In this document: in pieces, positions 1 to 48,934 of the stretch
Layout: every line of letters begins with the position of its first letter
Numbering within the stretch: position 1 is the stretch's first letter
Assembly: GCA_040263275.1 (NCBI GenBank)
Contig: JBDQKM010000002.1
Coordinates: 1 to 48,934, forward strand
From: Acidimicrobiales bacterium
GTDB lineage: Bacteria > Actinomycetota > Acidimicrobiia > Acidimicrobiales > Aldehydirespiratoraceae
Length of the DNA: 48,934 nt
Reading direction: 5' to 3'
Notes under the pieces: model-generated
What the model was told of the DNA's origin: nothing
Databases searched by the model: none
Seen by the model: the letters and a program-made list of their open reading frames with translations, nothing else
Made by a program: the position numbers and the translations under genes

Positions 1-97
1 ACTGCGACCCGTACTCGTGCTGATGATCGAGCACCATCCGCACCGCACGCTCACGCATCTCCGCCGGATACCTGCCCGGCCTTCTCTGATCTGACAT
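1..97 (-). mobile_element. IS3-family transposase OrfA, first 32 codons only (the gene runs off the left edge)
   Basis: Reverse-strand ATG at 97 preceded by AAGGATGGAG. Translation is MSDQRRPGRYPAEMRERAVRMVLDHQHEYGSQ, matching the HTH N-terminus typical of IS3/IS911-type OrfA (..Y..E.RERAVRMV...H.EY.S). Element ends were not identifiable. Confidence 0.55.
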
Positions 98-239
98 AGC
101 TCCATCCTTCTCAAGGATCGGAGCCTCCACCAGACCCGGGGCGATTCACTGTGTTGGACCGCTCGGCGGGCTTTGTGGTGTGATTCGCCTTGTGCCTGTT
201 GGCGTTGGGCTGAGGGGTGAGCGAAGGGTTTGCGTGGCG

Positions 240-1691
240 GTGCGACGTTTGAAGCTGGTTGCGGCTGTTGTTGGTTTGGTGGGTTCGGGCGCAACGGCGG
301 GGTTTGCGTCGAGTTCGTTTACGGACGTTGAGCAGGACCGCTACTTCGCCGATGCGGTTGATTGGGCGTTCGATAACGGCGTAACGACGGGAACATCGGC
401 GGCAACGTTTTCGCCTGAAGATCCAGCAACTCGTGCTCAGAGCGTGACGTTCTTGCACCGCTACGACGAAAACGTGGTCCAACCCGCCATTGACGACCTG
501 ACGAGCGATATTGCTGGATTGGACACGTTGGACGAGCTGACGTGTGGTGCGACGCAGGTGGTGATCAACGACGACGGATGGCGCTGCGCCTCTCTGCGTC
601 TCACCCGCTCCGGCCAAGCCACGCCCGCCGTAAACAGGGTCTACGTGGCTGAGGGCGGCATTGACACGTCGGTGGCGATCGGCGTCAACGGCAACCCGAT
701 CATCAGCTACCACGACTGGACCACCGACGATTTGGAGTTGTACGTCTGCGCTGACGGGAATTGCACCGCTGGCGTGAGCGAGGTGCTCGTCGCAGGCGCA
801 ATTCCCGATTCCACATCAGTGGCGGTTGGAACCGATGGGAACCCGCTCATCGCCTACCACAACGAGTCCGACGGTCATTTGGATTTGTACGTGTGCGCTG
901 ACGCGCTCTGTACCTCTGGCACGAACCGAACGCTCGTGGAAGACGGCTCTCCTGGCAACGAAGCATCGATGGCGCTCAACGCTGACGGCAACCCAGTCAT
1001 CGCTCACTTCGAAAGCGACCTAGACGATTTGCAGCTGTACGTCTGTGGCGACCCGGCATGTGCCTCTGGCACGGACCGAAAGCTTGCCGACATTGGCAGT
1101 GGCAGTGATACGTCGGTGGTGGTCAGCGCTGACAACAACCCTGTCATCGCTTACGTTGACGACTTTAATGACGATTTGATGTTGTACGTGTGTGGCGATT
1201 CGGCTTGCACCTCTGGCACGAAGCGAAGGATCCGAAACGGCGGAGCGACAGCCGTCGGTGACAACACGAAGGTTGCGCTCAGCGCTGACGGCAACCCGAT
1301 CATTGCTCATCTCGATACCTGGAATGACGGCACGAACATTTCAGGTCTGGACTTGTACGTGTGCGGCGATGCGGCCTGCACCTCGGGCACGAACCAAAAG
1401 CTCGTCAACGTCGATGGCGTTGACTTCAGCCTTGTCGTCGGGTCTGACGGCAACCCGATCATCACCTACTTCGACAACGACCAAGACGACTTGCGCATGT
1501 ACGTATGTGCCGACGGGTCTTGCACGACTGGCATGAGCCACGCTCTCGACACCGGCGGCAACGTCGGCCGCGACTCGTCGGTAGCGATCGGTGTCGAGGG
1601 CAACCCAGTTGTCAGCTACTACGACGCCGACAACGAAGATTTGAAGATGGCGCTACCACAATTCGCCGTCACCGGCATCGCCTTCGACTAG
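240..1691 (+). CDS. Secreted SLH-domain protein with seven tandem repeats of about 50 aa carrying Cys pairs (predicted 7-bladed beta-propeller)
   Basis: ORF 180..1691. An in-frame GTG at 240 gives a signal-like N-terminus, VRRLKLVAAVVGLVGSGATAGFA. FTDVEQDRYFADAVDWAFDNGVTTGTSAATFSPEDPATRAQ matches the S-layer-homology pattern. Seven repeats follow, of the form S-V-A-x-G-x-D-G-N-P-x-I-A-Y-x(6-10)-L-x-L-Y-V-C-x-D-x-x-C-T-S-G-T. The start could also be 180. Confidence 0.8.
   Translation: MRRLKLVAAVVGLVGSGATAGFASSSFTDVEQDRYFADAVDWAFDNGVTTGTSAATFSPEDPATRAQSVTFLHRYDENVVQPAIDDLTSDIAGLDTLDELTCGATQVVINDDGWRCASLRLTRSGQATPAVNRVYVAEGGIDTSVAIGVNGNPIISYHDWTTDDLELYVCADGNCTAGVSEVLVAGAIPDSTSVAVGTDGNPLIAYHNESDGHLDLYVCADALCTSGTNRTLVEDGSPGNEASMALNADGNPVIAHFESDLDDLQLYVCGDPACASGTDRKLADIGSGSDTSVVVSADNNPVIAYVDDFNDDLMLYVCGDSACTSGTKRRIRNGGATAVGDNTKVALSADGNPIIAHLDTWNDGTNISGLDLYVCGDAACTSGTNQKLVNVDGVDFSLVVGSDGNPIITYFDNDQDDLRMYVCADGSCTTGMSHALDTGGNVGRDSSVAIGVEGNPVVSYYDADNEDLKMALPQFAVTGIAFD
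669..1688 (+). repeat. Seven in-frame tandem coding repeats (about 150 nt each) inside the SLH protein gene
   Basis: The repeats begin SVAIGVNGNP, SVAVGTDGNP, SMALNADGNP, SVVVSADNNP, KVALSADGNP, SLVVGSDGNP and SVAIGVEGNP. The first six contain LYVC-x-D-x-x-C; the seventh lacks the Cys pair. Confidence 0.85.
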
Positions 1692-1873
1692 AGCTTTCTT
1701 GAAGTTCTCGTGCCGGTAGCCACCGTGGTCACGCCGTGGTCACAGAACCACCCAACACGCCTGATCACCTTGGGTCATCTCACGATTGCCTGCGGTGGCC
1801 TGACACCACGTTTCGCCTGTATTTGCGGCCCAATTAGGAGTTCCAGGCATGAGCGGTCACCGGGCCGGCATAA

Positions 1874-1897
1874 GTTCAAGTCCCCCCTCCGACACCA
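1874..1897 (+). other. Isolated tRNA 3'-end-like fragment (T-loop, T-stem 3' half, acceptor 3' half, discriminator A and CCA); possible att-site remnant
   Basis: GTTCAAGTCCCCCCTCCGACACCA parses as TTCAAGT (T-loop consensus TTCRANY) + CCCCC + CTCCGAC + A + CCA. The matching 5' T-stem (GGGGG) and 5' acceptor (GTCGGAG) are absent upstream, so this is not an intact tRNA. Confidence 0.4.
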
Positions 1898-1932
1898 TGT
1901 GATGTCGCGAGACATCGGAAACTCTCGAACCC

Positions 1933-2109
1933 TCAGGTTCGGGGGTTTTTCGGTTTTCCGGTGGGTTGGTAGGTGCGGGTCGGGTCGAGCTCGAGTTGCC
2001 GGAGGAGCTCGCCGGTGGCGGTTGCGATGATGCGAATGTTGCGGTCGGCGATGAGCATCGTGATGGCGGTGCCGGCGTGGGCTCGGCCGTGTAGCCGAAT
2101 CGATACGGC
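1933..2109 (-). mobile_element. Remnant of an IS481-family transposase gene (C-terminal ~58 codons only)
   Basis: The reverse frame reads ..AVSIRLHGRAHAGTAITMLIADRNIRIIATATGELLRQLELDPTRTYQPTGKPKNPRT*. This is the characteristic C-terminal tail of actinobacterial IS481-type DDE transposases (GRAHAGT..V.V....GELLREL.LDPTRDYQPTG.PK.P). No catalytic core lies upstream. Confidence 0.6.
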
Positions 2110-3092
2110 CGTCCCGTGCGGCGGTCGTCGATCTTCGGGAACTCTTGGATCCGTTCGTCGATGAGGGTCTGCTGAGTCGTCGATGCCGACGCGTCGATTT
2201 CCCAGCGCCACAGCTGCGGCGGGTAGGGGTCGCCCGGGCCGGTTCGGTCGACGTCGAAGATGCGGTCGAACTGGACGACGTCGACGACAACGCCGCTGTC
2301 AGTGTCGTAGGCGTTGAGTCCGTGGAAGACGAAGCAGGGATCGATGTCGAACCAGCGCACGGGGCTGCGCAGGTCACGGCGATCGATCAGCCCGACGCGG
2401 GCGGCACCCTCTCGGTTCCAGGCGTAGGGGAACAGTCCGGGGTCGTCGTCCGCGTACTCGAGGGGGAGATCCCAGACCACGATGTGCTGCTCGGTGATCG
2501 CGACGTCGTGCAGCGCACGTGGTCCGAGCAGGTCGATGGGTCGCTGGTCGAGGAGAGTGCCGCTGCGGTCGATCCGGTAGAGCGTGCAGGTGGCGTCGTA
2601 GTCGCCGCCGTAGCCGACCGCGAACACCTCGCCTGTGTCGGGGTCTGTGTGCGGGTGTGCGGTGAACTCGGTGACCCCGGCTCCGAAGTCCTGACGACGC
2701 ACGGTCCGCAGGTCATCATCGAGCACGTATGGCTGGCACGTTTCAGTCATCGCCAGCAGATCGCCGCCGACCACCATCGCGCTCGTGTTGGCAATGTCGA
2801 CATCGGCCCCGGTCGGGACTGTCGGTGCCTCGCCGAGCGCCTGGCTCACCTCGGGCGTCCGTACCCAGCGGTTGACGAACCGGCTCGGGCGGCCGGCATC
2901 GAGGTCGATCGCGTGCGTCATCCCGGTGCCGGCGAACCACTGGTAGGTCTCGTCGACCGGCCCGACCGGATTGGGGCCCATGCGAACCAGCCGGCCCGAG
3001 ATCGGGGGCAGCACCCCCTCCGTAACGACGAGGTCGGCGACGTCGAGTTCGTCGGCGACCGGGGCTTTCGTGCCACGGATCCATGTGCTCAT
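2082..3092 (-). pseudogene. Carotenoid cleavage dioxygenase (RPE65/CCD family), 3'-truncated at the IS481 remnant
   Basis: ORF 1857..3092. The first ~337 aa are CCD-like (FTAHPH, LHDVAIT, CFVFHGLNAY, EFPKIDDRRTGRPYRFGY). The last 74 codons (PTPAPPSRCSSPTATF...) are low-complexity read-through into the IS remnant. The C-terminal blade with the fourth iron-binding His is missing. Confidence 0.7.
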
Positions 3093-3101
3093 GGCGACAC
3101 C

Positions 3102-3136
3102 ATAACGATGTTATAGGGAGGCTGGAACACTGTTAT
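3102..3136. promoter_or_regulatory. Candidate TetR operator in the divergent CCD/TetR intergenic region
   Basis: Perfect palindrome ATAAC-GAT-GTTAT at 3102..3114, plus a further GTTAT half-site in AACACTGTTATGG at 3126..3138. The region sits between the divergent starts at 3092 (-) and 3135 (+). Confidence 0.35.
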
Positions 3137-3743
3137 GGCGCCGTTTCAGTACCATGTGATCATGCCCGACGTGTCCGCACCCGAAGAACCGATGCGCGAC
3201 CGCGTACTCCGCGTCGCCGACGAGCTCCTCGCCGGCGAGGGCCCAGACGCACTGTCGCTGCGAAGGATCGCCGAGCTCGCCGGCACGTCGACCCAGGCGG
3301 TGTACACCCAGTTCGGCGGCAAGCCGGGCCTCGCAGACGCGATGTACCGCTCGGGCTACCGGCGACTCGCCGATGAAATCGACGCCCTGCCCGACATCGA
3401 CGACCCAATCGAACGGATGCGGACATACTCCTTTGCGTACCGGCGAGTCGCGCTCGCCGGCCCCGAGCACTACAAGCTGATGACCGGCCGCCCGATCGCC
3501 GACTACGACCCACCGCCCGACAGCGTGCGATTCGCCGCATCGACCATGGAGCCCCTCGTCGACGCCGTCCGCGCCGCGTGTGCGGCAGGCATCCTCGACG
3601 GCGACCCGCGCACGATTGCGATGCGGCTCTGGGCCGCAGGCCACGGGCGCGTCAGCCTCGAACTCCACGGACTCCTCGAAGTAGACGACGACGAGGCGAA
3701 TGAGTACTTCGATCGCCTCGTCGACGCCCACCGGCCCCGCTGA
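3135..3743 (+). CDS. TetR/AcrR family transcriptional regulator
   Basis: N-terminal HTH RDRVLRVADELLAGEGPDALSLRRIAELAGTSTQAVYTQFGGKPGL. GGGAGG lies 13 nt upstream of the ATG at 3135. Alternative starts are 3162 and 3192. Confidence 0.85.
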   Translation: MAPFQYHVIMPDVSAPEEPMRDRVLRVADELLAGEGPDALSLRRIAELAGTSTQAVYTQFGGKPGLADAMYRSGYRRLADEIDALPDIDDPIERMRTYSFAYRRVALAGPEHYKLMTGRPIADYDPPPDSVRFAASTMEPLVDAVRAACAAGILDGDPRTIAMRLWAAGHGRVSLELHGLLEVDDDEANEYFDRLVDAHRPR

Positions 3744-3824
3744 GTCCGACAGGAGGGAGGACGAAGGATTCCCGCGGGCGGCCGCACGCGCCGTGTCGTG
3801 GAGGCCGAGGGCTAGCTTCTCCTC

Positions 3825-4298
3825 ATGGAGTACGAGGGCCTCATGCGCAAGGCGTTGGCGGAAGCGGAACTGGCGATTCCCCACGGGGATGTTCCCGTCG
3901 GGGCGCTCGTCGTCGTGGAGGGTGAGGTGATTGCGTCGCGCCACAATGAGCGTCAATTGACGACGGACCCCTCGGCGCACGCTGAGGTGCTCGCGATGCG
4001 AGACGCCTGCCAACGGCTCGGCACGTGGCGGCTCGACAACGCAACCCTCGTCAGCACACTCGAGCCGTGCACCATGTGTGCGGGAGTGGCAGTGAACGCA
4101 CGAATCGAGAAGGTCGTCTTCGGCGCCGCCGACCTCGAAGCAGGAGCGGTCGGTTCGGTCTACAACTTCAGCTCAGACCCGCGACTACGGCACAACTTCG
4201 AGGTTCACCACAACGTGCTCGGCGAGGAGTGCGCGCGGTCGCTCAAGTCGTTCTTCGCAGACCTCCGAGCCGCTCGCCGCGCCGCATCCGCCGAATAG
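3825..4298 (+). CDS. tadA: tRNA-specific adenosine deaminase
   Basis: CDA-fold zinc motifs HAEVLAMRDA and LEPCTMCAGV. The ~157 aa length and overall pattern are typical of TadA. Confidence 0.85.
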   Translation: MEYEGLMRKALAEAELAIPHGDVPVGALVVVEGEVIASRHNERQLTTDPSAHAEVLAMRDACQRLGTWRLDNATLVSTLEPCTMCAGVAVNARIEKVVFGAADLEAGAVGSVYNFSSDPRLRHNFEVHHNVLGEECARSLKSFFADLRAARRAASAE

Positions 4299-4379
4299 CG
4301 CACCGGTCCGAGACCACTTTCGGTCGACGGCAATTCGATGACCCTCCGGTGGTCCTGCGCCGCTGGATAGGGTCGTCGC

Positions 4380-5132
4380 ATGAAGGGACTCGCAGGACGC
4401 AGGGTCGTGGTGACCGGTGGAGCCTCGGGCATCGGACTGGCGACCGTCCGTTTCCTGCAGGACGAGGGTGCCGGCGTCGCCATCATCGACCGGGACGCAG
4501 AGGGGGCCGAGGCGGTCGGTGTGCCATGGGTACAGGCCGACCTGGCCGACGCCGACGGGTGGCGGAGCGCGGTGGTCCAAGCGGCCGACCGGCTCGGCGG
4601 CATCGACGGTTTGGTGAACAACGCGGTGTCGGTTGTCGGGGGTCCCGCGCCGCTCGCCGAACAGAACCTCGACGACTTCTCGGCGACGCTGGCCAGGAAC
4701 AGCACCAGCGTGCTGGCCGCCAGCCAGGCGGCTACGGAGTTGATGAACGGGCCCGGAGCCGTGGTCAACATCGCGTCGCTCCAGGGAACGAATGCCTCAC
4801 CCGGTCTCTATCAGTACGGCGCCGCCAAGGCTGCGGTGATTCACCTCACCAAGTCCCTGGCCCTCGAGCTCGCGCCACGGCACATTCGGGTGAACGCCGT
4901 GGCTCCGGCGATGACCCTTACCCCTGCGGTCATGCGCGGGGTCAGCGCGGAGCGCCGGGCGGCGAGCATTGCGGCGATTCCACTCGGCTACGCGGGCGAA
5001 CCGGAGGACATCGCCGGGACGGTCGGCTTCCTCCTCAGCGACCTGGCACGCTTCATCACGGGTCAGTTGCTCATCGCCGATGGTGGCCTCAGTCTCACCA
5101 CCGCCCGCCCGCATCGCGGTGAGTTGCCCTAG
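4380..5132 (+). CDS. SDR family oxidoreductase
   Basis: Rossmann motif VVVTGGASGIGLA, NNAV, and catalytic YQYGAAKAAV (YxxxK). Confidence 0.85.
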   Translation: MKGLAGRRVVVTGGASGIGLATVRFLQDEGAGVAIIDRDAEGAEAVGVPWVQADLADADGWRSAVVQAADRLGGIDGLVNNAVSVVGGPAPLAEQNLDDFSATLARNSTSVLAASQAATELMNGPGAVVNIASLQGTNASPGLYQYGAAKAAVIHLTKSLALELAPRHIRVNAVAPAMTLTPAVMRGVSAERRAASIAAIPLGYAGEPEDIAGTVGFLLSDLARFITGQLLIADGGLSLTTARPHRGELP

Positions 5133-5704
5133 AAGGCACCGCCGGCCGCGTGCTCAAGGAGCACCGGCGAAGTCGGCCCCAGCACAGCGCAGCGGTCGGG
5201 GTCTCCGATCATCCGAAGCGCCTCCCACTCGTAGTCGCCACGCTCGCCCCCGACTGCTGCGGTGACTCGATAGCGCCGGAGATAGTCGATGGACCCGGGA
5301 GATGGGGGCAGGACCGCGACGACGCCACCGGTGAATCCGACGGGGATGGTGCCGGGTAGCGGCTGACGGTCGTTCCACGCGTCGCGCAGATCAGAGTCCT
5401 GCATGCCCTCGAGTGAGGACGTTCCCCAGAACAGCGTCAACTCGGTGGGCACCGTGACGACGAAGAACTCCGCATCGAACGAGCCCTCGAGCAGCTCGAC
5501 GTCCACGATCTCCACGGGGGCCTGTGCTCTTTCCACGGTGAGGACCTCCGTGATCACGTCGCCGTTGCCGGGGTCGCTGCAGCTCACGATTCGAGAGCGC
5601 CCGAGGTCGACCCCGAGGGTCTGGCGGAAGCCCTCGGACAGCCCCGAGCCGCCACAGGCCGAAAGCGCCACGGCGAGAACCATCATTGCTCGGAGACGCC
5701 GCAC
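5129..5704 (-). CDS. Hypothetical lipoprotein
   Basis: MRRLRAMMVLAVALSACGG contains a lipobox (LSAC). No recognisable catalytic motif. Confidence 0.6.
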   Translation of the reverse strand: MRRLRAMMVLAVALSACGGSGLSEGFRQTLGVDLGRSRIVSCSDPGNGDVITEVLTVERAQAPVEIVDVELLEGSFDAEFFVVTVPTELTLFWGTSSLEGMQDSDLRDAWNDRQPLPGTIPVGFTGGVVAVLPPSPGSIDYLRRYRVTAAVGGERGDYEWEALRMIGDPDRCAVLGPTSPVLLEHAAGGAF

Positions 5705-5728
5705 CCCGTCGACGGTACCCGCGCCGAC

Positions 5729-6400
5729 TCACGCGCGCGGGTGCGGCGACCAGCCCTGGTCTCCGACGAGCGGCACGAACCGCACCGGCCCCAGGTCTTC
5801 CTCCACCAGGTCGTCGCCGCGGCGACGCACCCGGATGAGCCGCTGGACTCGGGTCTCCGGACCGACCGGGATTACGAGGGTGCCGCCCTCGGCGAGCTGG
5901 GCCACGAGCGCCTCGGGAACCGAGGGCCCACCGGCAGTGACGATGATGGCATCGAAGGGCGCGCACTCGGGAAGCCCCAACGTGCCGTCGCCATGGACGA
6001 CGTGGACGTTGTCGTAGCCCAGGTCGACAAGACGCGACCGGGCTCGATCCGCGAGGGCGGCGAGCCGCTCGATCGTCCACACCTCGCCGGCGACGGTGCT
6101 CAGCACCGCGGCCCCGTACCCCGAACCGGTGCCGATCTCGAGGACCCGACTCTCGGGTCGCAGTTCGACGGCCGCAGCCATGGCTGCGACGACGAAGGGC
6201 TGCGAGATGGTCTGGCCCTCGCCGATGGGCAATGCCGAGTCGTCATAGGCGAACTCGGCCAGGTCGTTTCCGACGAAGCAGTCCCGAGGCACGGTCCGCA
6301 TGGCGGCAATGACGGCGGTGTCGTCCACGCCCCGCTCGACGATCTGACGATCGACCAGCCGGTTCCGGGCTGTCTCCGTGTCTCTTCCGGGTCGGCCCAT
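5729..6400 (-). CDS. pcm: Protein-L-isoaspartate O-methyltransferase
   Basis: VPRDCFV..AYDDSALPIGEGQTISQPFVVAAM..VLEIGTGSGYGAAVLS are the canonical PCMT motifs. Confidence 0.85.
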   Translation of the reverse strand: MGRPGRDTETARNRLVDRQIVERGVDDTAVIAAMRTVPRDCFVGNDLAEFAYDDSALPIGEGQTISQPFVVAAMAAAVELRPESRVLEIGTGSGYGAAVLSTVAGEVWTIERLAALADRARSRLVDLGYDNVHVVHGDGTLGLPECAPFDAIIVTAGGPSVPEALVAQLAEGGTLVIPVGPETRVQRLIRVRRRGDDLVEEDLGPVRFVPLVGDQGWSPHPRA

Positions 6401-6487
6401 GTCCGCAACCTACGGCGGTCGGTCGTACCCCGAGAGGGCCGAACGTCCTCTCGTCCACCACGCCGTTCCGGCTGGCGGCTTGGGCTC

Positions 6488-7024
6488 CTAGTCCAGACCG
6501 AACCACTCACGTACATGGGCGATGACGAGCCCTTCGTCTTTCGGCGAGTGGTTGCCCGGCACCCACTGGCTGGTGACGGGCCCGGAGATGTGCGGCGTGT
6601 GCTCGGCGAACTCGGCGGGCGAGCCGAACGGGTCCCGTTCACCCGAGACGAACAGGCACGGGGCGCTGATCTTCTCGAAGTGCTCGACCCGCAGGTTGTC
6701 GGGCTTCCCAGGCGGGTGGAGTGGGTAGCTGAGCAACACCAGGGAGTGGACGGCAAGGCCCTCGGCGTGGGCGACCGAAGTGCTCCGCCCCCCGAAGCTT
6801 CGGCCACCGAGCGCAACCTCTGAGGTGGGTACGCCGAGATCAGCGGCCAGCGTCTCTGCCGCCTCGACGATCTTGGCAACCGCCCGCGGGACCGATGTCG
6901 TCCCCAGCGTCAGCCGGACGACCGCCATCTCGGGCAGGCATTCGTCGAGGGAGACGAGCGTCGAGTGATCTCGGTCGGCGCTCGCGCCCGGTGTGAGCAC
7001 GAGGCCAGCGGGCGCAGAGGGCAT
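6488..7024 (-). CDS. Alpha/beta-fold hydrolase (dienelactone-hydrolase-like, short form)
   Basis: GGRSFGGR nucleophile-elbow-like motif and LLSYPLHPPGKP. The ~178 aa size fits the short predicted-hydrolase families. Confidence 0.55.
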   Translation of the reverse strand: MPSAPAGLVLTPGASADRDHSTLVSLDECLPEMAVVRLTLGTTSVPRAVAKIVEAAETLAADLGVPTSEVALGGRSFGGRSTSVAHAEGLAVHSLVLLSYPLHPPGKPDNLRVEHFEKISAPCLFVSGERDPFGSPAEFAEHTPHISGPVTSQWVPGNHSPKDEGLVIAHVREWFGLD

Positions 7025-7050
7025 CGCCGGATCGTAGCCACCCGGGTGGG

Positions 7051-8960
7051 TCAGACGATCGTCAGCGGCGAGGTGCCGGCGGCGAGGTCCGTCAACGACC
7101 CCAAGGGGAATACGGCCTCACCTTGCGCGTACGGGAGTCCGAGACGGCGGACCACCTCGAGCTGCGCGGCGTTGTCCACCCCTTCGGCCGCCAGGCTCAG
7201 CCCGAGGCTGCGAGCGCCATGATCGAGCGCGGCCAGCATCGTGGTCAGCCGGTTGTTGTCGGGCGCCTCTCGCACCAGCCCGGGATGGAGCGCCACGATG
7301 TCGATCGGCAGGGCGAGCAGGTCGCGAAGCGACGACTGGCCGCTCCCGAACTCGCCCAGGACGATCCCGACACCAGCGGTGCGGAGCGCGCCGATGGACT
7401 CGACGGCGGCGAGCGGGTCGCGGATCGCGACCGTTTCCGTCAGGATGAGCTGCAGGCCCCCTGGCTGGATGTCGTGGGCAACGACGATCGAGCTGATGTC
7501 GCCCACCAGGTCGCCCCGGACCAGGCGGCCGGCAGCAACACGGACGGTCACACTCGCCGAGGCGAGCACGGGATGCTCGCGCCGCTGCAGACGTGCTCTG
7601 GCCGCCTTCTCGACGATCGAACGGGTGAGGGCATCGCCCAGGCCGATCTCCTCGGCCATCGCCAGGAGCCGCGGGGCAGGGACCGCCTCTCCTGCCCGGG
7701 ACGACCAGCACGGAGTGATCTCCACACTGGCGATCCGACCGGTGGCCATCTCGACCACCGGCTGACCGACGATTTCGAAGGTTCCGGTGGCGATCGCGCC
7801 CCGGAGTTCGCCCTCGAGCGTCGTTCGCTGTTCGAGCTCGACCGCGAGCTGCTCATCGAACCGCACCACCCGCTGCCGCCCCATCCGCTTCGCTTCGTAC
7901 AACGCGTGGTCGGCCTCGCGGAGGAGCGCGGACGTGGACCAATCGTCCTCGTGCACCACCTTCACGCCGATCGACGCCGAGATGTTGGCCTCGTCGTCGC
8001 CGAACGCGACCGGCCGATCGACGGCGGCGAGCACACGGTCGGTCACGACATCGACGTCGACACCGTCGTTGGCGAACACGACGAGGAACTCGTCACCGCC
8101 GAGACGGGCGACGATGTCGCCGGGCCGCATCGCGTGCTCGATGCGACGGGCGGTCTCGACGAGCACATGATCGCCGGCCTCGTGCCCGAGACGGTCGTTC
8201 ACTTCCTTGAAGTAGTCGAGATCGACGAACATCATGACGAACGGGTCTCCACCCCGGAGCCGTTCGATGCGTTCGAACGCCCCGCCCGGTTGAGCAGACC
8301 CGTCATCGGGTCGTGGCGAGCCTCCGACTCGGCGTCAGCGGCCAGTTCCGCGATCTCGACGCGCACGTCCACGAGCTGACGAAGATGGCGGCCGGTCGCG
8401 AGGAGGTCGCTAGTCATGAGGACCAGGAAGACGACGACACCGGCTGCGACCGCGGGTTGGCCGACCACGAGGAGGGCGGTTGCGACCAGGAGGTACAACG
8501 GCGCCTGCACGCGGATCGAGAGGCCCGTCAAGATCGAGAGACCACCCATCGAGCCGGCCCCGATGCCGAAGGCCAGGGCGAGACAGAGCCAGCGGTAGAC
8601 CTCGTCGGAGCCGAACGCACCGATGTCGAGCCAGGGGAGGAGGCCCCAGACCACGCCCGCGAGCACGTTCGTGTCGAGCACGACGCCGGACCAGGGGAGC
8701 TCGGTCGACGCTCGTTCGGGGTCGAGTGCGGCCACGGCCTGAAGGGCCGCGAGCACCAACACGAGGGCGAACCACGCCCACAGTGGGGTTCTGGGTACGT
8801 GGGACCACAGCAACGAGAGTCCGACGAGGCCCGCCACCACGTTGCCGATCGGGGCGACATGGGCGCTGCTCTCGAAGAAGGCGACCTGCTGTTCGGCGCT
8901 GCTCGTCCGAAGATCCTCGGCGCGCTGGGACGCGTCGATGGTCGGATCTGCAGCGGACAT
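7051..8960 (-). pseudogene. Membrane sensor diguanylate cyclase with GGDEF and a degenerate EAL domain, interrupted by a 1-nt frameshift (or sequencing error)
   Basis: The N-terminal part (ATG 8960, frame of ORF 8232..10520) has 5-6 TM helices and ends ..HDPMTGLLNRAG, then RSNASNGSGVETRSS*. The 7051..8235 frame, read upstream of its ATG, gives FERIERLRGGDPFVMMFVDLDYFKEVNDRLGHEAGD. The GGDEF domain is therefore continuous only across a frame change in the run CCCGCCCGG (about 8279..8289). GGDEF and an RxxD I-site are present. Confidence 0.6.
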
Positions 8961-9080
8961 GTCGTTCAGCTTCGGTCGCTCTGTTCTCTGCTTGAGCCGT
9001 CGTCGCCTCTTGGCTGCCCCATCGTGGCGCGACCCTGTGGGTGCCGACGAGAGGCGCCTCGCGTCGCTAGTCTGCCCTTC

Positions 9081-10238
9081 GTGCTCGATCTTCTCGCTGT
9101 CGCCGCCGGATCTGCCGACGGGGGTTCGGGCTCGCTCACCCTGCTGATCGTCTATGTCGTCTTGGCCATCGGCGTCTCGTTCGCGTGTTCGATCATGGAA
9201 GCGGTGCTGCTCAGTGTCTCGCCCGCCTACATCGGGGCCCTCGAAGCGACCAAGCCCGCAGTGGCCGAACGGCTCCGCGAGCTCAAGAACGACGTCGATC
9301 GTCCCCTGGCTGCGATTCTCACGCTCAACACCGTTGCGCACACGATCGGTGCGGCCGGTGCCGGCGCAGAGGCAGCCGGCTACTTCGGCAGCGGCGCGAT
9401 CGGCATCTTCTCGGCCCTGCTGACCCTCGGCATTCTCGTCATCAGCGAGATCATTCCGAAGACGCTGGGCGCGGTCTACTGGCGGGGGCTCGCCCCGATC
9501 GTGGCGCGCATGCTCAAGCCGCTCATCTACCTGCTGTACCCGCTGGTGTTGATGTCGCAGTGGTTCGCGCAGCTCCTCACCCGCGGCGAGAAGGAGAGCG
9601 ACGTCAGTCGCGAAGAGTTGGCAGCCCTCGCCGACATCGGCGCCGAAGAGGGCGTGTTGGGCGACGGCGAGGCTCGGCTGTTCAAGAGCCTGCTCCGATT
9701 CGAGAGCCTCCGCGTCTCCGACGTGATGACGCCTCGCACCGTGGTCGTCGCCTACCCGGAGACCGCAACGGTGCAGCAACTGGTGGAGGCGAAGCGGCCC
9801 TTCTCCCGCTACCCGGTCTACTCGGACAATTGCGACGAGATCACCGGCTATGTCCTCCTGAGCGATGCGTTGGCCGAGGTCGCCGACGACGCCCACGACA
9901 CGCCGCTCATGGCCCATCGGCGGGATATGCCCGCAGTCCCTGCGGGCCGTTCGCTGTTGGCCGTGTTCGAGGACCTGGTCGAGGAGCGAGTCCACATCGC
10001 GCTGGTGCTGGACGACTATGGCGGCACCGCCGGCATCGTCACCATGGAGGACGTGATCGAGACGCTGATCGGCCTCGAGATCACCGACGAGACCGATCGC
10101 GACGAAGACATGCAGGCGCTCGCCAGGGAGCGTTGGCAGGCCCGCGCCGCACGGCTGGGCCTCGTCGACGACGAGGAACGTGATGCCGCAATCCGTTGGG
10201 GCCTCACCGGCGAGAAGCCGCCGCAGCCCGACGGCTGA
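9081..10238 (+). CDS. CNNM/DUF21 plus CBS-pair domain membrane protein (HlyC/CorC-type transporter family)
   Basis: Real part of ORF 8313..10238, from an in-frame GTG at 9081 (VLDLLAVAAG..). MEAVLLSVSPAYIGAL..LNTVAHTIGAAGAG..EIIPKTLG is the DUF21 signature. LRVSDVMTPR and IALVLDDYGGTAGIVTMEDVIE are the CBS pair. Confidence 0.8.
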   Translation: MLDLLAVAAGSADGGSGSLTLLIVYVVLAIGVSFACSIMEAVLLSVSPAYIGALEATKPAVAERLRELKNDVDRPLAAILTLNTVAHTIGAAGAGAEAAGYFGSGAIGIFSALLTLGILVISEIIPKTLGAVYWRGLAPIVARMLKPLIYLLYPLVLMSQWFAQLLTRGEKESDVSREELAALADIGAEEGVLGDGEARLFKSLLRFESLRVSDVMTPRTVVVAYPETATVQQLVEAKRPFSRYPVYSDNCDEITGYVLLSDALAEVADDAHDTPLMAHRRDMPAVPAGRSLLAVFEDLVEERVHIALVLDDYGGTAGIVTMEDVIETLIGLEITDETDRDEDMQALARERWQARAARLGLVDDEERDAAIRWGLTGEKPPQPDG

Positions 10239-10243
10239 TCGGA

Positions 10244-10666
10244 TCAGTACCCCTCGATCACGCCGGTGGCGTAGGCGCGCTCGATGATCTCGAGGCCGAG
10301 CAGCGAGAAACCGAAGTACACCACCGACCCGCCGATGACCGCCCACCCCCAGCTGTATCCGAACACCAGCCCGACGACGCCCAGCAGCCCGAACACCGGT
10401 GCGGCCAGGCCACCGACCCCGAACCCGATCTTCACAAACGACGTCGTGACCGGCGAGCGTCGCCACAGCCCCAGCGACCAGGCCAACGTCGACGAGACCG
10501 ACAGGGCTACAGCGAGCCAACTCATCGTGTCGATCCAGCGATTGGCGAGACCGAATGCGGTGCTGCCGAGCAGCATCAGGGCCGCCAGGACGTTGACGTC
10601 GCCGGCCGCTGCCTCTCGGCGCTGCTCCTCGGTCAGGTCGTCGCCCACGGTCGGCAACCTACTCAC
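10244..10666 (-). CDS. Hypothetical integral membrane protein
   Basis: 140-aa ORF with four hydrophobic segments. It fills the gap between flanking genes. No family recognised. Confidence 0.5.
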   Translation of the reverse strand: MSRLPTVGDDLTEEQRREAAAGDVNVLAALMLLGSTAFGLANRWIDTMSWLAVALSVSSTLAWSLGLWRRSPVTTSFVKIGFGVGGLAAPVFGLLGVVGLVFGYSWGWAVIGGSVVYFGFSLLGLEIIERAYATGVIEGY

Positions 10667-10788
10667 CCGTCAACCGCCTCCGGCGGAGCGCACCCCCGGG
10701 AATACCGCCGTGCCAGAGACGTTGGAGTGGTCACGCACATCCACCGCCGGGTCGCATCGACGACCCTGGACCACAAGAGGAACCCGAC

Positions 10789-11421
10789 ATGAGCTTGCAC
10801 CTGGGCGACACCGCTCCCGACTTCACCGCCGCCACCACCGACGGGGAGATGTCGTTCCACGACTGGAAGAAGGGTTCGTGGGCGGTCTTCTTCAGTCACC
10901 CGGCCGATTTCACGCCGGTGTGCACCACCGAGCTGGGTCGCACCGCCGCCCTCGAGAGTGAGTTCGCGAAGCGCAACACCAAGGCGATGGCGCTTTCGGT
11001 CGATCCCATCGAGGACCATCGCCAGTGGGCGCCCGACATCGGTGAGGTCAGCGGCACGGCGCTCAACTTCCCGATCGTGGCCGATCCGGACCGCAAGGTC
11101 GCCGAGCTCTACGACATGATCCACCCGGGTGCCGGCGACACCTCGACGGTTCGGTCGGTGTTCATCATCGATCCCGACGACAAGCTCCGCCTGATGCTGA
11201 CCTACCCGAAGTCGGTGGGCCGCAACTTCGACGAGATCGTGCGAGTGATCGACGCGTTGCAGGCCACCGATCGCGATGCCATCGCCACGCCGGCCGACTG
11301 GCGCCCAGGCGACCGTGTGATCGTGTCGCCCGGGATGTCGACCGAGGACGCGAAGGCGACCTTCCAGAACGTCGAGGAAGTCAAGCCCTACCTGCGCTAC
11401 GCCGACGCCCCCTCGTCCTGA
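10789..11421 (+). CDS. Peroxiredoxin (1-Cys / Prx6-type)
   Basis: LGDTAPDFTAATTDGEMSFHDW..WAVFFSHPADFTPVCTTELG is the classical Prx6 active-site region. AAGAGGA SD lies upstream. Confidence 0.9.
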   Translation: MSLHLGDTAPDFTAATTDGEMSFHDWKKGSWAVFFSHPADFTPVCTTELGRTAALESEFAKRNTKAMALSVDPIEDHRQWAPDIGEVSGTALNFPIVADPDRKVAELYDMIHPGAGDTSTVRSVFIIDPDDKLRLMLTYPKSVGRNFDEIVRVIDALQATDRDAIATPADWRPGDRVIVSPGMSTEDAKATFQNVEEVKPYLRYADAPSS

Positions 11422-11528
11422 GCGCGAGGGCTGTCGGCCCGATCGACGAAGACGATCCGAATACCGTCGACCGGCCAGAAACGGTCGCCCACCTCCAGGC
11501 TGAACACGTCGACAGGCGGCCGAATCCG

Positions 11529-12881
11529 CTACGGAGCCGCGTCGAGCGGCCCGAAGTCCTCCCACCGCGGCTGCTGCGGTTCTGGAGCCGACGCCTCGGG
11601 ATGAGGCGAGACCAGGCGCTCGTCGTCGGCCGATTGGGCGTCTGTGCCGCCCTCGCGAGGACGAAGGACTGCGGCAGCCAGCGCCGTGGTGATCGGCACG
11701 GCGGCGACGAGACCGATCGACCCGCAGAGCGTGCGGACGATCTCGACGGCGATCAACTCGGAGTTCGCCACCATCACGAGGGATTGGTCCGAGACGGCGA
11801 AGAGGAGCAGGAGCGGCATGCTCGCGCCGGCATAGGCCAGGAGGAGGGTGTTGACCGTGGACGCGATGTGGTCACGCCCGACCCGGATGCCCGAGGAGAC
11901 CAACTCCGCAGTCGGCAGGTCCGGGCTGCGCCGTCGCAGTTCCGCCACGGTCGAGACCTGCGTGACGGTCACGTCGTCGAGCGCGCCCAGGGCACCGATG
12001 ACGGCGCCGCCCAGCAGCAGGGCGCTGAGGTCGAGGTTTTCGGCGATGAACGGGAGGATGAGCGCCTCCTCGGTCGCCAGCCCCGTGAACCGGGCGAGTT
12101 CGAAGAAGACCCATGACAGACCCAGCGTCAGCGCGAGCGCGGCGAGCGTTCCCGCGAGCGCGACCGTGGTGGTCGGCGTGAACCCATGGGTCAGATACAG
12201 CCCGACGAAGGCGATCGCCGACGCGGCGACCACGGCGACCAGCAACGGATCGTTGCCGTCGAGGACCGATGGGGCGACGAACGAGACGAGCAACACCAGG
12301 GTGATGGCCATCGACACGAGCGCGAGGAGACCGCGGAACCGGCCGAGGCCGATCACCACCAGTGCGAAGAGGCCGGTGAGCCAGACCAGAGAGGCCCGGC
12401 GGTCGCGATCCACGAAGAAGTAGAAGTTGGTCGACTCCTCGTAGCCGAGCACGACGCGGTCGCCGGGTGACAGGTCAGGTACCGAGCGGTCGAACTCGAT
12501 GTTGATCTCTGGCAGGGCCACGATGGCGCCGGCTTCGGGCCCGTCGTCGACGATCAGGGTGATGGTGCGACACGCCTGCGGGTTCTCCTCGATCGAGTAG
12601 CTGCACGGCCCTTCGCTCACCGACTCCACCGTCGCGGCCAGCCGATCCGAGACCAGGCCGATCTGGTCGGCGTTGGCGATCGCCGTGCGCCGCCCCTCGC
12701 CGGTCGGCCAGAGCGCGATCACCGCCACGATCGTCGCCACGGCGGCCACCGCAACCCCGGCCAGCACGATCCGCAGGATCGGGTCGGCCGTCCACTCCCG
12801 CCAGCCACCGGTCAGACCGTGCGTGTGACCGTGCGAATGACCGTGCGAGTGACCGTGGTCGTCCGGGTCGTGCGTCTCCAT
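11529..12881 (-). CDS. YibE/F family membrane protein with a His-rich N-terminus
   Basis: Real part of ORF 11529..13217, from ATG 12881 (METHDPDDHGHSHGHSHGHTHG). It has many TM helices, and VGRDHIASTVNTLLLAYAGASMPLLLLF is characteristic of YibE/F. Confidence 0.7.
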   Translation of the reverse strand: METHDPDDHGHSHGHSHGHTHGLTGGWREWTADPILRIVLAGVAVAAVATIVAVIALWPTGEGRRTAIANADQIGLVSDRLAATVESVSEGPCSYSIEENPQACRTITLIVDDGPEAGAIVALPEINIEFDRSVPDLSPGDRVVLGYEESTNFYFFVDRDRRASLVWLTGLFALVVIGLGRFRGLLALVSMAITLVLLVSFVAPSVLDGNDPLLVAVVAASAIAFVGLYLTHGFTPTTTVALAGTLAALALTLGLSWVFFELARFTGLATEEALILPFIAENLDLSALLLGGAVIGALGALDDVTVTQVSTVAELRRRSPDLPTAELVSSGIRVGRDHIASTVNTLLLAYAGASMPLLLLFAVSDQSLVMVANSELIAVEIVRTLCGSIGLVAAVPITTALAAAVLRPREGGTDAQSADDERLVSPHPEASAPEPQQPRWEDFGPLDAAP

Positions 12882-12950
12882 GGCGGCGAGGTTAGGGCGG
12901 CGGCATCCCGTCGCTGGGGAGTGCCCGTGCCTCAGGTCTAGAGTCCGGAA

Positions 12951-13667
12951 ATGACCCGAGTCGTCACCGAGACAGCGCTTGCGATCGAGGGACCCACCGG
13001 CATCGTGCCCGGCGTGCTCTGGCAGCCGGTGGGCCCGGGTGTGACCACCCCACTCGTGCTGGCCGGCCACGGTGGCGGATTCGGCACCAACGGACACAAG
13101 CGCGTCGACTCGATCGTCGGACTGGCCGACCACCTCGCCGCCGAGCACGGCATCGCGACCCTCGCCATCGACCAGCCCGGATGTGGCGACCGCGAGGGCG
13201 CCGAAGCCGAACAGCAACGGCGTCGGTCGCTCAGCGTCGAAGAGGCGATCGCCTCACTGTGGACGCCCGAGTTGGTGCAGTCGATGACCGACGACTGGAC
13301 CGTCGCGATCGCCCATGTCCGGGCCCAGCACGGCGTCGGTGACGCCGGCATCGGCTACTGGGGCCTGTCCGGAGGCACCACGTTCGGCCTGCCCTTCGTT
13401 GCGGCCACGCCCGACATCGACGCGGCGGTCCTCGGTCTCAACGGCGACGTGCCGTTGATGCGGACCCACGCGCCGTCAGTGCAGTGCCCGGTCATGTACA
13501 TGATGAACCTGGACGACCGGTTCATGACCCGCGAGAGTGCGCTGGCCCTGTTCGACCTGCTGGGCAGCGGCGACAAGCACCTCGCCGGCTACCCGGGCGA
13601 CCACGGCGAGGACCTCGACCAGGCGCTGCCCGAGTGGGGACGCTTCTTCGCCCGGCATCTGGGCTGA
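12951..13667 (+). CDS. Alpha/beta hydrolase (dienelactone hydrolase-like)
   Basis: LVLAGHGGG, IDQPGCGDRE and a nucleophile elbow GYWGLSGGT. Confidence 0.6.
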   Translation: MTRVVTETALAIEGPTGIVPGVLWQPVGPGVTTPLVLAGHGGGFGTNGHKRVDSIVGLADHLAAEHGIATLAIDQPGCGDREGAEAEQQRRRSLSVEEAIASLWTPELVQSMTDDWTVAIAHVRAQHGVGDAGIGYWGLSGGTTFGLPFVAATPDIDAAVLGLNGDVPLMRTHAPSVQCPVMYMMNLDDRFMTRESALALFDLLGSGDKHLAGYPGDHGEDLDQALPEWGRFFARHLG

Positions 13668-13709
13668 GCGGCGACGTCCGTTTCCCGCGTCCACACGGCA
13701 GGCTGAGGC

Positions 13710-14480
13710 GTGGCTTCCACCGTCGTGTTCTTCCACGCCCACCCGGACGATGAGGCGATCTTCACCGGCGGCACCATGCGACTCCTCGCCGATGCCGGGC
13801 ACCGCGTGGTGCTCCTCGTCGCTACCGGCGGCGAGGCGGGGGAGCCCGGCGATGCCCTCGCGACCGAGTCCCTCGCCGACCGGCGACGAGCCGAGACGGA
13901 AGCTGCGGCGGCGCTCCTCGGGGTCGACCGGATCGTGCACCTGGGTGGGGAGGACTCCGGCGTCGACGGGGCGAACCGCAACGGCTTCTGCCGCGTGAAG
14001 CCAGGCGTCGGCGCCGCTCTCGCGGAGGCGCGGCTGGACCATGCGGGCATCGAACCCGACGCGCTGGTCATCTACGACGGCGACGGGATCTACGGCCACC
14101 CCGACCACGTGGCGGTCCACGAGGTCGGGCATGCGCTAGGGGGCCGCCTGGGTGTCTCCCACGTCTACGAATCGACCGTCGACCGGGAGTACCTCCACTT
14201 CGTGGAGTCACACCTCGTGGTCGAGGCGGGATTGCCCGAGTGGCCGCTCGACCTCGGACTCGCGGCATCCAACCTGGGGCGCCCGACCGTGCTGATCGAC
14301 ACCGAGATCGACATCCAACCGGTGCTCGAGGTGAAACGCGCCGCGATGGCGGCCCACGGCAGCCAGATCCCGGCATCGTCTTCGGCCCTCCAGCTGCCAT
14401 CGGCGCGCTTCGCCGACGTCTACGGTCTCGAGTGGTACGTCCGCCACGGACCTCCGGGGCCCCTCGAGGCGCTGCGCTGA
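13710..14480 (+). CDS. PIG-L / LmbE family deacetylase
   Basis: VVFFHAHPDDEAIFTGGTM and GHPDHVAVH are the zinc-binding PIG-L motifs. Confidence 0.85.
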   Translation: MASTVVFFHAHPDDEAIFTGGTMRLLADAGHRVVLLVATGGEAGEPGDALATESLADRRRAETEAAAALLGVDRIVHLGGEDSGVDGANRNGFCRVKPGVGAALAEARLDHAGIEPDALVIYDGDGIYGHPDHVAVHEVGHALGGRLGVSHVYESTVDREYLHFVESHLVVEAGLPEWPLDLGLAASNLGRPTVLIDTEIDIQPVLEVKRAAMAAHGSQIPASSSALQLPSARFADVYGLEWYVRHGPPGPLEALR

Positions 14481-14512
14481 TCAGCGTCGCCGAAGGGCCG
14501 TAGTCTGGATCC

Positions 14513-14827
14513 ATGAAGATCTTCCGGGTGGTCGTGCGAGGTCACTTCGACGGCCTCGGCGACGGCGATCGCCGGATGCTTCTCGACCACGCCGCCGACC
14601 ACGACATCATGCGTTCGGCATTCACCCGCGAGGGCACCTTCACCTACGACACCCAGCTCGTGGCGTTCAACTACCGCTACGAGGTGCGCCACACGGATCC
14701 GGCGCCTGATGAGGACGCGATAGGCGGCGCTGCGATCGAACGGGCCCGAGCCGACCTGACCGTCCGCGGCCTCACGGCCAAGCACCTGAGGGCGACCGTC
14801 ACCGACATGGCATCGGTCTGGAGCTGA
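14513..14827 (+). CDS. Hypothetical protein
   Basis: 104-aa ORF with normal codon bias filling the gap between flanking genes. No motif recognised. Confidence 0.45.
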   Translation: MKIFRVVVRGHFDGLGDGDRRMLLDHAADHDIMRSAFTREGTFTYDTQLVAFNYRYEVRHTDPAPDEDAIGGAAIERARADLTVRGLTAKHLRATVTDMASVWS

Positions 14828-14854
14828 GCACCTCGGGTTGAGGTGCACCAGGGG

Positions 14855-15301
14855 TCACCCGCTCGCAGCCCCGCCGGAGGGCAGCGAGCCACCGGCCTCG
14901 AGCCATCGGGCGAAGACGGCTTCGGCAGCGCTGGGGTTGTAGACGTCTTCCTGGTACGACCACTGGCCGTCGCCGGCATAGTCGAGGATCGTCACGCAGC
15001 CGAACCGGAACTCCTCGTTGCCGCCCGTGGGATCGGGAAGACACTGGGCCGGGTAGAAGACGACGCGGTTGCCGTCGAACATCGACCACTCGACCGGGAA
15101 GTACATCTCCGCCGGCGCCTGGGCCATGACCGACGTGATACCGCGGCGGATCGCCTCGCGGCCCTCGAACCGCCCGAGGTGACACTCGTTCCAGATTCCG
15201 TCCACCGTGTGCAGGTCGGCCCACGCGTTCCAGTCGCCACTGTCGCCGACCGCGACGAAGTGGTCGAACGCTTCGCGGACCTCATCCAGCTCGAACTCCA
15301 T
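14855..15301 (-). CDS. NTF2-like (SnoaL-type) protein
   Basis: The ~148 aa size and the N-terminal pattern VREAFDHFVAVGDSGDWNAWADLHTVDG are typical of SnoaL/NTF2-like folds. Confidence 0.6.
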   Translation of the reverse strand: MEFELDEVREAFDHFVAVGDSGDWNAWADLHTVDGIWNECHLGRFEGREAIRRGITSVMAQAPAEMYFPVEWSMFDGNRVVFYPAQCLPDPTGGNEEFRFGCVTILDYAGDGQWSYQEDVYNPSAAEAVFARWLEAGGSLPSGGAASG

Positions 15302-15365
15302 GGAGCCGACGGTAGCCGAACCTGCACTCGCGGCCCTGGTCCCGATGCCGTGTCAGAGTGAGAAC

Positions 15366-16040
15366 ATGGAATTCGACATCGCCCAGACCGACGCTCTGCT
15401 GTCCACCACCCGCGCGGTGCGCAAGCGACTCGACCTCGACCGCGACGTGTCCGACGAGGTCATCCTCGAATGCCTCCAACTCGCCGTGCAGGCACCCACC
15501 GGGTCGAACCAGCAGGGCTGGCGTTGGATGGTCGTGCGAGATGCCGAGAAGAAGGCTGCCCTCGCGGATCTCTACCGCCGCGCCGGGGGCGACTATCTCG
15601 CCGCCGCTGCCGCGACGCCCGACCTCACCACCCAGGGCGGCAGAGTCGGCGACTCCGCCGCCTATCTCGCCGAGAACCTGCAGGACGTCCCGGTGATGGT
15701 CATCCCGATGATCATCGGCCGGCTCGATGATTTCGTCTCCGCCGACAAGGGGAACGGCACAGCGATCACGAACGCGGCGGCCGGCCTCCTGGGTTCGATC
15801 ATCCCGGCGATGTGGAGCTTCCAGCTCGCCCTGCGATCGCGGGGCCTCGGCAGCTGCTACACCACCCTTCATCTCGCCCACGAGCAGGAGGCCGCCGATC
15901 TGCTCGGAATCCCCGCCCACATGACCCAGGCCGGTCTCCTCCCCGTCGCCTACACGAAGGGCACCGACTTCCGCCCGGCGAGCCGGCCGCCCGTCGAGAA
16001 GATCACCTACCTCGACACCTACAAGCAGCCGATTCGCTGA
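15366..16040 (+). CDS. Nitroreductase family protein
   Basis: Real part of ORF 15207..16040, from ATG 15366. TTRAVRKRLDLDRDVSDEVILECLQLAVQAPTGSNQQGWRWMVV is the canonical nitroreductase N-terminal signature. Confidence 0.8.
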   Translation: MEFDIAQTDALLSTTRAVRKRLDLDRDVSDEVILECLQLAVQAPTGSNQQGWRWMVVRDAEKKAALADLYRRAGGDYLAAAAATPDLTTQGGRVGDSAAYLAENLQDVPVMVIPMIIGRLDDFVSADKGNGTAITNAAAGLLGSIIPAMWSFQLALRSRGLGSCYTTLHLAHEQEAADLLGIPAHMTQAGLLPVAYTKGTDFRPASRPPVEKITYLDTYKQPIR

Positions 16041-16044
16041 CGGA

Positions 16045-17196
16045 TCACGCCATGTCGGTCGGGCCGAGTGGGGCACCGAGCTCGACGCGGCCGGCCAGCT
16101 CCGCGGCTCGGTCCCAGTCGAAGATCACATGCCCCTTCAGGGTCTCGACGTCGCGCTGGATTCGCTGCAACGGTTGGTCCGAGAAGTAGGGCCGCGCCCC
16201 CGCCCCCTCGGCGATGTCGTTGACCACCCTGCGGGAATCGCGCACCGTCGCGGCGGCGATCAGGCGCGAGTGGGCCCGCAACCGCTCGTCGACACGATCC
16301 TCCACGGCCGCGACTTCGAGCGCGACGGTCGCGGCCCGCCAACGGGACTCGATCGCCGCCAGATCGGCCACGGCAGTGGCGAGGCGAATCTGGGCTGCGG
16401 GTTGCTCACCGGCCCGATCACCGAGGGTGTAGGCCAGTGTGCGCTCGGCGAGCTGGGCGCGATACAGGTCGACGGCGCGGGCTGCCGCGCCCAACGCGGG
16501 CGTGGCGGCCATCATCGCAAGCACGGCGATGGTCGGCATGCGCTCCAGACCGTCGCCCGCGATCGGCACCTGTCCTCGCAGCATCGTGTCGGACGAGAGC
16601 GTGAGCGCCTCCGGGACGAAGACCCCGTCGCACCGAACCGTGTGGCTCCCGGTCGCGGCCATGCCGGCCGTGTGCCAGACGTCGTCGACCTCGACGTCGG
16701 CGCGGCGGAGAAGCGCGAACCGCGCCTCGAACTCCGGTCCGTCGACCAGGCCGTGCACCAGCACCATCTCGGCATGGGCGACGCCGGTCGCCCATGGCCA
16801 TTCACCGCTGACGAGGAACCCTCCGTCGGTGGGCACGAGCGTGCCCGACGGCGAGAGGGGAGCCGGAGCGAGGACGTAGGGCCGCCCGGGCGACAGGACG
16901 TCTGCGGCTCCGGGCAGCTTGGCGACCAACCAGCTGTGCATGACCAGGAAGCTGATCGTCCATCCCGACGCCGGGCAGCCGTACGAGAGTCGGCGGGTGA
17001 TCTCCAGGAGATCTCCGAGGCTGCCACCGGCACCGCCGAGCGACGTGGGGACCACCAGCGGCCACAGGGGTTCGCACTCGGCGAGGGTCTCGTCGAGCAG
17101 CTGACGCCGCTGCTCGGCCTCGGTCGCCCGTTCGTCGAGCCGCACGGCCAGCGTGTCGGCCAGGTCGAGGAGCTCCGCTCCGCCGGCCGCGCTCAT
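16045..17196 (-). CDS. Acyl-CoA-dehydrogenase-fold flavin-dependent monooxygenase (HsaA/DszC-like group D)
   Basis: ACAD three-domain length. WHTAGMAATGSHTV and the C-terminal QRIQRDVETLKGHV resemble the oxygenase branch rather than true ACADs. Confidence 0.65.
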   Translation of the reverse strand: MSAAGGAELLDLADTLAVRLDERATEAEQRRQLLDETLAECEPLWPLVVPTSLGGAGGSLGDLLEITRRLSYGCPASGWTISFLVMHSWLVAKLPGAADVLSPGRPYVLAPAPLSPSGTLVPTDGGFLVSGEWPWATGVAHAEMVLVHGLVDGPEFEARFALLRRADVEVDDVWHTAGMAATGSHTVRCDGVFVPEALTLSSDTMLRGQVPIAGDGLERMPTIAVLAMMAATPALGAAARAVDLYRAQLAERTLAYTLGDRAGEQPAAQIRLATAVADLAAIESRWRAATVALEVAAVEDRVDERLRAHSRLIAAATVRDSRRVVNDIAEGAGARPYFSDQPLQRIQRDVETLKGHVIFDWDRAAELAGRVELGAPLGPTDMA

Positions 17197-17831
17197 TGGA
17201 GGTCCTCGACGACGCGCATGGCATCAGCTGAAGCCCCCTCGGGCGCGGCGACCTCCGTGATCGGGTCGTCGACGTCGTCGTACTCGAGCCGGAGGGCCCG
17301 GCTCATCGTGGCGTGCATGTCGTAGGTGCAGGTGATGTAGGTGAGCTCGAGGATCTCCTCATCGGACAGGTGCTCGCGAAGTGCATCGAAGACCGCGTCG
17401 GGCACGCGCCCGCCCTCGAGCACGAGCCCGTCGGTGTAGGCGAGCACCGCGCGTTGCACGGGAGAGAAGCAGCTCGCCACCGCCCAGCCGGGGATCGCCT
17501 CGATCTGCTCCTCGCGGAGTCCCACCTCGCGGCAGGCCTTGACGTGTTGGGAGAACACGAAGCGGCTCCCCCTCGCATAGCCAGCGCGGGTCTGGCCCAG
17601 CTCCCGGAGCTGGGGATCGAGCCGTCGTGCGGGGTCTCGGTACAAGGCGAAGCCACCCACGATGTGATCGAAGAGGTCCGGCACGAGGGCGGTGACCGTC
17701 CACCAGTCACCCGGGGTACCGGTCTCCGTGCCGGGTTCGGCGACCGGGTCCCGTTCGCCGAACAACATCGAATAGAGCGCCTGGGCGAGTTCGTGGGCGT
17801 CGTCGCGGCCGACCTGGCCGAGCCGCGGCAT
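17193..17831 (-). CDS. Carboxymuconolactone decarboxylase (AhpD-like) family protein
   Basis: LRELGQTRAGYARGSRFVFSQHVKACREVGL..EEILELTYITCTYDM is a CMD-domain pattern. The start overlaps the upstream stop (ATGA-type coupling). Confidence 0.6.
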   Translation of the reverse strand: MPRLGQVGRDDAHELAQALYSMLFGERDPVAEPGTETGTPGDWWTVTALVPDLFDHIVGGFALYRDPARRLDPQLRELGQTRAGYARGSRFVFSQHVKACREVGLREEQIEAIPGWAVASCFSPVQRAVLAYTDGLVLEGGRVPDAVFDALREHLSDEEILELTYITCTYDMHATMSRALRLEYDDVDDPITEVAAPEGASADAMRVVEDLQ

Positions 17832-18358
17832 CAGGCTGACTCCGGGACGTGGAACTGGATCGATGGTTCGTCCGTGCTCATCGGCGGGTCCTGGTGTTCG
17901 AGGAGTACGAGCGCCTCGTCGGCGTCGACGGCGGTGAACGGCGTGGTCAGCGTCGCGAACTCCACCGCGATCCCGTCAGGGTCCTCGGTGTAGATCGAGA
18001 CGATCCACCCGTGGTCGATCTCCAGCACGGTCAGGCCGAGGTCGAGCCACCGTTGGCGCTTGGCGGCCAGATCGTCGAGGTCGTCGGCGGTGAACGCCAG
18101 ATGGTTGGTGAGCACGTCGAGGCCGAGATCGCGACAGATGTCGGTGGAGAAGCCGTCGGCGCTCGGATCGTTCGAGAGGTCCCAGAACGCCATGAGCTGA
18201 TCGTCATCCGGTCCGGTCGAGTAGAAGACGTGACGAGCGAAACCGCCTTCCTTCGGCACGATCTCGGTCTTCACCAACTCGAACCCCATCGCCTCGGTGT
18301 AGAAGCGATGTGTCGCGCGGATGTCGCGCACCGCGAGCGCAATGTGGCTGACACCCAT
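17831..18358 (-). CDS. VOC (glyoxalase/bleomycin-resistance/extradiol dioxygenase) family protein
   Basis: MGVSHIALAVRDIRATHRFYTEAMGFELV, with a second beta-alpha-beta-beta-beta module HLAFTADD. Confidence 0.8.
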   Translation of the reverse strand: MGVSHIALAVRDIRATHRFYTEAMGFELVKTEIVPKEGGFARHVFYSTGPDDDQLMAFWDLSNDPSADGFSTDICRDLGLDVLTNHLAFTADDLDDLAAKRQRWLDLGLTVLEIDHGWIVSIYTEDPDGIAVEFATLTTPFTAVDADEALVLLEHQDPPMSTDEPSIQFHVPESA

Positions 18359-18360
18359 GG

Positions 18361-19251
18361 TCAGGCCTCCTCCTGTTCGTATCGATGCAGCGCCCTGTCG
18401 TAGTCGGACCAGCCCACCAGATCGCGCAGGTCGTCGAATGCGACCCGCTGGGGGCCGGAGCTGCCGTCAAGGAGGGCACGGGCTGCATCGTTGGTCGCCG
18501 CCGTGCCGTGCAGCAGTAGTGACACCGGGTAGAGCGCGACGGAGTAGCCCAGATCGGAGAGTTCGGCCGGGGTGACCCACGGTGTCCGACCGTCCTCGAC
18601 CAGGTTCGCGACCTTGTGGCCCGGCGTGACCTCGCAGTACCGGGCCATCTGTTCGACGGTTCGGGGCGCCTCGAGGAACGTCAGGTCGGCCCCGGCAGCG
18701 GCGAAGGCCTCGACCCGGTGGAGGGCTTCGTCGAAACCCACCGCCGCGGCGGCGTCCGTGCGCGCCATCACCAGCAGGTCGAGGCCGTGCTCGTCCCGGG
18801 CGTCGACGGCCGCGAGGACCCGGGCAACGGCCTCCGCGCGATCGACCACCCGCTTCCCTTCGGTGTGACCGCACTGCTTTGGCCACTCCTGATCCTCGAT
18901 CATGATGCAGGCCGCGCCGGCGCGGGCGAAGCCGAGCACCGAGCGTTGGGCGTTGAGCGGGTTCCCGTAGCCGGTGTCGGCATCGGCGATCACGGGGAGG
19001 TTGGTGGCGCCGGTGATCGTCGCCACCTGACCGACCATCTCCCCATAGCTCATCAGACCGACATCGGGCAGCCCGAGTCGGGTTGCGGCGACGGAGAATC
19101 CGCCGGCGAACATCAGCTCATGACCGGCAGCCTCGAGCACTCGGGCCGACAATGCGTCGTAACAGCCGGGCGCACTCGCGACGCCCGGGCGCTCGAGCAT
19201 TCGCCGGAGGGCGGGTGCGCCGCCGCCGGATCGAGGGAAGAGGTCTGGCAT
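18361..19251 (-). CDS. Isocitrate lyase / PEP mutase superfamily enzyme (methylisocitrate-lyase-like)
   Basis: Real part of ORF 18361..19902, from ATG 19251. GCYDALSARVLEAAG, IADADTGYGN and the catalytic loop IEDQEWPKQCGH. Confidence 0.8.
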   Translation of the reverse strand: MPDLFPRSGGGAPALRRMLERPGVASAPGCYDALSARVLEAAGHELMFAGGFSVAATRLGLPDVGLMSYGEMVGQVATITGATNLPVIADADTGYGNPLNAQRSVLGFARAGAACIMIEDQEWPKQCGHTEGKRVVDRAEAVARVLAAVDARDEHGLDLLVMARTDAAAAVGFDEALHRVEAFAAAGADLTFLEAPRTVEQMARYCEVTPGHKVANLVEDGRTPWVTPAELSDLGYSVALYPVSLLLHGTAATNDAARALLDGSSGPQRVAFDDLRDLVGWSDYDRALHRYEQEEA

Positions 19252-19362
19252 CAGACCCCAGCTTGGCCCACCGTCGGCCGCGCTGGGTAACCGTGCAGCG
19301 CTCCCCGCGGCCCGGGCATGTAGTAGTTCTGACTGTCCTCCGCCGAACAAGGGAGCACGAAT

Positions 19363-20130
19363 ATGCGCATCGAAGTCGACCAGGGCGTGATGACGCTCAC
19401 CAACGACGATCCGCCGATCAACCGAATGAGCCTCGGCTACATCGACGAGATCGAGCGCGTGCTCGGCGAGGTCAAGGGCGACGACCAGGTGCGGGCATTG
19501 GCGTTCACCGCCGACGGCGACGACAACTTCAGCGTCGGCATGGACCTGAAGCAGCTGATGTCGGACGAGGGACGGGCCCGGGGGTTCGAGGCCGTGCTCG
19601 ACCAGCGGCGCCGGGTGCTCCGAGCGATCGAGGACCTCGGCAAGCCGTCGGTCGTCACGCTGTTCGGCTACTGCCTCGGTGGCGGCCTCGAGCTGCCGCT
19701 GGCCTGCACCTTCCGTCTCGCCGCCTCGGCAGGCGCCAAGATCGGGCTTCCGGAGACCGATCTCGGCACGGTGCCGGCCTGGGGAGGAAGCGTGCGCCTC
19801 ACCCGTTGTGTCGGCGCCCCGCGGGCCCTCGACATGATGCTCAGGGGACGCCTGATCGACGGCGACGAGGCATTGCGCATCGGTCTCGTCACGGAGGTGC
19901 ACCCGATCGAGGAACTGAAAGCTCGGGCCCAGGAGTTGGCGCGCGAACTCGCCCGTGGCCCGCGCCTCGCCATGGCGGGCATCATGGACACGGTGCTGGC
20001 CACTGTCGACGGGACGCTCGCCGAGGGACTCGACGCCGAGCGAGATGCCGTGCGGCGGTGCCAGGGGACCGCCGACCAGATCGAGGGCGGCATGGCGTTC
20101 CTGCAGAAGCGCGACCCCGTCTTCGAGTAG
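19363..20130 (+). CDS. Enoyl-CoA hydratase/isomerase (crotonase) family protein
   Basis: FSVGMDLK and GYCLGGGLELPLACTFRLA..GLPETDLG. GGGAG SD lies upstream. Confidence 0.85.
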   Translation: MRIEVDQGVMTLTNDDPPINRMSLGYIDEIERVLGEVKGDDQVRALAFTADGDDNFSVGMDLKQLMSDEGRARGFEAVLDQRRRVLRAIEDLGKPSVVTLFGYCLGGGLELPLACTFRLAASAGAKIGLPETDLGTVPAWGGSVRLTRCVGAPRALDMMLRGRLIDGDEALRIGLVTEVHPIEELKARAQELARELARGPRLAMAGIMDTVLATVDGTLAEGLDAERDAVRRCQGTADQIEGGMAFLQKRDPVFE

Positions 20131-20188
20131 GAGCGTTTCGGCACCGACCGGTTGGCGTCCATTCGCCCCGAAGGACCAAGCTCACGAC

Positions 20189-21757
20189 ATGACCGACACC
20201 CCGAACGGCGCCCAGGCCCTCATCCGCACGCTGGTCGACTCCGGCGTCGACGTCTGTTTCACCAACCCGGGCACCTCCGAGATGCACTTCGTCGCAGCAC
20301 TCGACACGGTGCCGGAGATGCGCGGCATCCTCGGCCTGTTCGAGGGCGTCGTGACCGGCGCAGCCGACGGCTACGCCCGTATGGCCGGGAAACCGGCGGC
20401 CACCCTGCTGCACCTCGGCCCGGGCCTCGTCAACGGCCTCGCCAATCTCCACAACGCCCGGCGCGGGCGCACCCCGCTCGTGAACATCGTCGGTGACCAC
20501 GCCACGTACCACAAGCAGTACGACGCGCCCCTCGAGAGCGACATCGACTCCATCGCAGCCGGGGCGCCCGGTTGGTTCCGGCGGTCGACGTCCGCCGACG
20601 AAGTCGCCGCCGACGCCGCCGATGCGGTCGCCGCAGCCCTGGCGCCTCCCGGCTGTGTCGCGACCCTCGTGCTCCCGGCCGACACCTGCTGGCTCCCCGC
20701 AGCGGAAGGGCCTGCGGCTCCGGTCGCGCCCACCGCGCCCGAGCGGGTCGCCCGCGAGGACATCGACCGGGCGGCAGAGCTCCTGCGGTCGGAGGCCAAG
20801 TGCGGGTTGTTCGTGGGCGGTCGGGCCCTGACCGCCGACGGCACGCGAGCTGCAGCACGCATCGCGGCGGCGAGCGGAGCCACGCTGATCTCGGAGACCT
20901 TCCCGGCGCGCCAACGTCGAGGCGCCGGTATCCCGGGCATCGACCGCCTGATCTATCTCGCCGAGTTCGCCCAGATGCAGCTGGCCGGGATCGAGCACCT
21001 GATCCTCGTCGATGCCGTGGAGCCCGTGTCGTTCTTCGCCTACCCCGACAAGCCGTCGACGATCGCGCCCGACGGCTGCGAGATCATCACCCTGGTCGAC
21101 GGTCGGCACGACGCTCTGGCCGCGCTCGACGCGCTGGTCGATGCACTCGAGGCACCCGACGTCGCCGGCCCCACACCCGGCCGGCCCGACCGGCCGAGCG
21201 GTCCGCTCGACGTCAATTCCTTCGCCGATGCGATCGCGGCGACGCTGCCCGACGACGTGATCGTGGTCGACGAGTCGAACACCTCCGGCCTGGGCCTGCA
21301 GGCCGCCACGGCCGGCTGCCCGCCGCACGACTGGCTGTGCCTGACCGGGGGCTCGATCGGCATCGGCCTCCCCCTGGCCACCGGAGCCGCGGTCGGCGCG
21401 CCGAGCCGCAAAGTCCTCGCGGTCGAGTCCGACGGATCCGCGATGTACACCTTCCAAGCCCTGTGGACGATGGCGCACGAAGCCCTCGACGTCGCGGTGG
21501 TGATCGCCAACAACGGTCGCTACTCGGTGCTCGACATGGAGCTCGACCGGGTCGGTGCCGAGGCCGGAGGTCCGAAGGCCCGGGCCATGTTCGACCTCAC
21601 CGGACCCGACATCGACTTCGTCTCACTCGCCCAGGGACTCGGCGTGCCGGGAGAGCGGGTCGAGTCCGCCGACGCGCTGGCCGACGCGCTCGATCGAGCG
21701 TACGCAACCGAGGGCCCATATCTGATCGACGCCGTCCTCCCGCCGATGGCGTTCTGA
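20189..21757 (+). CDS. Thiamine-pyrophosphate-dependent enzyme (acetolactate synthase large subunit-like)
   Basis: Real part of ORF 19955..21757, from ATG 20189. NGAQALIRTLVDSGVDVCFTNPGTSEMHF is the TPP N-domain. GSIGIGLPLATGAA..ESDGSAMYT..NN is the TPP-binding motif. Confidence 0.8.
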   Translation: MTDTPNGAQALIRTLVDSGVDVCFTNPGTSEMHFVAALDTVPEMRGILGLFEGVVTGAADGYARMAGKPAATLLHLGPGLVNGLANLHNARRGRTPLVNIVGDHATYHKQYDAPLESDIDSIAAGAPGWFRRSTSADEVAADAADAVAAALAPPGCVATLVLPADTCWLPAAEGPAAPVAPTAPERVAREDIDRAAELLRSEAKCGLFVGGRALTADGTRAAARIAAASGATLISETFPARQRRGAGIPGIDRLIYLAEFAQMQLAGIEHLILVDAVEPVSFFAYPDKPSTIAPDGCEIITLVDGRHDALAALDALVDALEAPDVAGPTPGRPDRPSGPLDVNSFADAIAATLPDDVIVVDESNTSGLGLQAATAGCPPHDWLCLTGGSIGIGLPLATGAAVGAPSRKVLAVESDGSAMYTFQALWTMAHEALDVAVVIANNGRYSVLDMELDRVGAEAGGPKARAMFDLTGPDIDFVSLAQGLGVPGERVESADALADALDRAYATEGPYLIDAVLPPMAF

Positions 21758-21764
21758 GCTCGAC

Positions 21765-24149
21765 GTGGAACTCCGCCACCCCGCACCGTTCACGCCCAAG
21801 TGGCGGGGCCGATGGATCTGGTTCGAGCGACCAGCCATCGTGACCGAGACGGCCACCCGCCCGGTACTGAGAGACCCGAGCAGTCAGGTCGGGCTCTTCC
21901 GGCGAGCCCTGACGCTCGATGAGGTGCCGGAGAGCGCACCGACGCGGGTGTGGGTCGACGGGCGGTACCGGCTCACGGTGAACGGCACCGAGCTCGCGCG
22001 CGGGCCGGTGCGCAGCGACCCGCGGCGCGCCCACTACGACGTCGTCGACCTGGCGCCCCATCTTCGCCCCGGCCCGAACGTCATCGCTCTCACCGTGCGC
22101 CACTTCGGCACGGCCACGTCGTGGTGGATGCCGGCGCCGCCCACCTACACACTCGGTGCCGGCTGCGTGGCCTTCGAGGCGCGGATCGGCGACGATTGGG
22201 TGCTCAGCGATGCGGGCTGGAACTGCCTACCGGGTGACGCCTGGCAGAACGTGCCGGTGCCGGGCGATGTCGCCTCGTTGCCGCTCGAGTCGTTCGATGC
22301 CCGCCGGCATCCCCACGGATGGGAGCGCCCGACGTTCGACGACGCCGGATGGGGGAGTGCCATCGAGATCACGCCGATGCACACCGGCGCGAACAGCGAG
22401 CCGCGACCCTCCAGCGACCCGTTCGGGATGCTCCGTCCCCCCGTTCGCGTGGCCATGCCCGACGGCGACCGGCACCCGGCTGCACTGACCGCCACCAGCC
22501 GCCGAGCCGGCGGTCCGGCAGTCGACGACCCGGTCGAGCAGGTGCTGGCCGACGAACGCTCAGCCGCCACCGGCGAGGTACTCCACCACCGCTACGACCT
22601 GGGCCGAATCGCGGCCGGCAACCTCGAGCTGACGATCGGCGACGCCGCCCCTGGCACCGTCATCGACTTCGCCGCGTCGGAGCATCTCGACGACGATGGA
22701 CACCTGGCGCCGCTCGGCCAGCACGCAGGCCTCCGCTACATCTGCTGCGGCGGAGCCGAGGAGCGCTTCGAAGGGCTCGACATCGTGGGAACCCGGTTTC
22801 TCAACGCGTCGATCCGGGTGCCACAGGCTGGGCCGGCGCCCGCACTCGACGTCATCGTGCACGATCGGCATCGGCCACGACCCGACGGGGCGCACTTCGA
22901 GTGCTCCGACCCGGAGCTGCAGACGATCTTCGAGATCGGCCTCCGAACCGTCGACCTCTGCGCCCTGGATGCCTACGTTGACTGCCCCACCCGTGAGCAG
23001 CGGGCCTGGACCGGCGACTCCGTGGTCCACCAGTCGGTGGATCTGGTGACGAACCCCGACTGGTCGATGGCGCTGTGGCATCCCGAGCTCGCCGCCGCGC
23101 CCCGGGCCGATGGCATGTTGGCGATGGCGCCGGCGTCGGACTTCGCCCACGACGACCGCTTCTTCGTGCCCGACTGGTCGCTGCACTGGATGCGATCGGT
23201 TCACAACCTCTACCGCTACACCGGTGACCGAGCGCTGATCGCAGAGCTGCTCCCGGTCGCCGAGCGAACGCTGCGGTGGTTCGAGTCGTACCTGGCAGCC
23301 GACGGCCTCCTCGAATGGGTCGACGGTTGGCTGCTCCTCGACTGGGCGAGCGTGTACTCCCACGGGAAGTCCTCGATCCTCAATGCGCTGTGGGCCCGAG
23401 GCCTCGACGATTTCGCCGAGATGGCCGAGTGGCTGGGAAACAACGGCAGTGCCGACTGGGCGCGGGCACGGCGGGCATCCGTGGGGGCGGCGTTCGATCT
23501 GTTCTGGGACCAACAGCGGGGGCTCTACGTCGACCATGTGCTCGACGGCGTCCCTCAGGCCCCCGCGTCACAGCCCGCCAACGCCGCCGCCCTCGCAGCC
23601 GGACTCGTGCCAGAGCATCGGATCGCCGGCATCGTCGCGGCGATCACCGACCGCACACGTCTGCGCCAGCACGCCTGGTACATGGACACCGTCACCGTCG
23701 AGGGGCAGTCGTCGGGCGCCCTCTACATGGCGATCGGCTACCCGGAACCCGACTGGGACACCGACACTGAGATCGTCGAGTCCGAACCCTTCTTCCGATA
23801 TGTCGTCCACGATGCCCTCGCCCGGGTCGGCCGGGCCGACCTGATCGCTGACCTGTGTCGCGACTGGCAGCGCTTCGTCGATCGCGGCGAGACCACCTGG
23901 CCCGAGAACTGGGCCGGCGGGACGCGCTGTCACGGGTGGTCGTCAACGCCGACGCGCGACCTCATCGTCCACTGCCTCGGCATCTCCCCGGCCGAACCGG
24001 GCTTCGCCGCAGTCAGAGTCGCTCCCGCGCTCGGGAGCCTCGAGTGGGCCCGGGCCACGGTTCCCACGCCCCATGGGTTCGTCACCGTCGAGGCCCACGC
24101 CGACGGGCGGGTCGAGATCGACAGTCCCGTCCCCGTCGTGCGCGACTAA
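21765..24149 (+). CDS. Alpha-L-rhamnosidase family (GH78) protein
   Basis: The N-terminal WIWF..FRRALTLDEVP..RVWVDGRYRLTVNG..L and the catalytic (alpha/alpha)6 hallmark DCPTREQRAWTGD. Size 794 aa. Confidence 0.75.
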   Translation: MELRHPAPFTPKWRGRWIWFERPAIVTETATRPVLRDPSSQVGLFRRALTLDEVPESAPTRVWVDGRYRLTVNGTELARGPVRSDPRRAHYDVVDLAPHLRPGPNVIALTVRHFGTATSWWMPAPPTYTLGAGCVAFEARIGDDWVLSDAGWNCLPGDAWQNVPVPGDVASLPLESFDARRHPHGWERPTFDDAGWGSAIEITPMHTGANSEPRPSSDPFGMLRPPVRVAMPDGDRHPAALTATSRRAGGPAVDDPVEQVLADERSAATGEVLHHRYDLGRIAAGNLELTIGDAAPGTVIDFAASEHLDDDGHLAPLGQHAGLRYICCGGAEERFEGLDIVGTRFLNASIRVPQAGPAPALDVIVHDRHRPRPDGAHFECSDPELQTIFEIGLRTVDLCALDAYVDCPTREQRAWTGDSVVHQSVDLVTNPDWSMALWHPELAAAPRADGMLAMAPASDFAHDDRFFVPDWSLHWMRSVHNLYRYTGDRALIAELLPVAERTLRWFESYLAADGLLEWVDGWLLLDWASVYSHGKSSILNALWARGLDDFAEMAEWLGNNGSADWARARRASVGAAFDLFWDQQRGLYVDHVLDGVPQAPASQPANAAALAAGLVPEHRIAGIVAAITDRTRLRQHAWYMDTVTVEGQSSGALYMAIGYPEPDWDTDTEIVESEPFFRYVVHDALARVGRADLIADLCRDWQRFVDRGETTWPENWAGGTRCHGWSSTPTRDLIVHCLGISPAEPGFAAVRVAPALGSLEWARATVPTPHGFVTVEAHADGRVEIDSPVPVVRD

Positions 24150-24565
24150 CGAGCGAAGATCTGAGCGTCGTCGGCGAAGGCCTTGAACTCGAGGGCGTTG
24201 CCGGCCGGGTCGAGGAAGAACATCGTCGAATGCTCGCCGACCTCGCCCGCGAAACGGACGTGGGGCTCGATGACGAACTCCACGTCGAGGCCGCGAAGGC
24301 GTTCGGCCAGGGTGTTCCACGCACCGACGGACAGCAGCACGCCGAAGTGGGGGACCGGCACGTCATCGCCGTCGACCGGGTTCGTCGCCCGTCCGGCCGG
24401 GGCCGCGTCGACCTGGTGGATCACGAGCTGGTGGCCATACATGTCGAAGTCGACCCAGCGCTCTGCCGATCGGCCCTCGGCGAACCCGAGCACGTCTCCG
24501 TAGAAGGCGCGTGCGGCGCGGAGATCGGTCACCGGGATGGCCAGGTGGAAGCGGGAATCGGGCAT
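24146..24565 (-). CDS. VOC family protein (glyoxalase-like)
   Basis: FHLAIPVTDLRAARAFYGDVLGF..HFGVLL..DPAGNALEF. Confidence 0.75.
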   Translation of the reverse strand: MPDSRFHLAIPVTDLRAARAFYGDVLGFAEGRSAERWVDFDMYGHQLVIHQVDAAPAGRATNPVDGDDVPVPHFGVLLSVGAWNTLAERLRGLDVEFVIEPHVRFAGEVGEHSTMFFLDPAGNALEFKAFADDAQIFAR

Positions 24566-24660
24566 GACGACCCCACTGTGCCATGACGCAACGACCGACG
24601 GGGGTGTGACGTGGGTCGCCTCGGTTTGAGCCCAGGCGCTGCAGGTGTGACGCTCTGGGG

Positions 24661-26447
<1,787 letters not shown>

Positions 26448-26451
<4 letters not shown>

Positions 26452-27914
26452 GCGTGCCCGAACACTTCGACGTCCTGATCGTCGGCGCCGGTATCTCGGG
26501 CGTCGGCGGCGCCTACCACCTCCAGGAGCAGCGCCCGGGCTCGTCGTTCGTCGTGCTCGAGAGCAAGGAGACCTTCGGCGGTACCTGGGAGACCCACAAG
26601 TATCCGGGCATCAGGTCCGACAGCGACCTCTACACCTTCGGCTACCGGTTCAAGCCCTGGACGGGCACGCCGATCGCCACCGCCGATGAGATCATCCGCT
26701 ACATGGGCGAGGTCATCGACGAAAACGATCTCGACCGCCACATCCGCTACGGCCACCTGATCACCTCGGCCCGGTGGAACAGCGACGAGCGGCGGTGGAC
26801 CATCACGGCGACCGGCCCCGACGGCGACTCGGTCGTGTTCACCGCCGGGTTCCTGTGGATGTGTCAGGGCTACTACCGCCACTCCCACGGCTACACCCCC
26901 GAGTGGCCGGGGATGCAACGCTTCGCCGGGCAGATCGTGCACCCGCAGACCTGGCCCGACGATCTCGACTACGCCGGGAAGCGGGTCGTCTGCATCGGCT
27001 CGGGCGCCACCGCAGCCACGCTCGTGCCGGCGATGGCCGACGAGGTCGAGCACATCACGATGCTCCAGCGGTCGCCGACCTTCTTCATCACCGGGCGCAA
27101 CGCCAACGAACTGGCCGACACCCTCCGCGAGCTCGACATCCCGGAGGAGTGGACCCACGAGATCGTGCGGCGCAAGATCCTGAAGGACCAGGGCGAGTTG
27201 ACCAGCCTCGCGCTCGATCACCCCGACATGGTGCGCGGCGAGCTGTTGAAGGCGATCAGCGACATCCTCGGCGACGACTACGACGTCGACACCCACTTCA
27301 ACCCGAGCTACCGGCCCTGGCAGCAACGCATCGCGTTCGTGCCCGACGCCGACCTCTTCCAGGGCATCAAGTCGGGCCAGGCATCGGTGGTCACCGACGA
27401 GATCGAGTCGTTCACCGAGACCGGGATCGCCCTCACCTCCGGTGAGCACCTCGAGGCCGACATCATCATCACGGCCACCGGCTTCGACCTCAACGTCCTG
27501 GGCGACATCGACTTCGCCATCGACGGCGAGCCGCTCGACTTCTCCTCGACCGTCACCTACCTGGGGGCGATGTTCACCGGCGTCCCCAACCTGGCCTGGG
27601 TATTCGGCTACTTCCGCGCCAGCTGGACCCTGCGAGCGGACCTGTTGGCCGACTTCGTGTGCCGCCTGCTCGACGAGATGGACGAGCGCGGCGCCACCCG
27701 AGTCGTGCCCGAGCTCGGAGCCGACGAGGCCGACATGGAGCTGCGCCCGTGGGTCGAAGCCGACAACTTCAACCCCGGCTACCTCACCCGCAACATGCAC
27801 CTCATGCCCAAACAAGGCGACCACCAACCGTGGATCCACACCCAGGACTACTGGGTCGACAAGGACCTGCTGCCGGCCGTCGACCTCGGTGACGGTGCCC
27901 TCCGCTTCGACTGA
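26448..27914 (+). CDS. FAD-containing monooxygenase (EthA-like Baeyer-Villiger type)
   Basis: ATG 26448 overlaps the upstream stop (ATGA). IVGAGISGV, FGGTWETHKYPGIRSDSD, FAGQIVHPQTWP and CIGSGATAAT. Confidence 0.85.
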
Positions 27915-27952
27915 CGCTTCCACCACCCCCGACGGAGCGGTACCGTGACGGC

Positions 27953-28765
27953 ATGACCGATCTCCAGAGCCGTGCCGATCTCGGTGGTTTCGAACCCGAG
28001 TACAACGACGTGAGCTTCCCGTTTCCCGAGCCCCGGGAGACCATCGAGGAGGAGCGGCTCTATCGCAAGCAGCGCCTCGCCGGCGGCTTGCGCATCCTCG
28101 GCCGGCTCCGTCTCGCCGAAGGTGTCGCCGGCCATGTGACGGTCCGCGACCCGGAACACCTCGACCACTTCTGGGTCAACCCGTTCGGGAAGAACTTCAA
28201 GTACATGACGGTGAGCGACCTCATCTGCGTCAACCACAAGGGCGAAGTGGTCATCGGCGACCGGCCCGTGAACACCGCCGCCTTCGCCATTCACTCCGGC
28301 CTCCACGCGGCTCGCGAAGACGTGATCGCCGCGGCCCACTGTCACTCGATGTACGGCCGCACCTTCTCGGCGATGGGCAAGCCGCTCCGCATGCTCACCC
28401 AGGACCACACGATGTTCTACAACGACGTGGCGATGCATGCCGACGGCGGGGGAGCAGTGGTGCTCGACCCGGCCGACGGGGCCCGGATGGCCGAGTCGCT
28501 GGGCGACAAGAAGGCCCTCATCCATCAGAACCACGGGCTCATCACGGTCGGCGGCTCCGTCGACGCTGCGATCTGGTGGTTCGTGGCGCTCGAGCGCTGC
28601 TGCCAGACGCAGCTGGTGGCCGAGGCCGCCGGCGAGCCGATCGACATTGCCGACGAGCTCGCCCAGGCGGGCTACGAGCAGCAGGGGAGCGACCTCGGCG
28701 GCTGGTTCCAGTTCCAGCCCTGGTGGGAAGAGCTGCTCCGGGAAGAACCCGACTTCCTCGACTGA
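27953..28765 (+). CDS. Class II aldolase/adducin family protein
   Basis: GHVTVRDPE..FWVNP..NTAAFAIHSGLHAAREDVIAAAHCHSMYG..LIHQNHGLITVG. Confidence 0.8.
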   Translation: MTDLQSRADLGGFEPEYNDVSFPFPEPRETIEEERLYRKQRLAGGLRILGRLRLAEGVAGHVTVRDPEHLDHFWVNPFGKNFKYMTVSDLICVNHKGEVVIGDRPVNTAAFAIHSGLHAAREDVIAAAHCHSMYGRTFSAMGKPLRMLTQDHTMFYNDVAMHADGGGAVVLDPADGARMAESLGDKKALIHQNHGLITVGGSVDAAIWWFVALERCCQTQLVAEAAGEPIDIADELAQAGYEQQGSDLGGWFQFQPWWEELLREEPDFLD

Positions 28766-28766
28766 C

Positions 28767-29432
28767 GTGACCCTCGACGTCTCGGCGGTCGACGGCGTCG
28801 GGTGGCTCGTCTTCGACCGGCCCGAGGCCGGCAACGCCATCAACGCGCAGATGTTCCGCGACCTGGAGCGCGCGTGGCGTGATCTCGAGGCCGACCCCGA
28901 AGTACGGGTGATCGTCAACACCGGCAACGGCCGGGCCTTCCAGACCGGCCTCGACGTGATCCAGCTCGCCCGCGACAAGGCCGCACTGCGTGAGAGCTCG
29001 CGACAGACCCGTGACTTCGAGCTGCGGATGACCGGTTGGCACTGTGGGGTCACGAAGCCTGTGATCGCTGCCGTGAACGGCACCTGTGCGGGCGGCGGCC
29101 TGCACTTCGTGGCCGATGCCGACATCGTCATCGCGGCCGAGGACGCCACGTTCCTCGACCCGCACGTGAGCGTGGGGCAGGTCTCGGCCTTCGAGACGAT
29201 CGGGTTGCTCAAGAAGGCGCCGATGGAGTCCGTGACACGGATGGCGCTCATGGGCCGGCACGAGCGCATCGATGCGCGACGGGCCCGCGAGTTGGGGATC
29301 GTGAGCGAGGTGGTCCCCGCCGACGAACTGCGGCCTCGCGCCCAGGCGCTCGGCGAATCGATCAGCCACCACGAGGCGGACGCGCTCGCGGCGATGAAGA
29401 CGGCCCTCTGGAAAGTGTTGGAGCGCCCCTAG
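28767..29432 (+). CDS. Enoyl-CoA hydratase/isomerase family protein
   Basis: In-frame GTG at 28767, directly after the aldolase stop. VGWLVFDRPEAGNAIN..VIVNTGNGRAFQTGLDV..AAVNGTCAGGGLHFV. Confidence 0.8.
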   Translation: MTLDVSAVDGVGWLVFDRPEAGNAINAQMFRDLERAWRDLEADPEVRVIVNTGNGRAFQTGLDVIQLARDKAALRESSRQTRDFELRMTGWHCGVTKPVIAAVNGTCAGGGLHFVADADIVIAAEDATFLDPHVSVGQVSAFETIGLLKKAPMESVTRMALMGRHERIDARRARELGIVSEVVPADELRPRAQALGESISHHEADALAAMKTALWKVLERP

Positions 29433-29436
29433 ACCC

Positions 29437-30633
29437 TCAGGTCGGGATGTCCTTCCAAGCCACGTCCTTGTCGACCCGCGGCTCACCGGGAAGCCCGAGC
29501 ACGCGCTCGCCCAGGATGTTGCGCATGATGTCGGAGGTGCCGCCCTCGATCGTGTTGGCCTGACTGCGCAGGAACGACTTGGAGAGGGACTGGGCCCCGC
29601 GGCTCAGGCCTTCCTCGCGGGTGAGCGAGTAGCCGGGCTCGTGCATCATCCCGTCGGCGCCGAGCAGGTCCATGCACGCGATCCAGATCCGCTGGTTCAA
29701 CTCGGCGCTCGCGAGCTTGCCGACCGAGCCCTCGGGACCGGGATTGCCCACTGTTGCGTTGCTGCGGGCCCGCAGCGTCGTCAGGCGACCGACCTCGGCC
29801 TCGATCCAGAGTTGACTCACACGATCGCGCATGATCGCCCGCTCGGCGACCGGGAGTTCCGGGCCCCGCTTGTTCCACAGATCGACCAACGTGCCGATGT
29901 TGCCCGACCCGCGCGGCGCCGTGCTGCCCCCGAGCGCCACGCGCTCGTTCATCAGGGTGGTGGTCGCCACTCGCCAGCCGTCGCCCACGTCGCCGAGCAG
30001 ATCGGAGTGGGGGATGCGCACATCGGTGAAGAAGACCTCGTTGAACTCGGCCTCGCCGGTGATCTGGTAGAGCGGCCGGATCTCGACCCCGGGGGCCTGC
30101 ATGTCGAGGATGAAGTAGGAGAGGCCCTTGTGCTTGGGCTGGTCGGGGTCGGTGCGCACGAGGAGCATGCCGTAGCGCGAGATGTGGGCCACGCTCGTCC
30201 ACACCTTCTGCCCGTTGACGACCCACTCGTCGCCGTCACGGACGGCCCGGCTCGAGAGGCCCGCCACATCGGAGCCGTGGCTCGGCTCCGAGAACATCTG
30301 ACACCACCAGTCCTCGCCGGTGAAGATCCGCTTCAGGTACTTGTCGTGGTGTTCGTCCGACCCGTAGGTCAGCACCGTCGGCAGGCCCATGCCGATCCCG
30401 ATCGTGTTGGTGGCCAGCGGGTGGAAGAACCGTCCGGCGGCCCGAATCGTCTCCTCGACCGCGCCCTGCAGTTTCGGCGACACGCCGAGGCCGCCCTTGC
30501 CCTCGGGGAACTGCACCATCGCCAGGCCGGCATCCCACAGGGCGCTGCGGAACGCCACCTCGTCGGCATCGACCCCGACCTCGTCGATGACCGCCTGTGT
30601 GCGGACCCTGATGTCGTCTTCTGTGAGCGTCAT
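29437..30633 (-). CDS. Acyl-CoA dehydrogenase
   Basis: WWCQMFSEPSHGSDVAGLSSRA..DGDEWVVNGQKVWTS and the C-terminal TIEGGTSDIMRNILGERVLGLP. Confidence 0.9.
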   Translation of the reverse strand: MTLTEDDIRVRTQAVIDEVGVDADEVAFRSALWDAGLAMVQFPEGKGGLGVSPKLQGAVEETIRAAGRFFHPLATNTIGIGMGLPTVLTYGSDEHHDKYLKRIFTGEDWWCQMFSEPSHGSDVAGLSSRAVRDGDEWVVNGQKVWTSVAHISRYGMLLVRTDPDQPKHKGLSYFILDMQAPGVEIRPLYQITGEAEFNEVFFTDVRIPHSDLLGDVGDGWRVATTTLMNERVALGGSTAPRGSGNIGTLVDLWNKRGPELPVAERAIMRDRVSQLWIEAEVGRLTTLRARSNATVGNPGPEGSVGKLASAELNQRIWIACMDLLGADGMMHEPGYSLTREEGLSRGAQSLSKSFLRSQANTIEGGTSDIMRNILGERVLGLPGEPRVDKDVAWKDIPT

Positions 30634-30651
30634 GGCCGCGGACGCTACCGG

Positions 30652-30897
30652 CTACTCCCTGGGGTCGTCGATCTCGACGCGGGCGAGGGCCGGCAGGTCG
30701 GTCTTCATCATGTCGAGCGCGACGGTCTCGAGGAAGGCGCGAGGCATGACGCACTCCGCGCACTCGGCGGTGTCGAGGACCAGCCGCAGGGCGACGCCAT
30801 CACCGCTGGTCGCGCTGACCATGATGTCGCCGCCGTCGGCCGCGACGAGTTCGCGCACCGCCGCGAGCGCGGATTCGGCTTCAGTCATGGTGATCAT
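30652..30897 (-). CDS. Small NifU/Nfu C-terminal-domain-like protein
   Basis: Real part of ORF 30652..31005, from ATG 30897, which overlaps the upstream stop (ATGA). AAVRELVAADGGDIMVSATSGDGVALRLVLDTAECAECVMPRAFLE resembles the Nfu fold with a CxxC pair. Confidence 0.55.
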   Translation of the reverse strand: MITMTEAESALAAVRELVAADGGDIMVSATSGDGVALRLVLDTAECAECVMPRAFLETVALDMMKTDLPALARVEIDDPRE

Positions 30898-31724
30898 CGG
30901 GCGTTCGCTCCTTCGAGGTCGTTCGTGAGTCCTTCGTCGTTCGCCGGCCGACTCCTCGACAGGAACGCACCGGCGTCGGCCAGGATGAACTGGCCGGTGA
31001 TGCAACGAGCCAGGTCGCTGGTGAGGAAGGTGGCGAGTCGGGCGAGCTCGTCGTGCTCGACGCCACGGCGCAGCGGCGTCGACTGCGCGATCTGCTCCAC
31101 CCGTTCGGGGGTGAAGGCCGCGGCGACGGTCTCCGTCATCGTCGTTCCCGGGGCCATGGCGTTGACACGGATGCCGCTCGGGCCGAGTTCGACGGCCATC
31201 GACGTGACGAGATGGTTCACCGCGGCCTTCGCCGCGGCGTAGATCGAGTTGTAGGGCGACGGCCGCGTCGTCTCACCCGACGTGACGAAGAGGATGACGC
31301 CGCCGCCGGCAGCCGCCATGACCTCGGCCTCGGCCCGGCCGCAGAGGGCCGCCAGGGTGAGGTTCTGATCGACGATGTCGCGCCAGTCCTCACCCCGGTA
31401 CCGCACGAAGGGTTTCGGGGACCGACCCGGCGGGATCATCCCGATGTTGTTGACGGCGATGTCGAGGCTGCCGAGACGTTGGACCGTGGTCGCCACCATG
31501 GCATCGACCGCGTCGTCGTCGCGGCAGTCGGCCACCACCGGCACCGCCCGACCGCCTTCGGCTTCGATCTCGGCCACGACCGCCGCGGCGTTCTCGGCCC
31601 GGAGATCGTTGACCGCCACCGCGGCGCCCGCCCGAGCGAGCCATCGTGCGACTTCCCGACCGATACCGGCGCCGGCCCCGGTCACCAGGGCCACGCGACC
31701 GTCATGGTCGATCGTGATGCTCAT
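30894..31724 (-). CDS. SDR family oxidoreductase
   Basis: ATG 31724 with GGGAGGA upstream. VALVTGAGAGIGREVA, NNIG, and YAAAKAAV (YxxxK). Confidence 0.85.
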   Translation of the reverse strand: MSITIDHDGRVALVTGAGAGIGREVARWLARAGAAVAVNDLRAENAAAVVAEIEAEGGRAVPVVADCRDDDAVDAMVATTVQRLGSLDIAVNNIGMIPPGRSPKPFVRYRGEDWRDIVDQNLTLAALCGRAEAEVMAAAGGGVILFVTSGETTRPSPYNSIYAAAKAAVNHLVTSMAVELGPSGIRVNAMAPGTTMTETVAAAFTPERVEQIAQSTPLRRGVEHDELARLATFLTSDLARCITGQFILADAGAFLSRSRPANDEGLTNDLEGANAR

Positions 31725-31725
31725 C

Positions 31726-32247
31726 TCACTGTCCTCCCGTGAGGAGACGCAGGGCCTCCTCGACCGCGCCGTCGGCCCACGCCTCGACGACCGAGGTGTC
31801 GGTGCCACCCAGGGGATGTTCGACCTGCACGATGCGCGCGTCGGGCTGCCCCAGTGAGGCCGCGACCTGGTCGGTCAGGGTCCTGAACTTGGTGGTGGTC
31901 ACCACCACCGTGGGGATCCCGGCGGCTTCGAGTTGTACGGAGTCGTGGACACTCCACGACGTGCAGCTGCCTCAATCGGCCGAGCCGGTCAGGACCAGCT
32001 CGACCTCCTCGCGTAGTCGTGACATCACGTCGTCGGGCGCCGCCAGGGCTGCGTTCTTGGTCTCGACCCGCGTGACGGTCGCCCCGGTCCGCTCGGCCAG
32101 TCGCTCCGCCATCCGGCCGAGCAGCACGCCGGCGTTCGGCTTGGTGTTGTCGAGGATGCCGATTCGTCGGCCGGCCAGGACGGAAGGGCTCGGGGCCAGA
32201 TGGACCGGCTCGGGGCCGATCTCACCCGCCGGGGTGTAGATCCTCAT
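31726..32247 (-). CDS. Candidate selenoprotein with a U-G-S-C motif (in-frame TGA at 31972..31974 read as Sec); 173 aa
   Basis: ORFs 31972..32247 and 31726..31908 are in the same frame, separated by one TGA and 21 sense codons. Read-through gives ..VELVLTGSAD-U-GSCTSWSVHDSVQLEAAGIPTVVVTTT... A SECIS-like hairpin lies 11 nt downstream. AGGAG SD precedes ATG 32247, and the gene is tightly coupled to its neighbours. Confidence 0.7.
31942..31960 (-). promoter_or_regulatory. SECIS-like hairpin downstream of the UGSC TGA
   Basis: The mRNA sense is GUCGUGG-AGUGU-CCACGAC, a perfect 7-bp stem starting 11 nt after the UGA. The apical-loop G-U falls at nt 23-24 counted from the U of UGA. Confidence 0.6.
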
Positions 32248-32271
32248 GCGTTTGCTCCTGTCATTCCGGTC

Positions 32272-33318
32272 TCAGTTCGCCTCGACGGCGACGGTCACGC
32301 TCTTCGTCATGCCCCAACTCGGGATCACGCTGCTGTGCTTGCCGGGGCCACCGACCACCAACACCTTGATGTGGTCGGGGTGGGCCGTCATGGGCATCAG
32401 TTCGTCGTCGGCCAGCGTCTGCTGCCACGGCTCCCACGCCCGCAGGTCGAAGGCGCGACGGAGCTCCCCGGCGGGCAACCGGGCGCGTTGATGCAGGTAG
32501 GACGCAACGTGACGACGCGTCCACCCGGCGGAGGCACACGCCGCAGCATGTTCTGGGCAGAGCGTCACGAAGTACTCGCCCTGGCTGATCGGGGCGTTGT
32601 TCTGTCCGGTCGAGCTCATGGCCGACGCGATCTTGTCGAGGATCGCCTCGGGCGTCGAGGATTCCATGTCGTGCGCATTGTGTGGCGCCTCGCCACAGTG
32701 GACGCTGACCGCCGACGGCGCTTCGACGCCGGCGTCGGCCGCATAGCTGCCCCACGGCGACTCGGCGAGGTTCTCGGCGACGCAATAGGTGTACTTCGCC
32801 GGTCCGCCCTGGGTGGCCACGTCGCCCGGACCGGGCACGGCGCCGGCAATGTGCATCAGGATGAGGCGGAGGGCCCGCCCTGTTGCCGCGTTGGCCCGGT
32901 TGCCGGGCCCGAACGCGCCGATCCCGCCGTTGAAGCCACCCTCCTCGGCCACCCGACCGTGAACGACCAGGAGCGGGGCGACGGGATGGGTCGTGGCGTT
33001 GACCCCACGGAGATTCACCTCGGGCCGGGCCAGTGCCCGCACCGCGGCCACCAGCACCGGCTGATGCGCTGGGGTGCACCCGGCGAGGACGGCGTTGACG
33101 GCGATCATCCGGCGTGTGGCGAGTCCGGATCGCGGCGGCAACACGGCGATCACCTCGTCGGGGTCGTGTTCCCCGGAGCCGAGCATCTCGGCCACTCGCT
33201 CCTCGGTCGGGGGGATCATCGGCAGACCGTCGCCCCACCCGAACGACGCGTAGAGCTCGAGGAGACGGACCGGGTCGTCGTGATCGAGTTCGAGGAAGGT
33301 CGCGCTGTCTGTTGCCAT
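32272..33318 (-). CDS. Conserved hypothetical protein (348 aa), first gene of the UGSC operon
   Basis: Real part of ORF 32272..34044, from ATG 33318 (MATDSATFLELDHDD..). It has normal coding bias, with blocks such as FGWGDGLPMIPPT, AVNAVLAGC, GVNATTHPVAPL and GPGNRANAATGRALRL. I could not assign a family. Confidence 0.6.
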   Translation of the reverse strand: MATDSATFLELDHDDPVRLLELYASFGWGDGLPMIPPTEERVAEMLGSGEHDPDEVIAVLPPRSGLATRRMIAVNAVLAGCTPAHQPVLVAAVRALARPEVNLRGVNATTHPVAPLLVVHGRVAEEGGFNGGIGAFGPGNRANAATGRALRLILMHIAGAVPGPGDVATQGGPAKYTYCVAENLAESPWGSYAADAGVEAPSAVSVHCGEAPHNAHDMESSTPEAILDKIASAMSSTGQNNAPISQGEYFVTLCPEHAAACASAGWTRRHVASYLHQRARLPAGELRRAFDLRAWEPWQQTLADDELMPMTAHPDHIKVLVVGGPGKHSSVIPSWGMTKSVTVAVEAN

Positions 33319-33332
33319 CAGACACCAGTCTG
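33319..33332. promoter_or_regulatory. Palindrome in the 51-nt divergent region between the UGSC operon and a TetR gene (operator candidate)
   Basis: CAGAC-ACCA-GTCTG directly abuts the ATG at 33318. Confidence 0.3.
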
Positions 33333-33369
33333 ATACCGTTCGACAGGAAACGCAAGCGAAGGAGCGTCG

Positions 33370-33936
33370 ATGGCCGCTCGTGCCGGGATCCGACGAGATG
33401 ACGTGATCGCCGAGGCGATACTGATGATCGACGAGGGCACCCGCCCCGCCGACCTGAGTCTCGGGGCCCTCGCCCGGCGACTGGGGATCCGGCCCCAGTC
33501 GCTCTACGCCCACGTCAACGGGACCGAAGGCCTGGGTCGTGCCGTGGCCGTTGCCGGCCTCGGCGCCCTCGCCGCAGCCGTCACCGCCGCCGGCATCGGC
33601 GTCAGCGGCACCGATGCGGTCGCGGCGATCGTGCGGGCCCACCTCGACTTCGCGTCGCGTCGGCCGGGCCTCTACGAGGCTGCGATCCGACCCCCGGGGG
33701 ACGACCCCGAACTCCTCGCAGCCGTCGAGGCCGTGTCGGCGCCGCTCGAGCAGGTCCTCACGGGGATGGGCATGGGTGGCGACGACCGGGTCCACTGGAC
33801 CCGGCTGTTTCTGTCGTCGGTCTACGGCTACGCCGCGTTGGGCAACGCCGGCCGATTCGCCCTGCCGGTGTCGACCGACGACACCGAAGCCGCGCTGATC
33901 GAAATGCTGACGCGCCGGCTGGTGGTCAGCGCTTGA
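33370..33936 (+). CDS. TetR family transcriptional regulator
   Basis: GAAGGAG SD upstream. HTH region RDDVIAEAILMIDEGTRPADLSLGALARRLGIRPQSLYAHVNGTEGL. Confidence 0.8.
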   Translation: MAARAGIRRDDVIAEAILMIDEGTRPADLSLGALARRLGIRPQSLYAHVNGTEGLGRAVAVAGLGALAAAVTAAGIGVSGTDAVAAIVRAHLDFASRRPGLYEAAIRPPGDDPELLAAVEAVSAPLEQVLTGMGMGGDDRVHWTRLFLSSVYGYAALGNAGRFALPVSTDDTEAALIEMLTRRLVVSA

Positions 33937-34528
33937 GCAGACGCCAGGCCGCGGGCAGCAGTGAGCCCGCCAGCAGGGCCTTGAGAAGATCGCCGACCAC
34001 GAACGGCGCAACGCCGTAGGCGATCGCACTTGCCTCGTCGACACCGGCGGTCACCGGGATGCCGAGGTCGTAGGCCAGCCAACCGGCGCCGAGCGTGTAG
34101 ATGATCACGCTGCCGGCGAGGAACGCGGTGATCGAGGTGGAGAGCTGACGGTCCTGGCCGCGCTCGGCCAGCCAGCCGACCGCGTAGGCCGCCACGATGA
34201 ACCCGACGAGATACCCCGCCGTGGATCCGGTGGCGACCTCCCAGCCGCCCTCGCCGTCGGAGTAGAAGGGCAGGCCGATCGCACCCATGGCGACATAGAG
34301 CAGCTGCGACGAGGCACCGAGTTGCGACCCGAGCGTGCCGCCGGCGAGGAGCACTGCGAACGTCTGGCCCGTGATGGGGACGGGCGTGAAGCCGAGCGTG
34401 AAGGACACCTGCGCGGCGCCGGCAGTGAGGAGGGCGAACCCAACCACGGCCACGATGTCGCGGACGACCGATCGAGGGATCGTGTCGATGAGGGTGGTCC
34501 GGGCGGGAATGGCCCCGATTGCAGTCAC
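33926..34528 (-). CDS. bioY: Biotin transporter BioY
   Basis: PITGQTFAVLLAGGTLG..LLYVAMGAIGLPFYSDG..GGWEV..GSTAGYLVGFIVAAYAVGWL is the BioY signature. GGAGG SD precedes the GTG at 34528. Confidence 0.85.
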   Translation of the reverse strand: MTAIGAIPARTTLIDTIPRSVVRDIVAVVGFALLTAGAAQVSFTLGFTPVPITGQTFAVLLAGGTLGSQLGASSQLLYVAMGAIGLPFYSDGEGGWEVATGSTAGYLVGFIVAAYAVGWLAERGQDRQLSTSITAFLAGSVIIYTLGAGWLAYDLGIPVTAGVDEASAIAYGVAPFVVGDLLKALLAGSLLPAAWRLLKR

Positions 34529-34608
34529 TGGTCAGCCTCCGAATGGCGGGCGCGGGATCGAACGGCGCCACCCTAGCCAGGTCGGCCCGAGGTGACGAAG
34601 CCGACGGT

Positions 34609-36414
34609 TCAGTCGAGTTGCAGCCCGGCGAGCCCGCCGGCGCCCCGCCACTCGTCGAGAAGGGCGAAGAACTTCATGTTGCCCTTGCCGTAACTGCCGT
34701 TCTGCGCCGCTCGGGCCGTGGGCTGACCCTCGTTGTTGTAGTAGCCCGGCGTGCAGCTCTCCTGAAACGCCGCGGTGTCGCGGGCGCTCGCGATGATCTC
34801 GGCGACCCACGCGTCCTCGGCCTCCACCGTCGCCTCGACGCGTGTCGACCCCGATGCGTGCATCTCCGCGAGCACGTGGGCGATGTGGCTGCTGACCTCG
34901 TCGAGCATGTGGGGATAGTTCGCGGTGAACCCTCCCTGGGTCTGGCTGACGATGAAGCAGTTGGGAAACCCGTGGCTGAAGATCCCGTGGAGTGTGCGGA
35001 CCCCGTCCTCCCACTTGGCCGACAGCGTGACGCCGTCGACGCCGGTCAGGTCGCATCCCGACCGTCGGGTGTAGCTGGTCCCGACCTCGAAGCCGGTGGC
35101 GAAGATCAGGCAGTCGACCTCGTATTCGGTCCCCGCGACGACCACCCCGCGCTCGGTGATCTCGTCGACGCCCTTGCCGTCGGTGTCGACGAGATGCACG
35201 TTGGGACGGTTGAAGGTGTCGAGGTACTCGTCGTGGAAGCACGGCCGCTTGCAGAACTGGCGGTACCACGGCTTGAGCGCCTCGGCGGTGTCGACATCGC
35301 GTACGACCCGGTCGACCCGCTCGCGGATCTCGTTCATCTTGGCGAAGTCGGCGAGCTCCATGGTGCGGCCGAGGCTCGCGGCGGAGAAGTCGCTCTGGGT
35401 CTGCTTCGCGATCTCGATGAACTTCCCGATGATGCTCGTCCACCCGTCCATCACCAGGTCCCGGTCGGTGAAGCCGCCCGAGACGAGGGTGTTGAAGTTC
35501 TCCATCCGTTCGCGGTGCCAGCCGGGAGACAACGAGGCCACCCATTCCGGGTCGGTGGGGGCATTCTCCCGCACGTCGATCGACGACGGGGTCCGCTGGA
35601 ACACATGCAGCGACTCGGCGGCGGCGCCGACGTGTGGCACACACTGCACCGCAGTGGCGCCTGTGCCGATGATCCCGACCCGCTTGCCGGCGAGTCCGGT
35701 GAGGTTCCCGTCGGGGTCACCGCCCGTGTAGTCGTAGTCCCACCGGCTCGTGTGGAACGAGTGGCCGGCGTAGCGGTCGATTCCCTCGATGCCCGGGAGC
35801 TTCGGTCGGTGGAGCGGCCCGCTCGACATGATCACGAATCGGGCCCGGATGGCATCGCCGCGATTGGTGCGGACCGTCCAACGCCGGGCCGGCTCGTCCC
35901 ATTCGGCCGAGGTCACCTCGGTCTGGAACAGGGCGTTGTCGTAGAGGCCGTAGTGCTCGCCGATCGTGCGGCTGTGGGCGAGGATCTCCTTGGCCTTGGT
36001 GTACTTCTCCGCCGGCATGAAGCCGGTCTCCTCGAGCAGCGGCAGGTAGATGTAGGACTCGATGTCGCACATGGCGCCGGGGTAACGATTCCAGTACCAG
36101 GTACCGCCGAAGTCGCCGCCCTTCTCGATCACCCACACGTCGTCGATGCCGGCCTCGGCGAGTCGGGCTCCCGCCAGGAGGCCACCGAACCCGCCCCCAA
36201 CGACCACCACTTCGACCTCGTCGGCGAGCGGTGCCCGCTGGATCACCTCGTCGAGGTAGGGGTCCTCCACGTAGTAGGCGAAGTCTCCGGCGACCTCCAC
36301 GTACTGCTCGTTGCCGTCGTCGCGGAGCCGCTTGTCTCGCTCGATCCGGTATTTCTCGCGCAGGACGTCGGGATCGAAGCCGAGGTCGTCGGCCGGGAGG
36401 TCGGTCGTCGTCAT
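34609..36414 (-). CDS. Baeyer-Villiger monooxygenase (paralogue of 24661..26451)
   Basis: VGGGFGGL, GGDFGGTWYWNRYPGAMCD, the fingerprint YAGHSFHTSRWD, and IIGTGATAVQ. It is collinear with the 24661 product along its whole length. Confidence 0.9.
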   Translation of the reverse strand: MTTTDLPADDLGFDPDVLREKYRIERDKRLRDDGNEQYVEVAGDFAYYVEDPYLDEVIQRAPLADEVEVVVVGGGFGGLLAGARLAEAGIDDVWVIEKGGDFGGTWYWNRYPGAMCDIESYIYLPLLEETGFMPAEKYTKAKEILAHSRTIGEHYGLYDNALFQTEVTSAEWDEPARRWTVRTNRGDAIRARFVIMSSGPLHRPKLPGIEGIDRYAGHSFHTSRWDYDYTGGDPDGNLTGLAGKRVGIIGTGATAVQCVPHVGAAAESLHVFQRTPSSIDVRENAPTDPEWVASLSPGWHRERMENFNTLVSGGFTDRDLVMDGWTSIIGKFIEIAKQTQSDFSAASLGRTMELADFAKMNEIRERVDRVVRDVDTAEALKPWYRQFCKRPCFHDEYLDTFNRPNVHLVDTDGKGVDEITERGVVVAGTEYEVDCLIFATGFEVGTSYTRRSGCDLTGVDGVTLSAKWEDGVRTLHGIFSHGFPNCFIVSQTQGGFTANYPHMLDEVSSHIAHVLAEMHASGSTRVEATVEAEDAWVAEIIASARDTAAFQESCTPGYYNNEGQPTARAAQNGSYGKGNMKFFALLDEWRGAGGLAGLQLD

Positions 36415-36443
36415 GGCGGCGAGTCTCGCGCCGACGACGGCCC

Positions 36444-37640
36444 TCAGTCGAAGGGAAGGTCGAGGAGCTTGATCGCGTTGCCGCGGGCGATCTTGTAGAC
36501 CGCCTCGTCGTCGAGATGGCCGAACAGCTCGTGGGCGACCTCCTTCGAGCGAGGGAAGGTCCCGTCGCTGTGGGGGTAGTCCGTCTCGAACAGCACGTTG
36601 TCGACGCCGACCTCGTCGAGCAGCTTCATGCCAGCCGTGTCCTTGAAGAAGCAGCTGTAGATCTGGCGGCGGTAGTAGTACGACGGCGGCTCGGGGAGGC
36701 GTTCCTCACCCTGGGCCCAGCGGTGGGTCTTGTAGTTGTCGTCGGCCCGTTCGAGGTAATAGGGGATCCAGCCGATCTGGCTCTCGGCGTACATGAGCTT
36801 CAGGTCGGGGTGGCGAACGAGCACTCCGGAGAACAGGAAGTCGATCATCGAGGCCGCACTGTTGGCCGAGATCAAGGCCGCGGTCACGAGCGTCGGCGCG
36901 TCGTCCGACGGCTTGACGGTGCGGGTGCCCGACCCGATGTGCATGGTGATGACGGTGCCGGTCTCCTCGCAGGCCCTGAAGAACGGGTCCCAGTGGCCCG
37001 AGTGGATGGAGGGGAGACCGAGCCAGGCCGGAAGCTCCGAGAAGGCCACGGCCTTGACACCGCGGGCGGCGTTGCGGCGGATCTCCGCGGCCGCGAGCTC
37101 GGCATCCCAGAGCGGCACGAGGCAGAGGGGGAGGAGACGACCGCCGGAGTCACCGCACCATTCGTCGACCATCCAGTCGTTGTAGGCCTCCACACACAGC
37201 TTGGAGAGCTCCATGTCGTTGCGCTCGGCGAAGAGCTGACCACAGAACCGCGGGTAGTTCGGGAAGCACAGCGACGCCTCGACATGATTGGCGTCCATGT
37301 CGGCCAGGCGGGCCTTGGGGTCGTAGCAGCCGGGCCGGATGTCGTCGTAGGTGACACCCTGCATCGTCACCTCTTCGGGCGGCGTGCCGGCGCAGGCGAT
37401 CATCTCCTTGATCTGGTAGCGGTGGTCCTCGTAGTGCCACCAGGCCGCCATCTTGTCGCCGTTGCCCGGAGTCTCGACCCAGGCACCGTCGACCAACGCC
37501 ATGTCTCCCTGCGGAGCGATGACGATCCGGGGACCCACGTCCTTGTACTTCTCGGGCAGCCGGTCCTGCCACAGATGGGCGGGCTCGACGACATGGTCGT
37601 CGACGCTGATGATCTTCGGGAAGTCGGCCAGTTCCGTCAT
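36444..37640 (-). CDS. Amidohydrolase-2 family protein (ACMSD/LigW-like metal-dependent hydrolase or decarboxylase)
   Basis: ISVDDHVVEPAHLWQDRLP..., ITMHIGSG, and FETDYPHSDG (a metal-binding Asp/His pattern). Confidence 0.75.
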   Translation of the reverse strand: MTELADFPKIISVDDHVVEPAHLWQDRLPEKYKDVGPRIVIAPQGDMALVDGAWVETPGNGDKMAAWWHYEDHRYQIKEMIACAGTPPEEVTMQGVTYDDIRPGCYDPKARLADMDANHVEASLCFPNYPRFCGQLFAERNDMELSKLCVEAYNDWMVDEWCGDSGGRLLPLCLVPLWDAELAAAEIRRNAARGVKAVAFSELPAWLGLPSIHSGHWDPFFRACEETGTVITMHIGSGTRTVKPSDDAPTLVTAALISANSAASMIDFLFSGVLVRHPDLKLMYAESQIGWIPYYLERADDNYKTHRWAQGEERLPEPPSYYYRRQIYSCFFKDTAGMKLLDEVGVDNVLFETDYPHSDGTFPRSKEVAHELFGHLDDEAVYKIARGNAIKLLDLPFD

Positions 37641-37664
37641 GCCACGACCATATCTGACGGTGTG

Positions 37665-38180
37665 TCAGGTTTCGGTGCCGAGCGAGAAAAGGAGGTGCTG
37701 CGAGAGGTCGCCGACCTGGCGTACGAACATGATCCGGGTGTCGAACCACCACTCCCCGTCGACCTTGTGGAACGTGTCCTCGTAGCGACCGGTGATGATC
37801 GGCTGCAGTGGAAGCTGAGTGGTGGCCTGCAACACGCAGTAATAGCTGCGGCAGGTGGCCCGGTCTCCGTCGACCTCGATGATGGCGTTGCTCGTCACGT
37901 GATGGGTCTTCGGCGTGCCGTCGTCGTCGTAGCGCCGGGTGGTGTTCTCGTACATCTTGCGGACACCCTCCCGACCCTCGAACACCGCATCGGGCGTGGG
38001 GTCCGGGGCGCCCCAGATCCGGCCATGGGTGAACAGGTCGGCGATGCCCTCGAAATCGCCGGCGTCGATGCGCTCGGCATAGGTGTAGAGCAGGTTCTCG
38101 ATGAGGCGGGCGTCGTCCATCGGGCCGAGGATACGCGCCTGCCGTAGTCTGGCGCGCATGTACTCCTTGGTGATCCGCAA
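37665..38180 (-). CDS. NTF2-like (SnoaL / ring-hydroxylating-dioxygenase beta-subunit-like) protein
   Basis: DDARLIENLLYTYAERIDAGDFEGIADLF..YYCVLQ... The start is more probably the ATG at 38120 (MDDARLI), which removes the overlap with the divergent gene starting at 38158. Confidence 0.65.
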   Translation of the reverse strand: MRITKEYMRARLRQARILGPMDDARLIENLLYTYAERIDAGDFEGIADLFTHGRIWGAPDPTPDAVFEGREGVRKMYENTTRRYDDDGTPKTHHVTSNAIIEVDGDRATCRSYYCVLQATTQLPLQPIITGRYEDTFHKVDGEWWFDTRIMFVRQVGDLSQHLLFSLGTET

Positions 38181-39885
38181 CGGGACGATCTACGACGGCA
38201 CCGGCAGCGCACCGGTGGTGGGCGATGTCGCCGTCACCGGATCGACGATCGTCGCCGTCGGCGCGATCGACGAGACACTCGTCGGGCCGGAGACCGAGAT
38301 CGTCGATGCCACGGATCGGATCGTGACGCCCGGGTTCGTCGACGCCCACACCCACTACGACGGTCAGGTCACCTGGGATCCCTTCGTGCAGCCGTCCACA
38401 TTCCACGGAGTCACCACGGTCGTGACCGGCAACTGCGGCGTCGGTTTCGCGCCGTGCCAACCCGAGCAGCGCGACTGGCTCATCGGGCTGATGGAGGGAG
38501 TCGAGGACATTCCCGGCACCGCCCTCCACGAGGGCATCCAGTGGGACTGGGAGTCGTTCCCCGAGTACCTCGACGCCATCGAGCGCCGGGAACTCGCGAT
38601 CGATGTCGGCACGCAGGTGCCCCATGGCGCAGTGCGGGCCTACGTGATGGGGGAGCGCGGCGCGAACCACGAGCCCGCCTCGGCCGACGAGATCGCGGCG
38701 ATGAAGCACGTCGTCAAGGAAGCCATCGCCGCCGGAGCCCTGGGTTTCAGCACCTCCCGTACCGAGAAGCACAAGACGTCGTCCGGTGTGCTCACCCCCT
38801 CGATCACGGTCCACGAGGAGGAGCTGGTCGGAATCGCGGAAGCCCTCGGCGAGTTGGACGCCGGGGTCCTCCAGGGCATCTCCGACTTCTACGACTTCGA
38901 GGCCGAGTTCCGCATGTTCCGGGCCATGACCGAGGCGTCGGGCCGACCGTGCTCCATCACGGTCGAGCAGCAGGACGCCCGCCCGGAGTGGTGGACACAG
39001 CTACTCGACGCGGTCTCCGAGGCCCAGGCCGCCGGCCTTCCGATGCGGGGCCAGGTGCCGCCCCGAGCGACCGGTGTACTGCTCGGGCTCACCGCCACCC
39101 TCAACCCGTTCTCCTTCCATCCGTCGTACCGCCGGCTCCACCTGATGGAGCTCGACGACCGAGTCGCGGAGATGCGCAAGCCCGAGGTGCGCGCCGCGCT
39201 GCTCGCGGAGGAGTCGGCGATCTCCGAAGGCCTCGTCGGCGAGATCATCGGCAGCTGGCACAAGATGTACCGGCTGGGGGAACCGGCCAACTACGAGCCC
39301 GCTCCCGAGGAGTCGTTCGCCGGCCTCGCCGAGGCCCGCGGCTGCACCCCGCAGGAGGTCGCCTACGACGCCTTGCTCGAAAACGACGGCCGGGCCCTGA
39401 TCTATCACCCGCTGTTCAACTACGGCAGCGGCGACCTCTCCTTCGTGCAGGAGATGCTCGAGCACCCCCACACGACATTCGGACTCAGCGACGGCGGCGC
39501 CCACTGTGGGGTCATCTCCGACGCCAGCTTCCCCACCACCCTGATCCAGCACTGGGGGCGCGACCGCAGCCGCGGCCCGAAGCTCCCGCTCGCACAGCTG
39601 ATCTCGATGCAGACGAAGCAGACCGCCGAGCTGGTCGGGCTGCTCGACCGCGGCGTACTCGCGCCGGGGTACAAGGCCGACATCAACGTGATCGACTTCG
39701 AAGGGCAGACGCTCCACGAGCCGACGGTCGCCTACGACCTGCCCGCCGGCGGGCGGCGTCTCGTCCAACGGGCCTCCGGCTACGAGGTCACCATCGTGGC
39801 GGGCGAGATCGCGTTCCGCGACGGCGAGCCCACCGGTGCGCTCAACGGCCGCCTCGTCCGCGGCGCGCAACCGGCGCCCGCCTAG
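38158..39885 (+). CDS. N-acyl-D-amino-acid deacylase (D-aminoacylase) family amidohydrolase
   Basis: Real part of ORF 38101..39885, from ATG 38158. LVIRNGTIYDGTGSAPVVGDVAV..IVTPGFVDAHTHYDGQ, GLSDGGAHCG, and the C-terminal DINVIDF. Confidence 0.8.
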   Translation: MYSLVIRNGTIYDGTGSAPVVGDVAVTGSTIVAVGAIDETLVGPETEIVDATDRIVTPGFVDAHTHYDGQVTWDPFVQPSTFHGVTTVVTGNCGVGFAPCQPEQRDWLIGLMEGVEDIPGTALHEGIQWDWESFPEYLDAIERRELAIDVGTQVPHGAVRAYVMGERGANHEPASADEIAAMKHVVKEAIAAGALGFSTSRTEKHKTSSGVLTPSITVHEEELVGIAEALGELDAGVLQGISDFYDFEAEFRMFRAMTEASGRPCSITVEQQDARPEWWTQLLDAVSEAQAAGLPMRGQVPPRATGVLLGLTATLNPFSFHPSYRRLHLMELDDRVAEMRKPEVRAALLAEESAISEGLVGEIIGSWHKMYRLGEPANYEPAPEESFAGLAEARGCTPQEVAYDALLENDGRALIYHPLFNYGSGDLSFVQEMLEHPHTTFGLSDGGAHCGVISDASFPTTLIQHWGRDRSRGPKLPLAQLISMQTKQTAELVGLLDRGVLAPGYKADINVIDFEGQTLHEPTVAYDLPAGGRRLVQRASGYEVTIVAGEIAFRDGEPTGALNGRLVRGAQPAPA

Positions 39886-40337
39886 ACCGTCATCAGGGCA
39901 GCCGCGCATGCGGCGCCCAGCTCCCAGGCCGCAGCCGTCGCGGCCTCGTCGACCGCGCCGATCGACTCGAACACGGGTTGGACCAGCCGCCACTCGAGGC
40001 CGGTGGTGATCTTGTCGAGGGCGAGCGCGGCCCCCGTGGTGTCGGACTCGCCGTGGATCCAGGCGCCGTAGGGGCGGCCCCTGGTGACACCGAGACTCGG
40101 GTTGTAGACGACGTCGAAGAAGTGCTTGAGCGCGCCGCTGATGTAGCCGAGGTTGGCGGGCGTGCCGAGGAGGTAGCCGTCGGCGGCCGCCACATCGGCG
40201 GGTGTCGCCTCCAAGGCCTCGACGACCACGGCCTCGACGCCGTCGATGCCGTCGGCGCCCGTTCCCTCGACCACGGCGTCGAGCAGCGAACGCAGCCCGG
40301 CGCTGGGGGAGTGGTGGACGACCAGAAGACGTTGCAC
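39882..40337 (-). CDS. Flavodoxin-like NAD(P)H-dependent FMN reductase family protein
   Basis: Real part of ORF 39882..40559, from GTG 40337. LLVVHHSPSAG..ADGYLLGTPANLGYISGALKHFFD. Confidence 0.65.
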   Translation of the reverse strand: MQRLLVVHHSPSAGLRSLLDAVVEGTGADGIDGVEAVVVEALEATPADVAAADGYLLGTPANLGYISGALKHFFDVVYNPSLGVTRGRPYGAWIHGESDTTGAALALDKITTGLEWRLVQPVFESIGAVDEAATAAAWELGAACAAALMTV

Positions 40338-40362
40338 CTTCCCAGCCTGACAGAATCGGGGC

Positions 40363-40803
40363 GTGCGCCTCGTTTTCGTTCTCGTCGTCGTGGGCGCACT
40401 CGCGTCGTGCGGCGACGACGCCTCGGCGCCCACGCCGACTTCCACCACCACGGCGGAGGCGGCACCGCCGAGGGCCGATGCCGGCGACGGCCTGTTTCCC
40501 GACGTCGTCGATGCCGCGGCGACGTCGAGCGGCGATGGGACGTGGGACTTCTCGGCCACGATCAGCTCTCCCTACGACTCACCCGATCGCTACGCCGACG
40601 CGTGGCGGATCGAGGGGCCGGACGGCTCGGTCCTCGGCGTCCGCGAGCTCCTCCACGACCACGCATCGGAGCAACCGTTCACGCGGTCGTTGACCGGTGT
40701 CGCCGTCGATGCGTCGATCGAGGTCGTGACCATCGAGGGGCGTGATCAGGTGAACGGGTGGGGAGGGCAGACCTTCGAGCTTCGGCTCACCGAGGACGGA
40801 TGA
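40363..40803 (+). CDS. Hypothetical lipoprotein
   Basis: (M/V)RLVFVLVVVGALASCGDD contains a lipobox (LASC), followed by an Ala/Pro/Thr linker and a ~100-aa domain. Confidence 0.6.
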   Translation: MRLVFVLVVVGALASCGDDASAPTPTSTTTAEAAPPRADAGDGLFPDVVDAAATSSGDGTWDFSATISSPYDSPDRYADAWRIEGPDGSVLGVRELLHDHASEQPFTRSLTGVAVDASIEVVTIEGRDQVNGWGGQTFELRLTEDG

Positions 40804-40809
40804 CGAAGG

Positions 40810-41982
40810 TCAACCCCGGTGGCGTCGGTGGTGGCAGGAAGCACATCGGAGCTCGAGCTCGCTGGTGAGGGTGTGGCCGGTCTGTTCGTGGGCCGGGTTG
40901 TGGTCGTATTCGAGGAGTTCGTGACTTCCGCAGTCGCGACACGCCCGATCGCGTTCCTTGACGAACCGCTTCTGACGGATGCTGGGGTGGCGGCGGCGAT
41001 TGGAGACGTCGACGGGGTTCGCCTCGGCGTCGTGGATCATCGCCCGGAGGAACGCGGTGGGGGCGATGCGCTCGACCACGGAGTCGGTGATCGGGCTTCC
41101 GTCGTCGAGGGTTGCGCCATCGCCACGCACGTGGAGCACCACCTCGGTCGCGACCTCGCCCGTACCGTGAGCGAGCACCTCCTCGATGGCATCGGCGTAC
41201 TGCTGGTTGGTCGTCGGCCAGGTCCCATCCGGCTCTCGGCGGGCAGCGGAGCGCATCACGAGCCGGGTGAGTGTGGCGATCAGGATCCCGGCCAGCAACG
41301 GCGGCAGGCGCAACGTGAAGACCACCATGCCGTCGGCCTCGGTGCGCCATTTCACGCCGCGAAGGGCGTGCTGATGCGCCTCCAGATCGCCAGGGTCGGC
41401 CTGGCCCGTGAACCACACGGCCAGCGCCCGTCCCAGCTCGGACGCCGGCACGTCGACCGCGATCGCCAGCAGGTCGGCCTCGTTCTCGACCGTCGCGAAA
41501 CGGGTCAGGGTCCGCACCTTCGAGTACGAGACCACGCCGCCCTCGAAGGTCCCGGCGATCGCCGGCAGATCACGAAGCTTGTGACCGATGCGGATCCACT
41601 CGCGGGCCGTGCACGTCTCGACGTCGGCGGTTGCCGCCAGCCAATGCGCTGCGGTGGGCGACTCCAGCACCCATTCGGCCGAGTCTGCGAACTCGGCCGC
41701 CAGCGTTACCAGCCGGAACTGCGCATCGGCCCACCGCCGGGTCACGTCGACGAGCGCCGACGCCAGCGGACGCGTGCCCGCACCGTCCGAAACCGCACCA
41801 CTCCCTGTAACACTCTTCCCTGCAACACTCTGGACACCCATCGCCGACCTCCATGCAAATGACTCACGTGGGGGACCGGCCGGAGGGTCTTGCGGGATCA
41901 CCTGAGCGGAGGACCTGGTCGAGCTTCGCTCGACCGCAGCGTACCCAGGGGGTGTGACACCCAAGAGCCGTGACCGGAACAC
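40810..41982 (-). CDS. DUF222 (13E12-repeat type) protein with a C-terminal HNH endonuclease motif
   Basis: C-terminus RDRACRDCGSHELLEYDHNPAHEQTGHTLTSELELRCASCHHRRH (HNH with Cys4). The upstream region is DUF222-like (AQFRLVTLAAEFADSAEW). The start may instead be the ATG at 41841. Confidence 0.75.
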   Translation of the reverse strand: MFRSRLLGVTPPGYAAVERSSTRSSAQVIPQDPPAGPPRESFAWRSAMGVQSVAGKSVTGSGAVSDGAGTRPLASALVDVTRRWADAQFRLVTLAAEFADSAEWVLESPTAAHWLAATADVETCTAREWIRIGHKLRDLPAIAGTFEGGVVSYSKVRTLTRFATVENEADLLAIAVDVPASELGRALAVWFTGQADPGDLEAHQHALRGVKWRTEADGMVVFTLRLPPLLAGILIATLTRLVMRSAARREPDGTWPTTNQQYADAIEEVLAHGTGEVATEVVLHVRGDGATLDDGSPITDSVVERIAPTAFLRAMIHDAEANPVDVSNRRRHPSIRQKRFVKERDRACRDCGSHELLEYDHNPAHEQTGHTLTSELELRCASCHHRRHRG

Positions 41983-42062
41983 CGAGCGCCACCACCCCGG
42001 ACACGCGTCCGCGGGATCGAATCCGGAGCCTGCGCCGACCTCTGGTGGCTACTCTCGGGGCC

Positions 42063-42650
42063 ATGACCGACCTGCCCTCCACTGACGACATCCCCGAGGT
42101 TTCGTGGACCCGCATGGAGGAGGGCACCGCTGCCGACTACGCGGTGCTGACGACCGCGGCCGTGGCGCACACCGGCGGCGCACTCGTCGACAACCTCCTC
42201 ACGATGCTCGACCTGCTGAAGGGACCGAACCTCGGATACCAGATCAACCGCTACGAACACTCCCTGCAGTCCGCCACCCGCGCCTACCGGGCCGACGAGT
42301 CGGACGACCTCGTCGTCGGTGCGCTCCTCCACGATGTCGGCGATGTGTTCGCGCCCGAGAACCACAGCGATGCGGCCGGCGCGCTTCTCGCTCCCTACGT
42401 CGACGAGCGGACCGAGTGGATCGTTCGCCACCACGGCATCTTCCAGGGCTACTACTACTTCCATCACCTCGGTGGCGACCGCAACGCCCGCGAGCACTAC
42501 CGGGACTCGCCGCACTACGACGCGTGCGTTGCCTTCTGCGCCGAGTACGACCAGAACTGCTTCGACCCGAACTACGACACCTTGCCCATCGGCGAGTTCG
42601 AGCCCCTGCTCCGCGAGGTCATGAGCCGTCCATCACGCTTCGACACCTGA
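42063..42650 (+). CDS. HD-domain metal-dependent protein (possibly a PhnZ/MIOX-like oxygenase-type HD protein)
   Basis: Real part of ORF 41970..42650, from ATG 42063. YEHSLQSA..GALLHDVGD..ENH..IVRHHGIFQGYYYFHH supplies several His/Asp ligand candidates. The subfamily assignment is a guess. Confidence 0.6.
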   Translation: MTDLPSTDDIPEVSWTRMEEGTAADYAVLTTAAVAHTGGALVDNLLTMLDLLKGPNLGYQINRYEHSLQSATRAYRADESDDLVVGALLHDVGDVFAPENHSDAAGALLAPYVDERTEWIVRHHGIFQGYYYFHHLGGDRNAREHYRDSPHYDACVAFCAEYDQNCFDPNYDTLPIGEFEPLLREVMSRPSRFDT

Positions 42651-42662
42651 CAGACTCGGCGG

Positions 42663-42980
42663 ATGCTCACGCTCTACCACAACCAGAATTGAAGCAAGGC
42701 TCGCGGGGCGGTCGCCCTGCTCGACGAACGCGGGGTCGACTACACGATCCACGACTACATCGCCGATCCACTCGATGCCGCGACGCTGACCGAGCTCGTG
42801 GCCATGGTCGGCGGTGACCCGGCGGCGATGGTGAGGGCATCCCTCGACGACACCAGCGCCGCGGCGGTGGTGGCCCACCTGGTCGAGAACCCGGCCGACA
42901 TGCAACGACCCATCGCCGTGCTCGACGGCCGCGCCGTCTTCGGCCGCCCGTCCGAGCTGGTGCTCGACCTCCTCGACTGA
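42663..42980 (+). CDS. ArsC-family (Grx-type arsenate reductase fold) protein with an in-frame TGA at the catalytic Cys position; candidate selenoprotein, 105 aa
   Basis: ATG 42663, 12 nt after the HD-gene stop. MLTLYHNQN-U-SKARGAVALLDERGVDYTIHDYIADPL... aligns with the ArsC N-terminus IYHNPAC(12)GTSRN, and the TGA at 42690..42692 sits at Cys12. The C-terminus NPADMQRPIAVLDGRAVFGRPSELVLDLL matches ArsC ..INRPIV....RLCRPSEVVLDIL. A SECIS-like hairpin follows the TGA. Confidence 0.7.
42703..42720 (+). promoter_or_regulatory. SECIS-like hairpin downstream of the ArsC-family TGA
   Basis: GCGGGGC-GGUC-GCCCUGC forms a 7-bp stem (one G.U pair) starting 10 nt after the UGA. From memory, GGUC is the same apical tetraloop sequence as the E. 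coli fdhF SECIS. The loop G-U falls at nt 22-23 from the U of UGA. Confidence 0.55.
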
Positions 42981-42985
42981 GCGCC

Positions 42986-44179
42986 CTACTGGATCTGATC
43001 GAGCGCGGACTCGAGTCGGGCCACCGCAGCATCGACGTCCAGCAGCTTGTCGAGCCCGAAGAGCCCCAAGCGGAAGGTCGAGAAGTCGTCGCCCTCGCCG
43101 CACATGAGCGGCACGCCGCCGGCGATCTGTAGGCCGGCTGCGGCGAACTTGCTGCCGTTCTTCACGTCGGGATCGTCGGTGTAGGACACGACGACACCCG
43201 GGGCCCCGAAACCCTCGGCGGCGACGCTGGCGATGCCGCGAGCACCCAGCAGGGCACGCACCCGGTCACCCAGCTCCTGTTGGGCCTGCTGCACCACGTC
43301 GAAACCGATCGCCTCCGTCTCGGCCATCACCGACCGGAAGGACGTGATCGCGTCGGTCGGCATGGTCGCGTGGTAGGCGTGACCCCCCGACTCGTAGGCG
43401 GCCATGATCTGGCGCCATTTGCCCAGGTCACAGGCAAAGCTGGTGCTCTGCGTCTCTGCCAATCGGACCCCGGCCGCCTCGTTCAGCATCACGAGCGCGC
43501 CGAACGGAGAGCCCGACCAGCCCTTCTGCGGGGCGCTGACCAGGACATCGATGCCGACGTCGGCCATGTCGACCCAGATCGTGCCCGAGGCGATGCAGTC
43601 GAGCACGAACAAGCCGTCGACCGCGTGGGTCGCCGCCGCGACCGTGCGCAGATAGTCGTCGGGAAGGATCATGCCGGCCGACGTCTCGACGTGGGGAGCG
43701 AACACCACTGCGGGACGCTCGGATTCGATCGTGGCCACCACCTCGTCGAGCGGGGCGGGCGCGAACGGCTCCGTGGGCCCCTCCGTCGCACGGCGGGCGG
43801 CGAGCACGGTGTGCGACGACGGGATCGAGCCCATCTCGAAGATCTGTGTCCACCGGTAGGAGAAGAAGCCGTTGCGCAGCACGAGACAGTGCTGGTCCGT
43901 GGCGAACTGGCGCGCCACCGCTTCCATGCCGAAGGTGCCGCTGCCCGGCACGATCGTCGCCGAGTTCGCCGAGTAGACGTCGCGGAGGGTGCGACTCACG
44001 TCGGTCATCACCGACTGGAAGCTCTGGCTCATGTGGTTGAGTGCACGGTCGGTGTAGACGACCGAGTACTCGAGGAGACCGTCGGGGTCGACATCGGGAC
44101 GCAGGCCAGGCATGGATCGCTCGCTTCGGGAGGTGGGAACGGAGCGCCCACGATCCCAGACGCGGGCGACGACTGCCAT
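42986..44179 (-). CDS. Class V (AGXT/PhnW-like) PLP-dependent aminotransferase
   Basis: ATIVPGSGTFGMEAV, VFAPHVETSAGMI, VLDCIASG, and SAPQKGW (the PLP-lysine motif). The start may instead be the ATG at 44113 (MPGLRPD..). Confidence 0.75.
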   Translation of the reverse strand: MAVVARVWDRGRSVPTSRSERSMPGLRPDVDPDGLLEYSVVYTDRALNHMSQSFQSVMTDVSRTLRDVYSANSATIVPGSGTFGMEAVARQFATDQHCLVLRNGFFSYRWTQIFEMGSIPSSHTVLAARRATEGPTEPFAPAPLDEVVATIESERPAVVFAPHVETSAGMILPDDYLRTVAAATHAVDGLFVLDCIASGTIWVDMADVGIDVLVSAPQKGWSGSPFGALVMLNEAAGVRLAETQSTSFACDLGKWRQIMAAYESGGHAYHATMPTDAITSFRSVMAETEAIGFDVVQQAQQELGDRVRALLGARGIASVAAEGFGAPGVVVSYTDDPDVKNGSKFAAAGLQIAGGVPLMCGEGDDFSTFRLGLFGLDKLLDVDAAVARLESALDQIQ

Positions 44180-44289
44180 CCTCAGGCCATCCGCGGCCCG
44201 ACGCGGGAAGATCCCTGTCCACCTGGGTCACGATGCGGTACGGTCTGCCAGCAATTGTCCGTACATTTATCCAAGGCTCTGAAGGACAC

Positions 44290-45798
44290 GTGACCCGGCT
44301 CGGCTTCCTCCTCGACAGCGATTCCTGCATCGGGTGCCACGCCTGCACGGTGGCGTGCAAGAGCGAGCACGACGTGCCGCTGGGCGTGAATCGCACCTGG
44401 GTGAAATACATCGAGACCGGCTCGTTCCCGAACGTCAGCCGCCACTTCTCGGTGATGCGCTGCAACCAGTGCGACGACGCCCCGTGCATGTCGATCTGCC
44501 CCACCAACGCGCTCTACCGGGCCGACAACGGGGTCGTCGACTTCAACGACGACAACTGCATCGGGTGCAAGGGCTGCATGAACGCCTGCCCCTACGACGC
44601 GCTCTACATCAACCCGGCCACGAACACGGCCCACAAGTGCAACTTCTGCAACCACCGCATCGAGCAGAACCTCGAGCCGTCGTGCGTGGTCGTGTGCCCG
44701 ACCCACGCCATCAAGGTGGCAGACCTCGACGACCCGCTGAACCTCGCCACGAGCATCATCGCCCGCGACGACGTCGCGGTCCGCGCCCCCGAACAGGGGA
44801 CCAACCCGAAGGTGTACTACCGGGGCGCCGACCAGGCGTCGCTGAACCCGCTCCGAACCGCCATCGCGAACGACGGGATGATCTGGGCCGACACCACACC
44901 GGCCCATCCGACCGTGCCACCCGACAGCCATGGCGTGGTCGCCCGTACCACCTACACCACCTCACACCAGATGACGTGGAAGGAGAAGGTGTCGGGCTAT
45001 CTCGTCACCAAGGCGATCGCGGCGGGCGTGATGCTGGTCGCCGCGCTGTTGGTGCTCCTCGGCCACAGCGACGAGCAGGCTGCGGTCGGCGTGGTCCCCC
45101 CGATGGTGGCCGGCGTCTTCCTCGCCCTCACCGGCGTGCTGCTCGTCGCCGACCTGAAGCAGCCCGGCCGCTTCCACTACCTGATCACCCGCGGGAGTTG
45201 GGAGTCCTGGCTCGTGAAGGGGGCCTACATCCTCGCCGGCTTCGCTGCGCTCATGGCGGCGTGGTGGGTCGCCGGCCTGGCCGACATGCACCGGACCATC
45301 GAGGTCCTCGCCATCCCGACCGCGCTGTTCGCCGCAGGCACCGCCGGCTACACCGCCTTCCTGTTCGCCCAGTGCGAGGGCCGAGACCTCTGGCAGACCC
45401 CGCTCCTGCTTCCGACGCTGTTGGCCCAGTCGGTCGCCGCCGGTGGCGCCACGTACGCGATCATCGATCTCTTCATGGAGGTGCCGTCGAGCGACGCGAC
45501 CCAGTGGGCGTTCCTCGGCGGGACCGTGGTCACCCTCGCGCTGATCTGGATCGAGGCCTCGTCGAAGGGCACACCCCACGTCGAGGCCGCGCTCCATCAG
45601 ATGATCCGCGGCGCCTACGCCAGCCGCTTCCGGTTCGGCGTCGCCGGGCTCCTCGTTGCCGCTGCGCTGGTGGTCGCCGCCCTGGCGACCGACGCCGGGC
45701 CCGGCCTCGGAGCCCTCGCCGGCGTGATCGCGGTCGCCGCCCTCTGGGCGTATGAAGACGCCTTCGTCCGCGCCGGCCAATCCGTGCCCCTCTCCTAG
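44290..45798 (+). CDS. Fused 4Fe-4S dicluster (PsrB/DmsB-like) and NrfD/PsrC-like 8-TM membrane anchor subunit
   Basis: GTG 44290 with GAAGGA SD upstream (alternative ATG at 44233). Four Cys clusters: CIGCHACTVAC, CNQCDDAPC, CIGCKGCMNAC and CNFC..C. The same frame then runs into eight hydrophobic helices with no stop codon. Confidence 0.8.
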   Translation: MTRLGFLLDSDSCIGCHACTVACKSEHDVPLGVNRTWVKYIETGSFPNVSRHFSVMRCNQCDDAPCMSICPTNALYRADNGVVDFNDDNCIGCKGCMNACPYDALYINPATNTAHKCNFCNHRIEQNLEPSCVVVCPTHAIKVADLDDPLNLATSIIARDDVAVRAPEQGTNPKVYYRGADQASLNPLRTAIANDGMIWADTTPAHPTVPPDSHGVVARTTYTTSHQMTWKEKVSGYLVTKAIAAGVMLVAALLVLLGHSDEQAAVGVVPPMVAGVFLALTGVLLVADLKQPGRFHYLITRGSWESWLVKGAYILAGFAALMAAWWVAGLADMHRTIEVLAIPTALFAAGTAGYTAFLFAQCEGRDLWQTPLLLPTLLAQSVAAGGATYAIIDLFMEVPSSDATQWAFLGGTVVTLALIWIEASSKGTPHVEAALHQMIRGAYASRFRFGVAGLLVAAALVVAALATDAGPGLGALAGVIAVAALWAYEDAFVRAGQSVPLS

Positions 45799-45807
45799 GA
45801 CCCGCCG

Positions 45808-48633
45808 ATGACCGACCTGCAGCAGTACCCGCCCCACGAGGACTGGCACGACGTCACCTCGCTCAACGCCAAGGCCTGGCCCGACAAGGTCGAGGAACAC
45901 CACTCGCTGGTGCCGACGACCTGCTTCAACTGTGAGGCGGCGTGTGGGCTGCTGGCCCACGTCAACCACGAGACCGGCGAGATCGACAAGATCGAGGGCA
46001 ACCCGCTCCATCCCGCGTCGCGGGGCCGCAACTGCGCCAAGGGCCCGGCCACGCTCAACCAGGTCACGGACACCGAACGAATCCTCCATCCGATGCGTCG
46101 GGTCGGGGAGCGTGGCTCGGGGCAGTGGGAGCGGGTCAGCTGGGAGGAAGCCCTCACCGACATCGGTGCTCGAATCGGGACGGCGATGGACGAGGGCCGC
46201 CGCGACGGCGTGATGTACCACGTCGGTCGACCGGGGGAGGACGGCTACGCCGACCGGGTCCTCAAGTCGTGGGGCGTCGACGGCCACAACAGCCACACCA
46301 ACATCTGCTCCTCCAATGCCCGCATCGGCTATCAGAGCTGGATGGGCCACGACCGCCCGTCGTCCGACTTCGCCAACGCCGAGGTGATCTTCCTGATCTC
46401 CTCGCACCTGGAGGCGGGCCACTACTTCAACCCCCACGCCCAGCGCATCATCGAGGCCCAGGGCAAGGGCGCGACCGTGATCTGTGTGGACCCGCGACTG
46501 TCCAACACCGGTTCGAAGGCCGACCACTGGCTGCCGGCCTGGCCCGGAACGGAGCCCTTCCTCCTGCTCACGATCGCCCGGCTGCTCATCGAGCGCGGGA
46601 CCTGGCAGAAGGACTTCGTGCGTCGGTGGGTCAACTGGGAGACCTACCTCTCCGAGACCCGCCCCGACCTGCCGCTCGAGTTCGACTCACTCGAGACCGC
46701 GTTGCTCGACGCCTACGCGGAGTACACCCCCGAAGCGGCCGAAGAGATCTGCGGCGTCTCCGGCGACCAGCTCCGAGAGATCGCCGAGATCATCGGGGCC
46801 CACCCGACCAAGTTCGCGTCGCACAACTGGCGAGCGGCCGGCGCCGGCAACCTCGGCGGTTGGCAGACCGCCCGCTGCCTGTTCTTCCTCAACGTGTTGA
46901 CCGGCTCCGTCGCGACCGTCGGCGGCACCAGTGGCAACGGCTGGAACAAGTTCAAGCCCGCCCAGCCGAAGGGCGCACCGGCGCTGCACGAGTGGAACGA
47001 GCTCTCCTGGCCGAAGGAGTTCCCGCTCTCGTACCACGAGATGTCGATCCTCCTGCCGCACTTCCTGAACGAGGGTCGCGGCACGCTCGACGTGTACTTC
47101 AGCCGGGTCTACAACCCGATCTGGACAAACCCCGACGGCTTCTCGTGGATGGAGGCGCTGACCGACGAGTCGAAGGTGAAGTGCCACGTGGCCCTCACCC
47201 CGACCTGGTCGGAGACCGCCTGGTTCGCCGACTATGTGCTCCCGATGGGAGTCGGCACGGAGCGTCACGACGTCGCGTCGTTCGAGACCCACAACGGCCG
47301 CTGGATCGGATTCCGCCAGCCGGTCATGCGCCGCTACGCCGAGATCCGCGGCGAGGAACTCGGACCCGACTCGCGCACGCACGAATTCAACCGCGGCGAG
47401 GTCTGGGAGGAGAACGAGTTCTGGATCGACCTCTCGTGGAAGATCGACCCCGATGGGTCTCGCGGCATCCGCCAGTGGTTCGAGTCCGACGAGCGGCCGG
47501 GGACGCCGATCACGGTCGACGAGTACTACGGCACGATGTTCTCGCAGTCCGTCCCCGGGCTCGCCGAGGCGGCGGAGGAAGCGGGCAAGACCCCGCTCGA
47601 GTACATGCGCGACGTCGGCTCGTTCGCCGTGCCGGGCGACATGGTCACGCCCTACGAGCGCATCGTGGGCGCCGACGCGGTCGCCGACTGCGAGAAGGGC
47701 ACCGATGGTGTCTTCCGCAAGCCGGGCACGATCGGTGCCTGGGACGGGACCAAGGATGGTCTGGCCGACATCGCCCTCGCCGACCTCGGCGAGGGCTCGC
47801 CCGCAGTCGAGGTCGACGGCGAGATCAAGGAGGGTTTCCCGACGCCCTCGAAGAAGCTCGAGCTCTTCTCCACCACGCTCAAGGACTGGGGATGGCCGGA
47901 GTATGCAGCGCCCACGTGGATCAAGAGCCACGTCCACCACCAGGACCTCGACATCGCGGGCAGTGAGCGCATCCTTCTGCCCACGTTCCGGATCCCGACA
48001 CTGATCCACACCCGTTCGGCCAACTCGAAGTGGCTCAACGAGATCAGCCATCGGCACCCGTTGTGGATCCACCCGTCCGACGCGGAGGCGCTCGACATCG
48101 AGGAGAACGGGCTCGTGCGCATCACCACCCGGATCGGCCACTTCGTCATCCAGGCCTGGCGAACCGAGGGCGTTCGCCCCGGCGTCGTCGCGGCATCGCA
48201 CCACATGGGGCGCTGGCGCATCGAGGAGGACAAGGCACGATCCTGGGGCGCCGGGAAGGCCACCATCGACAAGACCGCCGACGGGAAATGGAAGCTGACC
48301 CGCAACGACGGCATCCGCAAGTTCGACTCGGACGACCCCGACACCAACCGCATCTGGTGGAACGACACCGGTGTGCACCAGAACCTCACCTTCTCGGTGC
48401 AGCCCGACCCCATCTCCGGCATGCAGTGCTGGCACCAGAAGGTGACCGTCGGCCCAGCCGAGGCCGGCGACCAGTACGGCGATGTCGTCGTCGACACGGC
48501 CAAGTCCCGCGAGGCCTACCTCGACTGGATGGCCAACACCCGGCCCGCACCGGGGCCTGGGGGTCTGCGGCGCCCTCTCTGGTACGCCCGTCCGCTCAAG
48601 CCCGCCGCGCCGATGTACCACCTCGACGACTGA
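45808..48633 (+). CDS. Molybdopterin (bis-MGD) oxidoreductase catalytic subunit, Psr/Ttr/Soe-like, without a TAT signal
   Basis: FS0 motif CFNCEAACGL..(27)..CAKG. Candidate Mo ligand region GHNSHTNICSSNARIG. VCVDPR is the MGD-binding region. An in-frame TAG 12 nt upstream of the ATG excludes an N-terminal extension, and there is no RR motif. Confidence 0.85.
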   Translation: MTDLQQYPPHEDWHDVTSLNAKAWPDKVEEHHSLVPTTCFNCEAACGLLAHVNHETGEIDKIEGNPLHPASRGRNCAKGPATLNQVTDTERILHPMRRVGERGSGQWERVSWEEALTDIGARIGTAMDEGRRDGVMYHVGRPGEDGYADRVLKSWGVDGHNSHTNICSSNARIGYQSWMGHDRPSSDFANAEVIFLISSHLEAGHYFNPHAQRIIEAQGKGATVICVDPRLSNTGSKADHWLPAWPGTEPFLLLTIARLLIERGTWQKDFVRRWVNWETYLSETRPDLPLEFDSLETALLDAYAEYTPEAAEEICGVSGDQLREIAEIIGAHPTKFASHNWRAAGAGNLGGWQTARCLFFLNVLTGSVATVGGTSGNGWNKFKPAQPKGAPALHEWNELSWPKEFPLSYHEMSILLPHFLNEGRGTLDVYFSRVYNPIWTNPDGFSWMEALTDESKVKCHVALTPTWSETAWFADYVLPMGVGTERHDVASFETHNGRWIGFRQPVMRRYAEIRGEELGPDSRTHEFNRGEVWEENEFWIDLSWKIDPDGSRGIRQWFESDERPGTPITVDEYYGTMFSQSVPGLAEAAEEAGKTPLEYMRDVGSFAVPGDMVTPYERIVGADAVADCEKGTDGVFRKPGTIGAWDGTKDGLADIALADLGEGSPAVEVDGEIKEGFPTPSKKLELFSTTLKDWGWPEYAAPTWIKSHVHHQDLDIAGSERILLPTFRIPTLIHTRSANSKWLNEISHRHPLWIHPSDAEALDIEENGLVRITTRIGHFVIQAWRTEGVRPGVVAASHHMGRWRIEEDKARSWGAGKATIDKTADGKWKLTRNDGIRKFDSDDPDTNRIWWNDTGVHQNLTFSVQPDPISGMQCWHQKVTVGPAEAGDQYGDVVVDTAKSREAYLDWMANTRPAPGPGGLRRPLWYARPLKPAAPMYHLDD

Positions 48634-48655
48634 GCCCAGCCTCTAGGTTGTGGGA

Positions 48656-48934
48656 ATGCGCATCGGCTGCCCACGCGAGATCAAGGAGGCCGAGCGTCGC
48701 GTCGGCCTCACCCCGACGAGCGTGCGGGAGTTGGTGACCCACGGTCACGAGGTCGTCGTCGAGAAGGGTGCCGGCACCGGGATCGGCGCCACCGACCTCG
48801 ACTACGCGACGGCAGGGGCAGCGATCGAGGCCGACGTCGAACGCGTGTGGGGGAGCGCCGACCTGATCGTGAAGGTCAAGGAGCCCCAGGCCGCCGAACG
48901 GGCTCGTCTGCGCCCCGACCAGGCCCTCTTCACC
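48656..48934 (+). CDS. ald: Alanine dehydrogenase, N-terminal 93 codons (runs off the right edge)
   Basis: MRIGCPREIKEAERRVGLTPTSVRELVTHGHEVVVEKGAGTGIG..DLIVKVKEPQAAE..QALFT matches the Ald N-terminus (MRIGVPKEIK..E.RVGLTP..V..L...GH.V.VE..AG.G..F). Confidence 0.85.
   Translation, partial: MRIGCPREIKEAERRVGLTPTSVRELVTHGHEVVVEKGAGTGIGATDLDYATAGAAIEADVERVWGSADLIVKVKEPQAAERARLRPDQALFT

Follow-up and report, generated by a model that had tools for sequence, protein, structure and literature searches.

In the current study, we found that a UGSC-family selenoprotein and a 348-aa protein, here called unk348, form an obligate pair. Among GTDB species genomes, unk348 lies immediately upstream of the UGSC gene, on the same strand, at 80 of 80 UGSC loci. 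In the other direction, a UGSC gene adjoins unk348 on the same strand at 71 of 80 diverse unk348 loci (36-70% identity), and seven of the nine loci without an adjacent UGSC gene are cut by contig ends. Besides, the UGSC domain is fused to unk348 in 40 of the top 150 unk348 representatives, at either the N- or the C-terminus and in either the Sec or the Cys form. Since UGSC is nearly always found beside or fused to unk348, both proteins probably make one thiol/selenol-dependent reductase. The original prediction had taken the two proteins for a reductase-type pair, and it gains support from the linkage seen in both directions, the fusions in both orders, and a single fusion of unk348 to a thioredoxin reductase.

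Gene layout and the conserved unit

The pair heads a run of five minus-strand genes (Table 1) in the window, i.e., the whole 48,934-nt stretch of DNA that was analysed. The gaps from unk348 through UGSC, SDR and the NifU-like gene to ACAD are 24, 1, -4 (ATGA overlap) and 18 nt, and the TetR gene starts 51 nt from unk348 in the divergent direction. No terminator-like sites were found on the minus strand within the cluster, and co-transcription of its genes is plausible. Gene coordinates, spacings, the in-frame TGA and the sequence blocks all agree with the first description of this locus.

Table 1. Features of the cluster and its divergent regulator, in window positions
Feature	Positions	Strand	Basis or remark
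ACAD, acyl-CoA dehydrogenase	29437-30633	minus	matches all three ACAD domains
NifU/Nfu-like CxxC protein, 81 aa, stand-alone domain	30652-30897	minus	PF01106, 25.3 bits
Classical SDR	30894-31724	minus	PF13561 (adh_short_C2) and PF00106
UGSC-family selenoprotein, 173 aa, Sec92 and Cys95	31726-32247	minus	NF041046, PF24696
SECIS-like hairpin GUCGUGGA-GUG-UCCACGAC	31942-31960	minus	begins 11 nt past the UGA
In-frame TGA (UGA) read as selenocysteine	31972-31974	minus	motif SAD-U-GSC-TSW
unk348, 348-aa protein, large subunit (proposed)	32272-33318	minus	ORF and translation
Divergent control region, 51 nt	33319-33369	not assigned	alignment of four lineages; sequence
Palindrome 5+4+5, CAGAC-n4-GTCTG	33319-33332		within the 51-nt divergent region
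TetR-type regulator (TetR_C_33), divergent	33370-33936	plus	PF13305, 55.7 bits

While the layout of the five-gene operon was thus found as proposed, such an operon overstates the conserved unit, which is the pair of unk348 and UGSC. Only four of the five genes recur together in relatives, along with the TetR gene, and the neighbourhoods beyond the pair are very heterogeneous. In loci L165 and L167, one or two inserted genes stand between the cassette and the ACAD orthologue (88-89% identity); L169 and L171 lack the orthologue. Although oriented like the cassette, the ACAD is part of a neighbouring block, which further contains enoyl-CoA hydratase, class II aldolase and Baeyer-Villiger monooxygenase genes.

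The SDR, the NifU-like protein and the TetR regulator are specific to this clade. Orthologues of the SDR (49-66% identity) lie directly downstream of UGSC at about 33 of 80 loci and divergently upstream at about eight; in the clade of the Acidimicrobiales source, roughly half the loci carry the gene, compared with 7 of 80 diverse loci, and identity reaches 65-88% in close relatives. The 81-aa protein, with a CAEC motif, scores 25.3 bits against the NifU profile PF01106 (gathering score 27) over profile positions 3-67 of 67, and many of its close homologues have a precomputed match to PF01106. Its gene is found within 3.5 kb, at variable positions, in 23 of 80 genome loci and in 4 of 80 diverse loci. 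For the regulator, TetR_C_33 is matched at 55.7 bits (gathering score 26.8); no TetR_N match was obtained at E<0.01, and the N-terminus looks HTH-like by eye. Orthologues of this protein (46-71% identity) adjoin the cassette in L165, L167, L169 and L171.

Within the 51-nt divergent region, the elements TTGCGT and GTATCAGACTG are conserved in the four-lineage alignment and are promoter-like, and no Shine-Dalgarno sequence precedes the unk348 ATG. The palindrome noted earlier between TetR and unk348 is present, but it is no better than chance because 45% of the 51-nt segments of the 48,934-nt sequence hold a 5+5 inverted repeat without mismatches, its arms 0-8 nt apart. Its right arm is retained in only two of four related lineages.

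The selenocysteine codon and the kinship of the UGSC protein

The UGSC protein is a clear new member of its family, with 142.3 bits against NF041046 (cut-off 125) and 165.1 bits against PF24696 (cut-off 25). It shares the U-G-S-C motif and a SECIS with the "UGSC-containing protein" of Zhang and Gladyshev, a family to which no function has been assigned in the literature (PMC1976440; PMC13188914). The original prediction overlooked both that UGSC is a catalogued selenoprotein family and that its fusion to a domain named "Unknown_1" had been described in 2008 (PMC2398784).

By comparative sequence analysis, the in-frame TGA is a true Sec codon, accompanied by a covarying SECIS hairpin that is restricted to Sec-type genes. 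The stem positions are paired in 91.5% of cases in Sec-type genes vs 58.5% in Cys-type genes, the loop begins with GU in 57 of 59 Sec-type genes, stem pair 18:24 has undergone a compensatory GC<->CG change, and the folding-energy z-scores of the two gene types differ (Mann-Whitney p = 2e-12). Even the same peptide, TSWSVHD, is encoded with AGU in all of the Sec-type genes that have it (14/14) and with AGC in all of the Cys-type genes that have it (12/12). Gene callers do give two products, of 91 and 60 aa, as would fit a true stop codon or a split gene or pseudogene, with two small ORFs and no selenoprotein. However, both the open frame and the match to the family profile run on past the TGA, the homologous codon is TGA at exactly the same position in 62 of 70 independent partner genes from diverse metagenomes, and the hairpin with its covariation is confined to Sec-type genes. 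At the sequence level, a true stop is refuted, and we give it practically no credence.

Profile comparisons reveal distant homology between UGSC and the Sec-bearing region of the "selenoprotein B" group (GrdB, GrdF, GrdH and PrdB). Matches were obtained for 11 of 14 UGSC members with TIGR01917 (GrdB; best E = 8e-6), for nine of the 14 with TIGR01918 (best E = 5e-6) and for five of the 14 with PrdB. The protein of the present locus itself reaches 14.4 bits against a GrdB cut-off of 602 and 11.6 bits against a PrdB cut-off of 300. An assignment as selenoprotein B proper (TIGR01917, TIGR01918, TIGR04483) was rejected, as the matches are remote and far under the family cut-offs. Residues 74-118, a stretch that includes the Sec, align to positions 130-174 of the PrdB profile, and these alignment coordinates would place Sec on Sec, opposite Sec151 of PrdB (PMC11229817), which is part of a UxxC motif (PMC1088965; PMC2398784).

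UGSC has been placed among the thiol-redox selenoproteins, with a guessed Trx-like fold (PMC2398784; PMC13188914). A natural fusion protein was modelled (pLDDT 93.9, pTM 0.92), and these scores give confidence in how its two domains pack together. The model suggests a flavodoxin-like fold for the UGSC domain: five beta strands alternate with five helices, and in the PDB the domain comes closest to lumazine synthase (TM 0.58), azoreductase, flavodoxin, PTS IIB and RpiB. A thioredoxin fold was rejected on this model.

The unk348 family and its candidate redox partners

At E<=1e-3, the unk348 family takes in 4869 cluster representatives (clusters at 50% identity). Neither Pfam, NCBIfam nor the PDB gave a match for unk348 or for 52 diverse relatives, and at E<=1 a Pfam and NCBIfam search with unk348 and 51 relatives returned only scattered single-member matches to unrelated families. 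The protein thus stays outside any well-characterised family, in line with the original prediction. The four sequence blocks singled out there are true family signatures (D30-G-L-P, N75-A-V-x-A-G-C81, T109-T110 and N143...G147-R148-A149; 90-100% conserved among ~357 homologues). Conserved cysteines are C81 (96%) and C179 (92%), next to a set of near-invariant polar residues. The AlphaFold2 model (pLDDT 94.2, pTM 0.93) found no PDB match with Foldseek at E<=1e-3, with TM-scores of ~0.2. Toblerone-fold cyclic amide hydrolases such as AtzD and barbiturase were the commonest weak matches, with 13 of the top 17 (best E = 2.5e-3, probability ~0.5), though without true global similarity; a cyclic amide hydrolase was rejected on TM-scores of 0.17-0.22, rmsd values of 11-14 angstroms and the lack of any sequence signal.

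Two natural fusions join a member of the pair to another protein. In P0247, seen in a single representative cluster (two contigs, one lineage), unk348 is fused to a thioredoxin reductase that scores 331 bits against TIGR01292 over profile positions 2-300 of 300 and has a CAVCD motif, and a Sec-type UGSC gene lies directly upstream. In P0236, UGSC is fused to a NifU-like CxxC domain. Thioredoxin-reductase fusion systems are known from AhpF with AhpC and from NTRC. As in those systems, where a low-Mr thioredoxin reductase module is fused to or lies beside the redox protein that is recycled, P0247 joins such a module to unk348, while it differs in that the fusion partner is an unclassified large subunit, in one lineage only.

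The arrangement of the pair also resembles that of D-proline reductase (PrdA/PrdB) and of the protein B modules (GrdB/GrdE) of glycine, sarcosine and betaine reductases, in which a small UxxC selenoprotein likewise accompanies a larger substrate-binding subunit from a neighbouring gene. Grd draws on the thioredoxin system for this purpose, namely to regenerate its oxidised centre. In Prd, that task falls to PrdC, an electron-transfer protein of its own (PMC11229817). On the other hand, the Prd and Grd partner is a pyruvoyl proprotein, PrdA or GrdE, to which unk348 has no similarity in the Pfam and NCBIfam search (52 of 52 members without a match) and from which its predicted fold differs. UGSC has 173 aa, compared with 238 to 435 aa in selenoprotein B. 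Unlike in the Grd and Prd systems, no grdA, grdCD or prdC-H genes are present with UGSC and unk348, whose hosts are mostly aerobic Actinomycetota and Myxococcota and not Stickland fermenters.

A candidate two-subunit reductase and its alternatives

On balance, we favour unk348 and UGSC as a candidate two-subunit thiol/selenol reductase with thioredoxin-type recycling, in which we infer both the reductase chemistry and the direction of electron flow. The unlikeness of unk348 to PrdA and GrdE, the low scores of the homology to GrdB and PrdB, far below cut-offs, the single cluster behind the thioredoxin reductase fusion, the varied neighbourhoods beyond the pair, and a NifU-like neighbour that would suit an Fe-S explanation too were counted against it.

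A less probable reading, as originally proposed, joins the five genes in a single pathway operon, where unk348 and UGSC would act with the ACAD and the SDR to reduce a substrate linked to CoA. The close spacing and the lack of internal terminator-like sites would agree with this, as would two distant lineages, L083 and L173, in which ACAD and CoA ligase genes lie divergent to the pair (L173 also has MaoC, SDR, thiolase and DUF35 genes), and the ACAD orthologue that is still nearby in L165 and L167. However, inserted genes split it from the cassette there and it is missing from L169 and L171; an ACAD lies within 10 kb in 23 of 74 genome loci and 0 of 25 metagenome loci, which is not clearly above the chance expected for lipid-catabolism-rich Actinobacteria. 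Other contexts are without CoA enzymes, namely ABC transporter, PGA_cap and MmgE/PrpD genes or, in L175, a ferredoxin and an MR_MLE enolase-superfamily gene. The CoA-linked substrate therefore finds no clear support, and the SDR and NifU-like genes, being clade-specific, do not extend the conserved unit to five.

The same ferredoxin gene, which adjoins the pair in L175, could speak for an Fe-S or metal centre at the interface, with U/C92 and C95 of UGSC and C81 and C179 of unk348 as ligands and the NifU-like protein delivering it; the enzyme would then be a non-redox lyase or isomerase, or an electron-transfer protein. The four conserved Cys/Sec residues spread over the pair, the linked or fused NifU-like gene and the weak Foldseek match of unk348 to Fe-S-dependent class I fumarate hydratase (TM 0.24) are compatible with such a centre, but fold matches at TM ~0.2 are at noise level, C81 and C179 are substituted in 4-8% of members, and the NifU-like gene accompanies only 23/80 and 4/80 loci. 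A UxxC at a helix N-terminus is moreover a typical thiol/selenol redox motif, and the thioredoxin reductase fusion suggests dithiol exchange, so we regard the metal centre as unlikely. Still less credit goes to a generic antioxidant or disulfide oxidoreductase with unk348 as a mere target or scaffold. Its UxxC motif, the literature placement among thiol-redox proteins with a guessed Trx-like fold (PMC2398784; PMC13188914) and the varied gene contexts would suit this role, whereas the modelled fold is flavodoxin-like, and a dedicated enzyme better explains why UGSC is paired strictly 1:1, and often fused, with unk348, a protein that is large, highly conserved and rich in invariant polar residues.

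In the two-subunit reductase, unk348 would be the large, substrate-binding or catalytic subunit and UGSC the small, flavodoxin-like one, with its Sec-Gly-Ser-Cys centre at a helix N-terminus and an ancestry shared with the Sec-bearing region of selenoprotein B (GrdB of glycine and PrdB of D-proline reductases). By analogy, the target that the selenolate attacks would sit on unk348 and be either a substrate or an oxidised cysteine; Cys95 would resolve the adduct to a selenenylsulfide, and a thioredoxin-type chain of NADPH, thioredoxin reductase and a dithiol carrier would re-reduce it. The ACAD would be a neighbour from the adjoining catabolic block.

The UGSC selenoprotein is frequent among aquatic bacteria. 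In the present clade of marine Acidimicrobiia, it and unk348 are accompanied by an SDR of their own and by the small NifU-like CxxC protein, beside a TetR regulator. Here, the SDR probably works on an alcohol or ketone group of the pair's substrate, and the NifU-like protein may serve as a candidate dithiol shuttle.

Gene content and the conserved pair

The open reading frames, the gaps and the divergent TetR gene of the original prediction were recovered exactly, and profile searches bear out its gene labels (table below). The minus-strand genes are separated by 24, 1, -4 and 18 nt, and scans found no terminator-like sites on this strand within the cluster, the sole such sites being on the opposite strand, and no consensus match to a sigma-70 promoter inside it. 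The whole window, with a GC content of about 68%, contains no tRNA genes or Rfam matches. Its nearest relatives are metagenome-assembled genomes of Acidimicrobiales, and a JGI metagenome contig matches it.

Features of the gene cluster around the UGSC gene (window coordinates)
Feature	Position	Strand	Description
ACAD (acyl-CoA dehydrogenase)	29437-30633	-	standard ACAD in profile search
NifU-like 81-aa CxxC protein	30652-30897	-	slightly below the NifU gathering score
SDR	30894-31724	-	standard SDR in profile search
UGSC	31726-32247	-	173 codons, one in-frame TGA at 31972-31974; motif SAD-U-GSC-TSW; passes NF041046 and PF24696
SECIS-like hairpin GUCGUGGA/UCCACGAC	31942-31960	-	8 bp, starts 11 nt past the UGA
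unk348	32272-33318	-	348-aa ORF
TetR-type gene	33370-33936	+	divergent, 51 nt upstream; matches TetR_C_33

A 590-aa ORF at 32272-34044 (minus strand) is an artefact, in which unk348 is extended upstream through the opposite-strand TetR gene; the 549-aa NCBI protein P0020, considered as a fusion, was rejected as an unk348-homologue ORF over-extended at the N-terminus in the same way. On the TetR side, at 33926-36414 and beyond, the gene calls of L081 include a BioY-family gene (34 kb), a 601-aa Baeyer-Villiger-type flavin monooxygenase and Amidohydro_2, SnoaL-like, Amidohydro_3, FMN reductase and DUF222 genes, an island that looks like oxygenase-rich catabolism.

Linkage was assessed in both directions. 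When GTDB species genomes were scanned with aligned Cys-type UGSC proteins, 258 loci were confirmed, and in each of the 80 that were retained UGSC is immediately preceded on its strand by an unk348 homologue (55-69% identity). Conversely, a same-strand UGSC gene adjoins unk348, mostly upstream and in the remainder downstream, in 71 of 80 diverse loci (36-70% identity) taken from metagenomes, where the UGSC partners were located by six-frame profile search. Seven of the nine loci without an adjacent UGSC gene end at a contig boundary, and the gaps at L091 and L151 look like real absences. The neighbourhood search revealed no third universally conserved neighbour; the conserved unit is the unk348-UGSC pair, not five genes.

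An exhaustive search for unk348 retrieved 4869 cluster representatives (50% identity) at E<=1e-3, and 990 at the stricter E<=1e-30. Among the best 150 representatives, 40 are fused to a UGSC domain. These comprise about 20 full-length N-terminal fusions of Cys type, about 18 proteins that start just past the Sec codon and are hence Sec-type fusions cut short in gene calling, and two C-terminal fusions whose end is the Sec codon. That the two domains are fused in either order argues strongly for a physical partnership. A "UGSC/Unknown_1" fusion was already noted in a 2008 GOS paper (PMC2398784), in which Unknown_1 is a candidate for unk348. Two further proteins, P0267 (717 aa) and P0328 (713 aa), appear to contain two or three unk348-domain stretches per chain, which suggests tandem duplication, and have no UGSC domain.

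The TetR/unk348 intergenic region (33319-33369), aligned across four lineages, has GTATCAGACTG as an invariant element, with TTGCGT conserved upstream, and lacks a Shine-Dalgarno sequence ahead of the unk348 ATG. Judged by eye, this arrangement suggests a putative promoter for a leaderless or near-leaderless (very short-leader) mRNA. The original prediction had also singled out the palindrome CAGAC-n4-GTCTG (33319-33332), which abuts the unk348 ATG, as a possible TetR binding site. Since its right arm is retained only in the window and in the related locus L165, and since 45% of the window's 51-nt stretches contain a 5+5 inverted repeat, the palindrome is half conserved, occurs at chance level and is not evidence of an operator.

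Selenocysteine codon and SECIS hairpin

Gene callers break the UGSC gene of the window into 91- and 60-aa products, as would be expected of a split gene or pseudogene in which the TGA is a stop. This explanation is refuted by the recurrence of the codon and by a hairpin specific to Sec-type genes. Of 70 UGSC partner genes from the diverse metagenome loci, 62 have TGA at the first motif position and the other 8 a Cys codon. Taken alone, the 86-nt fold around the window UGA is unremarkable (z = -0.82), and the SECIS signal became visible only once Sec-type and Cys-type genes were contrasted. Stem positions are paired in 91.5% of cases in Sec-type genes versus 58.5% in Cys-type genes, at least seven of the eight stem pairs are kept in 50/59 versus 11/65 genes, and the z-score of the folding energy, taken against the remainder of the gene, is -0.97 versus +0.49 (Mann-Whitney p = 2e-12). 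The loop starts with GU in 57 of the 59 Sec-type genes, and stem pair 18:24 is G-C in 43 genes and C-G in 13. The sharpest control is provided by genes encoding the identical peptide TSWSVHD, where the 14 genes of Sec type all have AGU and keep 8/8 pairs, while the 12 of Cys type all have AGC. Based on these sequence comparisons, we take the window TGA to be a genuine selenocysteine codon.

Sec-type UGSC genes in public protein collections are systematically called as two ORFs, of about 91-99 aa and 50-78 aa, and Sec-type fusions as N- or C-terminally truncated proteins. This splitting is an annotation problem, as a result of which a database with 5.8 billion entries yields only 240 full-length UGSC proteins, and the family is under-represented in public databases, with mostly the rarer Cys forms visible. 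A soil-derived subgroup (L105-L111, L117, L120, L147 and L156) has UGSCTSCC in place of UGSCTSWS, and its Trp-to-Cys change comes with compensatory changes that keep the SECIS stem (GUCGUGC...GCAUGAC). A second Sec-type UGSC gene is located 1-4 kb from the pair in some loci (L095:9725-10234, L132:2446-2967 and L115:6730-7170), the copy in L115 with a divergent U-G-A-C motif.

Folds and remote relatives of the two proteins

The UGSC gene of the window is a new member of a family that was catalogued without an assigned function (PMC1976440), and that a 2026 review still lists among selenoproteins with largely uncharacterised functions (PMC13188914). Its fold was read from a model of the natural Cys-type fusion P0341 (pLDDT 93.9, pTM 0.92), whose pTM also lends confidence to the predicted packing of its two domains. 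Five beta strands alternate with five helices in the UGSC domain, and the CGSC motif is placed at a helix start, immediately past a strand. The PDB neighbours of this domain are flavodoxin-like, namely lumazine synthase (TM 0.58), azoreductase, flavodoxin, PTS IIB and RpiB. The model gives no support to the "Trx-like fold" that earlier literature had assumed.

The UGSC profile had no match among PDB sequences. When 14 UGSC members were scanned singly, remote matches were obtained to selenoprotein B of the Stickland glycine/proline-type reductases: GrdB in 11/14 (best E = 8e-6), GrdF in 11/14, GrdH in 10/14, TIGR01918 in 9/14 (best E = 5e-6) and PrdB in 5/14. Residues 74-118 of the window protein, a stretch that includes its Sec, align with positions 130-174 of the PrdB profile. 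The PrdB selenocysteine is Sec151 (PMC11229817), held in a UxxC motif (PMC1088965).

No Pfam (even at E<=10) or NCBIfam model matched unk348 or any of 52 diverse relatives scanned singly, and its profile found no relative among PDB sequences. Its AlphaFold2 model, although of very high confidence (pLDDT 94.2, pTM 0.93), had no Foldseek match in the PDB at E<=1e-3; the recurrent weak matches are cyclic amide hydrolases with TM-scores of just about 0.2. Across about 357 homologues, C81 (96%) and C179 (92%) are conserved, together with D30, N75, N143, R148, D166, K175, E182, W189, H257 and S329, a pattern that would suit an active site. Pyruvoyl-type self-processing at C81 seems unlikely, since this residue is placed in a turn between two helices in the model, and about 4% of members have Ala or Leu in its place.

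Accessory genes and the proposed enzyme

The original prediction joined all five minus-strand genes into one pathway acting on a CoA-linked substrate. TetR, unk348, UGSC, SDR and NifU-like genes do occur together in the close relatives L165, L167, L169 and L171 (unk348 62-83% identity), and an ACAD and a CoA ligase are found beside the pair in two distant lineages (L083 and L173). One or two inserted genes, however, lie between the ACAD orthologue (88-89% identity) and the cassette in L165 and L167, and L169 and L171 lack the orthologue; ACAD belongs to an adjacent block with enoyl-CoA hydratase, class II aldolase and Baeyer-Villiger monooxygenase. The frequency of an ACAD gene within 10 kb of the pair (23/74 genome loci and 0/25 metagenome loci) is not clearly higher than the background in these genomes. 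In about 33 of the 80 genome loci, UGSC is directly followed by an SDR orthologue, whose 49-66% identity is far beyond generic SDR similarity; in about 8 it diverges upstream, and only 7 of the 80 more diverse loci have it. Neither the five-gene unit nor the CoA-linked substrate is supported, and we consider such a pathway unlikely.

The ACAD block, which includes a Baeyer-Villiger/FMO-type monooxygenase gene, is conserved beside the cassette in close relatives (window 26409-30633, L165:11257-15056 and L167:10672-15068); the inserted genes encode an epimerase/DUF1731 protein in L165 and L167 and, additionally, a DUF402 protein in L165. Other neighbourhoods vary widely, with P450s, amidohydrolases, alcohol dehydrogenase and methyltransferase, ABC transporter with PGA_cap and MmgE/PrpD genes, or ferredoxin with an enolase-superfamily enzyme.

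A NifU-like gene, detected by HMM within 3.5 kb in 23/80 genome loci and 4/80 diverse loci, varies in position in the genome loci (before unk348, after UGSC or after SDR), and in P0236 a NifU-like domain is fused to the UGSC C-terminus. Given this distribution, an Fe-S or metal centre at the interface, built from the four Cys/Sec residues and supplied by the NifU-like protein, is improbable. In another fusion, P0247, unk348 is joined to a thioredoxin reductase (near-equivalog TIGR01292, 331 bits, CAVCD motif), and the gene just upstream of it encodes a Sec-type UGSC protein. In view of the obligate pairing with a large subunit rich in conserved residues, a role as a generic antioxidant or disulfide oxidoreductase appears very doubtful. 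Considering the small UxxC selenoprotein, this pairing and the fusions to thioredoxin reductase and the NifU-like domain, unk348 and UGSC most likely constitute a two-subunit thiol/selenol reductase analogous to D-proline reductase. The reductase-type pair of the original prediction is in this respect upheld by the linkage (80/80 and 71/80) and the fusions.

In D-proline reductase, the substrate is held by PrdA and attacked at its alpha-carbon by the PrdB selenolate; regeneration of the enzyme falls to a separate electron-transfer protein (PMC11229817). By analogy, unk348 would bind the substrate, while U92/C95 of UGSC would alternate between a selenol/thiol form and a selenenylsulfide that a thioredoxin-type chain would re-reduce. 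In the clade of the window, the SDR is likely to act on an alcohol or ketone group of this molecule, with the NifU-like protein as a possible dithiol shuttle. The pair resembles the Grd/Prd enzymes in combining a small UxxC selenoprotein with a larger partner subunit, whereas unk348 has no homology to PrdA/GrdE, their pyruvoyl partner subunits, which places the pair outside that family, as a variant of that kind of enzyme.

Overall, we tentatively propose that unk348 and UGSC may represent a widespread, previously unrecognised class of two-subunit selenoenzymes with thousands of sequence clusters, in which a catalytic subunit of new fold is combined with an offshoot of Stickland-reductase selenoprotein B, for reductive bond cleavage or another selenol-dependent reaction without a characterised counterpart, in aquatic and soil bacteria that are mostly aerobic. 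In the literature searched and in the Pfam and NCBIfam models, we found no earlier report that UGSC is linked almost universally, in both directions, and often fused to one large family with neither a family model nor a structural relative, of its remote homology to selenoprotein B or its flavodoxin-like instead of thioredoxin fold, of the thioredoxin reductase fusion, or of a SECIS defined by contrast between Sec- and Cys-type genes. The function of UGSC becomes experimentally approachable as one half of an obligate two-protein enzyme, with a large partner family that lacks Pfam coverage or a structural relative, kinship to selenoprotein B and a link to thioredoxin reductase in at least one lineage. 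Natural Cys-type pairs, among them those of Yinghuangia aomiensis JCM 17986 (L039) and the Streptomycetaceae bacterium NBC_01309 (L062), occur in cultured Streptomycetaceae (Yinghuangia, Streptodolium), and such pairs could therefore be produced without selenocysteine machinery.

Follow-up and report, generated by a model that had tools for sequence, protein, structure and literature searches.

Two short open reading frames follow one another on the minus strand of a contig from an uncultured Acidimicrobiia bacterium, in the same frame, with one TGA and 21 sense codons between them. They could be two small genes, the debris of one gene interrupted by a nonsense mutation, or a single intact gene in which UGA is translated as selenocysteine (Sec), and the question is which of these the locus holds. 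A preliminary description had opted for the last reading and had placed the gene in the UGSC family of (seleno)proteins. The whole stretch of DNA analysed, 48,934 nucleotides long, is called the window in what follows.

One reading frame and its family

Read from the sequence, the minus-strand frame 32247..31726 has 174 codons including its terminal TGA, and exactly one internal TGA (Table 1). The list of ORFs breaks it into 31972..32247 (91 amino acids) and 31726..31908 (60 amino acids), the second piece opening at a GTG at position 31908. The preliminary description had taken both pieces for one frame of 522 nucleotides, preceded by a Shine-Dalgarno motif and followed, 1 nucleotide after its stop, by the ATG of the next gene at 31724: the frame, its coordinates, the TGA, the 21-codon gap and both flanking signals are all where it had put them. 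Read-through gives the context ...LTGSAD-U-GSCTSWSVHD..., in full the peptide ...LTGSAD-U-GSCTSWSVHDSVQLEAAGIPTVVVTTTKF..., with the motif D-U-G-S-C-T at residues 91-96; the predicted Sec-bearing peptide is GSAD-U-GSCTSWSVHDSVQLEAAGIPTVVVTTTK. The same TGA is present in the 91-residue fragment on 4 contigs from 4 metagenome samples, which rules out a sequencing error. On the opposite strand, the ORF 31739..32239 is an antisense shadow, of a type common in DNA of 68% GC.

Table 1. Coordinates of the predicted genes and signals within the window.
Feature	Position	Strand	Remarks
UGSC family gene, predicted selenoprotein	31726..32247	minus	ATG 32247..32245; 173 residues and terminal TGA; single frame
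In-frame UGA, candidate Sec, residue/codon 92	31974..31972	minus	motif D-U-G-S-C
SECIS-type hairpin, 7-bp stem	31942..31960	minus	nt 15-33 from the U of UGA; G23-U24 apical
Shine-Dalgarno motif AGGAG	32259..32255	minus	7 nt before the UGSC ATG; read from the sequence
X348, partner protein of 348 amino acids	32272..33318	minus	stop 24 nt before the UGSC start
Short-chain dehydrogenase/reductase (SDR)	30894..31724	minus	adh_short_C2, E = 1e-55
NifU-like protein, 81 amino acids, C-x-x-C (AECAEC)	30652..30897	minus	start overlaps the SDR stop
ArsC-family candidate selenoprotein gene	42663..42980	+	105 residues; TGA 42690..42692
Hairpin of the ArsC-like gene, GCGGGGC-GGUC-GCCCUGC	42703..42720	+	starts 10 nt after the TGA

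For comparison with family models, U was replaced by C in the 173-residue query. The result scores 142.3 bits against NCBIfam model NF041046, 'UGSC family (seleno)protein' (cut-off 125), and 165.1 bits against Pfam PF24696 (cut-off 25), where residues 3-170 align with positions 2-171/172 of the profile. The assignment made in the preliminary description thus holds, above both curated cut-offs and over the full length: the product is a single domain of 173 residues in a family of about 175, with the family's U/C-G-S-C motif and its alternation of Sec and Cys forms. We found no essential difference between this gene and the family, of which it is a member.

A search of 5.8 billion proteins yielded 240 relatives, and the matches listed are 173-198 amino acids long and carry PF24696. 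The preliminary description had proposed to look at homologues across the TGA: the alignment does cross it, with Cys or TGA in that column. Aligned Cys homologues of 175-180 amino acids span the position, with a well conserved C-terminal half, and in an alignment of 25 full-length homologues the U column is an invariant Cys within an invariant A-D-C-G-S-C-T.

This evidence bears directly on the possibility that the ORF list is right, with a 91-residue protein stopped by the TGA and, separately, a 60-residue protein begun at GTG 31908. Automatic ORF and gene callers do return such a pair. However, no peptide of the family is better conserved than the one encoded by the 21 codons left between the two pieces (GSCTSWSVHD...LE..G.PTVV), which is invariant in Cys homologues; neither a start nor a Shine-Dalgarno motif is conserved at 31908, and the two pieces together match one Pfam domain from end to end. 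We consider the chance that two genes are present to be negligible.

The family itself is not new. It was described by Zhang & Gladyshev in 2008 in the selenoproteome of the Global Ocean Sampling, with 255 Sec and 21 Cys sequences, a UxxC motif, a higher frequency in non-marine samples, and a fusion to a domain then called 'Unknown_1' (PMC2398784). A survey of 2016 counted it in 26 genomes (PMC5029168), a review of 2022 still listed it as functionally uncharacterised (PMC9312934), and a review of 2026 does the same under NF041046 (PMC13188914). Abundant in aquatic metagenomes, it ranks among the commonest selenoprotein families of aquatic samples.

The preliminary description had found it unusual to meet such a gene in a high-GC actinobacterial operon, a remark that finds no support. 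The closest genomes are metagenome-assembled genomes (MAGs) of Acidimicrobiia, at 95% and 83% identity; the best 80 genomic relatives come mostly from MAGs of Acidimicrobiia or other Actinomycetota, so that the family is at home in this lineage; and several of the relatives in Acidimicrobiia MAGs already bear the name 'UGSC family (seleno)protein' at NCBI. By its sequence, then, the gene is a member of a catalogued family, typical of Acidimicrobiia and already known. As a discovery it is minor: work on selenoproteins has included the family since the surveys of ocean metagenomes, NCBIfam and Pfam both offer curated models for it, and the NCBI pipeline names such genes already.

Selection on both sides of the internal TGA

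Belonging to a family with both Sec and Cys forms leaves room for a gene that has just lost its cysteine. A recent TGC to TGA mutation in a Cys-type gene, the downstream frame being on its way to decay, would need no more than one substituted base; most of the relatives are Cys forms, and the ORF callers do split the gene. We therefore turn to the U column of 78 non-redundant species-level loci: it holds TGA in 27 of them, and TGC or TGT in 51.

The TGA loci are not assembly copies of one genome, since they comprise 25 distinct 60-mers. Complete and near-complete genomes among the carriers of the TGA are OZ220692.1, OZ242187.1, OZ240617.1, CBDFKX01 and CBDHCN01, and the closest MAGs with it are JAUIML01 and JBLIOE01. 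The TGA is kept in these 27 species-level genomes over a span of about 54-95% protein identity, and in 27 of 27 the frame stays open past it, for 79-84 more codons, or for 173 in one locus (L009) that encodes a fusion to a NifU-like domain. Among the TGA loci, pairwise divergence at the first, second and third codon positions is 0.28/0.24/0.56 in the 3' half of the gene, compared to 0.33/0.29/0.54 in the 5' half. The two halves thus match in their divergence, which implies that both are translated and under purifying selection. The preliminary description had expected the 3' half to be conserved, and had argued from the tight coupling to the next gene that the gene is not a decayed pseudogene; on both points the comparative data agree with it, the coupling being kept and selection beyond the TGA being as strong as before it. 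Selection of the 3' half on a par with the 5' half excludes the two-gene reading along with that of a pseudogene, which it effectively refutes: a broken gene is, to our minds, an exceedingly improbable account of the locus.

A change of the genetic code was also considered as a way to read the TGA as a sense codon, and it is ruled out. TGA is the main stop codon here: it terminates 14 of 20 neighbouring genes, the UGSC gene among them.

There remains a single gene read through a Sec-encoding UGA, as the preliminary description had it, and the TGA/Cys column, the open frames and the conserved hairpin examined below support this reading. The locus is very likely an intact gene of an expressed type for a Sec-containing UGSC protein.

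The downstream hairpin and the decoding of UGA

Decoding of UGA as Sec in bacteria would call for a SECIS element just downstream of the codon. The preliminary description had pointed to a 7-bp hairpin beginning 11 nucleotides after the UGA, with G and U at nucleotides 23-24, and all of this is present. The stem is perfect, formed by GUCGUGG (31960..31954) and CCACGAC (31948..31942) around the loop AGUGU (31953..31949), and its local fold has an energy of -12.5 kcal/mol. It had also been likened to the SECIS of E. coli fdhF, a likeness that survives comparison with the actual sequence of E. coli K-12. There, the TGA stands at codon 140, with GGUC as the loop at nucleotides 22-25; as in the UGSC gene, the hairpin starts 11 nucleotides after the UGA and presents G23 and U24 in its apical loop. 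The two elements differ in that the UGSC stem is a perfect helix of 7-8 bp, with neither the bulged U17 nor the extended lower helix of fdhF.

Taken alone, such a hairpin means little. In this window, the chance of a perfect 7-bp hairpin starting 9-20 nucleotides after a given TGA is about 0.018, or about 0.005 if GU must be in the loop, and since the two strands hold 1023 TGA trinucleotides, the hairpin by itself would not be significant; for these odds to be suggestive, the TGA must already have been placed at a Cys column. Fold z-scores for windows of 46-66 nucleotides around the hairpin are not significant either (-0.46, -0.87). The preliminary description had recommended a search with the SECIS models of Rfam, and this left the whole window without a match at the gathering threshold, while a more permissive search of 31850..32050, down to E<=10, turned up no SECIS family; the result argues little, since those models cover few bacterial types.

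It is the comparison between loci that puts the hairpin far beyond chance. Among TGA loci, third positions diverge by 0.042 within the hairpin codons and by about 0.55 in both flanks, and codons +4 to +11 (T-S-W-S-V-H-D) are nearly invariant down to their nucleotides. The Ser codon that supplies G23-U24 is AGU in 27 of 27 Sec loci, an unexpected choice at 68% GC, and in 0 of the 18 Cys loci that encode the identical T-S-W-S peptide: those use AGC, 18 times out of 18, often have GUG for Val, and their stems are weaker. An intact 7-bp stem is found in 26/27 Sec loci versus 4/18 Cys loci, with mean hairpin energies of -12.5 and -8.1 kcal/mol respectively. Few changes occur in the hairpin of Sec loci: the loop has a substitution in L007, one G-C pair has turned G-U in L009, and in L076 a G-C to G-U change comes with the loss of the outermost pair. 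That the synonymous sites of the hairpin are frozen solely in the TGA forms counts once more against a decaying gene.

Shared descent weighs on these counts. In a neighbour-joining tree, 26 Sec loci fall in one clade, with one outlier (L070), and parsimony requires 2 state changes; as Sec forms are nearly a single clade, the Fisher p of 6e-13 overstates the independence of the observations. Two observations are independent of that test: the synonymous sites frozen throughout a deep Sec clade, and the element of L070, a Sec form outside the main clade that carries the same hairpin. Judged on these alignments, the SECIS of the UGSC family is an almost invariant 19-nucleotide element embedded in the T-S-W-S-V-H-D codons, and its recognition is an addition of the present analysis.

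The UGA might also be read without selenium, either by a near-cognate tRNA inserting Cys or Trp, or through a recoding signal foreign to SelB and SECIS elements. Apart from the silence of Rfam, this possibility draws on two facts. The first is that selenium has been experimentally demonstrated in no member of the UGSC family (PMC13188914). The second is that no Sec machinery appeared in the DNA searched: ARAGORN reports no tRNA-Sec in the window or in the 27 Sec loci, the sole tRNA found being a tRNA-Cys, and tblastn with E. coli SelA, SelB and SelD has no match in the 49-kb window or in the related loci, which span +/-6-10 kb each and add up to about 0.9 Mb. Against it stand the spacing of the hairpin and its G23-U24 loop, which are those of the SelB-binding element of fdhF, a loop U that is the very feature setting TGA forms apart from Cys forms, and the use of TGA as an ordinary stop in this DNA. 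Moreover, a preprint of 2026 reports that every complete genome of Actinomarinales, a neighbouring order within the class Acidimicrobiia, has selA, selB, selC and selD (bioRxiv 10.64898/2026.04.03.716425).

A further argument against selenium-free reading comes from a second gene of the window with TGA at a Cys position and a GGUC-loop hairpin of its own, which surfaced in a scan for coding frames interrupted by TGA. Its predicted product begins MLTLYHNQN-U-SKARG..., and the read-through matches the TIGR00014 arsC model over its full length, with E = 5e-19 and a score under the equivalog cut-off; ArsC-like selenoproteins form a known family (PMC2398784). The TGA falls in the active-site motif YHNxxC, where a homologue (L090) has Cys, and the hairpin that follows has the very loop sequence of fdhF. 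A metagenomic relative at 68% identity keeps the TGA, and in its stem a G-C pair has become A-U through two synonymous, compensatory substitutions; a relative at 30% identity has Cys instead of TGA. As a single contig of 49 kb carries two genes of the Sec type, this lineage of Acidimicrobiia very probably uses selenocysteine. Read-through without selenium is accordingly given little credence here, if slightly more than the two alternatives dismissed above. Plain ORF and gene callers fragment both genes, which lie 10 kb apart, and the annotation of the contig should be corrected.

The UGA at codon 92 would then be recoded by the standard bacterial mechanism: the hairpin would recruit SelB with Sec-tRNA(Sec) to the codon, and translation would end at the terminal TGA of the same mRNA, which has no such hairpin.

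Fold, partner genes and possible function

The structure of the protein was approached through an AlphaFold2 model of P0001, a Cys homologue with 68% identity. The model (pLDDT 90.8) is a flavodoxin-like alpha/beta domain of five parallel strands, in which strand 3 leads directly into the U/C-G-S-C motif, at the N-terminal end of helix 3. A fold search of the PDB returned only generic flavodoxin-like domains, with TM around 0.5, and a search of the PDB by sequence with the UGSC profile gave nothing meaningful. A thioredoxin-like fold was suggested for the family in 2008 (PMC2398784); the model, with its beta-alpha repeat and five parallel strands, does not bear this out. The comparison with thioredoxin-, peroxiredoxin- and DsbA-like CxxC/UxxC proteins is a divided one: they share with the UGSC protein a redox pair with two residues between its members, placed at the N-terminus of a helix, but the predicted fold is flavodoxin-like and not that of thioredoxin. 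The geometry of the motif would suit a redox-active selenol/thiol pair cycling through a selenenyl-sulfide.

Another comparison is offered by the selenoprotein B subunits of glycine/sarcosine/betaine reductase (GrdB, GrdF, GrdH) and of D-proline reductase (PrdB), each of which belongs to a reductase made up of several proteins. Their NCBIfam models give weak matches to the UGSC protein over the Sec region, with E between 0.008 and 0.14 and scores of 11-15 bits against cut-offs of 300-800; PF07355, the Pfam family of GrdB/PrdB, has no match to it at E<=1, and no PDB entry matches beyond the generic fold. PrdB, like the UGSC protein, carries a U-x-x-C motif (PMC2398784). On the side of differences, the UGSC protein is much smaller, its partner X348, described below, shows no similarity to the GrdE/PrdA families, and the hosts are of another kind: amino-acid-fermenting clostridia for Grd/Prd, aerobic-type Actinomycetota here. 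The resemblance to GrdB/PrdB is a lead, read from sequence profiles, and not a demonstrated homology.

Directly upstream of the UGSC gene and on the same strand, a gene for X348 is found in 73 of the 75 loci with enough flanking sequence, and the adjacency extends to Streptomycetaceae and Myxococcota. X348 has no match among Pfam or NCBIfam families and nothing meaningful in the PDB by sequence, and a profile search collects 5866 cluster representatives. The fold search of the PDB with its AlphaFold2 model (pLDDT 82.9) finds nothing significant, the best hit being the Toblerone-fold barbiturase family with E = 0.012 and TM 0.23.

Natural fusions in other organisms reinforce the association. 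UGSC and X348 are joined in four proteins (P0246, P0254, P0257, P0283), and in two more (P0249, P0248) that end exactly at, or restart after, the Sec position. X348 is also fused to a thioredoxin reductase (P0250; TIGR01292, 331 bits), and the UGSC domain to a NifU-like CxxC domain in P0116 and in the Sec locus L009. A protein of 549 amino acids (P0140) that looked like another X348 fusion was rejected as an over-extended ORF call. The near-universal X348 partner and the thioredoxin-reductase and NifU-like fusions are, as far as sequence comparison goes, additions of the present analysis, and they offer a concrete and testable handle on the function of the UGSC family.

The existence of X348 fusions with UGSC, and of one with a thioredoxin-reductase domain, suggests a two-part thiol/selenol reductase. 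It is tempting to conjecture, from gene context and fusions, that the UGSC protein is the selenol/thiol redox subunit of an enzyme formed with X348 and recharged in a thioredoxin-like manner; this functional model is tentative, and we hold it less probable than not. Its broader form is equally speculative: UGSC and X348 may constitute, in Acidimicrobiia, other Actinomycetota and Myxococcota, a two-subunit selenol/thiol-dependent reductase acting on a small-molecule catabolic substrate, with X348 supplying a fold that has no solved relative. Reducing power from NAD(P)H would most likely arrive through a thioredoxin-reductase-type flavoprotein, a NifU-like CxxC carrier, or both, as the fusions hint. 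Were this so, the two-subunit reductase would be, in its logic, an aerobic counterpart of PrdA/PrdB or GrdE/GrdB.

In this clade, the UGSC-X348 pair and an SDR share a cluster of catabolic genes, and genes for an acyl-CoA dehydrogenase and a Baeyer-Villiger monooxygenase are among the neighbours. The SDR gene lies directly downstream of the UGSC gene in 16 of 22 Sec loci, compared to 8 of 47 Cys loci. A NifU-like gene is found downstream in 15 loci; in the window it is two genes away, and its product matches PF01106 with E = 1.7e-5, just under the gathering score.

Sec and Cys forms and a possible hairpin remnant

In the UGSC family, the sister group of the Sec clade is a clade of Cys forms, represented by loci L020-L030, L038, L044, L055 and L080. 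These loci keep the peptide T-S-W-S-V-H-D, often with 6 or 7 of the 7 stem pairs of the hairpin, while the serine codon that supplies the loop bases is AGC in every case, and never AGU. The hairpin of this clade resembles what is left of a SECIS in decay; the pattern points to the loop U as the critical base of the element.

One Sec form is placed outside the main Sec clade: locus L070 (JANLSK010000006.1, TGA at 6280), whose neighbours in the tree are Cys forms from Streptomycetaceae-like genomes; its hairpin sequence is nevertheless identical. This placement could reflect an independent switch between Cys and Sec, a horizontal transfer, or an artefact of the tree.

Partner proteins and gene neighbourhood

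Features of the window discussed in this part
Feature	Coordinates	Strand	Remarks
Small NifU-like protein	30652..30897	-	C-x-x-C motif; recurrent downstream of UGSC
X348, 348-aa protein	32272..33318	-	almost always directly upstream of UGSC
TetR-family gene	33370..33936	+	divergently transcribed from X348
ArsC-family protein, second TGA-split gene	42663..42980	+	TGA 42690..42692; hairpin 42703..42720

X348 has many invariant residues, including GWGDGLP, NATTHP, QGGPAKY, HCGExPHNxHDME, CPEHAxxC and GGxGKHSxxxPSWG; it matches no family of Pfam or NCBIfam, and neither its sequence nor its fold has a relative in the PDB. Its own family counts 5866 cluster representatives. Members are found fused with UGSC and, in one case, with a thioredoxin-reductase domain. 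The 590-aa ORF of the mechanical list (32272..34044, minus strand) is the X348 gene over-extended across the divergent TetR-family gene, and the public 549-aa protein P0140 is an over-call of the same type.

In some organisms (locus L009, protein P0116), the C-terminus of UGSC is fused to a NifU-like domain. As a candidate, the NifU-like protein may serve as redox partner or as Fe-S carrier.

Both in the window, at about 26000..37000 on the minus strand, and at the related locus L001, UGSC lies within a catabolic-looking cluster. Its members are two or three Baeyer-Villiger/flavin monooxygenases, a class II aldolase, an enoyl-CoA hydratase, an acyl-CoA dehydrogenase, an amidohydrolase_2, a BioY transporter and a TetR regulator. 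Conservation across genomes is limited to X348-UGSC-SDR(-NifU-like), SDR being the short-chain dehydrogenase/reductase gene directly downstream of UGSC.

A second gene with an in-frame TGA

Reading through the TGA of the ArsC-family gene yields the N-terminus MLTLYHNQN-U-SKARG; gene callers report only the C-terminal 58 aa. The hairpin is SECIS-like, and its loop, GGUC, is that of E. coli fdhF. A 68%-identical relative, L088, keeps the TGA and has a compensatory stem change in the hairpin; a distant relative, L090, has Cys.

Follow-up and report, generated by a model that had tools for sequence, protein, structure and literature searches.

Results

Two genes with in-frame TGA codons at redox cysteine positions

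The window (the whole 48,934-nucleotide stretch of DNA analysed) belongs to the metagenome-assembled genome (MAG) of an uncultured estuarine actinobacterium of the class Acidimicrobiia (3.5 Mb in 324 contigs, 92% complete; DNA G+C content 68.8%). It carries two genes whose reading frames each continue across an internal TGA. The first lies on the minus strand at positions 31729 to 32247, ends at a TGA at 31726-31728, and encodes a UGSC-family protein of 173 amino acids when the internal TGA at 31972-31974 is read as selenocysteine (Sec; U92, motif ADUGSCTSW). This protein scores 142.3 bits against NCBIfam model NF041046 (cut-off 125) and 165.1 bits against Pfam family PF24696 (cut-off 25), the latter match extending over residues 3-170 with the TGA included. 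It also displays the U/C-G-S-C motif, and the U92 column is invariant among 28 aligned homologs. The predicted structure (pLDDT 91.3) has five strands arranged in a beta-alpha fold, for which a Foldseek search of the PDB found no specific relative, returning generic flavodoxin-like matches with TM scores of 0.45-0.52. On this model, the protein is predicted to present a U-x-x-C redox pair at the start of a helix within a flavodoxin-like alpha/beta fold.

The second gene lies on the plus strand at positions 42663 to 42977 (ATG at 42663, stop TGA at 42978-42980) and encodes a protein of 105 amino acids that resembles arsenate reductase, with an internal TGA at 42690-42692 specifying U10 in the sequence LYHNQNUSKARG. 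Pfam PF03960 matches residues 5-101, a span that includes U10, with 31.7 bits (gathering cut-off 24). A phmmer search likewise recovered solved arsenate reductases, including 3rdw (4e-12) and 1i9d (4e-7); U10 pairs with a cysteine of 3rdw, and the arginine motifs VRA, RPI and GRP are also aligned with that protein. Residues 2-104 of the query align with residues 4-116 of 1i9d, which puts U10 at chain residue 12 if the alignment begins without gaps; the nucleophilic N-terminal cysteine of R773 ArsC is Cys12. From its sequence, the protein is assigned to the ArsC family at the family level, since its score of 68.9 bits against the equivalog model TIGR00014 falls below the cut-off of 106.05. For the same reason we regard arsenate as a lead to the substrate. 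Sec probably takes the place of the nucleophilic cysteine in this ArsC-family reductase. As a preliminary description of this DNA had proposed, TGA occupies a redox cysteine position in both genes; it lies within the UGSC motif of one and at the ArsC catalytic cysteine of the other.

The TGA codons are widely conserved. Exactly one in-frame TGA is present in each of 56 homologous UGSC matches, which come from 30 of 41 related genomes, and the U92 codon is likewise TGA in 30 retrieved UGSC loci. Among 54 further Acidimicrobiia loci, Sec forms outnumber cysteine forms by 37 to 4, the latter carrying TGC or TGT at this codon. The U10 codon of the ArsC gene is TGA in six of nine congeners, while more distant homologs have TGC in seven cases and TGA in seven.

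These patterns bear on the possibility that the TGAs are true stops or pseudogene lesions, with the flanking frames being separate small genes, broken genes or assembly errors. Standard gene calling would indeed split both genes, and lesions or errors of this kind do occur in the genome, where two in-frame TGAs fall at non-cysteine positions within domains (a SIS domain on contig C87 and a fatty-acid hydroxylase on contig C43). However, TGA is retained in orthologs of 69-95% identity from up to 15 genomes, and in homologs it is exchanged only for cysteine codons. Moreover, if the ArsC-gene TGA were a stop, the upstream frame would encode a mere nine amino acids, and the next in-frame start (GTG at 42798) would yield a 60-residue protein whose ArsC domain is truncated at its N-terminal end. 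Together with the precise freezing of synonymous sites across the UGSC hairpin (see below), these observations leave only a very slim chance that the TGAs terminate translation.

Hairpins downstream of the TGA codons

Each TGA is followed by a SECIS-like hairpin with a 7-bp stem. In the UGSC gene the hairpin occupies positions 31942 to 31960 on the minus strand, beginning 11 nucleotides past the TGA, with strands GTCGTGG (31960-31954) and CCACGAC (31948-31942) closing the loop AGTGT (31953-31949). In the ArsC gene it occupies positions 42703 to 42720 on the plus strand, 10 nucleotides past the TGA, with strands GCGGGGC (42703-42709) and GCCCTGC (42714-42720) closing the loop GGTC (42710-42713). 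When the U of UGA is counted as 1, the loop G and U fall at 23-24 and 22-23, respectively, the near-equal offsets that the preliminary description had reported.

The SECIS of E. coli fdhF is a hairpin that starts approximately 11 nucleotides after the UGA and exposes an apical GGUC loop with G23 and U24. Both window hairpins resemble it in their 10-11 nucleotide spacers and in having G-U at 22-23 or 23-24, and the genome, like E. coli, has a winged-helix selB. The ArsC hairpin shares the GGUC loop as well, whereas the UGSC hairpin has AGUGU instead.

How often such an arrangement arises by chance was assessed with a geometry defined as a stem of 6 bp or more without interruption, a loop of at most six nucleotides containing GU, the G at +22 to +25 and a spacer of 9-14 nucleotides. 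Across both strands of the whole genome, 858 of 72,243 TGA triplets (1.19%) have this geometry, and the UGSC and ArsC sites are both among those that do. The joint chance of both sites having it is approximately 1.4e-4 if they are independent, in agreement with the earlier remark that chance hardly explains the likeness of the two hairpins.

The UGSC hairpin is also conserved as a paired structure. Pairing is preserved in 97% of cells among 29 distinct sequences, and one pair alternates between G-C and C-G in a ratio of 16:13. Within the hairpin, six degenerate codons are unchanged across 15 orthologs whose proteins are 53-95% identical, in contrast to the wobble positions on either side, which vary. 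In all four cysteine-form genes AGC replaces AGT in the loop, with the loss of U24, and one of the four has a broken stem too. Among 11 distinct sequences of the ArsC hairpin, 88.6% of cells are paired compared to 75.0% after shuffling, a value reached by none of 500 shuffles, and four of eight pairs are altered on both sides. In two of seven orthologs a G-C pair has become A-U by two synonymous changes.

Folding energies of the two hairpins are unexceptional relative to shuffled sequence (z-scores of -0.40 and +0.91, with 61 and 171 of 200 shuffles at least as stable), and the case for these elements therefore rests on geometry, conservation and covariation rather than on free energy. An Rfam search of the window with E values up to 1 gave seven sub-threshold matches, none at either hairpin and none to a SECIS family.

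Decoding machinery and the missing tRNA-Sec

The preliminary description had suggested a single SelB-type decoding system while finding none of its genes within the 49 kb, and both statements agree with our results. The window contains no tRNA, and selA, selB and selD reside on other contigs of the genome. The selB product scores 274.5 bits against TIGR00475 (cut-off 242.25) and comprises GTP_EFTU, domain 2, the SelB beta-barrel and the C-terminal winged helix PF09107 (SelB-wing_3, 52.8 bits). The matches of selA to TIGR00474 (367 bits) and of selD to TIGR00476 (368 bits) complete the set, and selD has a TGA at its SHGAGUGCK site and is itself Sec-containing.

A gene for tRNA-Sec (selC) was not recovered from the assembly by three methods. 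The best of 150 scored candidates (from a total of 651) reached 42.7 bits with Rfam RF01852, under the gathering threshold of 47. ARAGORN made 45 calls (42 assigned tRNAs and three unassigned tRNA-like sequences) without a UCA anticodon, and the three odd 'tRNA-???' calls were inspected as tRNA-Sec candidates and rejected. A TTCA...GTTCGA pattern occurred in eight places, none of which is a tRNA-Sec. Rfam searches near selA, selB and selD gave one chance match and no tRNA-Sec.

This absence is what would be expected if the Sec trait were decaying in this strain, with selC lost and the TGA genes persisting as relics whose products end early. Against such decay, selA, selB and selD are intact, and at least 18 TGA genes have an open frame and full coding signal both before and after the TGA. 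Furthermore, tRNA-Sec is present in eight of nine congeners (64 bits), and the 4.6 kb surrounding selC in the closest relative has zero matches in the window's assembly, which implies that an entire region, not the tRNA alone, is missing from an assembly that is 92% complete in 324 contigs. In genome G000, the genes that flank selC in relative G008 (sigma factor and HAD) have counterparts of paralog level only, at 52% and 37%; an apparent match to a flank on contig C138 proved to be a sigma-factor paralog. Reads from four metagenome runs gave little or no cover over most of the relative's 4.6-kb locus except at the tRNA and its 3′ flank, a pattern taken as evidence for neither reading. Finally, identical 93-nucleotide tRNA-Sec contigs are present in two of the four runs examined (X1 and X2, the two in which the window is best represented), although such contigs are metagenomic and could originate from the window strain or from a co-occurring congener. 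We consider decay of the trait highly improbable. The lack of selC is likely an assembly gap and not a loss, and the strain itself presumably has the gene. Of the two absences that the preliminary description had said would count against Sec use genome-wide, that of selB did not materialize, while that of selC holds for a fragmented assembly in which a gap is likelier than loss.

A selenoproteome rich in thiol-redox proteins

The genome-wide search proposed earlier, for sel genes and for additional TGA-interrupted reading frames, yielded selA, selB, selD and at least 16 more selenoprotein genes. A GC3-based coding filter retained 240 of 18,037 in-frame TGAs, and 20 of these were chosen by eye for family searches, which makes the resulting count of selenoprotein genes a lower bound. 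A relaxed second scan added 101 TGAs, among which only a formate dehydrogenase seemed real on inspection. Two candidates were rejected: L035 matched no family, and the TGA of L038 is the stop of an SDR gene, beyond which lies a fragment of a P450 gene.

The count of selenoprotein genes stands at 18 or more. A thiol-redox-type motif is found in 16 of them, and the other two are selD and a gene for a Sec formate dehydrogenase. Beyond the window, genes with TGA at a redox cysteine within a Pfam or NCBIfam domain encode a GPx, two redoxins, a PrdB-like protein, a Bcp/PrxQ protein and a WAxxUGC-like protein, along with four AhpD/CMD proteins (two above the cut-off of the NF041238 (seleno)protein model) and two DsbA-like proteins. 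The remaining TGA-spanning genes are a second ArsC, a second UGSC, SelD and FdhA. The ArsC paralog, on contig C72, carries UNSS and so conforms to UxxS. At least nine of the further genes have GGUC(N) loops, and in other selenoprotein genes of the same genome the loop G is located at +26 to +36.

The formate dehydrogenase is encoded on contig C19 and is a molybdopterin oxidoreductase; its TGA falls at the canonical IDSCNRTUHAPSV site and is followed by a hairpin with a GGUCU loop and G23/U24. A second molybdopterin oxidoreductase lies within the window on the plus strand (45808 to 48633; coding 45808-48630) and is not a selenoprotein. It matches the Pfam families Molybdop_Fe4S4, Molybdopterin and Molydop_binding, has no in-frame stop, and adjoins a 4Fe-4S/NrfD fusion. 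As had been described, this enzyme uses cysteine, which aligns with the Sec position of formate dehydrogenase, but it looks like a Psr/Phs-type enzyme rather than a formate dehydrogenase. The related claim that small thiol-redox proteins dominate the selenoproteome is borne out (16 of at least 18 genes), while its corollary that they do so in place of formate dehydrogenase fails given the enzyme on C19.

An altered code or general suppression that placed Trp, Gly or Cys at TGA would also keep these frames open, and nothing specific favors such a reassignment beyond that openness upon read-through. In this genome TGA is the main stop codon, ending 783 of 1011 (77%) long, strongly coding ORFs, and both the UGSC and ArsC genes terminate in TGA themselves. 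Read-through sites occur only at redox cysteine positions and with hairpins, and the genome has a dedicated selA/selB/selD set. We judge an altered code to be the least probable of the explanations considered.

A conserved gene upstream of the UGSC gene

Directly upstream of the UGSC gene, on the minus strand at 32272 to 33318, is a conserved gene for a 348-residue protein that has no match in Pfam or NCBIfam. It adjoins the UGSC gene in 27 of 30 loci, including a paralogous copy on contig C92, and in 41 of 54 further Acidimicrobiia loci a UGSC or CGSC gene lies no more than 700 nucleotides downstream of it. In a protein atlas, the 348-residue protein falls in unannotated clusters only; one cluster with a score of 0.88, in which 16% are UGSC carriers, offers a lead. 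This arrangement suggests that the UGSC protein probably works with the product of the upstream gene.

Discussion

The explanation we favor, with a probability of about 0.9, is that both TGAs are Sec codons read by the standard bacterial SelB-dependent system. By analogy with E. coli fdhF, the mRNA hairpin 10-11 nucleotides past each UGA would offer its apical loop G-U (near +23) to SelB, whose C-terminal winged helix would bind it, and SelB would in turn bring Sec-tRNA(Sec) into the ribosomal A site occupied by the UGA. SelA would convert Ser-tRNA(Sec) to Sec-tRNA(Sec) with selenophosphate from SelD. Expected products are two small redox proteins, one of the UGSC family and the other an ArsC-family reductase.

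Both genes are real and ordinary members of selenoprotein families already catalogued in the Sargasso Sea (PMC1088965) and GOS (PMC2398784) surveys. Table 2 of the GOS paper gives 255 Sec and 21 Cys forms of the UGSC-containing protein, and the paper describes the family as more common in non-marine and estuarine samples, suggests a thioredoxin-like fold, and mentions a fusion of UGSC to an 'Unknown_1' domain (PMC2398784). The window protein exceeds the curated cut-offs, has the UGSC motif and belongs to a group in which Sec is nearly universal, and it shows no defining difference from the family as set out there. Our model differs in being flavodoxin-like, at low TM scores, and here a conserved gene for a 348-residue protein, which may or may not correspond to 'Unknown_1', lies upstream as a separate ORF. 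Sec arsenate reductases are listed as 'Arsenate reductase' from the Sargasso Sea (PMC1088965) and as 'ArsC 1' (pfam03960) in GOS (PMC2398784). Like the window protein, they have an ArsC domain in which Sec is the N-terminal nucleophile, but the motif listed is UxxS, whereas the window protein has USKA.

The preliminary description had called a selenoproteome of this composition atypical. That view does not stand, because thiol-redox-dominated selenoproteomes with rare formate dehydrogenase were already reported from the Sargasso Sea in 2005 (PMC1088965) and GOS in 2008 (PMC2398784). The same families recur here (Prx, Prx-like/Trx-like, AhpD-like, DsbA, ArsC, GPx, PrdB, UGSC and SelD), FdhA is infrequent in both, and the habitat in both is estuarine or marine. 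The window was found in 20 metagenome runs, none recorded as RNA, that place its population in estuarine or marine waters; its lineage consists of Acidimicrobiales-type MAGs that bear the labels Acidimicrobiia, Aldehydirespiratoraceae or Microthrix. Actinomarina, described as having about five selenoproteins per 1.1-Mb genome and a selD that is itself a selenoprotein (10.64898/2026.04.03.716425), belongs to the same class and shares the Sec-containing selD, compared with at least 18 genes in a single 3.5-Mb genome here.

A bolder reading, which we advance tentatively and think unlikely to be correct in all three of its parts, is that the selenoproteome of this estuarine Acidimicrobiia genus, with 18 or more genes in 3.5 Mb, might rank among the largest known from Actinomycetota, that UGSC and the 348-residue protein might form an undescribed two-component selenoenzyme with UGSC as a flavodoxin-like UxxC subunit distantly like GrdB/PrdB, and that a 107-residue protein with a GUG motif on contig C40 might represent a divergent or new selenoprotein family.

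The finding leaves knowledge of Sec decoding unchanged. It also indicates that a fragmented MAG lacking tRNA-Sec is weak evidence against Sec use. What it provides is a genome-resolved example, from Acidimicrobiia, of a thiol-redox-rich selenoproteome, a pattern first known solely from anonymous metagenome reads, and in this example one Sec formate dehydrogenase is retained. Standard gene callers would split or truncate both window genes and at least 16 others, with the consequence that redox enzymes are under-reported in this MAG and its relatives.

Two probable selenocysteine codons in the window

Both the UGSC-family gene and the ArsC-family gene of the window very probably use an in-frame TGA as a selenocysteine (Sec) codon read by one SelB system, and both belong to families already catalogued as selenoproteins. 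The UGSC-family open reading frame (32247..31729, reverse strand) yields a 173-amino-acid product carrying the motif ADUGSCTSW when the TGA at 31974..31972 is read through. This product scores 142.3 bits on the NCBIfam model NF041046 'UGSC family (seleno)protein' (cut-off 125) and 165.1 bits on Pfam PF24696, and because the latter match covers residues 3-170, the UGSC domain spans the TGA. Exactly one TGA is present in all 56 UGSC matches, which are spread over 30 of 41 genomes. Structure prediction from a 28-sequence alignment (pLDDT 91.3) gives a five-fold beta-alpha protein in which U92 lies between strand 84-90 and helix 93-108; its PDB matches are generic flavodoxin-like folds (TM ≤0.52).

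The ArsC-like open reading frame (42663..42977, forward strand) begins MLTLYHNQNUSKARG, with the TGA at 42690-42692 as codon 10. Its product scores 31.7 bits on Pfam ArsC (GA 24) and 68.9 bits on TIGR00014, under that model's cut-off of 106.05, and its solved-structure matches are arsenate reductases (3rdw, 4e-12; 1i9d, 4e-7). The 3rdw alignment sets U10 opposite the Cys of YHNPRCSKSR, and for 1i9d the aligned ranges (query 2-104, chain 4-116) place it on chain residue 12, which we take to be the catalytic Cys. The UGSC motif and this alignment bear out the preliminary description, which had placed both candidate Sec codons at redox Cys positions. Orthologs of the ArsC-like gene occur in six of nine same-genus genomes (69-94% identity), each with TGA at the same codon, and 14 more distant homologs are divided between TGC (7) and TGA (7) at that position. 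Both window genes terminate in TGA, as do 783 of 1011 long coding ORFs in the genome, indicating that the genetic code is standard.

Hairpins downstream of the TGA codons

In the UGSC gene an 11-nt spacer is followed by a hairpin on the reverse strand (stem GTCGTGG, loop AGTGT, stem CCACGAC) and in the ArsC gene a 10-nt spacer is followed by one on the forward strand (stem GCGGGGC, loop GGTC, stem GCCCTGC, with one G-U pair). With the U of UGA counted as 1, the loop G and U fall at 23 and 24 and at 22 and 23, respectively, exactly the offsets previously described. Only 858 of the 72,243 TGA triplets in the genome (1.19%), both sites among them, have a hairpin that fits a strict definition: six or more base pairs in the stem, a loop no longer than 6 nt with GU, G at +22 to +25, and a spacer of 9-14 nt. 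Folding energies relative to dinucleotide shuffles were not discriminating for the two hairpins (z of -0.40 and +0.91), and an Rfam search gave no family match at either.

Across 29 distinct UGSC hairpin sequences 97% of cells are paired, and one stem pair swaps between G-C and C-G (16:13) between two paralog groups. Six degenerate codons within the hairpin are invariant among 15 orthologs (53-95% protein identity), in which the wobble positions flanking it on both sides vary. Among 54 further loci located via the upstream gene, 37 carry TGA and four a Cys codon. In all four Cys-form (CGSC) orthologs (L113, L115, L119 and L129) the loop reads AGC in place of AGT, so U24 is lost, and in one the stem is also broken. 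These orthologs are a natural control, in which absence of the Sec codon goes with absence of the loop U; the four loci may form one clade, so that the loop change may be a single event.

In two of seven ArsC orthologs GGG...GCC has become GGA...GCT; both changes are synonymous, and together they replace a G-C pair with A-U. Seven window-type loop regions were also aligned with six of a second ArsC type, leaving out two of the seven TGA-bearing distant homologs, in which no GGTC loop falls in the expected range. Among the 11 distinct sequences both sides have changed in four of eight pairs, and 88.6% of cells pair; shuffles give 75.0% (none of 500 as high as 88.6%) and slid controls 28-72%. 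This covariation is partly between two paralog groups.

Neighbors of the UGSC gene

Directly upstream of the UGSC gene is a 348-amino-acid gene (32272-33318, reverse strand) that matches no Pfam or NCBIfam family. It precedes UGSC genes in 27 of 30 loci, orthologs and paralogous copies included (query residues 55-348), and from this conserved adjacency we infer that the two proteins would form a functional pair. Homologs within named species genomes (54 loci) are from metagenome-assembled genomes (MAGs) throughout. All but one bear Actinomycetota labels (Acidimicrobiia, Acidimicrobiales, Acidimicrobiaceae, Candidatus Aldehydirespiratoraceae, Microthrix, Actinomycetes or Actinomycetota), the sole exception being L145, which is labeled uncultured Spirochaetales. 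Passages of the GOS paper (PMC2398784) report fusion of UGSC to a domain called 'Unknown_1', of which the 348-residue protein may be a counterpart.

On the other side, the start of an SDR gene (30894-31724, reverse strand) overlaps the UGSC stop (cagTGAgATG). Next comes a short ORF (30652-31005, reverse strand) that encodes the CxxC motif DTAECAEC. SDR synteny is seen in 12 of 30 fetched UGSC loci, the window locus included, and in the orthologous group only.

Selenocysteine machinery

The single SelB-type decoding system proposed from the paired hairpins, a reading that is very probably right, is largely encoded elsewhere in the source genome (3,515,695 bp, 324 contigs, 92.16% complete; the window is contig C2). 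The selB gene on C191 (274.5 bits, over cut-off) includes Pfam GTP_EFTU, domain 2, SelB beta-barrel and SelB-wing_3 matches, selA is located right at the beginning of C79 (367 bits; PF03841, 306 bits), and selD is on C151 (368 bits with the NCBIfam selD model).

The selC gene, encoding tRNA-Sec, was not found in the assembly with RF01852 (best 42.7 bits among 150 of 651 candidates scored, gathering score 47), ARAGORN or a motif scan, nor near selA, selB or selD. A 92-nt tRNA-Sec of 64 bits is present in eight of nine congeners, the exception being a genome 66% complete, and in 13 of the 21 genomes searched overall, this one among the 21. The 4.6 kb around selC of the closest relative, G003, gave no blastn match in this assembly, indicating that the region is missing from the MAG.

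Twenty public runs from 15 studies contain 50% or more of the sampled words of window positions 41000-44000; their labels are estuary, marine, seawater and marsh, and in one case rhizosphere. The best-matching run may be the source sample. When four of these runs were compared with the relative's selC locus, two (X1 and X2) each proved to contain a 93-nt contig that matches the tRNA-Sec of the genus exactly and is loose at either end. Such contigs fit a tRNA common to co-occurring strains that breaks the assembly graph; they may stem from this strain or from a co-occurring congener.

The wider selenoproteome

Further TGA-interrupted genes are present in the genome. Of 18,037 in-frame TGAs with an ORF on both sides, 240 pass a GC3 coding filter, and 20 of these were chosen by eye for family searches. 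Fifteen have their TGA at a known redox Cys, within or bordering a Pfam or NCBIfam match. The proteins include GPx, two redoxin/TlpA-like proteins (UxxC), two AhpD-related proteins (CFYU, above the NF041238 cut-off), two further CMD proteins (CxxU), a second ArsC (UNSS), a second UGSC protein, DsbA, an Rv2466c-like DsbA, Bcp/PrxQ, an AhpC/TSA protein (WAxxUGC-like) and SelD, whose TGA lies within SHGAGUGCK at the known Sec/Cys site. A PrdB/GrdB-like protein (L022; C6, 31731-32882, forward strand) has UPLC within TPVUPLCT; in searches with NCBIfam selenoprotein-B models it scores 138.7 bits on TIGR04483, below the cut-off of 300. PrdB-like genes are abundant in the GOS data too, according to passages of that paper (PMC2398784).

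Formate dehydrogenase (FDH) had been thought missing from this selenoproteome, which does not hold: among six enzymes recovered with Pfam Molybdopterin, one on C19 has a TGA in IDSCNRTUHAPSV followed by a hairpin (GTCGTC-GGTCT-GGCGAC) with loop G23 and U24. Its catalytic ORF (22397-24355, reverse strand) is without the usual N-terminal Fe-S domains. Some 2 kb further downstream, in the same orientation, an ORF (19763-20653) encodes 2Fe-2S/4Fe-4S motifs and, at its end, the beginning of a molybdopterin domain. This arrangement may reflect a split gene, a permuted gene or a mis-assembly.

The molybdopterin oxidoreductase of the window (45808-48633, forward strand; Fe4S4, Molybdopterin and Molydop_binding domains) does use Cys, as described: a Cys stands opposite the Sec of FDH in the alignment (23% identity) and there is no internal stop. 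It is preceded by a fused 4Fe-4S dicluster/NrfD membrane protein (44200-45795, forward strand), an order that we take to be of Psr/Phs type and not that of a formate dehydrogenase. The arrangement resembles a polysulfide/thiosulfate-reductase-like complex.

With the two window genes, at least 18 selenoprotein genes are present: 16 with thiol-redox-type motifs, SelD and FdhA. The strict hairpin definition is passed by 8 of 19 selenoprotein sites, an uncertain 107-residue candidate being counted in the 19; at most other sites a GGUC(N) loop lies further from the TGA, its G falling at +26 to +36.

That candidate (L026; C40, 11018-11338, reverse strand) has its TGA in EPFGUGKKF and a hairpin GGTATC-AGTT-GATACC. 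Full-length homologs in 13 other same-family genomes have one TGA each at residue 35 (two in one genome), and several tandem stop-free partial copies of residues ~37-107 lie nearby (C40, 10156-10299). The candidate's sole family lead, NF041239 'CC/Se motif family (seleno)protein', is a weak match (E 0.006, 16.7 bits, cut-off 40). In a GlmS-like gene (L036; C87, TGA first base 11437, reverse strand) the TGA is residue 648, inside the first SIS domain (Pfam 524-654); at this non-Cys, non-redox position the gene may be a pseudogene, the assembly may be in error, or the codon may be read through as something other than Sec. In L037 (C43, TGA first base 663, forward strand) a fatty-acid hydroxylase domain (Pfam 113-242) is broken at residue 199 (HANIRURLRPL), a non-redox-Cys site.

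Relation to known selenoproteomes

Passages of the GOS paper (PMC2398784) describe a UGSC-containing family with 255 Sec and 21 Cys members, and also list ArsC 1 (pfam03960), FdhA and other families found here. Both window families appear in the portions of a 2026 review consulted, under NF041046 and TIGR00014. Among full-text literature hits pairing 'Acidimicrobi' with 'selenoprotein', the Actinomarina preprint (10.64898/2026.04.03.716425) alone was relevant. It gives about 5 selenoprotein genes per 1.1 Mb genome for Actinomarina, a lineage of the same class in which SelD, too, contains Sec. Selenoprotein forms of arsenate reductase and of AhpD-like and DsbA-like proteins were introduced in the Sargasso Sea paper (PMC1088965), which describes FDH as surprisingly rare and thiol-dependent enzymes as dominant. 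The selenoproteome of this organism, previously regarded as atypical, follows a pattern typical of aquatic microbes.

Follow-up and report, generated by a model that had tools for sequence, protein, structure and literature searches.

Between an HD-domain gene and a class-V aminotransferase gene of an Acidimicrobiales bacterium (contig JBDQKM010000002.1; the whole 48,934-nucleotide stretch analysed here is referred to as the window) lies a region that raises the question of how a single TGA is read. The initial annotation had followed the frame from an ATG at 42663 and met, directly after the nine residues MLTLYHNQN, an in-frame TGA; it had also noted that the ORF track of the region shows just a 60-residue ORF at 42798..42980. 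Translation gives the same frame, MLTLYHNQN-TGA-SKARGAVALLDERGVDYTIHDY...GRPSELVLDLLD-TGA (the last TGA at 42978-42980), and the 60-residue ORF is indeed all that the ORF listing holds in it. TGA is the ordinary stop in the neighbouring genes (13 of 18), so an ArsC-like gene extending across this codon needs context-specific recoding. We conclude that 42663-42980 is probably, at a probability of about 0.85, one intact gene for a 105-residue protein of the thioredoxin-fold ArsC/Spx superfamily, in which selenocysteine (Sec) takes the place of the sole catalytic Cys. The features on which this reading is based are collected in Table 1.

Table 1 Coordinates of the features discussed, in window positions
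Feature	Position	Strand	Remarks
Predicted full-length ArsC-like selenoprotein CDS	42663..42980	+	105 codons, Sec = codon 10
ATG start codon, ArsC-like gene	42663..42665	+	invariant in 13/13 clade sequences
In-frame TGA, predicted Sec codon 10	42690..42692	+	invariant, 14 distinct sequences
Candidate bSECIS-type hairpin	42703..42720	+	7-bp stem 42703-42709/42714-42720, GGUC tetraloop 42710-42713
Arg58 codon, ArsC Arg60 equivalent	42834..42836	+	aligns to Arg60 of 1JZW, invariant in alignment
Arg82 codon (MQRPI), ArsC Arg94 equivalent	42906..42908	+	alignment
Arg95 codon (GRPSE), ArsC Arg107 equivalent	42945..42947	+	alignment
Terminator TGA of ArsC-like CDS	42978-42980	+	
HD-domain gene	42063..42650	+	Pfam HD; stop TGA 42648-42650; 12 nt before ArsC-like start
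UGSC-family selenoprotein gene	32247-31726	-	Sec-TGA 31974-31972, hairpin 31960-31942

The TGA falls on the catalytic position of an ArsC-like protein

With the TGA read through, the protein scores 31.7 bits against the Pfam ArsC profile (PF03960), clearing the cut-off of 24 and covering positions 1-77 of the 79 in the profile. A failure of the nine N-terminal residues to align to ArsC-family models had been named as grounds for giving up the assignment; these residues bring profile position 1 into the match, and once they and the Sec are removed the score falls to 23.6 bits, below the cut-off. In a profile alignment to R773 ArsC (1JZW/1I9D) the TGA falls on Cys12, R58 on Arg60, R82 on Arg94 and R95 on Arg107, which bears out the initial placement of the TGA on the nucleophile and the claim that the Arg positions are retained. 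Sec10 and the three Arg residues are invariant in the clade.

The proposed identity as a Grx-coupled ArsC stands as regards the fold and the active-site residues, but not as regards the family cut-off and two structural details. TIGR00014, the best NCBIfam match, scores 68.9 bits and does not reach its equivalog cut-off of 106.05, so the protein is filed as ArsC-like only, not as an equivalog arsenate reductase. About ten loop residues that follow Arg60 in ArsC are absent, and the position of ArsC Ser15 (+3 from the nucleophile; the 'S' of UxxS) is occupied by Ala in the clade, or by Gly in L019. The motif at the TGA thus reads U-S-K-A in the window, U-S-K-G in L019 and U-G-K-A in the outgroup sequence L047. 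The protein has no Cys elsewhere. Assignment to the Spx/MgsR redox regulators was considered and rejected, as the N-terminal CxxC is absent (U-S-K-A), there is no Cys, and TIGR01617, whose cut-off is 75, gives 34.8 bits. Among the Pfam domains listed within about 10 kb to either side in the loci L004, L012, L013, L015, L018 and L019 there are no ars genes (arsR, arsB/ACR3); such a context is not strictly defining for the ArsC class. The Sec, the three Arg equivalents and the lack of any other Cys point to a monothiol-type oxyanion reductase.

The frame is conserved on both sides of the TGA

Fourteen distinct sequences from Acidimicrobiia and marine metagenomes keep the TGA, the start codon and the hairpin described below; they comprise 13 clade members (68-98% amino-acid identity) and the outgroup L047 (53% identical). 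None of these 14 TGA-bearing sequences has another stop or a frameshift. Stops or frameshifts elsewhere in the orthologues of close relatives had been proposed as a sign of decay; the relatives instead retain the TGA, with no scattered stops. Upstream of the ATG at 42663 the clade sequences diverge, and the ATG itself is invariant in the 13.

Purifying selection is similar throughout the frame, with pN/pS among the 13 orthologues of 0.29 for codons 1-9, 0.27 for codons 11-45 and 0.28 for codons 46-105. Codons 11-45, immediately downstream of the TGA, are the best-conserved portion of the protein. Between the TGA and codon 48 there is no in-frame start conserved across the clade, and in the window sequence no in-frame start precedes codon 46. 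The suggested look for Cys-containing homologues finds them at a distance only: nine metagenomic homologues carry TGC or TGT at the TGA column, all at 41% identity or less, and a Cys-requiring pattern search of 241 million metagenome records returned no Cys orthologue above 42% identity. The comparison of relatives supports the view that this locus is a real gene, neither a non-coding gap nor a pseudogene.

A conserved hairpin follows the UGA

Separated from the UGA by 10 nt is the hairpin GCGGGGC-GGUC-GCCCUGC, whose loop G-U occupies +22/+23 when the U of UGA is numbered 1; sequence and positions are as initially described. It satisfies the published constraints for bacterial SECIS (bSECIS) elements (PMC13188914), with a GGUC loop, a 7-bp stem, a spacing of 17 nt and a folding energy of -12.8 kcal/mol, although these constraints are permissive, being passed by 5.9% of the TGAs in the window, compared with 1.4% for a stricter fdhF-like geometry. 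The hairpin is no more stable than shuffled controls (z = -0.4 to -0.9), and in DNA of 68% GC stability is uninformative. What exceeds chance is the behaviour of the hairpin across relatives: it is conserved, it covaries and its synonymous sites are constrained.

All 91 of 91 stem cells in the clade alignment are paired. Pair 45/54 covaries, being G-C in nine sequences, A-U in three and G.U in one; since most stem pairs are invariant, the covariation evidence amounts to one pair and one wobble. In a tree computed with the hairpin masked, the A-U carriers are scattered among the G-C carriers, and pairing-preserving change at the varying sites apparently arose more than once. Four-fold-degenerate sites are invariant at three of five positions in the hairpin and at none of 23 elsewhere in the gene (Fisher p = 0.003), and the two of five synonymous sites that do vary in the hairpin change in a pairing-preserving manner, via G.U to A-U. 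The hairpin is identical in L047, and no compliant hairpin occurs in the nine Cys homologues. These patterns across relatives show the candidate element to be under selection at the RNA level.

Searches of Rfam, with the whole window at the gathering threshold and with 42600-42800 at E <= 10, returned no matches. Rfam covers bacterial SECIS elements poorly, so we do not count this result against a SECIS. A second helix (columns 59-63/73-77, UCGAC/GUCGA) was rejected because column 60 varies among C, T, G and A opposite an invariant partner and the helix is broken in L013 and L028; an alternative minimum-free-energy fold of the hairpin region was rejected with it, on the same column 60 variation.

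A second selenoprotein gene lies in the same window

On the opposite strand is a gene whose read-through product matches NF041046, 'UGSC family (seleno)protein', at 142.3 bits (cut-off 125) and Pfam PF24696 at 165.1 bits, with the motif D-U-G-S-C-T at its TGA. This TGA and a 74-nt block surrounding it are identical in L012, and the hairpin that follows, whose loop contains G23-U24, complies with the bSECIS constraints. In the annotation this gene is split in two. Its presence in the same window argues that the genome decodes UGA as Sec. A coding-signature scan of the 1022 TGAs of the window left the ArsC-like and UGSC genes as the only genuine in-frame cases; SECIS-like hairpins at other TGAs (for example 1421 on the plus strand and 27786 on the minus strand) were discarded, as they lack a coding signature on both sides.

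Neither tRNA-Sec (ARAGORN, window and 11 related loci) nor SelA, SelB or SelD (tblastn with E. coli queries) was detected, in the window or in related loci amounting to about 250 kb. As this search reached about 20 kb per related genome, a tiny fraction of each, the missing selA, selB, selD and tRNA-Sec genes are uninformative and do not indicate absence. A protein database search with E. coli SelA gave enterobacterial proteins only among its best 120 matches. Within the class Acidimicrobiia, Sec machinery is reported for a different order (bioRxiv 10.64898/2026.04.03.716425), and the phyla listed as rich in selenoproteins include Actinobacteria (PMC1794560).

Alternative explanations

A nonsense mutation from TGC to TGA in an ordinary ArsC-like gene, followed by decay of the region, would take one base change; it would create the commonest stop in this neighbourhood, and public annotations do show a short fragment. 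The probability of such a pseudogene is nevertheless close to nil, since all 14 sequences, the most distant of them 53% identical, carry the same TGA and no further lesions, purifying selection is equal on either side of it, the start codon is conserved, and the search of 241 million metagenome records brought to light no Cys orthologue above 42% identity. Copies of a single recent contaminant are excluded, the sequences being 68-98% identical and from independent assemblies. The conservation data effectively refute this reading. Very improbable as well is a division into two units, a 9-codon leader peptide and a separately started fragment of 58-87 residues, with the hairpin in a regulatory or coupling role. 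Gene callers yield models of this kind, and hairpins after short uORFs can regulate translation. The candidate internal starts, however, vary by lineage (codon 19, 25, 41, 45, 46, 48 or 49), the strongest conservation lies in codons 11-45, ahead of any conserved start, and the fragment, which lacks beta-1 and the nucleophile, would have no ArsC active site and scores below the Pfam cut-off.

The hairpin might be a mere by-product of the peptide ARGAVAL and GC-rich codon usage, as its encoded residues are invariant, its stability does not exceed that of shuffles, and 5.9% of TGAs comply by chance. We regard this as quite unlikely, because frozen synonymous third positions occur within the hairpin only, the two varying third positions keep the pairing, apparently repeatedly, and the Cys homologues, which encode similar helices in DNA just as rich in GC, lack such a hairpin. 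Read-through by a near-cognate tRNA (Trp, Cys or Arg), stimulated by the hairpin in a genome devoid of Sec machinery, would agree with the absence of that machinery from the loci searched, and downstream structures can stimulate stop-codon read-through. This too is unlikely: the UGA lies exactly on the redox nucleophile, where Cys or Sec alone would be functional and inefficient insertion of Trp or Arg would leave the enzyme inactive; the hairpin shows features of the SelB type, with G-U at +22/23 in a small, fdhF-like apical loop; a member of a curated selenoprotein family, UGSC, has the same arrangement in the same window; and the two reports cited above document Sec use in Acidimicrobiia and, more generally, in Actinobacteria. 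The conserved UGA, the frame maintained upstream and downstream of it, the Cys/Sec alignment and the RNA-level selection on the hairpin together favour SECIS-based recoding.

Proposed mechanism

Under the preferred reading of 42663-42980 as a single selenoprotein gene, translation would begin at the ATG at 42663, and the GGUC hairpin would recruit a complex of SelB and Sec-tRNA(Sec) at the UGA at 42690. Sec would be inserted at this codon, and translation would run on to the TGA at 42978. Located at the start of helix 1 and ringed by Arg58, Arg82 and Arg95, the predicted Sec10 selenolate would attack bound arsenate or a comparable oxyanion. As the protein has no other Cys, an external thiol would be needed to resolve the Se-adduct, presumably a low-molecular-weight thiol assisted by a partner of the glutaredoxin or mycoredoxin type, as is the case for the monothiol enzyme R773 ArsC. 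Actinobacteria commonly use mycothiol, not glutathione.

Gene neighbourhood

The HD-domain gene, whose call is taken from L018 (99% identical), is possibly co-transcribed with the ArsC-like gene. A spacing of 12-20 nt between the two is also seen in L004, L012, L018 and L029, and not in L013, L015 and L047. Functional coupling of the two genes was not adopted, since the adjacency, present in most clade members, is missing in those three, and it may be plain synteny. A further idea, which we consider improbable, is that the possibly Sec-only clade has left arsenic resistance and acts together with the HD-oxygenase-like, TauD/TmpA-like and class-V aminotransferase genes next to it, for instance by reducing arsenate or another oxyanion after oxidative cleavage of organo-arsonate or phosphonate analogues; if this is true, marine organo-element catabolism would include a new step that depends on a selenoenzyme.

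Annotation and significance

All public gene models retrieved for the clade are 58-87 residues long and are named 'ArsC/Spx/MgsR family protein' or 'arsenate reductase-like'. These are truncation artefacts that result from taking the UGA as a stop, and, together with the split UGSC model, they imply that the selenoproteomes of marine Acidimicrobiia are under-counted. The finding is chiefly an annotation lesson and does not overturn current understanding. Being compact and conserved, and having natural compensatory variants, the candidate bacterial SECIS would lend itself well to testing how SelB recognises SECIS elements in Actinobacteria. A Sec-only subfamily with an altered motif and loop could also help to explain the role of the long-uncharacterised ArsC-like selenoproteins.

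ArsC-type selenoproteins as such are already catalogued. The type has been known since 2005-2008, is listed in current reviews and databases (PMC9312934, PMC13188914, PMC13326102), and gains a further member here. The initial view that Sec-for-Cys ArsC proteins come mainly from metagenomic surveys is right about the GOS metagenome survey, which lists 77 'ArsC 1' selenoprotein sequences (pfam03960, UxxS; PMC2398784), but it overrated the novelty, as ArsC-like selenoproteins have been recorded in the sequenced genomes of Desulfotalea and Desulfuromonas since 2006 (PMC1794560). Nor does the locus supply the genomic example for functional study that had been hoped for, the lineage still being an uncultured one represented by metagenomes and MAGs, and hence not tractable.

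Comparison with known systems

The candidate SECIS resembles that of E. coli fdhF, where UGA codon 140 specifies Sec and G22 G23 U24 C25 form the apical loop (NC_000913.3, which confirms the stated identity of the GGUC loop). Both stem-loops lie within the coding sequence, directly 3' of the UGA, and have the same apical tetraloop, GGUC. In fdhF the loop G-U occupies +23/24; in the ArsC-like hairpin it occupies +22/23, 1 nt nearer the UGA. With its 7 bp the ArsC-like stem is shorter than that of fdhF; it is GC-rich and perfectly paired, and has neither the bulged U nor the long lower stem found there. The UGSC family (NF041046/PF24696), whose curated cut-offs the second gene passes and whose literal U-G-S-C it carries at its TGA, is unrelated to ArsC in sequence and bears on the ArsC-like gene only through what it says about Sec decoding in this genome.

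With the 'ArsC 1' selenoproteins (pfam03960/COG1393/TIGR00014, UxxS) the protein has in common the superfamily, Sec at the N-terminal catalytic Cys and a marine setting; both are predicted from a Cys/Sec alignment and a bSECIS, and both are functionally uncharacterised. It differs from them in lacking the 'S' of UxxS, in the deletion of about ten loop residues and in its acidimicrobial host (Acidimicrobiia), and the loop-deleted U-S-K-A clade may, to judge from the homologues recovered, be an exclusively Sec-using subfamily.

R773/E. coli ArsC (1I9D, 1JZW) is similar in fold (profile E = 8e-8), in the position of its Cys12 nucleophile and in Arg60, Arg94 and Arg107; in both proteins there is a single redox-active residue, for which a monothiol mechanism with an external thiol is expected. 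Distinct from R773 ArsC are the Sec in place of Cys, the length (105 compared with 141 residues, residues ~64-73 and the C-terminal tail being absent), the replacement of Ser15 by Ala, the missed TIGR00014 cut-off and the lack of an ars operon context. Closest among solved structures are the YfgD-like 'putative arsenate reductases' 3RDW (E = 2.6e-14) and 3F0I (E = 2.4e-12), with the motif HNPxCSKSR. These share with the ArsC-like protein the pattern YHNxxC/U-SK-xR and a C-terminal GRPxExVLExL, but have Cys at the catalytic position and a longer loop; a physiological substrate has not been established for either.

An in-frame TGA at the nucleophile position of an ArsC-like protein

Translated from the ATG at 42663, the ArsC-like gene gives the reading frame described in the initial annotation, and the mechanical ORF list does hold a single entry in this frame, a 60-aa ORF at 42798-42980. 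When the nine N-terminal residues are included and Cys stands in for the TGA codon, the product matches Pfam ArsC (PF03960) over profile positions 1-77 of 79 (31.7 bits, cut-off 24); without them the score is 23.6 bits and the C-terminal half alone is aligned, confirming that the nine residues align to the ArsC family. Among NCBIfam models, arsenate reductase (glutaredoxin), TIGR00014, fits best; its 68.9 bits fall short of the equivalog cut-off of 106. Solved structures matched by a profile built from eight orthologues are 3RDW (E = 2.6e-14), 3F0I and R773 ArsC (1JZW/1I9D, E = 8e-8). Residue alignment to R773 ArsC places the TGA at the catalytic Cys12 and retains the conserved arginines (R58, R82 and R95 for Arg60, Arg94 and Arg107), both as proposed initially. 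Relative to R773 ArsC, the protein has a ~10-residue deletion after Arg60, and its whole translation contains no Cys.

Coordinates of the features discussed (window positions unless stated)
Feature	Position	Strand	Remarks
ArsC-like gene	42663-42980	+	ATG 42663, MLTLYHNQN, TGA 42690-42692, SKARGAVALLDERGVDYTIHDY...GRPSELVLDLLD, stop TGA 42978-42980
ArsC-like hairpin	42703-42720	+	GCGGGGC-GGUC-GCCCUGC, ten nt past TGA
HD-domain gene	42063-42650	+	27-30 bits to TmpB/PhnZ oxygenases; L029 counterpart 29 bits
Class-V aminotransferase	42986-44179	-	79 bits to PhnW-like models
Fused 4Fe-4S/NrfD-type membrane protein	44284-45798	+	
Molybdopterin oxidoreductase	45808-48633	+	941 aa, starts MTDLQQYPPHEDW, twin-arginine leader not obvious
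DUF222/HNH-like ORF	40810-41982	-	390 aa
UGSC gene	32247-31726	-	in-frame TGA 31974-31972 in literal U-G-S-C motif
UGSC hairpin	31960-31942	-	8-bp, G23-U24 in loop, within bSECIS constraints
TauD-family protein, some loci	L029 2826-3707	-	176 bits TmpA, 168 bits gamma-butyrobetaine dioxygenase
L047 ArsC-like homologue	Logan ERR11809028 contig, 1948-2268		full-length ArsC loop kept

Conservation among relatives

Among 5.8 billion proteins searched, 23 close relatives (P0001-P0023, 74-98% identity) came up from NCBI, JGI, ENA and Logan, all 23 of them fragment models of 58-87 aa starting downstream of residue 10, several under the public name 'ArsC/Spx/MgsR family protein [Acidimicrobiales bacterium]'. 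The start codons of these truncated models vary by lineage, as do those in the gene calls of loci L004, L012 and L013; the short public models are a systematic annotation artefact of the selenocysteine (Sec) UGA. Read from the DNA upstream of the fragment gene calls and from loci found in genome and metagenome scans, the layout is constant: ATG, eight conserved codons (ML[TK]LY[YH]N[AQE]N), TGA, then SKARGAVALLDERGVDY. In one further protein, P0025 (121 aa, on a 685-nt ENA contig), a ChaC-like N-terminus (PF04752) is fused to the ~30 final ArsC-like residues, probably through an error of gene calling or assembly.

Thirteen distinct gene sequences with 68-98% amino-acid identity (alignment A3) make up the loop-deleted clade. 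The window shares 99% identity with L018, a contig from a JGI metagenome, and 90-92% with L001, an Acidimicrobiia MAG. A fourteenth sequence, the 53%-identical outgroup L047, keeps the TGA (MADMTLYHNPN-TGA-GKARGAVALL, motif U-G-K-A) and a hairpin nucleotide-identical to that of the window; because it also has the full-length loop, the Sec codon and SECIS are older than the loop-deletion clade. Homologues at ≤41% identity have TGC or TGT in the TGA column, and the metagenome scan, one of whose two patterns explicitly demanded Cys after the conserved N-terminal peptide, returned no close Cys orthologue.

Against a pseudogene, pN/pS, summed over all sequence pairs, is near-equal on either side of the TGA: codons 1-9 give 0.29, codons 11-45 give 0.27 and codons 46-105 give 0.28. 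Two separate cistrons would accommodate the short gene models, but the in-frame ATG, GTG or TTG used by gene callers varies by lineage (codon 19, 25, 41, 45, 46, 48 or 49), and the window has no in-frame start before codon 46. Conservation moreover peaks within residues 11-45, which only translation through the TGA can produce. TGA is an ordinary terminator here: it closes 13 of the 18 called genes in L018, the HD-domain gene whose end lies 40 nt upstream, and the ArsC-like gene itself in 12 of 13 lineages; recoding must therefore be context-specific.

The hairpin

The hairpin and its distance from the TGA were found in the window sequence as first described, and the likeness to fdhF holds on the E. 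coli K-12 sequence. There codon 140 is the Sec UGA, and G22-G23-U24-C25 (U of UGA = 1) form the apical loop; the ArsC-like hairpin has the same GGUC tetraloop at +21 to +24. With its GGUC loop, a stem of 7 bp, a spacing of 17 nt and an energy of -12.8 kcal/mol, the hairpin falls within the published constraints on the bacterial SECIS (bSECIS; PMC13188914, Fig. 2A), as does, by chance, the sequence after 5.9% of TGAs in this 68% GC window; the stricter fdhF-like geometry is found at 1.4% of window TGAs. The hairpin is no more stable than dinucleotide shuffles, and the lack of an Rfam match was counted as uninformative.

The discriminating evidence, drawn from the alignment, is evolutionary. Standard pairing is seen in 91 of 91 sequence-by-pair cells. 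Nine sequences have G-C at pair 45/54, three (L013, L015 and L028) have A-U and L024 has G.U; at pair 44/55, L014 has G.U. In a neighbour-joining tree with the hairpin masked (300-nt, weakly resolved), G-C and A-U carriers are intermingled, and the G.U intermediate adjoins an A-U carrier, which suggests that pair 45/54 switched more than once. Of the 28 four-fold-degenerate codons whose amino acid never changes, 3/5 within the hairpin vs 0/23 elsewhere have an invariant third position (Fisher p = 0.003), the two variable sites within it being the covarying pair. Nine Cys-containing homologues, from loci of 58-74% GC, were compared, and in none of them does a compliant hairpin follow the Cys codon.

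Strong hairpins also follow the TGAs at 1421 (+; 9-bp stem, GGTC loop) and 27786 (-; 11-bp stem, GTC loop); both were set aside as unlikely Sec codons, coding-type codon bias on both sides being missing.

Probable Sec decoding and the UGSC gene

No tRNA-Sec or sel genes were found in the window or related loci, which are a small sample of each genome, and the 120 best matches to E. coli SelA in a protein database were all enterobacterial. Indirect evidence that the genome decodes UGA as Sec is nonetheless good. The read-through product of a second gene scores 142.3 bits against the curated NCBI 'UGSC family (seleno)protein' model (cut-off 125) and 165 bits against Pfam PF24696, and over 74 nt around its TGA the window matches L012 exactly, against 79% identity in the remainder of that locus. 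Gene callers break this gene into two ORFs, both in the window and in public entries (L012: 58 + 92 aa). A codon-bias scan of all 1022 window TGAs flagged five: the ArsC-like and UGSC candidates, two ordinary stops with a same-frame next gene, and one antisense artefact. In Actinomarinales, another Acidimicrobiia order, Sec machinery is reportedly universal (bioRxiv 10.64898/2026.04.03.716425), and an early survey placed Actinobacteria among three selenoprotein-rich phyla (PMC1794560).

Gene neighbourhood

In all clade loci whose downstream flank reaches the next gene, that gene is a class-V aminotransferase convergent with the ArsC-like gene. An HD-domain gene lies 12-20 nt upstream in most lineages, the most divergent clade member included, but not in L013, L015 or L047, and L047 has no HD neighbour. 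The pair of NrfD-type protein and molybdopterin oxidoreductase, with TtrB and PhsA as sub-threshold top matches, is syntenic across all clade loci. The neighbours look like an aminophosphonate-catabolism set; the HD, aminotransferase and TauD-family scores all lie far short of curated cut-offs, the HD resemblance being weak, and the window has no TauD-like gene. Functional coupling to the ArsC-like gene is a low-probability speculation. Just upstream of the HD-domain gene, a ~1.1 kb stretch (40987-42086) with the DUF222/HNH-like ORF is present in the window and L018 and replaced by ~0.36 kb in the 98-99% identical L019 and L020; it looks like a strain-variable insertion.

Proposed mechanism and relation to known selenoproteins

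Sequence comparison thus shows that the UGA is conserved where ArsC has its nucleophile, that coding constraint is continuous and that selection acts on an RNA element. SelB with Sec-tRNA(Sec) would bind the GGUC hairpin and insert Sec at codon 10, and the Sec10 selenolate, with the Arg58/82/95 triad around it, would attack a bound oxyanion. Because the protein has no resolving Cys, its regeneration would fall to an external thiol working with a redoxin, the route used by monothiol R773 ArsC. Assignment specifically as an arsenate reductase is weakened by the below-threshold TIGR00014 score, the Ala (or Gly) at the Ser15 position, the loop deletion in the clade, the absence of ars genes within ~10 kb (0/6 loci) and the uncertain thiol system of the lineage.

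The earlier interpretation is supported, but not the novelty it assumed. A survey of GOS metagenomes lists 77 selenoprotein sequences as 'ArsC 1' (pfam03960, motif UxxS; PMC2398784), 'ArsC-like' selenoproteins were found in Desulfotalea and Desulfuromonas genomes (PMC1794560), and ArsC-type selenoproteins are catalogued under COG1393/TIGR00014 in 2022 and 2026 reviews (PMC9312934, PMC13188914) and in BSepDB (PMC13326102). They are an established bioinformatic family, to which the gene therefore adds; it is possibly one already listed. Its practical value lies in fixing a systematic truncation in public annotation and as a clean natural example of SECIS covariation. From the known ArsC-type selenoproteins it differs in its U-S-K-A motif, shortened loop and Acidimicrobiia host, and in belonging to a clade that is apparently Sec-only.
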